NCBI GenBank assembly: GCA_000708835.1
Contig: DF237098.1
Coordinates: 86,312 to 150,311 of the forward strand
Source: Klebsormidium nitens
Taxonomy: Eukaryota > Plantae > Klebsormidiophyceae
Direction: 5' to 3'
DNA length: 64,000 nucleotides
Below are positions 1 to 64,000 of this stretch, in pieces. A program made the translations under genes and the position numbers. Below the pieces are notes generated by a model. That model made no database searches. It was not told where the DNA came from and saw nothing but the letters and a program-made list of their open reading frames with translations. Positions within the stretch are counted from its first letter, which is position 1; each line of letters begins with the position of its first letter.

Positions 1-19
1 GCTGAAAGACTCAAAAGTT

Positions 20-143
20 ATAGAAGAGCGGATGCGATGACGACGACCCTGGACCGTTTGTGGTACTATAAATACTAACTCGCAATATATAAGAGCGGAT
101 GCGACGACAACGACGCTGGACCGTCTGTGGTTCTATAAATACT
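20..143. repeat. Imperfect direct duplication (about 56 bp x2) downstream of the GH10 gene
   Basis: AAGAGCGGATGCGA.GAC.ACGAC.CTGGACCGT.TGTGGT.CTATAAATACT occurs twice. Confidence 0.85.
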
Positions 144-379
144 CGCAAGATGTTCATATGTCATATCTCTCGGCCGTTTCTAGGCCAATCGGGCACTCTC
201 GATAGCAGCTACAACCAAAGTTTACCCCACGGAGGGCTTACGAAATAAGGAATGGTAGCGGGGTTCCAGTAACCCGGCAAACCTGACCGTAAAACATCTA
301 GCGTTCTGGAGATTGCTACCAGCATTCAATGCCTCAAATCAAAGCTCAAGAACGAAACTCGCCGAAGCACTTGTTCTCT

Positions 380-498
380 CTGCCCAGAGCCGGAAGCTAG
401 GGAGAAGCTCAAACGAATCACCTTCCAAAGATGATAACTGCCCAGAGCCGGATCGCTCGGGAGAAGCTCAAACGAATCACCTTCCAAAGATGATAACT
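380..498. repeat. Tandem duplication with 58-bp period
   Basis: CTGCCCAGAGCCGGA...GATGATAA starts at 380 and 438. Confidence 0.9.
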
Positions 499-555
499 TA
501 TTCAAAGGAAACCTGTGCTGTAACGCTAGCTTGACTCGCCGCTGTTGCGTGTCCG

Positions 556-1072
556 TTACGCTCCCTGGTAACGCCCCGAGGCGCAGGTGGCGTGGCCGTT
601 GTCAAACTGACCGCACCCCTGGCCGTCGCAGCAGATGAAGCCGGAACCATCCGGGCCGTAGCACTGCGGCGACAAAGAAAGCGGTTTAGTCACAGGCAGC
701 GATCATGGAGTGATAGTCCGAATGACTCGACCATGGAATAAGGCACCTATCTTAGACTCGCTCGGCCTTTCCCAGGCCCCGTATAAGTAGGCAGTGCGCC
801 TGACACACAAGTTTCTTCACAGAGACGTAGGTAGTACGCTCTTAGTAGTGAGAAATTTCGTCAAGATCCGACGATCGAGGGAGGCAATGATAGGGAGGAG
901 GACGCGTGGCATAAAAAATGGCCCAAAAGCCAGTAGACCGGAACGGAACAAAGAAACCTGAAGGAGCAGGGGCCGGAACGGCAAAGTTGAACGAGGAAAA
1001 ACAGGTAGGAGGCGGTTCCCGTTGCACTAACCTGGTTGGGGAAGGGGCTCTGGAAGTCGCAGAGTCCGCCCG
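556..1072 (-). other. Six-Cys module, copy 3 (C-terminal) of the GH10 protein
   Basis: GLCDFQSPFPNQ|CYGPDGSGFICCDGQGCGQFDNGHATCASGRYQGA-stop, from exons 1072-1032 and 663-556. Confidence 0.85.
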
Positions 1073-4000
1073 CTGCAAGGACGGAACGACCCAGCGGAAT
1101 CAGTGTCAGTGTGTGGGCTCTTGAGCTTGAGCAGTCAAGATAGGTCACACAAAACAGTCCACCGACAGCCTAATCTGGTACGCCTTTCCTCTGTAGGCTG
1201 CCAAACCGATCCCGCAAACCCGTTTTCCATCTGAAGTGTTTATCGCTAGCAGCTCGAAGCTCCACTTTCATGTAGAAAGATATGTGCACTACCTGGACAC
1301 AATTCCGGGAAAACGTCCGTTAACCATTCAAGGTTAGGCAAATATCCCAAATGCTAGAGCCACTGACCTGCGCTCGGGTTGGGAACGCCTCCTGGTGCCG
1401 GGGTCGGGTTAGCCGGGGCGGGTGTCGGGTTAACCGGTGCAGGAGTCGGGTTAACGGGTGCCGGGGTCGGGTTTGCGGTCGGGGAAGGGGTTACTGGGGT
1501 TGGGTTAGTGGGAGCCGGAGTGGGGTTAGAGACCGGGGAACCAGGGTACCGGTTGCTGGCACACGTGGCACTAGAGCCGGAGGCGCCGCCGCAGCCGCTA
1601 GTGTCACAGCAGACGAAGGAATCACCGCCGGGGGAGTAGCACTGCAAAAAGTGGTTAACAAGGGTTAGCGACCCGGTCAAGGCGTGTACTGCGAAGAGGT
1701 TTCCTTGCATGCATATGCTGCGGAATCTTCTTCCGGAGCCCACGTATGGAAAGGGGCTTAGCACTGGCGAGCAGAAGAGGCTAGTTTTTACCGGTCAGAT
1801 ATTGAATTAGCATACAATTGTATACGACACAGGCTGTCGTGACTTGGAACAAAACTGCATCTTGTAGAACGGGTCTGCAGCCTGCAATCTGGAAGCAGAT
1901 AAACAGTCGTGCCGTTGTTTAACCCAGGAACTCTAACCCACCTGGTTAGGGAAGCCCGGCACTCCGCCACAGGTGCCACCTGCACACACAACGTAGCAGG
2001 TTACGTCAGCTCCTCCAAGCAAGACAATCAATGGTGACGTCAGCTCTCGAAAGCAAGGGGATAATCACAGCTGTCAAGTAGACTTCAGTGCAGAGCTTCA
2101 CAGCTGTGTTTTTATTGCCGCCTTACGAGTCCATAAGCACGGTTGGAACCGTAAGAACAGCAAATTCGGTTAGTCGGCCTCTTCGACCGAGGCGCTGCTT
2201 GCAAGATCAGGGGCTTAACGTCGAGCATGGCATTATAATCAAGAGCTAGTCCTTAACCTAGCTTCGGCTTTCCAATATCCATGAGTACGATGCGAATCGC
2301 AAACAAGACATTGCAGACGTGAGACTGAAAGGTTTTTTTTGCAGAAGCAAAACAGGTCCGCCTGCCGTCTTTGACCCTCAACAACTCACCCCTTCGGTAC
2401 CGCTGAATAGACAGGGCAACTTTCGGATTGATTACGAGTACGTGACTATGTGCTGACGCCACACAGCTTGTGACTGTTGGGCGACTAACCCCCTACTAAC
2501 CCCCGTTGAAATCGGGAAAAACAGCAGGCGTCAAAGTATCCTTTTATAGCTCTCCGTTTGAACGGGAACTTCAGAGTTAACCCGAAATGAGTTGTGGGGT
2601 TAGCGAACATACCCGCTGGGGAAGGGGCAGGGACGCCGCCAGGTGGCGCGGATGCTGCATAAGGAAAAGACGTAACATCTTATTTCCAAAGATCATTCTC
2701 AATTGATATGCGCACAGGGATTTGAAGCCCAGTATCTCTTTCGCCGCTCTCTGCATCAAGACCGGGTGTCAGCACGAGCCTGCCGCTGATCGTTTTGCTT
2801 CCTAGCTTCTGATGCGACGAAGTAATCTCGTAAAAAATGCACTGTACATCTAGACTGGAACGAAATAGTTGTGGCAAGGAAACGCGGAAGCGTGAAGCCA
2901 ATGAAGGTGGCGCATTTGAGCTGTTAAAGTAGACTTACTGGGTGATGACGTGGCAGTCGGGGTAGTAGTCGGACCTGCTGTCGGGGCGGGCGTGGCAGAA
3001 GAGCCGGTGAGGCTCAGAACGACGTTCCTTTGCACTGCAAAAAGCGGAGAGAAAACTCTCAGTCACTAAAACTGCATCTGAGACGCGTTTCTGGTGTGGG
3101 TGTCTGCGAACAACATCTAAGACACGTTTTTGGTATGGCGTGCACGCAGAAACTCCTCAGCAATGAAGTCCATTCTGCGCTCAAGACCAAGTCAGTGGCA
3201 GTCTGCCATCCCTCTACTCCGGAGCTTTTGGTGGCGACCTTCTAGCCTTTGCCTTACCGCTAGAAGGTCGCCACCAAAAGCTCCCAAGTAAAGTGTTCCT
3301 GCTGTTGCGGGGCATAGGTCCGCCTCCAAGCGTAGAGCCGGCGACGAATTACCTTCCTCTGATAAGAGCTCTTCCGTGGCGAGCATTTTGTGGAACACAG
3401 CCAGACTATCGCCGCGATTTTGAAACGTCACCGCCGTACTCACAATGTAGAGCTACTACCCGTTAGATCTGACGGTCCACCTTTTAGTGGCGACCACTCA
3501 GCGCAGAACCAACCCCGGAATGTCGCTGCAAAATATGCAAAACCGGCTTCGACTTACCTCCCGGGGTCTCTGGGACGGTGAACGTCTTGGTCGTTGTGAC
3601 GCCGCCAACGGTGATCCTCGCTTCGAAGTTGCCAAAGAAGGCGTTGAAAGTGGGGAGCCGGCCGCTGCCGTCCGTCGTGCCGGTTCTGGGCGGCGTAGTG
3701 AACTCGTTCTTGAGAGCCTGCGCACACGAGATTTTCAGCCTTAACCAACTTTCAAAAGCCTGCATCATCAAGCCCATCTACCGCAGACTCCCACCTGTCG
3801 TAGCTCAAAGCCTTCGACTAAGACTCGAACATTCCTTTTTCGTTTCGAGTCACTCTCCAGAAACTTCGACTAACATTGATTGTCCGGCACTTGGTAAGAA
3901 TCTGAGACGGCTTTCACTTGGTAAGGTCTGAGACGGCTTTGTGGATTTGTTTCTAAGAGCCTACAGGAACGTCTCCGAACAAAGAACGAAGGGCGAAGAA

Positions 4001-7000
4001 CAGTCGCGCCCCATAGCAAATATAAGTACGACAAGCAAAGGGAGCCAAAACCAAATGGACGCGTGGCACTGACCCCGGTTGCGGTCGTACTCCAATTCTC
4101 AACTCGTAGTTGCGAGTATCCAAAAGAGAGACAGGACGACGGTCGCCAGTCCAAACCAAGCCGAATCAAGGAGATTTGCGAGAAGCTTACCTGCACTCTC
4201 TGACCGGCGGCATTCAGGGTAAAGTCCAGGTTGACCAGGCACGCGTTGCACTGGCCGCCGTTGCGGTCATACTCCGACTGCGGCTGGTAGTTGTACCAGA
4301 AGAGGAAACCCTTGACTGCGGGATGCGCGAAGCACTCGCGGAAGATGAACTCGAGATAGTCGGCGCGTTTGTTGACGTCCAGAATGTTGACGTTCACTTC
4401 GGACATCCAGATGGGGATGCCGGCGCTCGCGACCTTGTCGAGGCGCGCGCGCAGCTGGAGGGGCTCGACTCCCAGGAATTGGCCCTGCAATCAAGACTGT
4501 TTCCTTTCAAGATCTCAGACTTTCAAAAGAGGCAAGCAGTACTGATACCGGAGCTGGCAATTCTGTCGAGGCGCTGACGCGATTGGAGGGACTCCACTCC
4601 TAGAAAAGGCGTCTGCAAGTGCTTATGGGGGTATAAGGAGAAGTCGTTTGTATCTGCTTTAGACCCGTTTTTAGAAGCGCGTGCGCAGTAGGACGTTTCG
4701 ACGTCAGAGGATGCGCGAGACTCGCTGGGACTAACTCTTAGGCCTTGCCGCATCTATTGGGGTCATATCCTCCACCATCAAGTGTTTCGGTCATATCCTA
4801 CACCAAGGACTCATTTCTTCTAGCAATTGATTTGATGTGCCTGTGAACCCTTTTAAGCCCGTACAAGCAGATCACGGGAAGGCCAGGACGTCAGTCAGCA
4901 GCCCACGTGACGTCAATGCGGCTCATTACTGTAGCGTTTATTCGATGGCGGATCTTTCTCCTAGCGTTTGTTTTATATTTCTGTGAGGCTTTTGAGCTCA
5001 AGCAAGGACGCACCTGGAACGCCAAGATGTCGATCGGGAGCCCACGTGACGTCAGCGCGTTCAGCTGGTTCAGGTAAAACTCGGGATAGGCAACGGGATC
5101 GGAGCACGTCTCCACGTAGTTGTAGTCTGCGAAGGAAAAGGAGAGTGGTTCTTCGAAAGCGACACCTGGATGATCGAGGTTCTCCCAGTTCTTCCGTGTG
5201 CTGCAAGAAGGACTCTAGCGAAGGCCACGAGTCATGGAACATGTCTCGAGGTAGTTATGCTCCACGGAACCAAAAGCAAAAAGAAAGTGAAGGGGGGCGA
5301 CACGTGAATAGATAATCCTCGAGATCAAAACTTGGTGCAGGTGTTGACAGACCAATGGACGTTGACGGAGAAAGTTAAGAGCGGCAACAGTCAATCCGGT
5401 ACATCTCGTTGCTCAACGCATGCGTCCGGTCCCCTTCGATCAATTCAGAATTGGAGTCAACAAGCAAGAGTAGATTCCACAGTAAGGACAAGGGCAAAAT
5501 TCTCCTCAGCTTTTGACCTACCGTTGAGGGCATTCTTCACGTTGGGGTCGATCGCCTTCACGGCGGGATACATCCAGTCATCGATCGCGTTTCCAAGCTT
5601 GTTCTCGTAGTAACTGCACACGGAGGAGGACGGATCGATGAAAATTGGGGATATCCAGGTCTTGAGATTCTGAATGTAAGGTCAGCTTCCTCTCGAAAAC
5701 AATCTTCCTAATCAGAATCATAGATGTAGATTTGGCAGTCTCTCCCCAAACAATCTTCCTACTCAGACAGAGTCGTGTCTCAGGTTCTTCTGAAAGGGCC
5801 GTCGATTGAGCCCACTTTGTTATGGAAAAGCCTAGCCAGATTAGCTCCTTAATAGGATGATTACCAGCGTCCACCTCAGTACTGTGCCTGTATCGCGGAA
5901 CGCAACAAGCACATCCTTCTATGGAGTAACAGCCGAGTAACAGCCAACTGTCGTGTCAAATTGGTTGTGTCGGGTTCGTTGTTCCTGAGAAAGACTCACC
6001 CGCCCTTGAACTGCTCGTTGTTGACGTCCCAGTGAATGACCTGCAACCAACATAAACTCAGGTTGTAAGCTTTCAGAACTATGGATTTTTATTGCTATTC
6101 CAAGATTCGCTGGGGAGTACAAGTATGCAATTAACCAGAGAAGCGACCTTTCCAAAGCACAGGTTCGGGTCTGGCAACTGTCAAGAGCATGCGACTCAAG
6201 CAAGGGAGGATTTTGACTACAACCTTTAATGTCTCTGCTCAATCTCGTTTTGCGCCTCCACAGATCTCTAGAGGCAATTCCGTAATCAGTGCAAACGACA
6301 AGGCGCTTGAAACGGAAAGATGCATTGCCAAAGCTACTATGGATCGGACCAGCCCTCCTATCAACTAAAAAGGTTGCTTGATGTATTTTAGGCCCACTCT
6401 TTCTTGGGGACGACTGACCCGCAGCTAGCGCCCCCTTTGTTTCCGTGATTACGTGCCTCAGTCGAAATTCGACATTGATCCAACCTTCGCCGTTCCCTGG
6501 TTTGGCCCCCTCTTACCAAGAACCAAGTTTCCGACTTTGTTTGATGCCCATTGAACTAACATGGTTAAGGGCGAAATGTTGCTGTGACTATCGTTAGAAC
6601 TTACCCGTCCCTTGTAGTGCGACACGATACTTTGGAGCCGCGCCACCATCGCCTTGTAGAGGTCGCTGTTGGGAATGCCTCCAGCGGTGCTTAGAGCGGC
6701 GACCCAAGGCTGCGCAAGGAACGCACTTTTTTGAGGAGAAGGCCTGGCGTCCTTACTTACTTCACGGATCTTTTCTTTGTGTTTATGAACTCTCAGATTA
6801 ACAGTCTGTTCCGGGGGTTTGCCCCCGGCGGCGCTCAGGGCGGCCACCCAAGGCTGTAAAAAGCGCGCAAATGCTCAGGTTAGGAATTTCCTCTTTTGTA
6901 TGTTGCAGATTCTTGGAAGCCGTAGGGTTTCTGAGTACGAGAAAGCCCCCGGCAGTGATCAGAGGGACAACCGAGAGCTGCACACATCGCGCAAAATTGT

Positions 7001-10000
7001 AGCCGTTCATGGTTTTTAGAAGGATTGGGCTTTCGGGGTTTGAGAATAGTTTAGGGCTGTAGCAATACAGGTCGCTCAGGGATCTGCCAAAAGCTGGTCC
7101 CAGATTGACAGTCAGAGGGTGCCAAGTGCACGCGGATTCACACGTTTACTATTTGAGGTGGCAGCTGATCCTCCTATGCGTCTCGCTTCCAGAAGCTAAG
7201 AAATCCTGCAACGGGCTTGCAGGAATTTCAGCTGTTGCTAGCCAAACGTAGACTGCTCTGGCTTGTGAAGACCGCCGAGCAAACCACTCGGAAACCCTAA
7301 ACGCACCAAACTAGAGCGGTGAGCCCACCGAAAATACGTTCGGGACGTCTCAGAAGACTATGTGCAAGGGCAAGCTTGTTTGCCAAGCGTTGCTTAACTA
7401 TTTTTGCTGAGCGTTGCTCAACTATCTCTTCACCAATGTTGTTGCACAACATCCTTTGGGACATCCCGAGCGTAATCCAGGTGGGCTCCCAGCTCTAGTT
7501 TCAAGGCGTCAAGAATCAATCGTTGAGCGCTTCTTGAACTTTCTAGACCGATTCTAATCAGCAATTGGACGTCTTGAGAGCACGAACTAGAGCGGGGAGC
7601 CCACCTGGATAAGGCTCGGGATGTCCCAGAAGATGTTGCGCAACAAAATTGGTGTAGACATAGTTAAGCAACGCTTAGCAATCAACTTAAAAGTCCTGAA
7701 AGCACCAACTAGAGCGGGGCATTTCACCTGGATCACGCTCGGGATGTCCCAGAAGATGTTGTGGCCACGCACGGGAATTCCGTTCTGGTCGCAAAACTCG
7801 AGCATCGCGTCGGGAACGCTGTAGTCGAACGTGGGGCCGTTGGGGTCCGTGAAGTACCACTTCATCTCGTTCTCAAACACTGCAAGCCGAAAACGACGGG
7901 TTTAGAGACGGGAATGGACATAGAAGCAGAAATGATTGACCGGAAAGGAGAGTCGGTGATGAAGCAAACCGTGTAAACAACACTTGGTCTCATTTGCGAA
8001 GACTACAGGCCAGAGTGCCCGTTTGAGAACATCAATGGCAAAAGGAATGGAGTTTAAGAACCGGACAAAGCACCAACAAAGCAATCTGTGTCCCTGTCGA
8101 AGGCTTCAGGATAAAGCCAACTGGATATTTTGACGGTCTGACAACCAGTTCCGCTTGGAAAAGTGGAAGGATGGAGAGCAGAATACGAAAAAAAAATCTA
8201 GACAAGCTGCGGAGTTTCTGAGACGGCCACATTGACTACACTCTCGTAACAGCAGTTACAAAGAGATCTGTTTTTCGCTGCAAAGGAGCAAAACTCCCTT
8301 TACGTACTCACCAGCTGTGTTGAAGAGTGACTTGAAGTAGTTCGCATAAGCCGGGGACGTCAGAACGAGTTGCTGAAGCGATCCTCCGAACGGGAAGGAC
8401 GTCCGGGTCTGAGTGAGTTGGACGGTGGCGCCGGACACGGGGTTGTTGCTGGCGTCAACGACCTGGACGCTGACGTCAGTCTTCCGGATCTGCAAAAGGA
8501 AGGGACGTCGAGTCGTAATCGACGAGCAAGGGGTGTGGGGCGAGTAGTAATCTGCATCGGGCGGGGGCAACTAGGGGTGTCGGATGCTCACTTTGGTCTG
8601 TTTGGATGCAACAGAAAGAAGAGAAGTTTGAGTCGTAGGGAAAGTGGAGCAGAACCCAACGATTCTGGGCGTCAGCAAGATGTAAGCAGATTGATTGAAT
8701 CACGGGTTTGGTTAACGACATTCACCGCAACAGTGCGAACAGCCAGATTGATTTCAAATCCTCTGGCACCTAGATGATGGACACAGGATGCAAGCAATCT
8801 TGCTAGCACTGAGTGACTGAGGTCTGTTAACCAGGATGGTTAGCAATCCTGGGTAACCACTTGACGCGGCAGTCCAGGCAACCAGATCGTTGAAATACTG
8901 GTTCTTGGGCACCGAGGAAATGGACACGGCGTGTACCCAGGCGCGAGTATCGAAGAATGGGTTACATTCTTGGTTAGCTACTCACCGCAGCAGTGCGGGC
9001 AGCCAAATCGTTGAGGTACAGGTTCTTGGGCACGGAAATGATGGAGACGGCTTACACCCGTAACGAAGGTTCGTTGACCGATATCCGGGCTATCTTGACC
9101 AGTTCGGTCAGCAACTTAACGCAGCAGTGCGGGCTGCTAAATCGTTAAGGTACAGGTTCTTGGGCACCGAGATAATGGAGACGGCGTGCAGCCCAAGCTT
9201 TACACCCGTAACAAAGGTTCGTTAACCAATACCCGGGCTATGTTAACCAGTCGATTAGCAACTTACCGCAGCAGTGCGGGCAGCCAAATCGTTGAGGTAC
9301 AGGTTCTTGGGCACGGAAATGATGGAGACGGCGTGCAGCCAAAGGTCCTGGTTGGTGATGCCTTGCAGGCGGACGTCGACTCTGTTGGGAACCGCTTGGA
9401 TCTGGTAACCGGCGGAGAGAAGGGACCAGCATCCGACCTTGGCAACCAGAACCGCACCTGTGAAATGATACTTTCTCTTGTCAGATTCTAGATTATGGAG
9501 GTTCTGAAGTTTTGGGCTCAAAAGTGGACGTCGACTTTGTTGAGCACGGCTTGAACGTGATGAACCGGCGGAAAGAACCAACCTAGCAACTACGCTTCGT
9601 AGCTAGGACGGCACCTGCAAGCAAGAAGTTCGATGTTCTAAAGTTGAGGATGTGAATCGGAGAGTATCAGGTTCAAGACTGACGCCGACTCTCTAGAAAC
9701 CGGCTTAGACTTCGCAACCAAGGGAGTGCAGGGGTCGGCAGCCGACCTTGTCGACTAGAACGGCACCTGTTGCAACCAGAATGGCACGTGCAAGGAACAC
9801 GTTCTTGAGATGAAGATTTTCAATTTGAGAGCTTTGAAATTGCAGGACTGCATTGCTGTTGCAAAGTAATTGGAGCGCAAGCACCACCAACGGCAGAAGG
9901 AACAGTCACCGAGCAGGAATCAAGTGGGTCTTACCTGCACACACGTAGTCGCCGTTGATCACGAAGTTGAGGTCCATCTTGAACTCGGAGTTGGCGCCGG

Positions 10001-13000
10001 GGCCTAGTCGCACCCAGAACAGCACCTGCTGCTGCGAACCGACGGGGACGGAACTGCCCGGGAGTGTGAACGAGAAGGCCTTGAAATTGGCGTTGATGTT
10101 CGTCAGGCGCACGTACGGAGTGCCATCGCTGCAAAAAACAAGGCCCAAAACTTTCAACTGGAGAAACATACAAACGAGAAGAGAAGTGAAGTAGTTGGAA
10201 GTCTATCGCAATGCGAAGCGCCCGGCAGAGTGCAAAAAAAGAAGGCCTTGAAGTTGGCGTTGATGTTCGTCAGGCGCACGTACGGAGGGCCGTCGCTGCA
10301 CAAAACAAGGCCCGAAAGTTTGGGGATATTCCATGATTCTGTTCCTGCACGCGACCTTCCTGGGTGGACTGCTTGATTGCCCGGGAGGGTGAGTGAGGAG
10401 GCCTTGTCGTTATGTTTGATGTTCGTCGGGCGGACATACGGAGGGCCGTCGCTGCAAGAAACAAGGCCCCCCCAAAAAAGGCCGTCCCCCGGAATTGGAT
10501 TCCAACGACGGACCGGATAAGTGCCCAGGAGAATGAATGATATTGGATGACAAGGTCTCGAAGTTGGCTTTCGTGTTTGTGCTTAAGGCTAATGAACGGA
10601 GTACCGTCGCTGCAGAACACAAAATCCCAAATAAAGTTCTGCGGTGTTCGTTCGGAGATCAGTGTTTACGACGGGCAACAGCAAAGTGGCCACGAAAGAA
10701 TGAAAGGTGTCCGACCTTTTAAGGGAGCCGCACACCTCGGTGAAGAACGTTTGGTCGGAGTCAAATCTCTGTCAACTCCCATATAAGCAAAGACGGAAAA
10801 GACGTGCCGACGACCGGGGATGATACCCGCCCACCTCGTCCACTGTTTTTGTCGATTGACACATTTATGCGGATACTAAACGAGCACCGGGACGTCCCAA
10901 CGACCGGGGGGGTCATCCGCCCACCTCATCTGCTGCTACACTTACCGGCTGTAAATTCTTAACCATTCGACTTCGCACTTCTGCGGTTACCCGAAAAAAA
11001 CGTTTCGACGACCAGAAGGGAATCGCCCACCTCGTCTCCTTATGAAACGACAGCTTTGGTATTCTGCTGATACCACAACAGCGACGAAAAAAGGAAATCG
11101 GGCGACTGCCCACCTCGTCTGTTGGAATGACAGGTCGCCATCGCAGTCGGGGAAGCAGTGCCAGTCGCCCGGAACCCCGCCGTTGGGAACGCCGGTAACT
11201 AGGTTGTTGTAGCCTGGGAGGGGGCCGGAGTTCACCAGGTTCGAGCACCACTGTCAAAGCAGAAGCGGAACGTGTGAGCTCGAAGTTTCGGGTTCCAAAC
11301 CTGACACATATTCGTAATTCAGCGAGTAACTGGCGGAAGGGAAGAGGTCAGAAAACTGCGGTCGATTGATTGGTAGGGGGACAATTACAGAGGCTAAGGA
11401 GGAAGGTAATAGCAGGGGGTCCCGAATGTTAAGTTTGGAGGCAGCGGAAAGTCTTCTGCACTCGCAGTTTACTGCAGTTTCCAACTAAAAGAAAGACGCA
11501 GGAATTATCCTGGGGTAGAGACACACGCTCGTCCGATGCGTCGTAACGGCGATCGAAGCGGTTGAACATTTGGTCAAGTAGTCAGAGCTGCCCACGGCTG
11601 ACGGAATCAAACGGATCGGTACGAAGACGGCTGGAGGACGGCTGATTTGAGTTTCTCCGTACTTCTAGCACCCAGCGACCTTGCCGTTTGATTGTTTGCG
11701 CATCCCAATTAGACGTTCAAGGACTCTGTTCTCTGGCCTGATCTTTGCTGGTTACATGCCTCCACTTCATTCAAACAGTGCTACTAATGGTTTCAGTAAC
11801 CCTGAGACTGCTCCGCTCAGACGACTGAAGGCGAGAGGGCTTCGAATGGCCCAAAAAAGCTGGGGGCTGTTCTCACCGAGCTCTGGACGGGGTCGAAGTT
11901 GGGGTTGAATGCAGCTGCAAGGGCGAACACGAGAGATGTGAATAAACGCGAGCATGTGCAATCAATGAGCATGTTTCCAGAGAGTCTCGAGTCGGACGTT
12001 AGGCACTCACCCGAGTTGATGGAAACCTTAAGAGGATCACTTGAAGCCCTCACGCTTTGGGTCCCAATATTTCGCCATTGCGGAGGCAGTGTAATCGGGG
12101 GCTAGAAAGCAAGCGCGGGTGTCCCACTTTTCCGTTTCAGATGCACACGTGGCGGCTCCTAAGATCTTGATTTTCCTTTCACAAACGTGGACTGGGATAC
12201 GACACCTCAAGTCACGCGGAATAACCACTGGAGTCCGAAACGGACAGCGTGAAATGCCGGGTGCTTGGATGTGTCCAGACCAAACACGTGGAGATGAATT
12301 TCTCAACTGCCAGCTTTGCAATCCTTGAAAGTTTTCAGAAGCTTAGATTTGCCGAAGCCTCCTTTGCCGTAACTAGGTTCACGTGATAGTGCATAAACAA
12401 AGGGAAGCAGCCAGCAATTGCAACCACGTCAACGAAGCCTTGAAGATACACGTGTCCAGAACCGAGCACTTACCAAGCGGCTGCTGGTGTAAGACCGGGT
12501 CGGCTTAGCTAAAGCCTTAGAACCCTAAACCCTAAAATCCTAAAAACCTAATGTCAAAGGGGTTTTGCCAAGTCACTTTCAGAGGCCAACGTGAGGTTGA
12601 AGGAGTGCCAGTGTACGACACAATGGAACCGAACGATATAGCTCTCCTTGAAATGTTTATACTGAAGTAAGTAGGAAGAACAAGCGTTTGCAGAAATCCA
12701 AGCACTTAGAGATACTTCGATTTCATGACGTACGGGTAAGCGCCATGAAGGGTAACATCAATACTTCACCAAAAACCTAAACATGCTCCGCACTCGTACC
12801 CTAACCCCCTAAGCAACCCGTCACTGTTAACCTTCAAGGCTCTTAACCTTCATAAATGCCACCAGGATTACTTACGGGGTGTCGCCGGAGTAGCCGGTGG
12901 CGGGTTAGACGTTCCAGGGGACCCGCTAGGGTACCTCCCGGAGGCACACGTGGCAGCAGCGCCGTTGGACAGCCCGCACGACTGGGTGTCGCAGCACACG

Positions 13001-14013
13001 AACGTGGTGCCCGCATCTCCGAAGCACTGAAGAAAAGGGGCGAAAAAGGTGTTGGCCGTGCCAAAATCTGAAATTTCCAGGTCACGAATGTCAATGAGTG
13101 AGCCTTACGTTTGTGTGAAGAGGGAAGGGGTTAAATGCAGAGGAGAGGGGAGCATGACACCCGATTCGTTAAATGGGCTGAAGTTGAGACACATCACGAG
13201 TCAGATTGATAAAAGCACGGGATCATCTGAGACGGGTCCGTATGCCCACACAACGGCACCAAAGGAGGTGTTGTTTACGACAAACCTGATTGGGGAATTC
13301 GGGGTTGGCAGAGCAGTCACCCTGGGCATCTGCAAGCAAGAAATGAAACGAACAGGCTTAGTGTATAGAGCGGTTGCTCAATTGTCGGAACCGTGTGCGC
13401 CTGAACAAAGATAACCCTCTTTGTGCGGTTGAGGAACGCAGTATCCGAACCATGTGCGCCTGAACAAAGACAACCCTCTTTGTGCGGTCAAGGACCGCAG
13501 CATTTCCTACTCTGACACAGAGGTCCACATACGATGCAGATTTCTTGTGGACTTCTAAAGCCAATATAAGGTACGAAACTAATTTATCCCCTGCGTCCCA
13601 GCTCAGAAAGTGTGGGGACCGAGAATTGTTCGGCAAGAAAGCTCGAGTTGGGTGGTTCCACCCACCAAAAGTAACCCGTTCATATGATTGCCTTTAGGAC
13701 TGAGGGGCTCCCTTTGTCAAACAGTCCAAGTCTGTGATCATCGTCGGACCTTGTAGTTTGAACCGCGGTCGGAGACCTTACAGAAACTTACCCTCCTTGC
13801 TAACGCGCAGATGCTTAAAGCCCCTCACGAAACATACAGCCAAACTTTTGCAAGCGGATCTCACTCATAAAAGTAATCTTCCACGATCAATCTGTAAAAC
13901 TGGGGTTCAGCACCCAAGACAGAAAGCGGAGTCTGGGCGATAAATCGGTCTGACTTACAGGCAAAGCTCGTACTCAGTACCAGTGCAACGAGGGCAAATG
14001 CGGAAGCCTTCAT
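556..14013 (-). CDS. Secreted glycoside hydrolase family 10 (endo-1,4-beta-xylanase-like), plant-type, with a CBM-like beta domain, Pro/Thr linkers and three six-Cys modules
   Basis: Hand-spliced exons, all GT-AG with phases consistent: 14013-13959, 13329-13286, 13026-12876, 12101-12054, 11914-11877, 11250-11114, 10128-9935, 9457-9267, 8489-8312, 7879-7728, 6709-6605, 6040-6000, 5613-5522, 5126-5014, 4484-4191, 3717-3558, 3034-2939, 1979-1942, 1641-1368, 1072-1032, 663-556 (TAA). Signal-peptide-like MKASAFALVALVLSTSFA. GH10 motifs: FENEMKW, RGHNIFW, HWDVNNE (acid/base Glu), NDYN, PIWMSE (nucleophile Glu). Plant GH10-like GCWSLL and QTRTSFPFG. Confidence 0.93.
1543..1979 (-). other. Six-Cys module, copy 2 of the GH10 protein
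   Basis: GTCGGVPGFPNQ|CYSPGGDSFVCCDTSGCGGASGSSATCASNRYP, followed by an (NPTPAPV)n linker. Confidence 0.85.
3221..3284. repeat. Perfect 26-bp inverted repeat (hairpin) with a 12-nt loop in a GH10 intron
   Basis: GGAGCTTTTGGTGGCGACCTTCTAGC (3221-3246) is the exact reverse complement of 3259-3284. Confidence 0.9.
7441..7644. repeat. 60-bp inverted repeat made from a copy of the GH10 exon 10 end and donor site
   Basis: 7441-7500 and the reverse complement of 7585-7644 match at 54 of 60 positions. Both resemble the true junction at 7728. Confidence 0.85.
8720..9340 (-). repeat. Tandem echoes of the GH10 exon 8 3' end plus donor
   Basis: True end at 9267; copies end at 9120, 8986, 8865 and 8726 (GTGCCCAAGAAC..AACGAT..GCCCGCACTGCTGCG). 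Confidence 0.9.
10070..10625 (-). repeat. Tandem echoes of the GH10 exon 7 acceptor plus 5' end
   Basis: TGCAG|CGA(C/T)GG..CCGT starts at 10609, 10451, 10295 and 10128 (true exon). Confidence 0.9.
12521..12550. repeat. Short degenerate telomere-like tract (CCCTAAA)n in a GH10 intron
   Basis: AACCCTAAACCCTAAAATCCTAAAAACCTA. Confidence 0.55.
12928..13329 (-). other. Six-Cys module, copy 1 (N-terminal) of the GH10 protein
   Basis: GDCSANPEFPNQ|CFGDAGTTFVCCDTQSCGLSNGAAATCASGRYP, encoded by exons 13329-13286 and 13026-12876. Confidence 0.85.
13388..13504. repeat. 59-bp tandem duplication in GH10 intron 1
   Basis: GAACC.TGTGCGCCTGAACAAAGA.AACCCTCTTTGTGCGGT starts at 13388 and 13447. Confidence 0.85.
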
Positions 14014-15092
14014 GTTGACGCAGGTCGAGGTTGTGCCAGCTGCCTTCTTACCACCTGCACAATTGAGACTACCTGTCAATAATAGTGAATGCCAACCAGT
14101 CTGACCATACTAGGACCAAGAAGCAAATTGGAATGCAGATCGTGGGGCCCGATCCTATTATAAGATTAGCACAGCAAATTAAGGTGAGGGAGTCAAGCAA
14201 AACCACCATTTTAAATTTCTTTAGGGGCGCCTAGCCTAGGTGCTTGCAAATCATGGTCTTTGAAAAGCATGAGACAAAAAGGCGGTGAGCACAGTGAGCA
14301 ACTCTCAATCACGCGCAGGACAACCAGACATTGTGAAAGGAACTTGAATGCCTGGGGAGTACATCGAGGCACAGTGGAAAACCCAACCTCCAAGACTGAC
14401 GTTAGCCTCTGGTATGAATAGAATGCAGAGAGACGCCAAGCACGGCATGGCGGTCTTGCACTCGAAGAAGCATAGGAGACGTCTCAATGCTTTCACAAAA
14501 GTGCGCACTTGCTTCATTTGATTGTTTGTGAGGGGAGCTGGAACCATTTTTGATTTAGATTCCTTCAAAACTTGTGGGTTCTGAACTGTAGGCCACGCGT
14601 GGAGTCCAATCACATTGACCCACCAGGAAATCCTGAAGTTGAGGGATCCCTCAGGTTGAGAATGTGCATTTCTAACCCTGCTCCACAAAGCTGAGCACAG
14701 CACTCTACTGTCCTCTTTTCTTCATTGAGGATCCCTCAAGTTAAGATTGTGAACGTCCAAACCCACCTTCCCAAATCTAGCCTAGGAACTGATATTCCAG
14801 CAAGTGACCTCAGGTTAAGGGTCTAAGTCTGGAACCTCATCGCCAAAGCTGAACACATGAGGAGTGCCATAACAATGAGGAATGCCTCAGGTTAAGAACG
14901 TGAGTTTCAAGCCCTGCTTGGCTTGCCAGAGGCTCAGCATCGCCCTAACCTCTCAAACTGAACCTCTTCTTCAGCGGACCCTTTGATAGCGAACCCAAGA
15001 TAAGCAATGCCATGGACGACGCAGACCATAGAGAAAGGGGCGTAAGCTGACCAAAGCCCAGCCTATCCTCTCTTTCCTGGTTTTGAAAGTTT

Positions 15093-15286
15093 CGGCATCG
15101 GGTGAGAGATAAAGAGTGTGTGTGATTGGCTGATGAGTGGCAGGTGTTTTGTGGGATGTCCGTTAAAACCGACTAGATTGAAGGCATGACGGCATCGGGT
15201 GAGAGATAAAGGGTGTGTGTGATTGGCTGATGAGTGGCAGGTGTTTTGTGGGATGTCCGTTAAAACCGACTAGATTGAAGGCATGA
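15093..15286. repeat. Near-perfect 97-bp tandem duplication
   Basis: CGGCATCGGGTGAGAGATAAAG...GAAGGCATGA at 15093 and 15190, one mismatch. Confidence 0.92.
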
Positions 15287-18200
15287 GTGCAAGGGAGCAC
15301 ATTCAAAAGGTTACACCTTGTAGAGCGAAGATCGGAGAGCAAACAATCTTGTTGAAGACCAATGGAGAGACAGGGTTATGGTGACAGAGCACCGAAGTAG
15401 CTTCTCCTTCTTGCAGCGCGTGCCAGTGCTTGGTTCCTCTATCCGTTTGCAGGCAAAGGAAATGACATCTTTATCAGTGCTACCGTCTGCATTTCTGATA
15501 CTTTCAGTTGAAGCTCGATGAGCCGCCACCACACAGTTGCCTCAATCCATCATTGGTTGTGACAAAAGCACGTTCTAGAATGTGGGGAAGGCTTGAAGTA
15601 AAGCTCGCACCTTTTCCACACTTCATGGCAGATTCAGAGATTGCAGGCAGCATCTGTCTGGAAAAAAAATCAGTACTCGATTGCATTACAGGAATGAACC
15701 ACATTGGAAAAGCGCAAGAGCAAAAATTGTTCTAGATGATTGGAGATACTTGCTAAGGTCAATGCTCTGCACAGATGCTTTGGTCGCAAGAATGCAAAAT
15801 CTGAAGAGCAATGCTGATGTCCCTATTGAACTGTTGATAGTGGCGCCAGTATGGCGACATCAGAAGAAGCTTCAGATATTGAGGATTGACAATCATTCCA
15901 AGAAAACGTTTCCACCGCCGATTCCAAGGACAGGCCGTCAATTACGAGGACATGTGTCTGGCTGCCATCTCAATCAGCTTGTTACATTTGTCTGCCTTCT
16001 GACTTTGCCACCTTTTGCTACTGTGTAATGGAAGAACTGCTTGGTTTGAACACTCATTGAAAGACAGCTCAGAAACGAGGCTCGGGGCAGAGGGTTTTCT
16101 GAGCACCACTCTTCTCAAAAGTGCTTTGGCATCAACCTTTTCCGAAAGCTCTCACACAGCAATCTCCTTGGTGGTTGAACCATGAGCGTCTATGGCGCCA
16201 CTCTGAAGACGAGAACTGTTGTTGGGAAATCAATGACCCTTCAATCAACCATCATCAAGAGATGCAAGAGGACACCCAAAAATGGACCCACATGGGTTTG
16301 GTTTACAATGCAATGCAATGCTGTCAGAATGCGCGGCGTTTGCAATATTGGATGCCAAATTGGATCTAAGATCACAAAGCACAAGCCCTTGCGGTGGCAA
16401 TGCAAGCCTGGTCATTGACAAAAGACTAGCCCGCTTCATCTCTTGAAGTAGAAAGGAGTTACGCCTTGCAGCATCTTGTCATCCAAATGAGTTCTTGACA
16501 CAGAACCATGGAAGAGGGCACAGGGAGAGCACAGGGAGATGACATAGTCCCATTATATCTCGAAAAAGGAGCTCACATTCACTTGCACTCCCTATATTTG
16601 TCTGCCCTTTCGGTGTCCTTGTGGGCAAGAAAGATCTGGGCTCCGCAAGTGGCAGTTCGACCCAAATGCGCCCCAGAAAGGAAGACAGCCTTTCTTCAAA
16701 TGAAACTTTTCAAGCAGCTCATGATATGCCCTATGCAATGTCCTTCTTTTAAAAAATCGGGCGTCCTCATTTGAGATCTGGCAGTCAACTTCAGACCACA
16801 AGCAGCAATCATACAATCCAAATGCTGCTTCTACATTCTGAACCCCCGACAGTCGCCAATAACAGAGCGTGAGACACACATCCGCCACACGTAGCTGCCA
16901 CCAAAATGCTGATGTCATTCACCAGCATTTCGCAGGCGCCTCCCAGCACACCGCTTGAAGGGGCCTGCCACCTTTCCCAGAAAACATAATGCTGATGTTA
17001 CATGATCCACAGCAAGCCCTCACCTCAAGGGAGGAGCGCCCGCTAGTGCTGCCACCTGTTCCCCTCACTTGCGCAGGGTATGCGCTTCCGCGTAGTTTGC
17101 TTGGCGCATCAGCGAGAACAGCGCCCTCTTCTTCTTTTGGGAATGACTAGGGAATGAGACTACCGGTCGTGGACCTCAGCGCTGACCTGCTGAGTCCTGA
17201 CCTGCTTGTACACGCCGGTTGCTGCCCTTCACTTCCCCTCAAAACAACGTGCAGGGAAAAGCCTGTCACAACTTGAAGGGCGGCTTGCGAAGGGGCTGAT
17301 GATTGGTGCACGTCGCACGATATGCCGATTGGGTTCCAACGCTACATGCCAAATGGTACCGGGAACGTGTTTCTCGGACCAGTAAGCTTCACACAGTTGA
17401 TTCTGACGCGATATGTATCAGATGTAAGCGTTTTAACAGTGTCAAGGTGAGTGGAAATTCAGTTCGTGTGCACGTGTACACAACTGCTGGGTACATCACG
17501 ACATATACATGATGTACCTCAGTGCACAGCGCAGTGTGCACTGTGCCGACTCCAGAGCGAATCTCTCAGTCAAACACTATTCGACAACCAAGAAGCCGCC
17601 ACGTGTACCGTCGATATCGCTTTTCAGATTCCGGGAAACGAACATTCAACGTACTCAACAGTCAACTGGATTGAGGATGACGTCCTTCCGTACAACCATG
17701 TACGATGCAACACTTGCAGACTGCAGTGTGCAGCGTGCACAATGCAACAGTGCAACAGTGCAACTTGCAAGTCGACTGTCGGACTCAGTTGCCAGTGGCC
17801 ACCGTCTCTTGGCGCGGCCGTACTTGGCGACTGTGCGACAACGTGCGAAAACCTCTTGTTTTCCCTTTCCGGGCGGTCCGAGGATGCCGACCCCCGAGTG
17901 CCATTGCGCCTTCCCATCTGTCCTTCCGCGCACCATTCAGCCGGCCTGCATGGATCTAAAACTGGTGACCCGTGGCCGTGGGTCCGTAAAGCGGATACAG
18001 CGGATCGCCAGTTTCTACCGGTAAGCATTTTTTGCGTCGCCAAGAATGTGGCACAGTGCCATGCTTTGCGAATCTTTGACGTGAACGAGACAGTTAGCGG
18101 TACCTACCTACATCATCAAGTGTTTTGCAACTGGTACCTACATGCATTAAATGGTCTCCAACCGGCGAACCTCCCAACATCGGTGACCCCCCCACCCCGT

Positions 18201-18383
18201 CGATAAATCTTGTCCAAAAGGTCCGTCAATGGAGATTGGTACTGAATCGACGGCGCGCAATTTCGAAACGACCGGTACCGCTTCCCGGGGGTAAAGGTCG
18301 GCCACCCCCCACAGACCGGTGCGTACCGCGCTGGTGATGAAGGAAGATTCCGCGTACATAGGTGGTAGTACAGGTGCACGGTA

Positions 18384-18657
18384 CAACGTGATGATTCCGA
18401 ATAATTAAATAATTATCTGCATTTGGAAAGTCAGAAATTCGGATTTCCCTTTCGGAAAGTGATAATTCGGAAAGGTAAAATAACTTTGAAATGGTCCTCA
18501 GAAGCCGTAAAACTGCCGAAAACAGCCAAAAACTCCCCTTTTGAGTGAGACCATAGGGCATTCGGATTTTGGTCGGAATCAGCATAAATAATTCCACTTT
18601 CCTGGTCGGATTGTTGGAAAATAATTCGAAATAAAATCGTTCGGAATCATCACGTTG
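18384..18657. mobile_element. MITE-like non-autonomous element
   Basis: Perfect 18-bp terminal inverted repeats: CAACGTGATGATTCCGAA (18384-18401) and TTCGGAATCATCACGTTG (18640-18657). AT-rich interior with recurring (T)TCGGA motifs. No clear TSD. Confidence 0.65.
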
Positions 18658-19877
18658 AGCTACGGTAGTAGGCCGCTGTATGTACGACAATTGGCGGGCA
18701 CATAGATTTCGATCTCTGACAGGTTTATAAGCTCTACGAAGACAGAGGTCAAGCCCGGAGAACGGGTGGGGTTGAGACGGTGGTTAACAGGGCCTGTTTG
18801 GCTGTGATGCCTGAGAAAGTTAAGGTCAATTGTTTGGGTTTGTCGTGCCCGGTATAATGACCACACCAGATTTGGAGCTTATACTACCTGATCAGAATTC
18901 GAGACTCGTCAGGAAAGGCTGCGTGTAGCCGGCGGAGATCGAGAAAGCGGCTTTTTCTCCCTGCATTTTTTTTAGCCGACCAAGAGACAGCTTCTACTTC
19001 AAGTTTGTGTGTTCCATGAAAGAACCTTCGCACCTGTATCGCGTGCAGGCGGCTGCATTGCTGCACACTCTGCGCGCACTGCGTGGACATGCGAGCTCTG
19101 AACAGCTAGCTTCCCAATGGAATGGACAATGCTTGGATATGTTCGCAGCCAATGCAACTAGGTACCAGCAGCTAGACAAGCCTTTTCTCCTGCCAATCTT
19201 AGCAGCCAGACCTTCTTAGCTTCCTCCTAGCTTGCAGTTGGCATTCAGAGTTTGCAAGCGCCTGCGATAAACTCTCAAGACCAGCTGCAGCTGCCAGCAG
19301 CTGCAAAGCAAGCACACAAGTGCTCCATCTCACTTCGAACTCCGTGTGCAGCTGCCTTCCTTTGAAGGGGAGAACTACGGAGGTGCAACGGACCGTGAAT
19401 TGATACAGGACTTGTGGGCTCAATGGTGGCAGCTATGCTGACAGTCTTCATTGGCGGCATTGCACAGACAAAGCAGATGGTTGGGAGCTGCCTCTGCTAA
19501 CACAAACAGCATTCTAGCGAGCAAACTCGATCCTGTCGCGTACAGCCAGAACAAGCAATTGCACCGTTCCGCATGTCAAGGCTCAGAGTCACGATTTGCC
19601 TGCCAGAAGAACGAATCTGCCGTGTAACATTTTCAAGCTGTCGCAGAGGTAGTGCCCGGGTCCAAGGAAGATGCTACACTTGAGCTGAACACCAGATCCT
19701 CTTTCAGCGGTTGCAGCACGGCCCTTCGCATCTGTTGGTGTCCGGCGGTCAGTAGCTGAGCTCAAGTTTACCAATCAATTGAGTGGCCCCTTGTCCTCAG
19801 CGTCACGTTTGGAGCCCTCTTGAGCTCTGAATAATCAACATTGCATTTGAGCAGGAAATCGATCTATCTTACTCATC

Positions 19878-19976
19878 ACCTCCCCAATGAGAGCTAGTCT
19901 GCGAGTTCCAGCTGATGAGCCGCACGTGCAAGACGGTATTTTCCACAAAAAAAAAAAAAAACCTCCCCAATGAGAG
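19878..19976 (+). mobile_element. Short retroposed (TPRT-type) insertion: 53 nt plus poly(A), with a 16-bp target-site duplication
   Basis: ACCTCCCCAATGAGAG occurs at 19878-19893 and 19961-19976, flanking ctagtc...ttccac and an A-run at 19947-19961. Confidence 0.8.
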
Positions 19977-20092
19977 GAGGAGAATCAAAGAGAGCCCAAA
20001 CACCTCACACCATGTCCGCCATTGATTACTCTTGAAGCTCTCTAAACCCCTGCTAAACCTTGTCAAAACCAAGTCTCCCCATCCCCCCAAAA

Positions 20093-23000
20093 ATGGCCGC
20101 CCTCCGTCCTGATGGCACAATGGCCCCCGCACAGGGTCGCAAACCACTCGTCCCAATCACCGAAACCCCTTCCCAGGGGGGTCCCGCAAACCTCGCAGCA
20201 GAAACCCCCTCCGCTAGCGACGTCCAAGACCACTTCTCTCAAGAGATGCCAGATCGTCTGAGCAAGTACTATGAGCGGTCGCCAAGCCTGGCGCCGTCTT
20301 ACTTCAAGAGGGGGGGAGTTCAAACGGGTTTGGGGGAGGTTAACGGTGGAGTTAGCGGAGATCCTGAGTACTATAGGAGCCTGGGCAAGGCGGCGCAAGC
20401 GGCGTTGATCCACCTGATCATGAAGTATCATGAGGTGAGGTGCGGCTGCTGAACAGGGTTAAGAAGCTGGTTAAGGATGGAATGGAATTGTGAGTCTGGG
20501 AGTGCACTTGATGTGCCTGGTTGGCGTTTGGATCGACATGATCGATGGTTGTTCCAGGACCGACGCTCAAAATGTTGCTCAGACGACAGCTTCGATGCTA
20601 GAAACTATGACTTGGGTTGCTTACAGAAAGCCTGAGCGGCAAGATTGCTTACAGAAAGCCTGAGCGGCAACATGCGCCACAAAACCAACATTCAAACAAA
20701 GGGGCACAAGCCATGCAGGAGAGTGCACTTACAATAACCATGCATGCTTTACAGGAAACTTCTCGACTGCGCTCGCTGTTGAGAAACCCACCACAAGACC
20801 CTTTCACTCCTTTGATCAGCAAGCTGAAGGGAGGCTTCAACAGGTTTCACAATTGCCGGTGGTGTTCTCGGATGGGTCAGATCAAATTTTGTTTAGTTAG
20901 TAAGCGGCCAACGTCCAGCACAGTCAATTTTGGCGAGAAGTTTGCGGGCCATCAAGTTTGGGAATGCATGCAGCGGTTCTAACCCCAAACCTAACCCCTT
21001 TTGCAGACCCTCCTTCAAAAAGGGCTGACGGCCGAGGCTGAGAAAATTTCGAGCTCTTTGAAGGCTCTGAGAGATGACCCTATCGGCGACGCAAATAAGG
21101 AACTTACGGGGATGGATCTCTTGATGAAGGACGGTCTTCTGCAATACATGCTCAAGATCGGACCCTTGTTGCCGACACTCCCCGCTCAGGTCCGTTCTCC
21201 TGCTTCTTGCCAAGCAGGCCCTTACTGCTCTTGGCGTCGCATTTGTCAACCCACTTTTCAGCTTTATGATGCGGTCCGCTATAACGATCTACCGAACGCC
21301 TTTGTATTCTCAATCAGAGGGCTCAATTTTAGGAACCAAGCTCCACCTATCGTACCATCAGAAGATCCACCCCCCGACTAAATGGCGCCAACAAGCCGCC
21401 GTTCAGGCCCGTGCCAAAAAGTTACGTTGAGATGCCTACAGCCGGTGACATGTTGTCAACAGTAAAGCTCCATTTCGTACCTAAGACATAAATGACGCCT
21501 AAAGGTCCTGTGTCAAATCGGCGTCTTTCAGTCGCTCACGACATAAATGGTGCTGTTTTGATGCCAAACAAGTGCGTCAATCGGCATCCATCTGGTGGGC
21601 ACCTTTCTGGCCCATCAAGAGTACAAATCTTTCGGGGGGGTGAATTTCTGATGACCAGATCGCAAGTTTCATACATGAGGTTCTCTCTTGGCAACTGGGA
21701 TTTGTGTGCATCAGTATTGAGATGAGGGGAAGGAGACAAAAACGACGGATAATTGAGTACTTGTGTTTGGTGACATCAGGTTTTTTGGTTCTATGTCCTG
21801 GCAACCGTGGATATTCCCCCCATCAATGGGACATGAGATTGGACGGTTATGCTGTAAAAAGACGAGTATGCTGAAAGCCGAGAAAATGAGGAGACTCTCG
21901 CAACACGCGCTCCGTGGCCGACCCTTCTCTCTCTGTTTCTGTCCTTAAACTTATTATATTCGTTGTGAAGCTCCATTGCGTTTACCAGATAGAGGTGAGG
22001 AGCGAGTAAACAGAGGTGTGTCGGGCCCTTGAGACTGGCAAATGAAAAAGAATCTTTCTTCGTCACGGATCATATCCTTCAGCTGTTCAACGATAGGGAC
22101 AAGTGAGAGCGGGTGATTAAGTTATGAGGAACTCCGCTCCACTGCTGCAACTCCGTTGGCCTTCTTCCCAAAACAGCAGATTATGTGATCTATCCAGTAC
22201 AGTAGTCTCGATTTCATCTTGAGTGACGGTTATGTTTATTGTGGTCACGCCCCTGGGACGGGTCGAGCCCATAGTACGGTGGTTTGGATGAGTACTGGTG
22301 CGGAGCATGTTGACCTTGGGTTTAGGGTTGTCGTTTGCACTTCAATCGAGTCCGGGGAATTGATTCAACTAGCTCCACGTAGGCCTAACTCAACGTTCAA
22401 GACATACACTCATCAAACTTTCTCCCGCTAACCAGGTGGTCACCTTCAAGAACCTGAGCTACTCATCCAAGGTGACGTTCACAAAGGGGACGTACGAAAC
22501 TGTCGGCACTCAGGTGGGCAGTAATTTCGACTCTGGCTACTTCTCCCCACTCGGTATGCGACTCGAAACCGTTTCCAACTATCAAGATGAGGTCTGAGCC
22601 GTCAAAGCGCAGCGCAGCCCTTTACTAGTCTTGTATCGACCTCTGGCGAGATGAATACTCCTTGGTTTCATTTTGGGCCCGGCCCATCTCCTAGTCTGTT
22701 TTGCAGTTCCATAGGTGTTCCAAAGGTGGCAATATGCAAAGTATTTCGCTCGACGAGCCCGGTTATGGGATTTCGATGATGTCAGCTAATGCTTCCGTAT
22801 CAAAAACTGGCTTTCTCCGCCCATCCGTTATTCGTCTTTCATTGAAACCCTGAAACTGAGGTGATCAGATCGGCATCGTCGATAACGCTGATAGTTCATC
22901 CTACGTCTCCCCATGTCCCCAGGTAATTGGTCTCGGGACCCAGTTCGTCACGAAGAAGACCACAGGTGACGTGGACATCCTCAAAAACGTCACGGGCTAC

Positions 23001-26000
23001 GTCATGCCCGGGACGATGACCCTCGTTCTGGGCGGGCCTGGCTCCGGCAAGTCGACTCTGCAAAGTCTGCTATCGGGGATGCCCCACAAGGACAAAACAA
23101 CGACGATCAAGGGCGAGGTACGCGGCTTCTCGGAAACTTTATTTTTGAGGATCTTGTTGAGGGCTTTTAGAGTCTATGTTTGCAGGTTCTAACATCATGA
23201 CTTAGCGAATCCCGCTCTATGCACACACTGCTTGCGGGGATGCCACACAAAGATAAGGCGACCACGATAAAGGGCAAGGTAGGCAAAGGGAACTTCGGGA
23301 ATTTGTTTGTGTTTTCGCTCCACTTTTGCTTATCGGACCTCAAAAGTCCACATTTGCAGACCCTATGCTTAGGGCTTGAAAAAGAAGAAAGCACATCGCT
23401 GACAGCGCCGTATTCAACAGCCTTTCTGAATTCGCAATCCCGGGGACGCAAGCGGACTTCCGCTCTGTCTGCTTCACGAACATCTCATTCCCTTTAAGAA
23501 CTAGAGCGATGTCATTCTGGCCCGCAGGCCCTGTCCCCTCCAAGCAAATCATCGGCGGCCCGTCTGAGAGCGGCGACTTCGCTAACCGGAAGCTCGCCGC
23601 TGCCCTGCTTCACTTGAGGACGTCCTTTCTAGAAAGTGTATGGACACAAGAAAACAAGTAGTCGGAGGTTTGATTCTTGCAGGGTCCCTTGATGCGGAAG
23701 CACGTCGGTGGGGGTCCGTTCCAAGGTGCCAACTTCGACGTCCGAAAAGTCCCCCCTCTAGTGGAAAAGCAGGCCGTTCTATGAGCTTTTTGCAAGAACA
23801 GTTTGCAACTAAGAATGAAGCGGAGACTTTTTTTGCAGGTTTCTTACAACGGTAAGCATGTCACCAATCGCCCATCTTTAAGCTCTGACATTCCAATTCA
23901 GATTCCGTCGCTTATCCAATAGCCCGATCGGTTCACTCGTTTTCTTTACAAACTAGAGCGACGTCTTTTCTTCGCAGGTTCGGTACAACGGCAAGCACGT
24001 CATCGGCGGCCCGTCTGAGAGCGCCGGCTTCGCCGTCAGGAAACTCGCCGCGCTAGTTAAACAATCGGACGTCCATTTCGCGGCCTTGAGCGTGCGCGAG
24101 ACGCTCGAGTTTGCGCGCAGTTGCACGCAAGTCTGGACCTTTGAGGAGATGTTCCGGCGCAGCCCCGAATTGCGGGAGGTTTTTGGCGCGGTCCTCGCGC
24201 AGGGGAAGGATCCGAAGCTGGAGAACGTGATCAACATTCTGGGTCTCAGGTAGGAAATCCAGCTTCCTTTTCTTTCGTGATCCTCTCCAAAATGTTTGTA
24301 GTCGGATATTTCAGGTTCCAGTTTTGCGTAGGGTTGGGGTCAAATGATCGACATTCTGGCCTCAGGTAGGGTCGCTGACTGTCTCTCCCTTTTTCCTTCT
24401 TTTCTGAGAAGTGTTTGAACACTATGCATGTGTCTGGTTGTACTCCGCACAAATATGGGGTGCGAAGTGATCAGAATTCTGGGTCTCAGGTAGGAAAGAC
24501 AGCTGTCTTTGTAATCTTCAGTTTTTCGTTGATTCTTAGTAAGACTGCGGAGTTGGAATAGCATCCGCCAAAATGTCATGCGCCCTGCGCCCGTACCCCT
24601 ACTAACCACCAACTTAATCCCGTCCAGTCCCGTCCCGTCCCCCTGGTGCTCATCTCTATATACACATCATGCAGTGTAGACTTGCAGGCGGACCGAACAA
24701 CTGTGAAACCATCGAGAATAGCAGCCCCAATCAAATGCTCTTCCTGAAACGGGAACTTTCTGGATGTCGCATGTGTGGTGAGTGTGTTGCCCTTTGTTGG
24801 AAACTAGGCAGCAGACCCCGTCCTGCAAAGACGTACAAATCACAAGCTAAGGCTTGCAGACTGTCCTTACCTTCAGAAATTTCTGCGTCGCCCTTTTCGC
24901 AAACTTCTGTTGACGTTTTCTATTCAACTTTCAGGCGCGTTCTGAACATGCCGGTGGGCGGTCCAATGACTCCCCCCACGCTCACCGAAGACGAGCGGCG
25001 CCGCGTTTCCGCCGCGGAAATGGTCGCCGGAACGTACGTCCTCCTCTTCCTAGACGCCTTTGCCACAGGGGTCGACGCGGCGACCGCATATGACATCGCG
25101 AGCGGGCTACGGGTTCTGGCCCGGGTTAGGCAGCTGGGAATCGTGGCGAACATCGTTAATCCGCCCCCGGAGGTTTTCGGGTTGTTTGATCGGGTTATAC
25201 TGCTGGACCGGGGGAGGGTGGTTTACCAAGGGCCGAGGGCGGATGCGGTTCCTCACTTCGAGTCGCTCGGGTGAGGATTGTGCGTCTCTACTCCAAGTCT
25301 TTACATATCTCGGCATTTCAGCTTGGATACTTTGCACGTCAGGGGAGTAAATTCTTCTGCAAATGTTTACGAGTCACCATTTTCCGGTGATTTGAGACTT
25401 TGTTGTCCACGTATCTAGCGCGAATGGATCATGCAGGCGTCAGAAAAGCGTTGTTTAAGACCTCCTTGGCATGCTCAGGGTCCTGGACAGCGTCCCTGCT
25501 CGTCCTCGTTGCCCTTCTGAACCGTCCCGGAAACCCCTTTTCATGTAATTAAACCCGATCTCTCAGATGATCAGTTTCCAGGGCGCTCAGCTAGTACTCT
25601 AGTACCGCTGACCTAAGCAAGGGCAACCATGTTCTCGACCTTGACCCAATCCTCAAATTGATCGAAGTTACTTCCTTCGGGCGGCTGTTTGGCCCCAGTG
25701 CTGACTCCAGACTAAACCCCTCCTGCAGGTACATCAAACCCGACTTCCTGGACATAACCGAGTTTCTCCAGGAGGTAACTTCCCCTGACGGTGCCCAGTG
25801 GTTGTCCCCCGGACACTCCCCTCTCGACCTCGGGGGGTTCGTTTCCGCCTATGAAGCTACCCCCCACTACGCCGACATTTTGCGGGTGGTTAACTCCGCC
25901 GATCCCCCTCACGTTCTCTCCGTCAAGGCCCCCAAACCGCTTGGGTTAAATCTCCTGGCTCGAAACGGCGTACCAGCAATCGCGCGGATCGAAGCGAGTA

Positions 26001-29000
26001 GTTCGCTGACGTCAGCGGAGCAGACGGTCCACTTCACCGGGGCCGTGAAGGAGGGTGACGTCATCACGGCGGTGTCTGCTCCCGAGGGGGGGCTGGTTTA
26101 CCTGGCGGGGAAGGGGGGGGAAGCGAGCGTGGAGGAGCTCGAGGCGCGGCTTCACGAGGCGGCGGATCCAGTCCGGTTGCAACTAGAGCGGGCGACCCCA
26201 GAGGTGCGATTTGCTCATTCGCCTCGTTCCGGAGTTTCAAAAACAGAGGTCCCGGAGTCTGAGAGCGAAGACGTGGCGAGCTTGACATGATCTTGTTCAC
26301 TTCTTCCGTCTTCGACGTGTGACACTTTCACTTCCCACTATTTGTAGAGCAACGTCTCCTGATTTTGAGTGGCGTCATCGTTTCTTGCTTCAGTTGCGGT
26401 CAAGTGTAAGTAACTTCAGCTGACGTCACAGGTACTGCAAGATCATCGCAACATTTTGTGCGTGTCCGCAGGGAACTAGTTGCTTTCGGGTCTCTTACGT
26501 CACAGGAAGCGACGTGGGTCAATCCAGACCCCACTTTGAAACCGATATTCTTTCTTTTGGTAGCGCTTTTTTTCTTCCCGTTCGCTTCCCTTCCGCTTGT
26601 TGCAGTTTCGGGCCCCCTCCAGATGTCGTAGCGCCTCCTCCCAGATGCATTTCTTAGTTGCCATTCTTCCAGTCTGACGTTTCCCGGATTGGTTCCTTCG
26701 CTTCTTCCTCTACCTCCGCCTTCTGTGCATTTAAAGGCAGCTCCAGTTCCGTTCCGACAGCGGCAGAGTGCGATTTCGTCAAGCGGAATTGGTTCTGCAT
26801 AGATTCTTGCGTCTGTGTTGGTAGCGGCAAAGTCCGGTCCCTTCGGCGAGTTTCGTTTCGAACTTTCTTCGCGATTCTGGTTCCACTCCGGCAACGGCAA
26901 AGTCCGCTTTCGTTTTGCGGGGTTGGATTTTCTGCGCAGTTCCGGTTCCATCCTGGCAGCGGCAGATACCGTTTTCGTCCGGCGTCGTTCGTTTTACGCA
27001 AGTAATGACACTCAGATAAGCATAATCTTGCCCTGAACCGACTTTTATCAAAGCCCTGATTCCCTTCATCCTTAAAAAGCCTTATACACCCTTAAAAGCC
27101 TTATACACCCTTAAAAGCCTTATACACCCTTAAAAAGCCTTATGCATAACACCCAAAACCCAAAAAGTTGTTTCCTCTTCGTCGCAGCCTGACGACAAGG
27201 ACATCATCAATGAGCAGTTCACGCAGGAATATTCGCTGCCCTTTTGGGCGGAGTACCGTTTCCTGTTCGACCGGGCCTGGAAGGCGCAACTGCGCGGGAA
27301 GCTCCTGCTCTATTTCCGAGCGTTCCAGGTAGCACCCCACTTCTAGTAGTTCCTTCTTTGGTATGCCATCTATCTGATGGACCCCTCTGGAAGCTTTACA
27401 CTTCTCGACAAGGTGGCCCTTTTCACTATCTTTCTGCGCATGCGCACAGTGCCAGAGTCCCTCTTCCGGGAGATAGTGTTCATCGACTCTAATAAATTAT
27501 CCTTTCATACAAAGATCGGGACGGTGGATCATTCCCTCCCGCTTTGGCTGCAATGCTCGTTGCAGGGTTGCAGCTTTCCTTACGGCGATGTTATTATAGA
27601 AGGTAATTCTTATGGATGTTAACCAAAGTAGAAGTTTGTGTTCCTTTGGATCACACTCATTTGGCTTTGACTAGGGAGCTCTCTTCATCAGATTGGAAAC
27701 AGTTTTCGTAGAAAACTGTTCAACCTGTTGCTCTTTACCTTGACGTCCTTCAGTATGGTATCTGCCTGACGCTTCCAAGAGCATATCTTCCGAAGTTTCA
27801 GGTTACCTTCATGTCCCATCCCGATACTCAACGCAACAAACCCTTTGCAATCGAACCGTCTCCTTACACCTTTCAAATTACGTTCATCTCCCTTCAAGTT
27901 TTTGCTGGAACCATATTCTGTCTACGGATCCGCCTTCACTTACATAACATTTTTCTGGGATTTGGTCACCTCTAACTACGTATCAACGGCTTTTCCCCAG
28001 GAATGATCCCAGCCCCTCTTTCAAAAGATTCGTTCTTATCGCTTTGCAGTTGAGCTTCATTTCCCTTCTGGTATCTCGACGGCTCCGGCGCTTCGCTTCA
28101 GTGAACCTCCTCGCTTCTTTTTTGATCAGATTCAGAGTAGAACTCATCTTCTGTTCAATGGTTTCTCTTACGTTTTAGATCACTTCTCTCTCTCTATTCA
28201 GATCACGTTCATCTCCCCTTTGTGGGGACCATCTTCTGGCAACTACGATTGCGCCGACTTCTCTCGCGAAAGAACCTCCTCGCTTCTATTTCCCACAGCT
28301 TCATTAGACATATCGAGTTCTGATCAAAGTCTTCTCTCACGAATCATTTTATTTCCTTCTCTTGTTTCAGAGCACGTTCCTCTCCCTTTTCGTGGGGACC
28401 ATCTTCTGGCAACTCGACGACTCCGCCGACTTCTCTCGCGATTGAACCTCCTCGCTTCTTTCTCCCACAGCTTCATTGAAAAAGTCAAGGTTCTGATCAA
28501 AGTCTTCTCTCTCGAATCATTTCATTTCCTTTTCTCGTTTCAGATCACGTTCATCTCCCTTTTCGTGGGGACCATCTTCTGGCAACTGAACGAGTCCGCC
28601 GACTTTGCCCATATGAACACGCGCCGCGGAGTCGGTTTCCTCTCCCTCATGTCAACTTTCCTGTGCAACGCCATCCAACTTCCCGGTCAACTGGCAGACC
28701 GGGCGGTTTTCTACAAGCAACAGGGCGCCCGGTTCTACCGGCCCGGTTCGTACCTGCTCGCGAGCGTTGCGGCCAACTTCCCCTTCTCGTGCCTGGAGGT
28801 GCGGCCGGACATCCTTGGATCTTGGCTTTGGGGTTTTGTTAGCCTCTGAGGGTTTTCCAAATTCTTTATCTTGACGAAATATCAAAAGTGGATTCCTCGG
28901 AGGTACGGTGTGATTCCTAAAGCTGTAGCGTTGTGGACAACTCCCCCTTCTCGAGCTTCGAGGTATATCTCTTTGAATTGAGCGCAGCATGCGTTAGAAA

Positions 29001-32000
29001 CAGAAACCTTCACCACAGAAAACTCTACTGATGTTGGGTTAACCAAAGAAAACTCAGCCACAGAACGCTCCACCACAGAAAACTCCATCAGTGTTGGGTT
29101 TACCACAGAAAGCTCAACCGCAGAAAGCTCCACAACCGAGAGGTCCACCAGTGTTGGGTTAACCACAGAAAGCTCCCAACCCAACACTTGAGAGACTATT
29201 CTCAAAGCCACCTGCTTTGCACCCGTATCCGCCATAGACCTCCACACTAACCTCACCTGTCCGAAGGTGGAGAGCTTACTTTTCCCTAACGCTTACACTC
29301 CATGAAATCGATCTATGTCTATGTAAAGCGGTGTTCAACTTTGTCCACTTCTGTTCCGCCACAAAAGCGTTTACGGGAGAAGGTGACGTGCGCTTGTACC
29401 TTTGCCCCGATATGAGTGAGATACGCGAGCCCCTAGTTCCAATTCATCTAGCTTGTGAAGGACTCAAATCAGTCGCTGAAAGTTGGATGGAGCAGACAAG
29501 TCACCAATATCGTCTCTCACCCGTAGCTTTCCCTGGTCCGCCATAAAGCGGTTTTGTGATTGAGAATCGGAGCTCTCTGCCAGCGTTCATTAGAAAAGTT
29601 TCATTCTTGGAGTCACAAACACCGACAAATGTCTCAGAGAATCCGATCCGGAAACATCATAGCCTTTTCGCGCAGAAACATCATAGCCTTTTCGCGCAGG
29701 CTCTCACGTATGGCGTGATCGTCTACTTCATGACGGGCTTGTCTCTGCACGAGGGCAGCGGTCACTTTTGGCTGTTCCTGCTAGTCATCTTCCTTAACGT
29801 GCAACAAGGGGCGCTCCTCGTCCGCTGGCTCAGTTCGTTCGCACCTGCAATGGAAACGGCCGCAGCCTTGCAAGGTGAAGCTTGAGAAATGGGTTTGGGT
29901 CCAGGTTTGGCTTTAAGTTTTGGCTAATCATGCTGGTCAGTCTCCCAAACGTCCAACAAGGAACGCTTCTTGTCCGCTGGCTCAGTTCTTTCGCACCGGC
30001 CTTGGAAACGGCGGCAGCCTTGCAAGGTAAAGTCTAGTTAGAAAACACAAGACCTGGGTTTGAAACCAGGTTTAGTTTTGAAGATTTGGCTGTTTCTATT
30101 GGTCAATTTTCTGAAACCCCGACAGGGGGGGCTTCTGGCTCTCCGCTGGCTCATTCCTTTGCACCGGCCATAGAAACAGCGGCAGCCTTGCAAGGTGACA
30201 TTGATCTGATGTGGGCTTTGCTAATGTTGACACATTGGGGCCTCTCGAATATTCAGACTGTGACTTTCGCCGCTTTGATAATAAAAGTGCTTGATCCGGT
30301 AAGGGAAGTATCTTGACACTGCCAAGCACTCCGTTTTCTCACACCGTTAATCTCCCACTTGGCAGTGCCTCCAATCCATTCGAAGGACGCGCCCTGGGAT
30401 ATGGACTGATTTTCCGACTGTGCAGGAATCTTCATCGTGATTTTTGTGGCGTTTGCTGGCTTCCTCGTGCCTCGCAACAAGATACCCGACTGGTGGTGAG
30501 TATTTATGAAGTCGCTTTTCTGCTACTCTCTGGCCTATGTTTCCGGGATCTGCACGAGAAGCACTTTGGGAAGAAACCGGTAATCAGTGTCTTAGAACTA
30601 GTGACTGCGTTATCTGCTCAAGGAAGTTTTCTTTTCGCTTGGAAAATCCTCCTCGTAAGTCCCAAACGCTTCGGTCGCTTTCCAAGGCTGGTCGCTTCGG
30701 ACCAAATAAGCCGATCAAGAGTGTCGATTAGCTTCCATTAGCGCACTTCAGTAAGCAGAGCCTCTCACTTCAAAATGTGAACGATGGAGTCCCGAACTTG
30801 CGTTGGGCTTGACACCATAACCACTCCCCGCTTATTGCGCAGGATCTGGGCGTATTGGATGGACCCGCTCCAGTGGGGCATCTCGATCATCATGATAAAC
30901 GAGATGCGCTCAGCGACGTATAAGCAGCCGTGCGCCAGCTTTACGCCCCAGTACTTATTGGCCCATACGCTGACGGGGCCCTGCCGCCAGGCCCCAGACC
31001 GCGAACTGGGCTTCGCTTATCTCGTCCAGTGGCAACTGAAAACAAGCTGGTAAGACGTTTTTTTCTCTTGTTTGGCCCCATTTTGCATTCACCAGCCAAC
31101 AGGTAGTAGTAAGACTGAGATTGTGGGATATCACGGTCGTAAAATGTGACTAATTGTGCTTCTTGTTTTCTGCTGAGGCGAACCTCAGAAATTGGCTCTC
31201 TTAGCTCCCGTCTAGAAGGCAACGTAGACTAGTGTACCGCGACTGGGAATCAGTCAATCCGTCAAGCTCGGACACGACGACGTTGTGCTTCTCAGTTCCG
31301 CTTTCGGGAAGCCGAAAAGCGACTTCCTTGATTGGCTCATTTGCAAATTCAATACAGCTCTTAGATTGAGATTGAGCGGGACATCTCAGGCAGGCGGTCA
31401 TTGAGCTCAGCAGAAATGATTTCTGTTTTGTCAATTATTTTACGGAATGTGTATGTCCTCCTAGGTACTGGGTCCCTATCGGCGTCGTCGTATACCTGAC
31501 ATGGTGCGCCCTATGGCTCGGCCTGTCCTACGTGGCACTCTCCGAGATCCGCCACGTGGTGGTCCCCAAAGTCCGCCCTTTGGCGGCCCGTAAGGGCTCC
31601 GCAGCGCCTGAGGTTAAGGCGGGAAACCCGGAGAAAGAGACCGCGACAACGCACGATGCTGAGAAGGGCGCCAATATCAAGGTAACCGACCTTCCTTCCT
31701 TTTCAATTTTCAAAGACTCTTTTGCTCAAATTTCCTGGCCAGGTACTTCTTATGAAGCTTTGATTTATATGGATCTGGGGAAAAGGCAGGAAATCCGGAT
31801 GAAGAGACCGGAGCAACGCACGACGCTGAGAAGGGCGCCAGTCCGAAGGTAAATGTCGTTTTCCATTCAGTCTTTCCTTCTCCTGTCTTCCTTTGATTGA
31901 AAGCTAGGCCAGGTATTCTAAAAAGCCAGGAGTCATATCGACCTAGGGAAAGAGCGGGACAACCGCAGAGAGTGACCTGTGTAATACACGATGCAGAAAA

Positions 32001-35000
32001 GGGCGCCAATATGAAGATCACGGACCATTAACTTTGTCTTCTTCTCCTTTCTTCCATCTTTTGTTTCCGTTGATGAGTCCAGATCTGCTCATGACGTTCG
32101 TGAGAACAGATTTCGATGTTTATGGAAGAAACGGGTCGCTGCTTCGAAGCAAGCTGAAAGAGCGCCTGTGCTGACGTCAGAACTCCTACGCAAATTGCGT
32201 TATTTCTCGTCGGAATCCTTTGCGTCGGCCGCTCTGAAGCCGCCCATCGCTCCCAGGAACTGTCGGGAACGGAAATGTTTCCGCACTTGGTGCGCACTTC
32301 GCGAGCGAAGACCAGGGTATCATTCTCTCGGTTCTTGCAATTCCTTCGAAAAGCCTCGTCGGTTCCTCGCCGCTTTCAATAATAACCTGAAGCACTAGAG
32401 ATGTTTCCGCTCATTCTCAATCATTACTTCCCCAGCCAGTCGAGTCGTCACGACCTGAGCCAGTCGTCCGTGAGTCGCGACTTCAAGCAGATTCCGTAAG
32501 CAAATACAGAAGACTCCACCAATCCTTGCGGATATCGGACTCTATGACTGAAATGCCGTTACGCTTTCCTAACCCAGCCAAACATGACGTCACTCCCCTT
32601 CCTCCCAGTCAGGCTGATCTGACACGACCTGTGCCACTCACTGACTCTCCCATATATATGCGCAGATTAGTAAGAACAGTATGCAAAACCCCATAAATTC
32701 CTGGCGCTTTTCGAACGGTCGTGACTGAAATTCCGTTGCGCTTTCACTCCACCCATGTATGACATCACTCCCCTTCTCCTCGGTCACGCTGAGCTGGCAT
32801 GACCTGAGACACTCCGTGTCTCCCCCCGACTACGAGCAGACTCTTGAAAAACAGTAATGTAACACTAGCTACATTTCTGGTGGTTTTCAAACTGTCGTGA
32901 CTGAACTCCGTTCCCTTTCCCTCCAGCCATGTATGACGTCACTCCACTTCCTTCCCGTCACGCTGAGCTGGCACGACCTGAGCCACTCGGTGGTAATCCC
33001 CGGTGTTGGCGAGTCGAAGAACGTACTCAGTTACGTGTCCGGTTGGGCCAAACCGGGCCGTCTACTGGCGCTCATGAGCAGCGGGGGCGCGGCGAAGTCG
33101 CTGCTGCTGCGGGTTCTTGCTGGAAAGATGGTGAGACGGTTTTTCTTGGAGTAAAGTGCTCTTACGTCGAAGATTCTTGCTGCAAAGATGGTGAGGACCG
33201 TTCATTCTCGGACTGAGATAGTCTTACGTTGAAGGTTCTCGCTGGAAAGATGCTGAGACGGTTATGCTGGGAGTAACATGCTCTCACGTTGAACTTTGGA
33301 GTACAGGCCTGAGCTCTCGCCAAGAGATGCAAGCAACGGTTAGTGACTCGAAGACGTCTCTTGGGAGGATGAGAGGAGTATTCATTCCGTAAGCGAAAGC
33401 CAACGGACGGACGAGTGGAATGAACGAGACCGGAAGGGTTTTAGAACCCACCTCTTTTGTTTCTCAAGGAATGTTGAGACTTTCGTAAGCAGTTATTGGT
33501 TGCACATTTTGCACCGCCTTCATCCCAAGGATGCTAAACATTGTCGAGTCAAAAGCCTCGGATATCCGAAACCCATGGTTCGAAGAGCCTGTTTCCTCCG
33601 CGCATACAGAGCTAGCTTATAGAAACACGCGACGGGTTCCGTGAAAAGTCTCAAGCCCTTTCTCTGGCGAATGTCTTCCTCAGTCGCACAAGATTACGTT
33701 GCTTTTGCTTTCTGAAAGGCCAGGATTTGTTCCTGAGGATTCAGATAGGGTTATCCCTTAACTTTGACCGGTCCCGGGCCAAACAACCGGGCAGATCCTG
33801 GATGACGGTTACCCTCGGAACCCCGCCACTTTCTGCCAATATTGCACCATGGCTAAAATTGTGGAGAGTCAATTGCCATTCATGACAGCTTCTGACAGGC
33901 CTGCTCCTTAACCTTACCCTTAAACGTAACCTAAACCCTGACAGGTCCCGGGGCGAACGACCGGGCAGATTTTGGTTAACGGCTACCCGCGAAACCCCGC
34001 CACTTTCCGCCGGTACTGCACCATGGTGGAAAGAGTGGAGAGTCATTCGCCGTTCATGACGGTCCGCGAGGCGATCCAATTCAGCGCCCGGTTGCGTCTA
34101 CCGGGGACGACTACTGAGAGCCAAAGGGAGGCGTTCATTGACCAGGTTTGTAACGCGAGCAATTCCCCGGTTCTGCATTGTTCCCTTAACCACACTTAAC
34201 GGATCTGGGTGGATCTTGAGTCCTTCAACTGTCCAGAATCTGCCTTGCTCTCTTTATCTGCACAGTCTTATCCAGCGCCCGGTTGTGTCTACCGGGGACT
34301 ACTACCGAGGGCCAAAGGGAGGCGTTCGCGTTGACCAGGTCAGCTTAATCTCTAATTATTTGCGCTTGCTTCCTGTGGTTGGACACGCAGTTGGGAGCAG
34401 CCCACTTCAGCGCCCGATTAAGCCTACCGGCGAGTATCACCGCGGGCCAAAGGGAGGCGTTCGCTGACCAGGTCGTCGTGCAAGCGACCTTCCAGTTTTC
34501 TAGTGTTCGCTTGACTCACTCTGTCGATCTGTGTGGACCTCGAAATTTTACCCATTTTTGGGTTTGCATTCGCTTCTCGATTTGGCGCCCGGTTGTGTGT
34601 TCGGTGAGCACTACCGGGGGAGAGAGAGTGCCGTTGGTTCACCAATTCAGTTAACAGCCCTTAGAAAGGCGGAGGACCTGACCCTGACGCAATGAAACCA
34701 GGCCAGCGTCGCGCTGAATGACGCGCGCAATTTGACGGTCGCCGTAGCAGAACTCCTGATCTGAAAACGGTACCCGTGAAATGCTCAAAGGTTCATTCTC
34801 TCTCTCTTGAAAAGATCCTAAATGTCATGGAGCTCCGCCCCTTCAAGAACGTGCTGGTCGATTCCTGGACCAAGGCGGCGACACACTAGCTAACGCGCAC
34901 AAGCTGACGGTCGCCGTAAACGGATCCCCTTACTTGAAACCTCCAGTTGCGGAAATTGGAAGTCTGAAACTGAGCACATTATTCTGTACAGATTCTGGAT

Positions 35001-38000
35001 GTTATGGAGCTCCGCCCCTTCAAGAATGTGCTGGTCGGTTCTCTTGGCAAGGCCGGCGTCACGCTCGCTAATGCGCACAAGCTGACGGTCGCCGTCGAAC
35101 TGGCCGCAAACCCGTCGACGCTTTTGATGGACGATCCTCTCTCCGGACTCGACTCGCGCTCGGCAGTGCATGTGCTGCACTGCATCAAGAACGCGGCGGT
35201 CGACTGCGGCCGAACCGTCGTCTGGTCAGTCAATTGAACTCTCTTTCGAATCTTTGCTAGGTTTCGGATCTCCGTTGTTTGTTCGTTGACTTTCTCCTGC
35301 TGTTCGTAAGTTTTCGTACTTCCTCTTTCGATTGTGAACGCCCGAAGCGTGCTCTACTGCACAAATGCGGCGGTCAATTGTGGTGGAACGGTCGTAGTTG
35401 CTTCAGCTTCCATTCCACCAGTTATCTTGGACTCGCTTGTATGATTCTGGACTTTCTTGTTTTCTGTTACATCCGACGCGCTTTCTGCTTTTTGACTGCC
35501 CTAACTTTTAGCCAAAGGAGGTTGGGCACTAAAGGTTTTTCTTATCTATCGTCAGATAGTGCATACTGTTTCGCGTAATCCTTACTGAATAACTGTGCAA
35601 AGTTCCCTTGCCTCCTCTCCTACAAAAGTAGCCGGCCTCTTTTCTTGATTCGCTGTCCTCACTTTAATAAAGCGCCATCCTTTAGGAAGGCGTTTGACAT
35701 GTGGGCTGCCAGGTGTCCATCCCCCCAATGTGCCGATTGCACGGCGTCCATCACCCAATCTGAGGCACGTGCTTTGCCTAACTCCGCTGACGTGCGCCGC
35801 TACGGAACGTTCTGACACCTGTCCCACAAATGCAGCGCAATCACCAGCCCGAGGCACAGTGCTCACAGTACTTGCGTGCTATCAGCTTAAAAGGGTTTGA
35901 ACTCTTAGGCCTTTTGTTGTGCTGGAACTCATTATGCTCACATCTGCAGGCTACGTCGCACATCCGATGAAGCGTGTGACTCGTCCGCTCGACTTGTCCT
36001 TCGCTAAGTCTGAAGAGACTGATTTCCGTGACGTGTCCCCTTCTCATTCGCAGCCCATCCGCAGCCAAGAGCATAAGGCCAGCGGGTCTTTGCCTTTTTT
36101 TCGAACGAAAGTATCTGACACGTGATTCTTTCTCACTCGCAATACCATGTCGCAGCCCAACACACGTGCCATGGGCGACAACTTTGCTGTCGCACGCGCA
36201 GACTTTGATTCTTGACGCTTGTTACTCTCTCATCCGCAGCACCGTTACGCAGCCCGGGGCACGTTGCCTGGGCGTCTTCGACGATCTGCTGCTCCTCAAC
36301 GCCGCGGGCGAGACGTGCTACTTCGGAGAACTTGGCTACCGGGGTCAAAAGCTCATCGTAAGCTTATTCACTCCCAAGTTTGTAGGAAGCTGGTAATGAA
36401 CTCAAGACTCTGTCGCTACTAAAATTGCTTAAATAGCCAAGCCTTTAACCGGGCAAGACAAACGAGAAACCCTACTCAGACTGCTTCAAGCGCTCCGCAA
36501 CCGAACCACTCCTTCCTCCGGAACTCACCCTACCCGCCCCTCTGGTGCGATGTTATCATTCATTACGTTCACTATACATAGATTCAGGACTTTTAAAATA
36601 TGGCGCTTGTACACATCGTGGAGGTTAGCAACGAAAGATATGGCGGCGTAGGACCCTTCGCGCATACCTTCACAGGGCGACAATCGAGCCGGCCACTTTG
36701 CATACTTGCCAGGACTAGAGTCGGAGTTCTTCCTTGTTCATGGACTGGAACACCTGATTCAAACGAACTGACCAACAAAGGGAAATCTCGAAACAAACAA
36801 ACACTCCTATGAATCTGCCGTCTTGCTTCATGGCAACACTAGTACCCCTCGTAGCGACCCGCATTCCAAGCTTACAAGCCGGAAACCCTAAGAACGATTG
36901 TGTGTTGACCAGACACAGGGTCTTTTGCACCGTGGTCGATCGTATTTGGAGGCGATGCATAGAACCCCTTACATCGACTCGACCCTGACGTGTTCCGACC
37001 ATGTAAAGTTCGTGACCTTCTGTCGCAATCCATACTGTTGATTGCAGATTGAGGGTTGAACCTGCTTGTGGTAATTTTCAAAAACCATTGGTACCAAACA
37101 CACACTCTTGAATTTTCACAGTCTTATTTCGAGGCAATTCCCGGGACCCCTCGCATCGACCGTGACGTCAACCCGGCCACATATGTGCTGGTCACTTGGA
37201 TAGTGTCAATCGAATTTCAGCGAGCAGACGTGAAATTCATACCTTCACACCAAAGAGTCTTAACCTACATTTTGCAGTCTTACTTTGAAGGGATCCCCGG
37301 GACCCCTCGCATCGACCGGGACGTCATTCCGGCCACATATCCGCTGGCCTTATCGTTGGTGTTGATTAGTTCTAGAGGGCAGAATGTCCATCCCAAACGC
37401 TCTTAATGTTTCTTTGCAGTCTTACTTCGAGGGGATCCCTGGAACCCCACGTATCGACCGTGACGTCAACCCGGCCACTTATGCGTTGGGCGTCACTGGA
37501 GCAGGAATTGACCCGAGCAGGACCGGTGGAAACCATACGTTCCGAGACTACGCGTTTGAGTACAGAGTCAGGTGACGACCTTTTGACTTGTGCATCGAAG
37601 TTCTGGAGTTTCAGTGTCTTGAGGGCATACCATAAGCCAGCCGAGTTGCCGTGCGGGTAAAGACGAAGGGAGCAGGGGCACATGCGATACATACGTGATA
37701 GGGTCTGAGTTCGTTGATCTCCTTCAACCCTTCCTGATTCAGTATCCCCGACTCCCCGACTGTTGTTCTCAGAACTCCGTCCATCGGTAAAGGAGAGCGG
37801 TTTTGTTGTTGTCCTTTTCTTGCACGCCTCCTGTGCGCGCAAAAGCAGAGACAAATAGCTTGTTAAAGTGTGACTGTGCTTCATTTGTAGATCTGGAACT
37901 AACGAAGTTGTTCTGACTATCTTTTAAGTTCCTTGAAGCGCTTTCTTTCAGCGACCCCGGCTTTCGCCAGGTCTCTGAGGTCGTCTTTGAAATGACCTCT

Positions 38001-41000
38001 TTGTGAATGTGTTGTTGCCCTCGGAAACATTTCCTTCCGCTTTCTACGTACCTGCGTGTTGTGTTCGACGAGACGTTTCGACTTTTCCTGTGCACTTTTT
38101 ATCACTTTTGTCAGTGGCTTATCCTCTGACCCATCTCCTATCCCCCCTCAGCGACCTGGCCTTCAGCCAAGTGGGCGAAATCGAGTCGCTCCGCCGCGGG
38201 AAGGGCAAGCTGGGCGACGAGCCATCGCTTATGGGCCCGGCGGCGCCTTATGCCCGGCAGTTCTGGGAGATAGTCCTCCGTATGCAGCGCTACCACTACC
38301 GCAACCTGCACTACAGCTGGGCACGTGTCATGTCGTCCGTGATCCTCGGCCTCATATTGGGGTCCATCTTCTTGAACATAAGCTATCATACGACGCCGGG
38401 CATGCAGGTGCGTATGACTGCAGTGACTCGTGCACTTTCTCTTCTCGTGTCTCGTTTCTACTACTTGGCTTCCCATGAGAAGTCAACCGAAGTTACTGGC
38501 AACTTCAGTCCCGCCTGTCGATGTATTGTCAGTGTTATGAAACCCTGAATACTTCCTGAACCGTTCTTCGAATCCATCGAACGGCTCTCTTTGCAGGCAC
38601 GTGCCGGTTGCATCTTTGTTACTCTGGTCATTAACGCAGGCCCAAGCTGATTGCGGCATTTTCCAAATTGCCACCACCGCATAACCCCAGACATTTACTC
38701 GGTTATAATCGGGTATTGTGCTGACATGTGGCGGGTTTCCTTTTCATCATCCTGGTGAATAATTCGTTGCGCGCCCACTGTTCACCAAGATTTACTTTCC
38801 CTATCGCAGAGCGTTTCCAACCGCTTCTTGTCTGATCAAACGGGTCTTGTGATCACAACGATGAACCCGCCACTTGACCTGCACCGCAGCAGAAAAGACG
38901 ATCTGTCCCCCATTGCCAAGTACCAACCGTTCTTCGGCTGATCAAGTGGCTCCTGTGCAGGCACGTTGCGGGTTCGTCTTTGTAATCTTATTTTTGACGA
39001 GGTTGGCGACGCCGAAAATGCGGCAAAAGACACAATCAGCACACCGTCTCGAAATAACGACTGTTTCTCTGCGGCTGATCGAACGGCTCCCGTGCAGGCA
39101 CGTGGCGGATTCGTGTTCATCATCCTGGTGATCAACGCGGTGGGCAACGCCCAAAACGCGGCGGGGCAGGTTCTGAGCCAGAGACCCGTGCATAGGCGGG
39201 AGGTCGGGAACGGGATGTACACTTTTGCGTTTGCAAACGTGGCGTGGGCGCTTGCTGAGGTACGTGGGTTATAAACTTGGGTTAAGGGTCCGTGAGAAGA
39301 GGGTTTTGGGTTTATGGGCTCGGTCAGAGACCCGTTGCATAGGCGGGAGGTCGCGAAAAGGCATTTACACGTTCGCGTTCGCAAACGTGGCGTGGGCGCT
39401 CGCTGAGGTACGTGGGTCATGAACTTTAGTTAAGGGTTCAACCCACCCCATTCTCATCCCGAGAAGATAGGGTTTTGCGTTCTCGGGTTTTGGTCAGTAC
39501 TCGTGCTTAAGTGGGAGGTCGGGAACGGTATGCACACTTTCGCGTTCGCAAACGTGGCTTGGGCGCTCGCTGAGGTACGTAAAGCTGAAACTTAGAGGCG
39601 TGAAAACTTTTCTGTCCGTGGTTTTTCTAGGCTTTCGGGGTTCCATTGGATCTCTGGGTCTCAGGTCAGCGGCGTAGAGAAAGGAGAGGACATCGAAACA
39701 GGGTTTGGAAACGGCATCTATAATTTCCGTTCGATCGCAAATGTGGGTGGGCGCTCGCTGGGGTACGTGATCTATGGATTTTAGTCACTTGTCGGTCGTT
39801 GTTTTGGGGTTTGGATTTGAGGGTGTCGTCAGCGATTTCGACAGAAGCGGGAGGACATATGCGGGAGGTCAGGAACGGCATGTAAAGTTTGCGTTCGCAG
39901 AATTGCGTGGGCGCTCGCTGAGGAACGTGAACTGTGGGAGTCAAAATGTCGAAAGCTAAGGATCCGTAACCGCAATTTTGCTGGTATTGTTATTAAAGTG
40001 TATGGTCAGCGGCTCGTGAAACAATGAGAGGTCAAGAAACGCATGTCGATTTTTGTCTCCGTTTGTAAACGGGGAGTGGGCGCTCATCAATGTGATACGT
40101 AAAGATCAGGGTCCGTCTTTCTTCAGTTTCCAGGGGTTTTTTAGATTACTGGGTTCCTCCAAGTTTTGATTTATGCTCTAAACCGCTAAAGCAAACTGTT
40201 AAGCGCTATTGCTCGGTCCGTGCAGGTCCCGTATCTCGCCATATCGACGCTCGTTTTCTGCAGCATTGCATGCACGATGGCCAATATCGTGACGGGGTCT
40301 TTTGGGACGTTCCTCCAATTCTGGTTCACGCTCTATATGTTCTGTCTCGCTGTCACCTACTTCGGAATGCTCGTCGCGGCTGTCAGCCCCACTCCCGTGG
40401 TGAGTCCAAGTTGGCAAATACTAAAGTTCGTTATCGTCAGATATGTATCTTCTTTTGTTTGCTGGGTTCTTTTGTGATTTTCAGAGGTCTGCATGTTCTG
40501 TCGCGCAATCAGCCTCTTCGGAATGATCTTCGCGGCAGTCAGCCCACTCCCGCGGTAAGCTCAGGTTGTAATCCTCATAATCGTTATCGTAAGAAATGTT
40601 TTTTTGTCTGTTTGCTGGGCTTTTTACGATTCTTCAGAGATGGAGAGGTCTGCATATCTTGCCTCGCCGNNNNNNNNNNNNNNNNNNNNNNNNNNNNNNN
40701 NNNNNNNNNNNNNNNNNNNNNNNNNNNNNNNNNNNNNNNNNNNNNNNNNNNNNNNNNNNNNNNNNNNNNNNNNNNNNNNNNNNNNNNNNNNNNNNNNNNN
40801 NNNNNNNNNNNNNNNNNNNNNNNNNNNNNNNNNNNNNNNNNNNNNNNNNNNNNNNNNNNNNNNNNNNNNNNNNNNNNNNNNNNNNNNNNNNNNNNNNNNN
40901 NNNNNNNNNNNNNNNNNNNNNNNNNNNNNNNNNNNNNNNNNNNNNNNNNNNNNNNNNNNNNNNNNNNNNNNNNNNNNNNNNNNNNNNNNNNNNNNNNNNN

Positions 41001-44000
41001 NNNNNNNNNNNNNNNNNNNNNNNNNNNNNNNNNNNNNNNNNNNNNNNNNNNNNNNNNNNNNNNNNNNNNNNNNNNNNNNNNNNNNNNNNNNNNNNNNNNN
41101 NNNNNNNNNNNNNNNNNNNNNNNNNNNNNNNNNNNNNNNNNNNNNNNNNNNNNNNNNNNNNNNNNNNNNNNNNNNNNNNNNNNNNNNNNNNNNNNNNNNN
41201 NNNNNNNNNNNNNNNNNNNNNNNNNNNNNNNNNNNNNNNNNNNNNNNNNNNNNNNNNNNNNNNNNNNNNNNNNNNNNNNNNNNNNNNNNNNNNNNNNNNN
41301 NNNNNNNNNNNNNNNNNNNNNNNNNNNNNNNNNNNNNNNNNNNNNNNNNNNNNNNNNNNNNNNNNNNNNNNNNNNNNNNNNTGTCAGCCCCACGCCCGTG
41401 GAAAGTGAGCGGTTAAGACTTTCAATGATGCCAGACTCCTGGCTCGGTTTCCCATTTTTGCTGTTTTTTGCGCCGAATCTATGATCACGTGTAACGGTCT
41501 GCATGTTCTGCGTCGCCGTCCCCTCTTTGGAATGCTCGTCACGACCCACGCCCGTGTAAAGTTGACTTATGAACTTCGCAATCATTGATTTTTCTGTCAT
41601 TTTGGCCCTGTTTCTTCACTCTCATCGTAATACTTATGATCGGGTGTAACGTTCTACTGCGATTCGTGTTTCTCTGTTCCGTGTTGCGTCAGAACAGCTC
41701 GTCGCGACAGCCAGCCCCACTCTTGTGGCTGTTGGGCACTTCTTTGTTCCCAATCGCTCAGCAAATCAGTTCTCTTTGGTTTTATCAGCGTCATGCTTAT
41801 CAGCCGATTCGCTCCACATGTTTTGACTCGCCCTCACCTTCTTCCAAATGCTTGAGGCCGCAGCCAGCCCTACTCACTTGGAAACCTACCTCGTGGTAAT
41901 TTGTATTTTTGAGGGACGGCCAACTATTATTTTTGGCTGTCATGTTCCGTCATGATTTACGATGTACGTCTACCTTCTCAGCATGATTTCAAAAGGCAAG
42001 CCCCGTCCTGCGGCAAGGGCAGTTTTCCAGGTCATTACGCCTTTTCATCCCGGATCTGATTATAACCATGAGGTTCCGCCAGCTTCTTTGTACGCTTGAT
42101 GATTGTGCCTCGTTCTCTCCATCAACTCGAAAACCTTGATTCTGCCCATCCAAACCCTGAAAAAGCAGGTCCTTCACAAATACCTCTCCTGCGGAATTGG
42201 GCTCTTCAACTTTCATGTATTGGGCCTCATAAGCGTGACCTTCCGTGTCCTTGTGGATCGCGAATCTCAAATCACCTTGAAGACCTGTAAGACCATAAAG
42301 ACAAACCGAATCAAAAGCCCGGGTTATGCTTTCGTTGCAGCATTCTTCGGTTATCGTAACCTGCATTACAAGCATGTGGATAGCCACAGCCGGGCTGGTC
42401 CTGCCACGTGTTCTCATCCCCGACGGTGAGGCACCCGCTTACGCTAACCCATTTTCAACCGAATTTGAAGACAAAGCCCGAACCATGGTCCGTGAAACTT
42501 CTTCACACTTTCCGTCTAGGCACCGTTCCGGCAGAGACACCTGCCGTTTCTTACTTTGTCAGACACCTGCCGTTTCTTTGGATTGAATGAGTGGAGTTTT
42601 GAGACTCTACGAGCTCATAAACGGAAAAGAAGGCTGCTAAAATCAATTTCGTTCAGCAGTCGAAAAAGTCCGTATTCGGCGTGTTCTTAGGAGAGATAGA
42701 CTCTTTAAGGTCCTGACGAGGCTTTTGATCACCGGGGTTTCCAATGCACAATCTCGGCCGATTGGGATTGTAGCAAAACGGTCACCCTTGTTGCCGACGA
42801 CTACGAGGTAATGGACCCTTTTCAAGCGTTCCTTATGCAGAAGCCTTCGCTTGTAAGAACATACTTCTCTGCAAATACCTTGATGGAAATGAGATTTTGG
42901 ACGCAAAGGGCGGCGCTCTTGTCAAACGTTTCTTGTGCGAAATGCAAGCGGCACATGTTTAGAGTAATCACCGCAAAAGCTTGCTCACCTTGCATCCGTC
43001 CTGCTATGTGCAGTCTACATCTGGGTCTACTGGACCAAGTAAGCTCACGCTCTTTTCTCCTCAAAAGCGCATAACTTCGCTAACCGCCCTACATGCAGCC
43101 AATCTCGGCTCAATTCTAAATGGCGTCTCGCTTTCCGTTCTGCGCCTTTCGTATGAACGGCCACACATCTATGTTCAAATCAGTACGTTCGACCCGGAAA
43201 GAGCATGCTCTTTCATTTGCTTCCTATGCTGCTTGCTTCTAGCTCCTCACGTTCTGACGTCATCGTTTGCCACGTGTACGGCAGCCCCTTCCAGTACGCT
43301 CTTCAAGGCATGACGTCAGTGGCCTTCTTTTGTGACACCACAACCGCGGCGTGCTCTGCACCAGGTGCGCCGCTTTTTTTCGCAGGGGGGTGCCCATTCT
43401 GACTGCAAGTTGGGGTGTCTTTTTCCCCCCCGAAACAGTTGCGTTTGCTTAGTGTAAGTGTATTGAACAGCTGACTGGTTAACTCAGGATGCGCAGACTA
43501 CCGACGATTCTGTGCCCGACGGCTAACCCCTTCCTTCAGACGAAACGACTGACTGGTTTCAGAGCTTATGTCGTGATTGAGAGTCACAAATGCAAGGTCC
43601 TGCCTCTTTTCCCCGTTCCTTTTAACTCCCCTCCCTGAATCCCCAATAGGCGCCGTTTTGATGCTCCTTTGTATTCCTTTGCTTTTGGCTCAGGAGGTGA
43701 CGTTTCGCGTGCTGTTATAGACCAGGCCGAGTTTCGGCAAGCTGCTCAGAAACGAACTCTGATTCCAGTATGCTGCTGCATGAAATGCTCTTATTTGTCC
43801 ATTTCTCGAGCCATACTCGTAATGATACTCTATAATGGACCGACGAGCGACCGTGTTCACTGTGCGACGCACCAAGACTCCAATGTATCTCCACGGACTG
43901 ATCAATCAGCTCCGTCTAGGACGACTAAGCTAGCTGCCTCGATGCCACAAGGAACAGAAGAAGATGACTGCTTTTGAATCTTGCGAATCTTTCCGACCCG

Positions 44001-44486
44001 TGGCTCGCCTCAGTGCCCAGTAATCAAGCAACGCACGAAGGCTTTCGCTTTCTTCGCCGCACCATTCTCTTAGCTCCGTTAAGGATGATACCCTGCTTCG
44101 GCAACCCCCATACGGGGCGACAGGAGAGTCACCCCCTTTCGCCCAACAATCTCTTTGACCTGTGCTCCTTTTCGGTCTACAGGAGCGCTGAATTTGCACC
44201 TTCGACACAGACCCTCTCCGTGACAGTAAGCGATCGCAATTTGCGATATCACCGTCTCATTTTCCAATCCTTTGCTTGTTCAGGTTGCGCCACGCGTTCG
44301 TGCCCCGGTTGCGACTGCACCCGCCTCTCGGACAACCCGAGTTTCGTGTGGACCGCTTTGAAGAGCCAGCGCAATCTGCACGAAGGCCAGGCCAAATGGG
44401 ACATCTTCTACCTGTTCCTCTTCTGCGTTGCGTTCCGGTTACTGACGTGGGTCGCGCTCAAGACGCTCAAGCACAACAGAGCATAA
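20093..44486 (+). CDS. ABCG: Full-size ABCG (PDR-type, NBD-TMD-NBD-TMD) transporter with a PDZ-like insertion and degenerate ATPase motifs
   Basis: Exons: 20093-20434, 21007-21189, 22436-22513, 22923-23117, 23978-24249, 24935-25270, 25729-26203, 27188-27328, 28544-28798, 29700-29874, 30426-30495, 30843-31049, 31465-31681, 32927-33130, 33945-34145, 34992-35224, 36240-36357, 37420-37571, 38152-38407, 39098-39259, 40226-40399, 42341-42425, 43014-43038, 43285-43364, 44284-44486 (TAA). Phases are consistent. PDR hallmarks: GGPGSGKS, EFLQEVTS, IPDWWIWAYWMDP, AKPGRLLALM, TVREAIQFSARLRL, KLTVAVELAANP, YFEGIPGTPRI..NPATY. An exon hidden in the N gap cannot be excluded. Confidence 0.93.
25910..26195 (+). 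other. PDZ-like domain inside ABCG exon 7
   Basis: HVLSVKAPKPLGLNLL...PAIARIE...GAVKEGDVITAVS...VEELEARLHEAADPVRLQLER matches the PDZ pattern: K-x-LGL loop, G-x3-GD-x-I-x2-V, helix B, V-x-L-x-L-x-R. Confidence 0.75.
26735..26995. repeat. Degenerate tandem repeat (about 65 bp x4) in ABCG intron 7
   Basis: Recurring TTCC..G(A/G)CA(A/G)CGGCA(A/G)A core at roughly 65-bp spacing. Confidence 0.55.
27070..27143. repeat. Minisatellite, 19-20 bp x about 3.8
   Basis: CCTTAAAA(A)GCCTTATACAC in tandem, just upstream of the exon 8 acceptor. Confidence 0.92.
27870..28600 (+). repeat. Tandem echoes of the ABCG exon 9 acceptor plus 5' end
   Basis: CAG|A(T/G)CACGTTC..GTGGGGACCATCTTCTGGCAACT at 28202, 28371 and 28544 (true). 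More decayed copies near 27875 and 28040. Confidence 0.88.
29001..29176. repeat. Minisatellite with a 15-bp subunit and 60-bp higher-order period in ABCG intron 9
   Basis: CCACAGAAA(A/G)CTC subunits; TGTTGGGTT recurs at 29032, 29092 and 29152. Confidence 0.85.
29790..30200 (+). repeat. Echoes of the ABCG exon 10 3' end plus donor
   Basis: GCAGCCTTGCAAG|GT ends at 29874 (true), 30026 and 30194. Confidence 0.9.
32430..33260 (+). repeat. Acceptor and donor echoes around ABCG exon 14
   Basis: Acceptor copies at 32436, 32578 and 32753 precede the true start at 32927. TGCTGGAAAGATG-type donor copies end near 33190 and 33251. Confidence 0.85.
33770..34920 (+). repeat. Echoes around ABCG exons 15 and 16
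   Basis: 5' copy of exon 15 at 33770-33890. Donor copies (AGGGAGGCGTTC..TGACCAG|GT) end near 34338 and 34471. 5' copy of exon 16 at about 34814-34920. Confidence 0.85.
37122..37490 (+). repeat. Echoes of the ABCG exon 18 acceptor plus 5' end
   Basis: CAG|TCTTA(C/T)TT.GA..CC.GG.ACCCC.CG.ATCGACCG at 37122, 37278 and 37420 (true). Confidence 0.92.
38590..39930 (+). repeat. Acceptor and donor echoes around ABCG exon 20
   Basis: TGCAG|GCACGT copies near 38598 and 38960 precede the true start at 39098. GGGCGCT(T/C)GCTG(A/G)G|G(T/A)ACGT ends at 39259 (true), 39407, 39574, 39762 and 39922. Confidence 0.9.
40330..41890 (+). repeat. Donor echoes of ABCG exon 21, interrupted by the assembly gap
   Basis: CAGCCC(C)AC.CCCG.G-type ends at 40399 (true), about 40553, 41400, 41556, and more decayed copies near 41720 and 41870. 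Confidence 0.82.
40670..41381. other. Assembly gap (712 N)
   Basis: Run of N inside ABCG intron 21. Confidence 1.
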
Positions 44487-46871
44487 GCTATTACAAGCTC
44501 GCCAGCTTTGGTTCAACATTCCATCTTATGGATTGCGTCGGTGGGGTCTAAATGCAATATAGCTAGTCAAGAGGTCATTTGATCGGAACGCCAGTCGTGA
44601 GTTGAAGACCGGACAAGCATGCTCTACCCGAATCGCGGCATTTGTAGATGTCAATTGCAGGACATTTTCACAGATTGGAGGAACTCTGGTAAAGTAAAAC
44701 CCGCACTCTCCACGTGATTACACTCCTTGAAGCAGATAGCTATGCGCGCGGAAGTGCGAACCTCGACAATCAAAGCATTCAATGATTGTCGTCACTAGCA
44801 TCAAACAACGGTGCGTAAAGTGCCAGCTAGCCTGAAGCACGTGTGGAGTTAGATTGATTGCTGGGCTGTCTGTATGTTCAGCTTCGTGGCGAAGCGCAAC
44901 GCAGGCGCTCAAAGAGTTGAACTGACAGTGGATGCTTTAGAAGATCCACATCGGTAAAGGGTATATCCAGCGGCAACCGGTATGACGTTAGTCGATTTGT
45001 TTTGTCAAGCAATCAAAGCTCGAAGCCCCATGCATGCCCGATGCAGATTATGATAATCATGCCGCCCAGTACCGGGCCGGCATCGTGGCATAAAGCCAGC
45101 CAGAGCCATGACCTAGATCGTTCAGCGTCTGGCTCAGTGGAAGCGTCACCATTCAATGACGTGAAGGGGAATACGAACGTTGAATATGCAGTGTGCCGCC
45201 AACGTAATCAATGGAGAGTATATATGCGCGTACGTCTTGCCGTCTGGCCGTCCGGTCCTTCAATTGCCAATTTGTGACGTACGTACCGCCAGTCTGGCTC
45301 GATATTGGTAAGACCTGCTCTCAATGCCCACCGCAGACCAAGCCGCAGACGCGCCGCCGCGTCGTTCTATTATCTATAGGGCATCGGCCGATTGCATCAT
45401 TTTTAAAAGCCATATATTGGTTGCTTTAGTGCGCGGCGAGTTTAGGTGGGTCGATTGGTTTAATTTGAGCCTGTCATTCAGTATTTGCCCTCGAAGGCAA
45501 TGCGGTGGCCAGCAGCTGATCGATAGTCAACGCTAGTCAGATAGTCGGATTTCATTCTCTAAGCATGCTTTCACTGAGTCAAGGTTATTGAATCTATTTG
45601 GGTGACTGTTTGTATGCCGTAGAGGTAGGATCCTAGGAAATTAGACGCGACCGTCTCACTTGCCGCGCAGCAGTAGCAAGCTGGAGTTGAAGTCAACTCA
45701 TCAAACCATACGGTCCGATCCCAGTCTCACCGGCAGACTGCATGTCTCCACTGGTGCCCGACTTATGACGTGGCCGCCTCGTCGGAAGGGCGTTAATAAA
45801 CTAACCGTACTAAGGTTACCAATGATCCGTCCGCCCCAGGCTTTCACTGAATTGATTGATACGCTTTGGGGAGGCTTTGATTCTTAGGAAAGTGTCGGGC
45901 CATCTAGGCATGCATGATATCACTCTGTATAACTCAACTAACGGTTAATACATTGATGTACGTACTAAATTAGCGATCCGCCATGACATGAAGCTAGTCA
46001 AACTGTGACAGCATGCCACTGAGTTTGCCGTTTCCAATCACTTCATTTCGAACTGAACGAGCTATATAATTGATATATAGTAGCTGACCCTCGATCTGAC
46101 AGATCGATGTGCAGGATTCAAGCGACTTCAGTGAGCTTCATATCTGACAGTCGATCTCTGCCGGCCGGGCCGCCGAGACCGCACAGATCGGCACATAGGA
46201 CGGCCGGCGGCCCCGCTTGCCACAGCCCCGAATGCACGGTCGTGACGGTACGTTGCACTTAAATCCGACGTGGAAGCTCATGGGCAATTCCCAACTTGCA
46301 TATGTCAGTTGCAACTGGGGATCTCAACTTGCGTTTCAGTGTGCAGCGCGCCCGCGACTGCCGCGCACCTATAGAGAACTTAACAGTGCTTGGGCCCAGG
46401 CTTGCGCACACTATGCGCCTATACGACGAGAATGAAAAAGTAGCACTAGGCCGGTGCCCTCAATTCGACCTCGGTGCCTAATCTGCTGCGCATCAGTGCC
46501 AGTTTACGCCGGCAATGATAGCATATCGTATAGCACATCGCGCTTTGGGTACTACCCAAAGCGCATTCACATCTAACATCGTTTCAAGGTTTGAGCCGCC
46601 TTGGAAGTCCGTCATAGATGATGAAAATGATATCGGGCGGTTAGATCGAGCTTAGACCAACCGGCCATGTTTCACGTTTCAACACGGCTGAAACCAGGCG
46701 CTTGCCTGCCCACGTGACTTGACGCTGGCAATGTACGACCCATACACGCTGCGAAAAGCAATGCTACACCTAAGCAAGCATCAAAAGCAACTTCTACCTA
46801 CTAAAAATGGCCCAAGCTTTGGGTCTAGACTTGCGCTTGTCGCAAGCAATTGCCTTTACTTTAGCACGCTC

Positions 46872-49800
46872 TTAGGCAACCTCTCCTTGAATGTATCGCT
46901 TGTGGTTGGGGAGGTTGCTCGCCCCAAACTTATCTAGAGGCCCGCTTTTACTTTTCGTAGTCTCAAGCGGCACGCTGAGCACCTTCTGCAGCTTCTCTAT
47001 TTCTACCGAGCCATCCTCAGAAAGCGTGCCCAACGGACGCCGCAGAGTCGGAGCGTCCGCCGACTTGTGCCGAGTCAACGGGGCCCCCGGATGTCTCTCC
47101 CCCGACGCCCCTGCAAATTGAAACGAAGTTTCGGCAGGCGGCACCGCTGGCTCACCGCTCGTCGGCGATTTCCACCGCAAGCTCGGCTTCGTTCGCGCGT
47201 CGTTTTGCTCCACCCCTCGCGCACTTCCGCTAATTTCCCCAAATCGCGACTTCGCGGTTCCTGGCTTTGGCTCTTCCGGTACCAACCCGTTCGGCGACCA
47301 ATTGGGAGGGGGCGTTTTGGGCCTCAGCTTGGCTGCGCCGATTACCTGCCTGACGCCCCCCCCGCTCGCGCGCGGGCTCGGCGTGTCTACTAGCGCGGCA
47401 ACAATCGCGGACACGCTTTCGTCCTCCTCGACTATCCGCTCCTCTAGTTGCTTTCCCGACGTTTGCCGCGACAAACGCGGGACAGCTGGCGACTGACTCG
47501 TCCGGTTCAGCGTCCGGGGCACTACCGGCGGCGCCGGCCGGGGGGAGGGAGTGCCCGGAGGGGACACCCGGGAAAAAGCTACCGACAAATCAGGGGGGGT
47601 TTCTGGGACGACGTCAGCAATGAAAGGGTGGCTAAGAAGGTCGTCAACTTTCGGGCGCTCGTCGGGGGAGCGGTTGAGGCAGACTTTGATGAAGTCGACG
47701 GCGGTCTGGGAGAGGTGCTCCGGGATGTGGGGGTAGTCGTTGGAAGAAGCAATCTTCCAGATGATTTGGATCTGCGAAAAGTGGGTCAAAGGGCACCTTT
47801 AAGCGTACGTTTCACATTGAATAAATAGGCATCTTCCGCCTTGGTTATTGAGTAGTTGACGGAATTTCTCACGCCCCCGTAGGACAGCCCCTCCCGCCGT
47901 CCCAAACGCTGCACACTCCATGCTCTAGCCTTTGCGTTTGGTAAGAGTCACAGGCAGCGCTGAACCGATTTTCAAGCTCGACGGGCCAGTACCCGGGAAA
48001 CCAGAGTTTACCAGGGTTTACTCACCGGGTTAGTGCAATCGCGGCTCCAGGGGGGGACGCCTTCCGCCATCTCCAACACCGTGCACCCGACGCTCCAAAT
48101 GTCCGCTGGTCGTCCGTCATTTCGTCGTTCGTGCTTAACCACCTACGGCGAAAAAGGGTAACAAAGTGTGAATTAGAACAGCCGACGAAGAGAGCAGGAT
48201 CCACCCGGATTCCTGAGTTATCCAATATCAGTCGCTCACAAAAGGGTGGGAAACAAAGAAATAGAGAGAACGGTGGAGAAAGAGAGCGAGTATAAGCAGG
48301 TCACGGATTGGTTCATCTGAACAGGTCGGGGGATATATGTTGGACCAAGCAAGCGACAAAACACTAGCAAACCGAGACGTTTGCGGGGCTCAGAGTGGAG
48401 CAGCGTGCTTTCATGTGGTCACTCTTGCAGCAGATAAACCTCCAATGCCTCCTCGTCGCTCTCTTACTCTGTCTTCACCCTTGTCACTGGATTCGCAACG
48501 AGCTAAGGATATCAAACAGTCCACGTCACGCCTTTTCTCCTCTCTTCAAACTTTTTCCCATGCTTCGTAGGCTTTCCTGTCTTACACAGCTCCGGAAAAA
48601 GCGGCTCTGTCGTAGAACGAAAACCAATATGTTCGCAATCCCTACCGCGACTACTATCCAAAAAGGGCTCCCCTTGCTTCCGAGGGACTTCTTTTAATAC
48701 AGCTTTTCGAGCTTTTCTTGTCTACCATAGCTCCGCACAAGGTGGATACCTCGCAAAGAAAGTCATTTAATCACAATCCTTACCTCGGGCGCCATCCAGA
48801 AAGGGCTCCCCTTGATGCCGGATTTGGCAGCGAGGGAGTTCGTTTCGCAGATCTGCTTGGCCATCCCAAAATCCGCTAACTTCACGCGCCCGTTGATATC
48901 CACCAGAATATTGGCTCCCTTGATATCCCTGCGTGCAAAAGGGAGAGGTTTCAGGAAAGCAAAACAAACAAAAGGGATACGCAGCCCAATCGCTCGAAGG
49001 CAGACTGAACCGAGTATGCTCCGTCGTCCAAAGGGCCCATCTTAACGAAGACATTTTTGATCACCAACCGTTTGGCTCCTGGCTTTCTGAGGAAAGAAAG
49101 GAGCTCCTCCATAGACAGGCCGAGAGGATTGAGGGGAAGGACGACAAAAGGCGTGAAGATGACTCTACGATGAAAGCTTTCCGCCCGACCCAACCCGCTC
49201 TTTCGGAAAAAAGCTCCGAAAACAGTCATGTAGAAGATGGGATGTATGGAGCGCATCAGTCTCGAGCTTTCTGGTGCTCCTGGAAAAATGCTCGCAGTAT
49301 GAACTGTCGAGGTGCGCTCATAAGCTAACGGCTCAAAAGAGCCGAGCAATTGTGAGACAACCTTCTCAGTCAGTCTGAGCATAAACCACGTATAGGACGA
49401 GCTCGTGAGACCGTGAAACATTCTCCCAAGAGATTAATACGTTAGATACAACCTCAAGACTCCTGAGAGAGTTAGGATCATACCGATGAATGGTGCTCTG
49501 GTCGTGAAGATACTTCAAACCGCACAAAATCTGCTTCGTGTACGCGCGGATGAGGGGTTCGGTGAAGCGACCGTAGGCGCGCAGGTTCGACTCGATGGAC
49601 CCCCCCGGCATGAATTCGAGGAAAATGTAGAGCTTCCCGTCCTCCTGCAAAGATGATCGAAACTCGGTTGGGGTTGTGAGGTGCTAGATTTACAGATTTC
49701 AGGTTGTGGATTCAGACATTGGCCAGACAGCGGCAGGATTGCTTCAAAGATGTACATGGAACATGAGAGAGGAGTTTGCAGCGGTCCTTGAAGAATGGAA

Positions 49801-52800
49801 GGACTAGAATTACAGGATGGCAGGGTTTCGTCATCGTTGTTCACAAGAGCCCTTGCGTGCTTGCACGGCAGGTCCTGAGGAGCTGGAAAGCGGACAAGGG
49901 ACAAAGCAGGAGAGACAAGAAACAAAAACAGCGGAGGCCCTATTCGACAGCGATCGATGCGGACAAACAAATCCAGGGATGACACTGAAACATACGTAGT
50001 CAGAAACAAATCATTGGAAGATCCAGAGTGGTCCACGGAACGACACAATAACGGTAACAGGGGTCAGATGCGTCCGACTTGTCGTCGCACATACCGTCAC
50101 AAAGAGTCGATTGATATCAGATATGTTGAAGAAATCGCTCACCCGCTTTGTCCCAACGTACTGTACAATGTTAGGGTGCTTCAAACGGCTCAGGAGCGCC
50201 ACCTCGTGTTCCAACTGGGAGGTGCTCTCGTCCAAAACGTTCTGCTGCGCATCGCCGACCTCCTTCACCGCAAACATCTCCCCCGTGTCACTGTTCAAGC
50301 CCCGGTACACGCTTCCAAAAGTCCCGCTACCTAGTTTCTCGCCCTTCCTCCAGTTGACCGGCAACTTCGGGCCAGGCGCGACCTGGTCAGCGTTCACCCC
50401 CCTAAACTCCCTACTATTTCTGTCCCCCCGTTGCAAAACGGAGATTGGGGAGGCGTGCGGAGACAATGAGCGGGTAGAGGCTACGGAGGGGGACACCGAG
50501 CCGGCAGGCTTGCCAGTAGGGAAGACGCTCGGGGTTAGGGGGTAACCAGTTTGGGGCAACAAAGGTAGAGGAGATGGTTGCGCTGGAGAGACTGGGGCTT
50601 GGCTTGGGCTAACCCCTCTGCTAAGGACCCCTTTGTCCTCGGTGGGTGGTAAGGGTAGCGGTAACGGTGTAGCGTCCTGATCTAGAGACGTCCGTTTTTG
50701 TGGGCGGGGCAAGATTGGGTCGCTCAGCGTGCGCGTGGCCTCCGAGAGCGGTAGTGGATGAATGTCGGTCCTTGGGAAAATAGGGGCGTCGGCAAAGCTT
50801 CGCGGGATAGGCTCCGAGTGATTCCGGTGAGGTCGAGACCGAGCGCCGCCGTCTAGCATGCTGCCCGCTTGTGACAATTGCAGCGGCTTTCCGCCCCCAA
50901 GATTTTCGTTCGCCTTGACACGCCCTTCCGAGGAAGCTCGGGAGTGGTGTGAATGGGGCTCAGGGGATGAGAGGGTGCGGTTCTGAGCAGCACGGGAAGC
51001 TCCTCGTGAAGCAAGGGCTGCATTCAGAGCGCGGCACAAGTTAGCAAGTCTGACTTTGAAGAGTTAGAGCGAATCCATCCAAGTGAAACAATAACGTGAA
51101 CGTTCCAGCGAATCCATCCAAGCGGATCAATAACGTAAACGTTCCAGGTGGCCTGTTCTCGAACCAAGCAATTGTTGTTTTCAAGACACTCTCCAGAGAC
51201 GCTCTTCAACAACTTCCTCAAAGCATGAAGCAAGCTCCAGAGCCATCTCAGGGTGTCAACCAGTTTTTTAAGAGTCGCTGAAGCTTTGAGCAGCACAAGT
51301 GTGGTCAGACGAACCCACTAAAGTGACCACATTTCAAGCAGACTGTCGTTGAACGAAAGCCATGCTCATCCACAGGGAATGGAAATGTCGAGAACTCACA
51401 TTGAGGGGCAGGGGGCAGGGATGTCCCCTCCCTGGGAGACGGTGTGTTTGCAACGGAGGGCGGGGTGTACGCTTGACCAATGTCAGGGAGCGGGTGCGCC
51501 TGGGGCGCGCTACTAGCGGCCTCTGAGCCTGCACATGCAGAATGATCTGACGTGAGCCTTGGTCACTTTGAAAGGTTCGGTGGTGCAAATATCCTCCTCC
51601 GTTGCCCAGTTCGCTCACCCACAGAATCGTGATGCCGGACAGCAGTACCGTTTTCCTAGTCAAAGTCCTTCCTCGCGGGCTGAACATTTAGGCAGAGCGT
51701 ATGCAGCGACCAACCTCCAGTGTATGAGCAAATCATTGGCACAATTGACGACCCTAAGAACCCAATACGTGCCGAGTCTGAGCTTGCCAGACGGGAGTGC
51801 CGCAATCAGCCTCGATTCGAGTCTAGGAACTGTCAAAAGCAATGCTGCTTGAGCGGAATCTTACTGGCTGGCTCAGTCTAGAACGGCCTTAATTATCTGT
51901 TTGGCTATTGGATTAGAACTAATATGCTCCAAGGTCGTTTAGAATATGGAAAGCTCTGTTCATGACCAAGTCAAGACCCACCAGGTTGAGCAGAACCAAA
52001 CTTTACAGAAGTGACACCGAGGGCAAGCGTAGATTGCCAAGAGGGCCAGGATGAGCAAGGACCTGAGGTAACGAAATATCCTCTCGGATAGTGAAATCCT
52101 AAACTAAGCTGCATATGTGTTCCAACTTACAGTAGTGGTTGCACTCTTGAGCAAGAAACAACCGCCAAAACGATTGAGTGGAGTAGAGCCCACTCACTTG
52201 AGAGAGGCAGCCCGGCGATGCTCTCATGCCACGCTGGCCCCGCCGTGATCGGCGTCAGCTGCTTCGGGACGTTCAAATGCGTGTTCAGCGGGCGCTGCAC
52301 CCTGTTCACCGCTCCCACTACCGGTTTTTGCGGGCTCCTCACCCCCAAGGGCGCCGGCGAACCCGCTTGGCTTCCCTTCTGCCGCCCGGCCTCCCCCTGC
52401 AACGCCTCGGCGGTCCGGGGGGTAATGCTCCGGGTCAGATCCTCTTCCCCTACCTCTTTTTTGTACCCCCCCTCGGAATGCCTCGGAAGATCGTGCGCTT
52501 CAGGGACGCCCACCAGCGGCGGCGCATCTCCAAGCCCTTCGGTCGTGGCAGCTTTCCCCCGGGGGCTCAAAAGGATCCCCTGAAAGCCCGCGCCACCGCC
52601 CCCCTGAACAGCTTGAGGAGCGTTCAGGTCAAAATGCACCCTGGGGGCTGGAACAGCTCCTTTTTCCCGTTTCGGAGACGAGCTATTCAGCCAGTCTCCA
52701 GCCACGCTCGACTCCGTGCTCTCGGACCCCCCGGGGCTGCTCGCTTCCGACGAGTCGTCCCGCCCCGACTCTTCCCAAGGGTCCAGGCCCAGCAGATGCC

Positions 52801-54418
52801 GCCCATGCACAATTTCCCCGCTTTCCAGTTGCTTGGCTTCGTCTTCTCCCCGAAGGGAGCTCCGAATCGTCTCCGCTTCAGTCTGATTGCTGTTAAGCTC
52901 AGCGGAATCGGTGCTGAGGGGGGGCTCCGACATTGCGGATCCTATACTGTGCCCTGAGCCAAAAGCGTCCGGCTTCCCTGCCCCAAGGCCTTCGGAGTGG
53001 GCAGGCGAGGAGGGGGCACTTTTGCCTGGCTTCCCAGGAACCTGGTTAGCGCTCTGGTTAGCCTGACCCACGGGGCTAAACCGGCTGAGAGGGCTGCTCG
53101 TGTTGGAGTGGTCGACCGAGTTCGAGTCCGGGTTGGAGTTCAGAGAAGGGCTCCGACGGAGTTTTGGAGCGAGCGGGTTTGCCGACCCCCCTGGAGAGGT
53201 TCGGTTCCAGAAAGGGCTGACAGGGGGCATGGCGCTGGTCCAGTCTGGCGCGCTCCGAGGGGTCATGTTTGGGGAGGGGGTCGACGACAGATCAGGAGGC
53301 AGCTGCGGCGAAGCTGCCGGCTCGCTAGCGGCCGCATCCAAAACGGGTCTGAGAACCTGGCCCCGTTTTGGGCCGCTCAAGACCGTCTCCAATGGGGAGG
53401 GCCGCTGGTTTGGGAAGTTGAACGGAAGTGGGTTCTGATTAGTCCTCACACCTGCTTCGCCCCTCCCAGCCTTTCCATTCTTCGGCCCGCTCCGAAATAC
53501 TGACGACAGGCCCCGGGGGCTTGAGTAACTCGACTTGTTGCCCCCGGTGCGGGAGATGGTTAACCCAGTCTTATTGCTAACCCCTTTTCCTGCATCAGAG
53601 TTCGTTGCTGGGTCCCCTTCCAGGACTAGCCTTGTGAGGCCTTGGTTGGGGAATCCGAAACCCCCAGGGGAAACGCTGTCCTCCGTTGGAAGGGACTGAG
53701 GGTTGCCCTGAGAGCTGGGAAATGGGTGGGGGCCTTGCGAAGGCTCGGGGAGCGGGAGGGCAATGGCCTCGGAAGGGAGGGGGAGGGGCACCGCGGCCGA
53801 CTGGCCATAACTGGGGAGGTTAACCGAGTTGGTTATGAAGGAGGGAACGGGGCGGTTAGTATGGGCATCAGGAGGTTCTGCAAGAAGGTTGACAAAGAGG
53901 TTGAGTAGGAGCAATCGGCGGGTCTTTGGTTCTGCGAAGACCCCATTGGGAGAGTAGGTCCCACGGTAGTGGGAATGCAGATGCACAATCTGTATCACAC
54001 CGATCATAACAAGGCACACCAAACAGAGCGTATGCTTGACCAGCTTGACGCGGCATGTCAACACACGCCTGCGCACAAGGCCTAACAGTTACTGGGCAAA
54101 CAGAGGCAACATGCCCAATGCCTGTCCTGTATGCTCGACTCCCTGCTCAATGTCACTAGGTGAAGCTTTGGAGCACTACAGATAGACAATGAGATGAAGC
54201 ACTCAACTTTGCGAACAACAGCAGTGCAGCGAACGCCCCCCCTCACCTTTGTCCAAGCCCCCACTCTCGCCAGGCCCTGCTGCAAGCAGTTGGGGTCCTG
54301 AGTTGAGCAGATTGGGTATGTCTGGACCCCTAACAAGGCCTTCGCTCGCGCGGCCCGCGGCCTTCTTCCCCTTCCCCTCCTCGCTGCCCCCCCACTTGTT
54401 GAACAGCTTTTTCATCAT
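46872..54418 (-). CDS. MEKK-family MAP kinase kinase kinase, YODA/MAPKKK-alpha-like, with a long Ser/Pro-rich N-terminus
   Basis: Exons: 54418-54247, 53877-52198, 51528-51400, 51017-50143, 49644-49484, 48928-48784, 48142-48026, 47771-46872. Kinase motifs: [61 protein letters not shown]. Repeated HPLP/PLPLP motifs typical of the clade. Confidence 0.93.
51068..51147. repeat. 39-bp tandem duplication in a MAP3K intron
   Basis: AGCGAATCCATCCAAG.....CAATAACGT.AACGTTCCAG occurs twice. Confidence 0.85.
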
Positions 54419-57400
54419 CTTGTCCTAGGCTTCAGCGCCTGCACTGGCAATGAGCGATGTCAGACACCTGGTTTGAATGTCGCTCAGCCACTTCCTTCTA
54501 CCACTAAGTTGCTACAGTCTGGCGCGACCAAGTTCTGAGGGAGTCGTTAAGTGTCCCTGAGAGAAGACTCTAGTTAAACCATTTGAAGACATGCACCCTG
54601 CACTTGATCGCTACCTGACCAAAGCATCAAGCAGGAAACGGGGAATGGTGATGAACTTTTCTCAGGGGGAATTCAAACCACTGAGCAGATGATCCAGTAG
54701 GCACCATCTAAGGCTGTCAGTTGTCAACAAATTCTACCTCCTGCTCCCGAAGCAAAGGGCTTTGTCAATACGAGATACGAGAAGGAAGTTTCTGCGATAC
54801 CTGTTGTTGCAAGCAAGCAAACTGGAAAGAATAAAACCTGTCAACCTTTTGAATCTTCACAATCTTTGCAAGCTTGGCGAATAAGCACTCGGATCCAAAT
54901 CTTCTACAAACTCTCAAACTTTGTTCAGATTCGAAAACAAGCAGGCAGCTCACAATATATGTTTAAGGCGGAAATCTGCTGGCTACATCTGCTGGCTGAA
55001 TTAGCAGCATTGCCTTACTCATACCATGAATCTGGAAAGGATTCACACAGATGATTTGATTCAAAATGAGTAGAAAGATTGGCTCAGGATGAAAGGCATA
55101 TTCTTTCTCAATCCTGCAATGCTGTCCCTCAAGTGACTTGCTATCGGTTTTCTTGAGAATCTCTGCATGTCAGATTTGAAAGTAACACCGAGTAATAAGC
55201 TCGAAGAGTTACAAAATTCAATCCACCACATTTCAAGGCTGGCAAATCAAGAATTGCTAGAAAAGCAGTCAGTCAATCAATCAATGGCTCATTGTTCAAA
55301 AATTTACTGCTACTCTAGCTGTTTGAAGGTGCTCAAAGATTTGCTGGCAGCTTGTTGTTGCATGTCGGTGCCAAAAGTACACAGTGCTGATTACGTAACC
55401 AGTGCTCATGAAGCACCATGACATCAAAATAAAACCGGGACACTGGATGTTCTGAGTTTCTACATCTTGGTCAATTTTCGCACCATTCAAAGCACAGTAG
55501 CTGCAAACACGTAGACTTTGGCACCCTGCAGACCACTTTCTGAACTGGTGAATTGCCCCTAACGGGCAGTACAAGGACTGAGAGTAAGGCATTCTTCTGA
55601 CAGGTAAGCTAAACCCTTAGCCAGGCATTGCTCACAGCTTACGGACTTCTTAGTCAATGAAGCGAGCACCTTGCAGATCCAGGCAGCGAGACTGGGCCTC
55701 CCTGTCTTCAAATGTCCGAGGCATATGATGTGGTCCAGAGATCAGAAATGCAGCAAGAGTGTGCCTTTCTATAAGACGAATCTCAGAAAGAGCCTCCCAA
55801 AGGCCAGGTAAGATGCCAAGATGTGAGTTGCGAGGAATCATACTCTGAATTCTAGATACTACTCCTCATTTAGTTACAACGAACTTCCAGTCGCACACAG
55901 CTCGTTGATAATTTCCACAAGAAGCTTCTTCTCCTGACAGCAAGTAAACACCATCGAGTCCCGATGAATGTGCTGTCCTGCCAAACTCATGTGCACCATG
56001 TCGTTGACCACAAAAAAGCATAGTGGACTCTGCAAATACTAAACCCGTGAGTTGCCCAGCATTTGTGGTGCGGCATCCAAGAGGAACCTCCCTGGTGAGG
56101 TGGCAAATGACGGGGCATAAAATGCTCGGAACAAACCCTTAGGAAACTATCTAGGGTGCACCAACACGGTCCTAGAAAAAAGATAACGTAACACCTTTCC
56201 GCATGCGAGTGAAGGAAAAATGAAGATGGCAACCCTTTGTTGCCTGGGGAAAGCCCTAGTCGCATCTAAGAGCTGGCGCAGGTGAGAGTGAGCGGCTCCA
56301 GTTACCATCTACCACATTGCATAAGTTGTCAGAGATGACACTGACTCTGCTAATAACATCCTCATGTCAGGTTGCAACTCTGAACGTCCAGGAACGCACG
56401 CGGGAAAAGAAACCCACAGCACTCAGTATCTCATCCACAGCAAAAGAAAAAACAAATTTTGTTGCTCTAAAGAAAAGGTAGAGGCTTACCTCCAACTCGC
56501 CCTCTGTGCACATTGCCATCTCTACCGCCCCGTTGAAACCACAACCTGCCAAACCAGAACCGAGACACCCACTTTCTCCACCTCTTGCCACAAGCGCTCC
56601 ACTTAGATGGTCGGATGACCGCACTGCCAGCTCTCTATCAATGTACTAATTAGGTGTCTTTAGGCGGTATCACAAATTTCCCTTTGCTGCGACACCGGCA
56701 GAGTCAAATAGCTGGTTTCACAGGCCGAATCTGTCTGTGTACTTGCACAATATACAGTCTAAAGCCTAACATATCTAGGTGAGCCGGGCTCGCATCTGTG
56801 GAAGCAACCTTTATCAATCCCGTCAGCGAGAACACTCTATGCGGCGTTTCCAAAGCAGAAGTGCTTATGTGCTGACTCTGAACGGAAGGTCCATGACATT
56901 AGAAGTTTTTCAAGCCCTAGCGCTACGCCATGGCGCCTGAGCTCCTGCCAGCTCCGGCTATCCAACTCCTTCACCTCCCGATATTTTGCGAGGTGAAGTC
57001 TGGTGAAGGTGGGTGTGGTTTGAACTTGAACTTGAAGTTGAACTGAACTGGCCGGAACCTCGAAGCGCAGTTGCGTGCTTGTATGGGGGAAGGAAGAGCT
57101 GATACCGGTACCAGCAGCATCAGCTCACCAAAACGGCAGTGAAGCTGGTGAAAATCCGGTCAGTTGCACAAGCAACGCGTCAAAAACTCCACACCCCACT
57201 CCTCGGAAAGCGAGATTGTAGTGACGCACCCCCCTTCCGGAATGTCGGGAGGAGGTCCCCATTGAACTAACTTCAGCCGCTGATGTTAAACTTAGTCGAA
57301 TATAGACGGCCGAAACTTGCGTATAACTCCTGACATGACAGAAAGATATCCTTGACGTCAGCAAGGGGGAAGCTACGATCTACCGCGTCATCATAGAAAA

Positions 57401-57976
57401 TGCCGCAAACGCCGCAATTAAGCTTTAACCAGGTTCAGCACCGTCCAATGATTAAAGGTGCTCGATTGGGACGGTCAGGATTGCATCTTCTTGTGTCCGA
57501 GCGTCTTCGGTTAACACGATGAGAGGGTTAAGCAAGTAGCTGGGAAATCGTTAGCGGGAACGTGTCGGAGGAATACACCCCACGGTGACCCTACTACGGG
57601 ACCTCCATTTCGCCTAACCGGCTACTTGACCGTAAGCAAAACGACGGGGTTTCGAAGTCTGAGTTCCACCATTGTGTAGGGCTAATTGGACCATTGCCCA
57701 TCAGGGGGTGTACTTTGCCACCACCTGGTCCCCCCACGAGTAGGTACCGTATTTCATTGTCACTGTATGTGCATGGCATTGGTACCGGGTACGTCCCCTT
57801 CACCCCTTGCATGAGGTGAACTTGCCGGGCCAGCGGACGACGGCCATAATGAATGCCCTGCTCCTTCAGTACACCGCCCTGGCAATGCGGTTACGTTATT
57901 CTTGCAGTCTCTAGCCCGTTGGCGAGGTCAGGTGAGGCTCTCGAAGCACACCATCATTTAAATCACAAGCAAACAG

Positions 57977-60900
57977 ATGGCGGAGACAGGCTTGCATTGC
58001 ATTCCAGCCCCTTCACCATTGGCAAGGGGTTTCCAGAGAGCTCCGGTATGTGGAACAGGAAGGGGTCCTGGTGCTGGTAAGTTTCTCCATGTGAAACCAA
58101 CGAAGTGCTAAATAAAATAGCTTGAGTAATATCCGGCCATCGTAGAGTAGTGCTTCTTTCGTAGTCAGACTCGGCGCGGAGATGTTTCTGAAGGCTGCTA
58201 GTGATGATTAGAAGGTCTTTGGTTGTGGCAGGCTTTTTATAATGCCAGGTGCTGATTCCTATCAATCAACTTGAGACGAGCAAATGGTTGTAGCTGTAAG
58301 CAGCTGCTTGCAAATGTTGGAAGGCCTCGGAAAAATTCTGATCATTGAGTGGTAGACTGTTAGCTTCGTCGACCCCCTTGTGCTCTTTCAATGGTCTGCC
58401 TTGATTCTTCCTTGATTCTTTCTTGATCACAAAGTCTATGTCTGGTTAGTTGACTCCGCTGCTTCTAGCAACAAGTGGACCAACCTCAGCCGATGGCAAA
58501 ATATTCTTTAAAAGTCATGAAGATAGTAGCTATCATACAACATTTGGATGTCAAGGTTCGGAGATCCTGGTGTACATTCCAAGCACAACATGCTTTTGTT
58601 GGAGTGCTAAGACCAGTGTATACCACGTACATATGCTTGATGTCATCCAAAACACGAGACATTTGATGATCGTTCTGACCAGACCACACGAGCTTTTCTT
58701 GACGATTCTGAACGAGCACCTTTGGAAATGTGTGCAGCCTTAGACAGGAGTGAGCAACGCAAGCTCGGACGAATCAAGCATCACACACCTCCTAGTTCAC
58801 CCCCGTCCTACCTCGCAGTGCTCTGGCATATTTTTTTCCAGTTTGACCTCTGTGCGTGGAGTTGTTTAATGAACTCCTGCAACTTGAGTTTCCCAGATTC
58901 ATACTTCCATGATTGTCCATTCAAAGTTTGTCCAGGCAAGCTTCAGACTTTTCCGAGGGATGTGAAACCCTTCTTCTTTCTTTCTTGCAGTGCATCTGAG
59001 CACTTTCTACCCGGTGGTCAGCAGCCCTAATCACAATGGAATCACAGTTAACCGCAGCGTAAACCCTGTACATAGAACATTCTTTTTGGCGGCGCACTCG
59101 TGCATGCATGCAGCAAGCAAGGGGCACCATTCCCTGCCCCCCGCTAGCAGGAGAGCAAGCCCAGCCGCGAGTTGTAGCTCCAAAATTCATAGCATACGGA
59201 GTTCACCGTTGGGGACGCAGAGTGGTTTCAACCGGTTTGACCCCCTCTCCAGTACCACTTTAACAGCCGCAAAACCCGGACAGTTTTCAAAGCTTAGAGG
59301 GCGGTTTCGCACAAAAGCGGTCAGCACAGAAACCGATGAGGGCGTAGACGAGAAGTCAGAGCAAGGGGACGAGTTGCCGATAGAGGTAGTGGACGGTGCG
59401 GAAGCGGTTTTGAAAGGGGACGGACTTCCGAAACGATGGGTGATCGTGGGGCTGTGCTTCACGGCGTTTCTGCTTTGCAATATGGACCGGGTGAGTGTCG
59501 CATTGAAACCAAGTTCTGCAATTTTAGCCAAGGAACCTAATATCTCAGGCCCCAGTGACTGGCGGCTTCTTATCTCCCAATCATTGTGAATTCTGCTTCA
59601 TGTACAAAGCGCAGGGGGTCTCCAGGCGGGTACATGGTGGCTTTCAAATGTCACTCCTTGTTCATAGAAGTTGCTGTGGATCATTCTCAGAGGTGCTTCA
59701 CATGCTTGTGTTACTTTTGCCAGCAGCTCTAAGGATTAGTTTAATGCTCTCATCATGATTGGTTGCCATTTGATTGATGCCCCAGCTCCTTGCAAGAAGC
59801 TGGGACAAGGAAACTAAGAGTCATTCTTGTTTCTGTTTGTGTTTCATCAACTCCTCTGAATGTTACGAGAGTGGACTGACCTGTGCAAAAACTGCAGCGC
59901 TTTAGATCTTTTTGAAGTTCAGTACTGGCAAACGTAGTTGTGAAACCACCTTGTAAACGGTTGTCAAGTCACCCATGAGCTTGTCTAAAACATCACAAAT
60001 GTCGGCCTATCCCGTCTCTTGACAACAAGTTCCATTTCCTATCTCCAGGTGAACATGAGCATTGCAATCCTGCCCATGTCTCAGGACTACGGCTGGGACT
60101 CTCAAACCGTGGGCGTCGTCCAGTCTTCCTTCTTTTGGGGTTATCTCCTAACCCAGGTCGCGGGCGGGGTTTGGGCCGACCGGATCGGAGGCAAAAAGGT
60201 TCTTGGGTTCGGGGTTGTCTGGTGGAGTGTGGCAACGGTTCTGACACCCTTCGCTGCAAAGCTGGGGCTGCCAGCGCTGTTGGCTGCGAGGGCGTGTATG
60301 GGGGTTGGTGAGGTGAGGGCTTTCGAAAATTTCAAACCTTAACTCGGAGACTTACAGAGTATACTTTTCAGAACCGAGTTCTGGCTTTGGGTCTGCTTGT
60401 GTTGATCCGGTAGATCGAAGCGAACTCTGCCCCCAAGAACCCCACTTGAGCCCTCTGATCAATTGCGAAACTGGAGTTTCCTCAACTTAATGAGATTCCG
60501 GGCTTGCCTGCCTCTGGGTATAAAGCAAGGATGTTGGAAACATCTCCCTCTGTCTAGGGATGTGGAAGCTACTTCTATCTGGCAGAATCGAGTCCCTTTG
60601 TTTTTTGCTTTTTGACCTGGAAGTTTTTGGCGGTTTTTGAGGCTGGCTATCTTCACGCTCCTGCTTTCCTCAGAGCCGCCATCGAATTTGCCATCTTAGT
60701 GTCTGGCAAAGTCTGGCGGTGGTGAATTTTGGTTATGTGCTGGCCCTTCTCTTCAATCATCAGCTCCCCAACTCCTGGTTGATGCCGTATCCTTCTTTCA
60801 GGGCGTCCCCATGGTTGCGATGATGAATCTCTTGGCCCGGTGGGTCCCAAAGGCGGAGCGCACTTGTGCCTCTTCTGTGGCCAGGAGATACTCAATCTCA

Positions 60901-61880
60901 GCTCTTCAACCAAGTAATCTAACACCAACCCTTCCTTTCAGGGCGTTCCAAACCCTTTCTTTCAGGTCGTTGTGATGCCTGCAGTAAACTACCTCCTAGT
61001 GCAGTAAGAGCGAGCGCACTCGGGCGCAAGCCCTTTGATACACCGGGAGGTTTCTAACGAGGTGACTCTTCAGTTCATGAAGTAAGAAGCTCAACCTCAA
61101 CTCGTATCTCGACCCACTTTCCGAGACCACTCTCTTGACCCACTCTCTTGACCCAGGGCGCAGCGATGCCAGCAGTAAACAACCTCCCAGCCCGGTGGGT
61201 GACGAGAACCGAGCGCAGCCGCGCGCTGGCCCTTGTACATAGCGGGAGGAACTTCATAGAGCAACTTTCATTCCCCTAAGTAGAAGCGTACACCCAACAA
61301 TACATCCGGACGCCTTTACAGGGCGTGGCGATGCCTGCAATCAACAACCTCCTGGCGCGGTGGGTGCCAAAGACCGAGCGCAGCCGCGCACTCGCCCCTG
61401 GTGTACATTGGAATGTTCCTCCCATAGCAGCTTTCCATCCCAGACAAATGACATTTCAGTGATATATGTCGACTCGTTTTTACATTTCCAGGGCGTTGCC
61501 ATGCCGACAATGAACAACCTCCTGGCGCGGTGGGTCCCGAAGGCCGAGCGCAGCCACGCGCTGGCCCTTGTATATAGCGGGAAGTTCTTAAAGTCCCGTT
61601 TCTTAAAGTCCCGTTGTGATAACCTTACCAAACTAGAACTAATGTATGTAATTCACCTTCTCAGGGAGTGGCGATGCCTGCAATGAACAATCTTCTTGCG
61701 CGGTGGGTCCCGAAGACCGAGCGGAGCCGTGCGCTGGCCCTTGTATATAGCGGGATGTACCTGGGGAGCGTCACCGGGCTGGGGATCTCGCCCTCCTTCA
61801 TCCACCAGTTCGGGTGGCCTTCCGTCTTCTACTCCTTTGGATCGCTAGGGGCGGTGTGGGCAGTCGTCTGGTCTCGGAAC
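57977..61880 (+). CDS. PHT4: PHT4/ANTR-family (SLC17-like MFS) plastid phosphate/anion transporter, PHT4;1/PHT4;4-like; 3' exons not located within the window
   Basis: Exons: 57977-58076 (likely start, transit-peptide-like), 58991-59490, 60049-60312, 61665-61880. Protein PKRWVIVGLCFTAFLLCNMDR|VNMSIAILPMS..QSSFFWGYLLTQVAGG..MGVGE|GVAMPAMNNLLARWVP..ERSRALALVYSGMYLGSVTG..GWPSVFYSFGSLG is the recognisable ANTR1/ANTR2 signature. The first exon is less certain than the rest. Confidence 0.92.
60802..61765 (+). repeat. Five tandem echoes of the PHT4 exon 4 acceptor plus 5' half
   Basis: CAG|G(G/T)CG..G..ATGCC..CA.T.AAC.AC starts at 60802, 60966, 61157, 61322 and 61492; the true exon starts at 61665. 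Confidence 0.93.
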
Positions 61881-64000
61881 GTAAGTCGTTATGTTGCGTT
61901 TTGCGGACTTCGGTTTGGCTTCCTTGAATTTTTCCTTCCTCCATCCACCCCATTATGGGTCTTGGTCTTCTAATCCTTGATTGGGGCACTGTGAGTAATT
62001 TTCGGTTTCTGCATGAGAGTTGCTGGTTGACACAAGAAATGAAGCTTATCTTGGTTGCTTCTCTTGGACTGTAGTAGTGGGTTCCCCTCTTACGTCGTTC
62101 TTCATTCACCACTTCGGGTGGCCGTCCTTTTCTACTCCTTCGGATCCCTGGTATGACTTTGGGGGTTCCTCTGGTTTCTTAATGCGAGTCGCTGATGATG
62201 GAGATTATGATGCTTCTTTTGGTTGCTTTGTGCGAATCGTAGTGCTGGGTTCCATCTTTCGCCGTCCTTCAGTCAACAATTTGGATGGCCCTCCGTCTTC
62301 TTGCTGTTGGATTTCTATGGGCGTTAGTTTCGCCCCGAACCGTGAGTCCCTTCGGCTGGTCCGTGAGTGTGATGCATTATTCAGGAGCAAAAAGTTGTAA
62401 GAACGGAAACTCGATATCGACTATTGCTCAGGTCTGTAACTTTTCTTCGCTGGCTGTTTCTGCTCCAGTCCTTCAAATCATTCAGAAACTTCCGGTTGGG
62501 AGTGGTCCGGTCCCAGGACCTGACTTGCTGTTACTCGGCTAAGGGACGAGGTTTGGACGTTCGCTTGCCCCTTTTGAAACCGAGTTTGAAATAGGATATA
62601 TGTCAGAACTGCACTTCGAGAGAATGATGTTACTAGGTCCGGCTGTTCAAGTCACACTCACCAGACTATATTGCTTCCGGATTCTCCTTCGGGCCGGGAC
62701 GCTGTCGCAATCTGGAAGCTGGCTGCGCCGTTCCTTCTTCCTCTTCGTGCTATTCTAAAATCTTGCACACGTATGTTCTTTCTCTTTCTCTTGCTACACC
62801 GGACGGGTTTGAATGGCTGTGGAAAATGTTTGGGACGGGCCCATTATTTGGTGCATATGTCTGCCACGTGGCGCCATTCAAATGTTCGCCAGTATCTTTT
62901 GGTTCGAAGCTATCTAGGGACTATTTGCGGGCACCTTTTTACTGCAATCTCAAGGCTGCCCGGACGCTTAATCCCTCCATTTCAACCTCAACTCTTCTCA
63001 AACATCGATAGCGACAAGAACGAGCCAAAACCTTCTGTAACCATAGCTTCTCGTGCCCAGAGCTTCACGGATTCTCAATTAATGGTCAAAATGGGTGTGA
63101 AATTTTTGCTATAGAATGCCTATGTCTCAAACTGCGCTGTGGGGATACTAGCTCTACCTCTGGCTATGACGACGATACTGGGATTACAACCAAGATAGCC
63201 CTCCTTGAGTCCGATGCCAGTAATATCTACGTTCTACCCTTATCTCTCACTTTCTCTCTGTCGGACTCCTCCGTGATCCGCTTAATCAGTGATTCACTTT
63301 ATGCAATAGAATTGTCTATTCGGCTAGCACAACTACAGAGAATTCTTTCAGAATTCTGGTGGTGTGAAGATGGAGGCAGGCCTGCTTCTGCGTCTTCAGG
63401 TCCGGTTGAGGAGATGATGCTTCTCCTGGCACGTTCAAATCATCCTCTTGTCCATGCAGCTTTCAAAGCTGCATGTCCTCTCTTCTTTCTCCTTTCACGT
63501 GCTTTCGTGGGATTCCAGTGCACGCACATGGAGTTCGAAAATGCAGCTGTGGGTTTGCGGTTTCAATCTCGTATCATAGCACTGTGCGATTGTGCCTTAG
63601 CAATCTTTAGCTTCTGCAGATTTGTATCGCAGAACCGGTTAGCAGCCGTTAAACTTTATCGACCATGTTCTCTGAGACGGCTTTGCTTGCTAGCTTGAGA
63701 ATTGTGCAATTAGCGTGCTAATCCCAGGATTGCATGGGCGCCGTTGGTGTGTCCGAAAATTATCTACTCTTACCAGCTTTGCTTCTTGCACTCGTTCTTG
63801 ACCTTCGTTGCGGCCCGAAGAGAGGGCTGCCTAGCATGAAATATCTAGGCCAGTCGGAGGCCTTGCTGAAGCAGCTTCCACAAACCTCTTTCTTGTGAAC
63901 GGCTAGGATGACGCTTATGGGCTTCGACCCAGTCATGTTGTCAAGGGTGTCTGATGCCTGTTAGCACCTCGCTGTACTTTGCGAACCGCCCATCCTATGA

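What the first reader, a model, noticed from the sequence alone, without database searches (positions are those of the whole stretch)
23031..36255. Both composite ATPase sites of the ABCG look catalytically crippled: a candidate pseudo-ATPase receptor, channel or scaffold
Seen in NBD1: Walker A intact (GGPGSGKS, 23031), signature LTEDE instead of xSGG(Q/E) (24981), Walker B LFLDA without the catalytic Glu (25044). Seen in NBD2: Walker A SSGGAAKS (33077), Q-loop VER with no Gln, signature VTLAN, Walker B LLMDD (35121), H-loop TVTQP with no His (36241). Established: PDR-type ABCGs tolerate one degenerate site, but the site formed by the NBD2 Walker A/B/His and the NBD1 signature is normally canonical. 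The reading frame is intact over about 25 exons and the structural motifs are conserved, so this does not look like a pseudogene. Together with the PDZ insertion, this suggests a non-pumping function.
Basis: partly seen in the sequence, partly recalled or inferred. Interest (0 to 1): 0.8.

Follow-up and report, generated by a model that had tools for sequence, protein, structure and literature searches.

The report
Conserved ABCG transporter lacking catalytic ATP sites
This alga expresses an intact ABCG-type membrane transporter whose two ATP-splitting sites have both lost key catalytic residues, and its orthologues from other green algae to mosses, ferns and one flowering plant share the loss, so it is probably an old family of ABC "pumps" that no longer pump in the usual way.

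Summary
The gene is a 25-exon, all GT-AG, 1561-aa open reading frame on the + strand (20246-44483). No alternative exon carries a canonical motif.

In 190 aligned full-size ABCGs, the NBD1 signature and the NBD2 Walker A, Q-loop, Walker B and H-loop are canonical in at least 177 of about 180 proteins outside one clade. That clade holds this gene and ten relatives: Spirogloea, Mesotaenium (two), an unnamed zygnematophyte-like transcript, Physcomitrium, Marchantia, Riccia, Diphasiastrum, Adiantum and Tasmannia.
- All 11 clade members have lost the SGG signature.
- 9 of 10 have lost the Q-loop Gln and 9 of 10 the H-loop His.
- NBD2 Walker A and Walker B are broken in different ways in several lineages.
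- The NBD1 P-loop and Walker B Asp are mostly kept.

So this is not a pseudogene. It is an old streptophyte orthologue group that most likely binds ATP at one site without hydrolysing it.

The insert folds as a PDZ domain, but canonical-motif relatives carry it too.

A non-pumping role remains an inference. The scan had noted the PDZ insert before, not the motif loss.

The parts
20246..44486 (+). Whole coding region of the full-size ABCG gene (NBD1-PDZ-TMD1-NBD2-TMD2). 25 exons, 1561 aa from ATG 20246, stop at 44484-44486. In-frame ATGs at 20093 and 20120 could add up to 51 aa.
   Evidence: tblastn of orthologues; junction refinement; assembled ORF with no stop and all GT-AG introns; upstream ORF
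20246..22513 (+). Exons 1-3 (20246-20434, 21007-21189, 22436-22513): N-terminal extension conserved in the clade, plus the start of NBD1
   Evidence: N-extension identity is 0.42 within the clade and 0.25 among canonical relatives
22923..23117 (+). Exon 4: NBD1 Walker A, GGPGSGKS at 23031-23054 (intact P-loop)
   Evidence: Pfam ABC_tran E=1.3e-6
23978..24249 (+). Exon 5: NBD1 Q-loop region (VKQSD, Gln kept)
24935..25270 (+). Exon 6: NBD1 signature LTEDE (24981-24995, in place of VSGGE), Walker B LFLDA (25044-25058, Asp kept, catalytic Glu replaced by Ala), H-loop position NIVNPP (25149-25166, no His)
25729..26203 (+). Exon 7: end of NBD1 plus the inserted PDZ-like domain (core about 25910-26191, with a PLGL loop and a GDVITAV motif)
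   Evidence: AlphaFold2 pLDDT 85; all top 50 Foldseek PDB matches are PDZ domains, TM-score on the target up to 0.74; no Pfam hit
27188..31681 (+). Exons 8-13 (27188-27328, 28544-28798, 29700-29874, 30426-30495, 30843-31049, 31465-31681): TMD1 and the linker to NBD2
   Evidence: Pfam ABC2_membrane E=7.9e-12 and 2.1e-7; the end of exon 13 at 31681 matches the loose end of the RNA contigs
32927..33130 (+). Exon 14: NBD2 A-loop position (His at 32984 where relatives have Tyr) and Walker A SSGGAAKS (33077-33100; both consensus Gly lost, Lys-Ser kept)
   Evidence: RNA contigs
33945..34145 (+). Exon 15: NBD2 Q-loop, VER with Arg (34032-34034) in place of Gln
   Evidence: RNA contigs
34992..35224 (+). 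Exon 16: NBD2 signature position VTLAN (35058-35072), Walker B LLMDD (35121-35135, Glu replaced by Asp), D-loop SGLD kept
   Evidence: RNA contigs
36240..36357 (+). Exon 17: NBD2 H-loop, CTVTQP with Thr in place of His (TVTQP at 36241-36255)
   Evidence: RNA contigs
37420..44483 (+). Exons 18-25 (37420-37571, 38152-38407, 39098-39259, 40226-40399, 42341-42425, 43014-43038, 43285-43364, 44284-44483): TMD2 and the C-terminus
   Evidence: RNA contigs for exon 18 and the start of exon 19; homology and splice sites for the rest
32566..35420 (+). Unused intronic echo copies of exon edges around the NBD2 exons (for example 32566, 32741, 33172, 33234, 33756, 34267, 34402, 34693, 34865 and about 35334). 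None carries a canonical ABC motif.
   Evidence: repeat families D5, D7, D8, D12, D16, D17; translation; skipped by the RNA contigs; motif scan

Best explanation

Site 2 (NBD2 Walker A, Q-loop, Walker B and H-loop plus the NBD1 signature) drives hydrolysis in every characterised PDR-type ABCG. Here it has lost:
- the SGG signature (LTEDE, with acidic residues where the two glycines contact the gamma-phosphate);
- the Q-loop Gln (Arg);
- the H-loop His (Thr);
- the Walker B catalytic Glu (Asp);
- both consensus glycines of Walker A.

Site 1 keeps what is needed to bind Mg-ATP: an intact NBD1 P-loop, the Q-loop Gln and the Walker B Asp. It lacks the catalytic Glu, the switch His and a usable opposing signature, much like the permanently ATP-occupied non-catalytic site of yeast Pdr5/Cdr1.

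Shown: the motif states, their conservation pattern, expression and intactness.

Inferred: the protein binds ATP at site 1 as a structural or regulatory ligand and cannot run the hydrolysis-driven alternating-access cycle. Its conserved function would then lie in the membrane domains, the PDZ-like domain and the N-terminal extension. The likely roles are a facilitator or channel-like path, a sensor or scaffold, or a regulator of the canonical PDZ-bearing ABCG paralogue, rather than a primary active pump.
For: - Motif positions were fixed by alignment to solved Cdr1/Pdr5, by a 191-sequence MAFFT alignment and by an L-INS-i alignment of the clade.
- Outside the clade, site-2 residues are canonical in at least 177 of about 180 proteins. 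Inside it the counts are SGG 0/11, Q2 1/10, H2 1/10, Walker A2 5/10 and Walker B2 DE 5/11.
- The tree places the window's protein inside a starred clade (96-100 SH-aLRT) whose branching follows the species tree: Klebsormidium, then Zygnematophyceae plus land plants. Its branch lengths are like those of canonical relatives.
- Walker A2 and Walker B2 are broken with different residues in different lineages, for example SSGGAAKS, SGEHGGSG, GSEAGGNT and GGSKESKN, and DD, DG, DN and NE. This fits relaxed constraint on a site that was already non-essential.
- The NBD1 P-loop (GK in 10/11) and Walker B Asp (10/11) are kept.
- The usual extra conservation of NBD2 is gone. The ratio of NBD2 identity to mean TMD identity is about 1.0 in the clade, about 1.5 in canonical PDZ-bearing relatives and about 1.6 in plant PDRs. 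TMD1, the PDZ insert and the N-extension are at least as conserved as in canonical relatives.
- The gene is spliced and present in transcript contigs of four studies, and the ORF is intact over 25 exons.
Against: - There is no biochemical evidence of any kind.
- From my own knowledge, not tested here: Pdr5 H1068A keeps ATPase activity, so loss of the H-loop His alone does not prove loss of hydrolysis.
- Several clade members (Spirogloea, Riccia, Marchantia, Diphasiastrum) still have a canonical Walker A2 and Walker B2 Asp-Glu, so the ancestral clade function may have included slow hydrolysis.
- Walker A2 in this gene keeps Lys-Ser, and Asp can sometimes support weak catalysis.
- The identity comparison across clades uses different taxon sampling.
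- No codon-level selection test could be run.
- The NBD1 exons lack direct RNA evidence here.
Confidence: 0.6

Rival explanations
1. It is still a primary active pump. ATP is hydrolysed, slowly or by substitute residues, at site 2 or site 1, and the motif changes only retune kinetics or coupling.
For: Half of the clade keeps a canonical Walker A2 and Walker B2 Asp-Glu. This gene keeps Lys-Ser in Walker A2, the Walker B2 Asp and both D-loops. The TMDs are conserved like those of transporters. From my own knowledge, H-loop and Q-loop mutants of Pdr5 keep activity.
Against: In this gene five separate catalytic elements of site 2 are changed at once, including acidic residues in place of the signature glycines. 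From my own knowledge, the second of these is the same kind of change as CFTR G551D, which abolishes ATP-dependent gating. Site 1 lacks the catalytic Glu, the His and a usable signature. Lineages have independently destroyed Walker A2 or B2, which is not expected if hydrolysis were needed.
Confidence: 0.25
2. It is a pseudoenzyme partner: a non-catalytic paralogue that regulates, traffics or anchors the canonical PDZ-bearing ABCG kept in the same genomes.
For: The degenerate clade branches from within the canonical PDZ-bearing ABCGs. Riccia fluitans has both kinds, P0001 canonical and P0003 degenerate. An earlier scan note reports a second PDZ-bearing ABCG elsewhere in this genome. Both kinds share the PDZ fold.
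Against: Full-size ABCGs are generally taken to act as monomers (my own knowledge). There is no interaction, co-expression or synteny evidence here. The second K. nitens copy was not examined.
Confidence: 0.15
3. It is a decaying gene or pseudogene, and the motif losses are neutral erosion.
For: Many catalytic residues are lost. This species' copy is the most degenerate in Walker A2 and carries a Walker B2 change as well.
Against: The 1561-aa ORF over 25 GT-AG exons is intact. Spliced transcripts occur in four studies. The protein is 42% identical to the moss orthologue over 1360 columns, and the clade's branching follows the species tree. The replaced signature is itself conserved (P-T/S-L-T-x-D/N-E).
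Confidence: 0.03
4. It is an exon-choice artefact: among the tandem exon copies, the real mRNA uses others that carry canonical motifs.
For: Nearly every exon has 1-3 diverged tandem copies 150-175 nt away.
Against: The echoes are partial, frameshifted or more degenerate. A motif scan of 19-46 kb on both strands finds no canonical Walker A, Walker B-DE or, in NBD context, signature or H-loop other than the NBD1 Walker A.
Confidence: 0.02

Closest known systems
Fungal PDR transporters Pdr5 / Cdr1 (solved structures 7P03, 9S2C, 9IUK)
   Same: They share the reverse full-size topology NBD-TMD-NBD-TMD and are the best PDB sequence matches for every NBD exon. Site 1 is degenerate in the same way: the NBD1 Walker B lacks Glu, NBD1 has no H-loop His and the NBD2 signature is degenerate.
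   Different: Their site 2 is fully canonical and catalytic (VSGGE, GASGAGKT, Q-loop Gln, LDEP, TIHQP); here all five elements are changed. Their NBD1 Walker A has Cys for Lys, whereas here the NBD1 P-loop is intact. They have no PDZ insert.
Canonical PDZ-bearing full-size ABCGs of green plants (Riccia fluitans R1flu_020884 = P0001, Closterium P0002, Chlorokybus P0019, Cymbomonas P0009)
   Same: They are the nearest relatives outside the clade. They have the same PDZ-like insert between NBD1 and TMD1, ending in the RLQLER motif in P0001, P0002 and P0019.
   Different: All ten ATP-site motifs are in the usual PDR state, with a canonical site 2.
'V1-Type' early-diverged full-size ABCGs of Viridiplantae (Cho et al. 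2020, PMC8359288)
   Same: The paper's taxon range is Chara, Klebsormidium, mosses, Selaginella and Amborella, with absence from other angiosperms. That matches the range found here: Klebsormidium to ferns plus the magnoliid Tasmannia.
   Different: The paper defines the group by phylogeny only. Its main text mentions neither Walker motifs, degeneracy, ATPase nor PDZ. I could not match identifiers, so equivalence is likely but unproven.
Plant PDR / ABCG36-type transporters (V3-type), e.g. Glycine PDR1 P0186
   Same: Same superfamily and topology, and the same ABC2_membrane TMDs.
   Different: They belong to a different, well-separated clade, have a canonical site 2 and have no PDZ insert (8 residues in the insert span against 98).
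ABC proteins that use nucleotide sites for regulation rather than pumping (CFTR, SUR1/2), and asymmetric ABCs (TAP1/2, ABCG5/G8); comparison from my own knowledge
   Same: They are precedents for ABC folds with a non-hydrolytic ATP-binding site used as a ligand site. CFTR G551D puts Asp at the second signature glycine, as here. The degenerate site of TAP1 has Asp after the Walker B Asp and no H-loop His.
   Different: All of them keep one fully competent catalytic site; this clade keeps none. They belong to other subfamilies (ABCC, ABCB) or are half-transporters.

Membership tests
Full-size ABCG (PDR-type) transporter | Reverse domain order NBD-TMD-NBD-TMD in one chain | tested here: met
   Colinear tblastn of 1400-1750-aa ABCGs along 20.3-44.5 kb; assembled model; Pfam ABC_tran on exon 4 and ABC2_membrane on exons 9 and 10
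Full-size ABCG (PDR-type) transporter | One canonical, catalytic composite site (NBD2 Walker A, Q-loop, Walker B and H-loop plus the NBD1 signature) | tested here: not met
   SSGGAAKS, VER, LLMDD, CTVTQP and LTEDE, against at least 177 of about 180 canonical outside the clade
Full-size ABCG (PDR-type) transporter | Degenerate site 1 of PDR type (NBD2 signature not SGG, no NBD1 H-loop His) | tested here: met
   VTLAN and NIVNPP
Full-size ABCG (PDR-type) transporter | ATP hydrolysis coupled to substrate export | not testable with these tools
   Needs biochemistry
Degenerate PDZ-bearing ABCG clade of streptophytes (probably part of the 'V1-Type') | Monophyly with Spirogloea, Mesotaenium, Physcomitrium, Marchantia, Riccia, Diphasiastrum, Adiantum and Tasmannia proteins | tested here: met
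   IQ-TREE LG+C20, SH-aLRT 96-100 for the nested clades
Degenerate PDZ-bearing ABCG clade of streptophytes (probably part of the 'V1-Type') | NBD1 signature replaced by P-T/S-L-T-x-D/N-E; NBD2 Q-loop Gln and H-loop His absent | tested here: met
Degenerate PDZ-bearing ABCG clade of streptophytes (probably part of the 'V1-Type') | Identity with the published V1-Type group | tested here: inconclusive
   The taxon range agrees, but no identifiers could be compared
PDZ domain | PDZ fold (a five- or six-stranded sheet with helices) | tested here: met
   AlphaFold2 pLDDT 85; top 50 Foldseek PDB hits all PDZ, probability 1.00, TM-score on the target 0.6-0.74
PDZ domain | Match to the Pfam PDZ sequence profiles | tested here: not met
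   No Pfam family at E<=1 for 25658-26290
PDZ domain | Carboxylate-binding loop (GLGF-like) and binding of peptide C-termini | tested here: inconclusive
   A conserved P-L-G-L/V loop and a GD-x-V/I motif sit at the expected places; binding is not testable here
Pseudoenzyme (pseudo-ATPase) | Loss of residues essential for catalysis in an otherwise conserved fold | tested here: met
Pseudoenzyme (pseudo-ATPase) | Maintained by purifying selection | tested here: inconclusive
   Deep conservation, a clade that follows the species tree, an intact ORF and expression all argue for it. A dN/dS test was not possible: no fern DNA was served, and the zygnematophyte pair has only 7 differences.
Pseudoenzyme (pseudo-ATPase) | Measured absence of catalytic activity | not testable with these tools
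   Needs an ATPase assay

The most novel reading that the evidence does not exclude
Streptophytes have kept, since before the split of Klebsormidium from the line leading to land plants, a dedicated family of ABCG 'pseudo-transporters' that have no catalytic ATP site. They would use one non-hydrolytic ATP-binding site, a PDZ domain and a conserved N-terminal extension to act as a membrane sensor, scaffold or gated facilitator. Most flowering plants would then have lost the family. This would be the first ABC exporter-fold family with both composite sites non-catalytic.
Probability: 0.4. Interest if true: 0.8.

Novelty: new variant of a known kind. Interest (0 to 1): 0.66.

Why it matters
ABC transporter mechanisms all assume at least one hydrolytic ATP site. 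Degenerate sites have been studied only as partners of a competent one.

A family conserved from algae to ferns in which the normally invariant catalytic site is dismantled, while the membrane domains, a PDZ domain and an N-terminal extension stay conserved, would be a natural experiment. It would show what an ABCG fold can do without a power stroke.

The family has members in the tractable models Physcomitrium patens (XP_024367765) and a Marchantia species, and canonical sister paralogues exist as built-in controls. The question is therefore directly testable by knockout, ATPase assay and cryo-EM.

It also gives a concrete molecular distinction to the published but uncharacterised 'V1-Type' full-size ABCGs.

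Tried and rejected
- **Alternative exons.** I checked whether the tandem exon echoes supply canonical exons. They do not.
- **The window's own database protein.** It was not returned by the all-against-all search or the word search.
- **Fern dN/dS.** The loci of the two Adiantum orthologues (genes of 51 kb and 68 kb) were listed without DNA.
- **Zygnematophyte dN/dS.** The two Logan transcripts (L001, L002) differ at 7 nt, 3 synonymous and 4 non-synonymous, giving pN/pS 0.43 with no statistical power.
- **Pfam on single NBD2 exons and on the PDZ exon.** Nothing was found. The fold search was needed for the PDZ.
- **Chance motif hits.** CIHQP at 31084 and VSGGQ at 19738 (+ strand) and 25816 (- strand) were rejected, because there is no NBD context or homology around them.
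- **Literature.** Searches for a PDZ-bearing or doubly degenerate ABCG found no description. Only the phylogenetic 'V1-Type' mention turned up.
- **Not done.** I made no second word search for the K. nitens canonical paralogue, because of its cost. I obtained no RNA evidence for exons 1-13 or 19-25, because read laying is capped at one call.

Full report
**What is in the window.** tblastn of full-size ABCG proteins maps colinearly on the + strand from about 20.3 to 44.5 kb. Extra small exons appeared in a more sensitive pass.

I refined each junction by frame, GT/AG and alignment score to five orthologues, and three by hand. This gave 25 exons, all GT-AG, and a stop-free ORF of 1561 aa running 20246-44483. 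In-frame ATGs at 20093 and 20120 could lengthen the N-terminus.

Earlier scan notes name the genome as Klebsormidium nitens and describe introns padded with tandem copies of exon edges. This gene is full of them: families D1-D20, spaced 150-175 nt.

**RNA evidence.** Seventeen runs hold 12-26% of the sampled words of 28500-36500, which is an exon-sized share.

I laid four runs from four studies on 32400-38399. Each gave one long contig (2.6-4.6 kb), 100% identical to the window, with GT..AG joints. Together they define exons 32927-33130, 33945-34145, 34992-35224, 36240-36357, 37420-37571 and 38152 onward. The loose upstream end matches the end of exon 13 at 31681.

The runs are only guessed to be RNA, but spliced contigs cannot come from genomic DNA.

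Exons 1-13 and 19-25 rest on homology and splice sites. Two contigs extend 3105-3123 nt upstream of 32925. That fits my 2793 nt of upstream coding sequence plus a leader of about 320 nt, but it does not prove the model.

**The motifs.** Exon-by-exon HMMER alignments to solved Cdr1/Pdr5 give the following equivalences.

| Element | Cdr1/Pdr5 | This gene |
|---|---|---|
| NBD1 signature | VSGGE | LTEDE |
| NBD1 Walker B | Asp-Asn | Asp-Ala |
| NBD1 H-loop | IYQCS | IVNPP |
| NBD2 Walker A | GASGAGKT | SSGGAAKS |
| NBD2 Q-loop | Gln | Arg |
| NBD2 Walker B | LDEP | MDDP |
| NBD2 H-loop | TIHQP | TVTQP |

The split codon at the 35224|36240 junction reads Cys, giving GRTVVCTVTQP. The NBD2 A-loop position is His where relatives have Tyr.

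The NBD1 P-loop (GGPGSGKS), Q-loop Gln, Walker B Asp and both D-loops are kept.

A motif scan of 19-46 kb on both strands finds no other canonical Walker A or Walker B-DE. It finds only isolated chance pentapeptides for the signature and H-loop.

**Relatives.** A search of 1.84 billion representatives with the NBD1 exon and a word search with one hit gave two kinds of close relatives, both with the insert between NBD1 and TMD1.

The first kind has canonical motifs:
- Riccia fluitans R1flu_020884
- Closterium
- Chlorokybus
- Cymbomonas

The second kind has degenerate motifs (names):
- Spirogloea muscicola
- two neighbouring Mesotaenium genes
- an unnamed transcript that groups with the zygnematophytes
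- Physcomitrium patens (annotated 'ABC transporter G family member 31/51-like')
- Marchantia paleacea
- Riccia fluitans R1flu_025525
- Diphasiastrum complanatum
- Adiantum
- the magnoliid Tasmannia lanceolata

I aligned 190 full-size ABCGs with my locally built model and counted canonical motif states.

| Motif | Outside the clade | Inside the clade |
|---|---|---|
| NBD1 SGG signature | 178/179 | 0/11 |
| NBD2 Walker A | 177/178 | 5/10 |
| NBD2 Q-loop Gln | 178/180 | 1/10 |
| NBD2 Walker B Asp-Glu | 181/181 | 5/11 |
| NBD2 H-loop His | 178/178 | 1/10 |

A more careful alignment of the clade confirms these states. It also shows that the replaced signature has its own consensus, P-T/S-L-T-x-D/N-E followed by the usual R-H-R-V/L-T/S-x-A-E-M.

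**Phylogeny and constraint.** An IQ-TREE (LG+C20) tree of 40 proteins places the window's protein in a starred clade with the degenerate proteins. Klebsormidium branches first, then Zygnematophyceae and land plants as sister groups. That is the species tree, so these are orthologues.

The clade nests among the canonical PDZ-bearing proteins, and its terminal branches are no longer than theirs. Tasmannia sits on a long branch at the base of the clade.

By inspection, Walker A2 was lost separately in at least five lineages and Walker B2 Asp-Glu in six, each time with different residues. That is the pattern expected once hydrolysis at that site had stopped mattering. The NBD1 P-loop Gly-Lys survives in 10 of 11.

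Mean pairwise identity by domain shows where constraint has shifted.

| Domain | Degenerate clade | Canonical PDZ-bearing relatives | Plant PDRs |
|---|---|---|---|
| NBD2 | 0.46 | 0.65 | 0.66 |
| TMD1 | 0.46 | 0.41 | 0.38 |
| PDZ insert | 0.42 | 0.33 | 0.44 |
| N-terminal extension | 0.42 | 0.25 | 0.34 |

Taxon sampling differs between the groups, so the within-group ratios are the safer comparison. NBD2 over mean TMD is about 1.0 in the degenerate clade, about 1.5 in the canonical PDZ-bearing relatives and about 1.6 in plant PDRs.

A codon-level test could not be run.

**The insert.** Exon 7, modelled with a 15-sequence alignment, gives pLDDT 85. The 50 best Foldseek matches in the PDB are all PDZ domains. 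Pfam does not see the domain.

Because the canonical relatives carry the same insert, the PDZ predates the loss of catalysis and is not evidence for it.

**Interpretation.**
- Shown: the gene is real, intact and expressed; neither composite site has a full catalytic set; and this is an old, shared state of an orthologue group.
- Inferred: site 1 still binds Mg-ATP without hydrolysing it, as in the non-catalytic site of Pdr5/Cdr1. Site 2 in this species cannot bind or hydrolyse ATP in the normal sandwich. The protein therefore cannot run a hydrolysis-driven transport cycle.
- Open: what it does instead. It could be a facilitator or channel, a sensor or scaffold acting through the PDZ, or a partner of the canonical paralogue.
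- Main rival: residual non-canonical hydrolysis. Half of the clade keeps Walker A2 and Walker B2 Asp-Glu, and from my own knowledge Pdr5 tolerates loss of the H-loop His.
- Effectively excluded: decay and exon-choice artefacts.

**Comparison with what is known.** Cho et al. 2020 (PMC8359288) describe a 'V1-Type' of early-diverged full-size ABCGs in Chara, Klebsormidium, mosses, Selaginella and Amborella, absent from other angiosperms. The taxon range fits this family. The paper's main text mentions neither motifs, ATPase nor PDZ.

Four full-text searches found no description of a PDZ-bearing ABCG or of an ABC exporter with both sites degenerate. That library lacks most subscription journals, so this is absence in what could be searched.

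I class the finding as a new variant of a known kind.

Noticed in passing
window 23219-39937 (repeat families D1-D20): Almost every exon of this gene has 1-3 diverged tandem echo copies of one edge, spaced 150-175 nt. Acceptor-side echoes lie upstream of the real exon (32566 and 32741 before 32927; 37114 and 37270 before 37420). Donor-side echoes lie downstream (31775 and 31943 after 31681; 34267 and 34402 after 34145). Where RNA contigs were laid, all echoes are skipped.
   Followed up: partly
window 33340-33827: Run X1 has a separate 488-nt contig wholly inside intron 14, at depth 4.6 against 56.8 for the mRNA contig. It could be a retained-intron or pre-mRNA fragment, or DNA carry-over.
   Followed up: no
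window 40670-41381: A run of 712 N lies in intron 21. Orthologue alignments run on without a gap across it, so no exon seems hidden there.
   Followed up: partly
window 25910-26191 (exon 7): The insert between NBD1 and TMD1 is predicted with confidence to fold as a PDZ domain, although Pfam does not detect it. The same insert occurs in canonical-motif ABCGs as far out as the prasinophyte Cymbomonas, so the PDZ-bearing ABCG architecture is old in green plants.
   Followed up: yes
window 20246-22513 (exons 1-3): An N-terminal extension of about 150 aa before NBD1 is better conserved inside the degenerate clade (0.42 identity) than among canonical relatives (0.25). Its fold and role are unknown.
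   Followed up: no
P0153 and P0050 (Mesotaenium endlicherianum ME000174S02102 / ME000174S02104): Mesotaenium has two degenerate-clade genes two gene numbers apart on one scaffold. This looks like a local duplication, and the two copies have different further motif losses.
   Followed up: no
window 31084 and 19738: Two isolated canonical-looking pentapeptides occur: CIHQP in intron 12 and VSGGQ upstream of the start codon. Neither has surrounding NBD similarity, so I take them as chance.
   Followed up: partly
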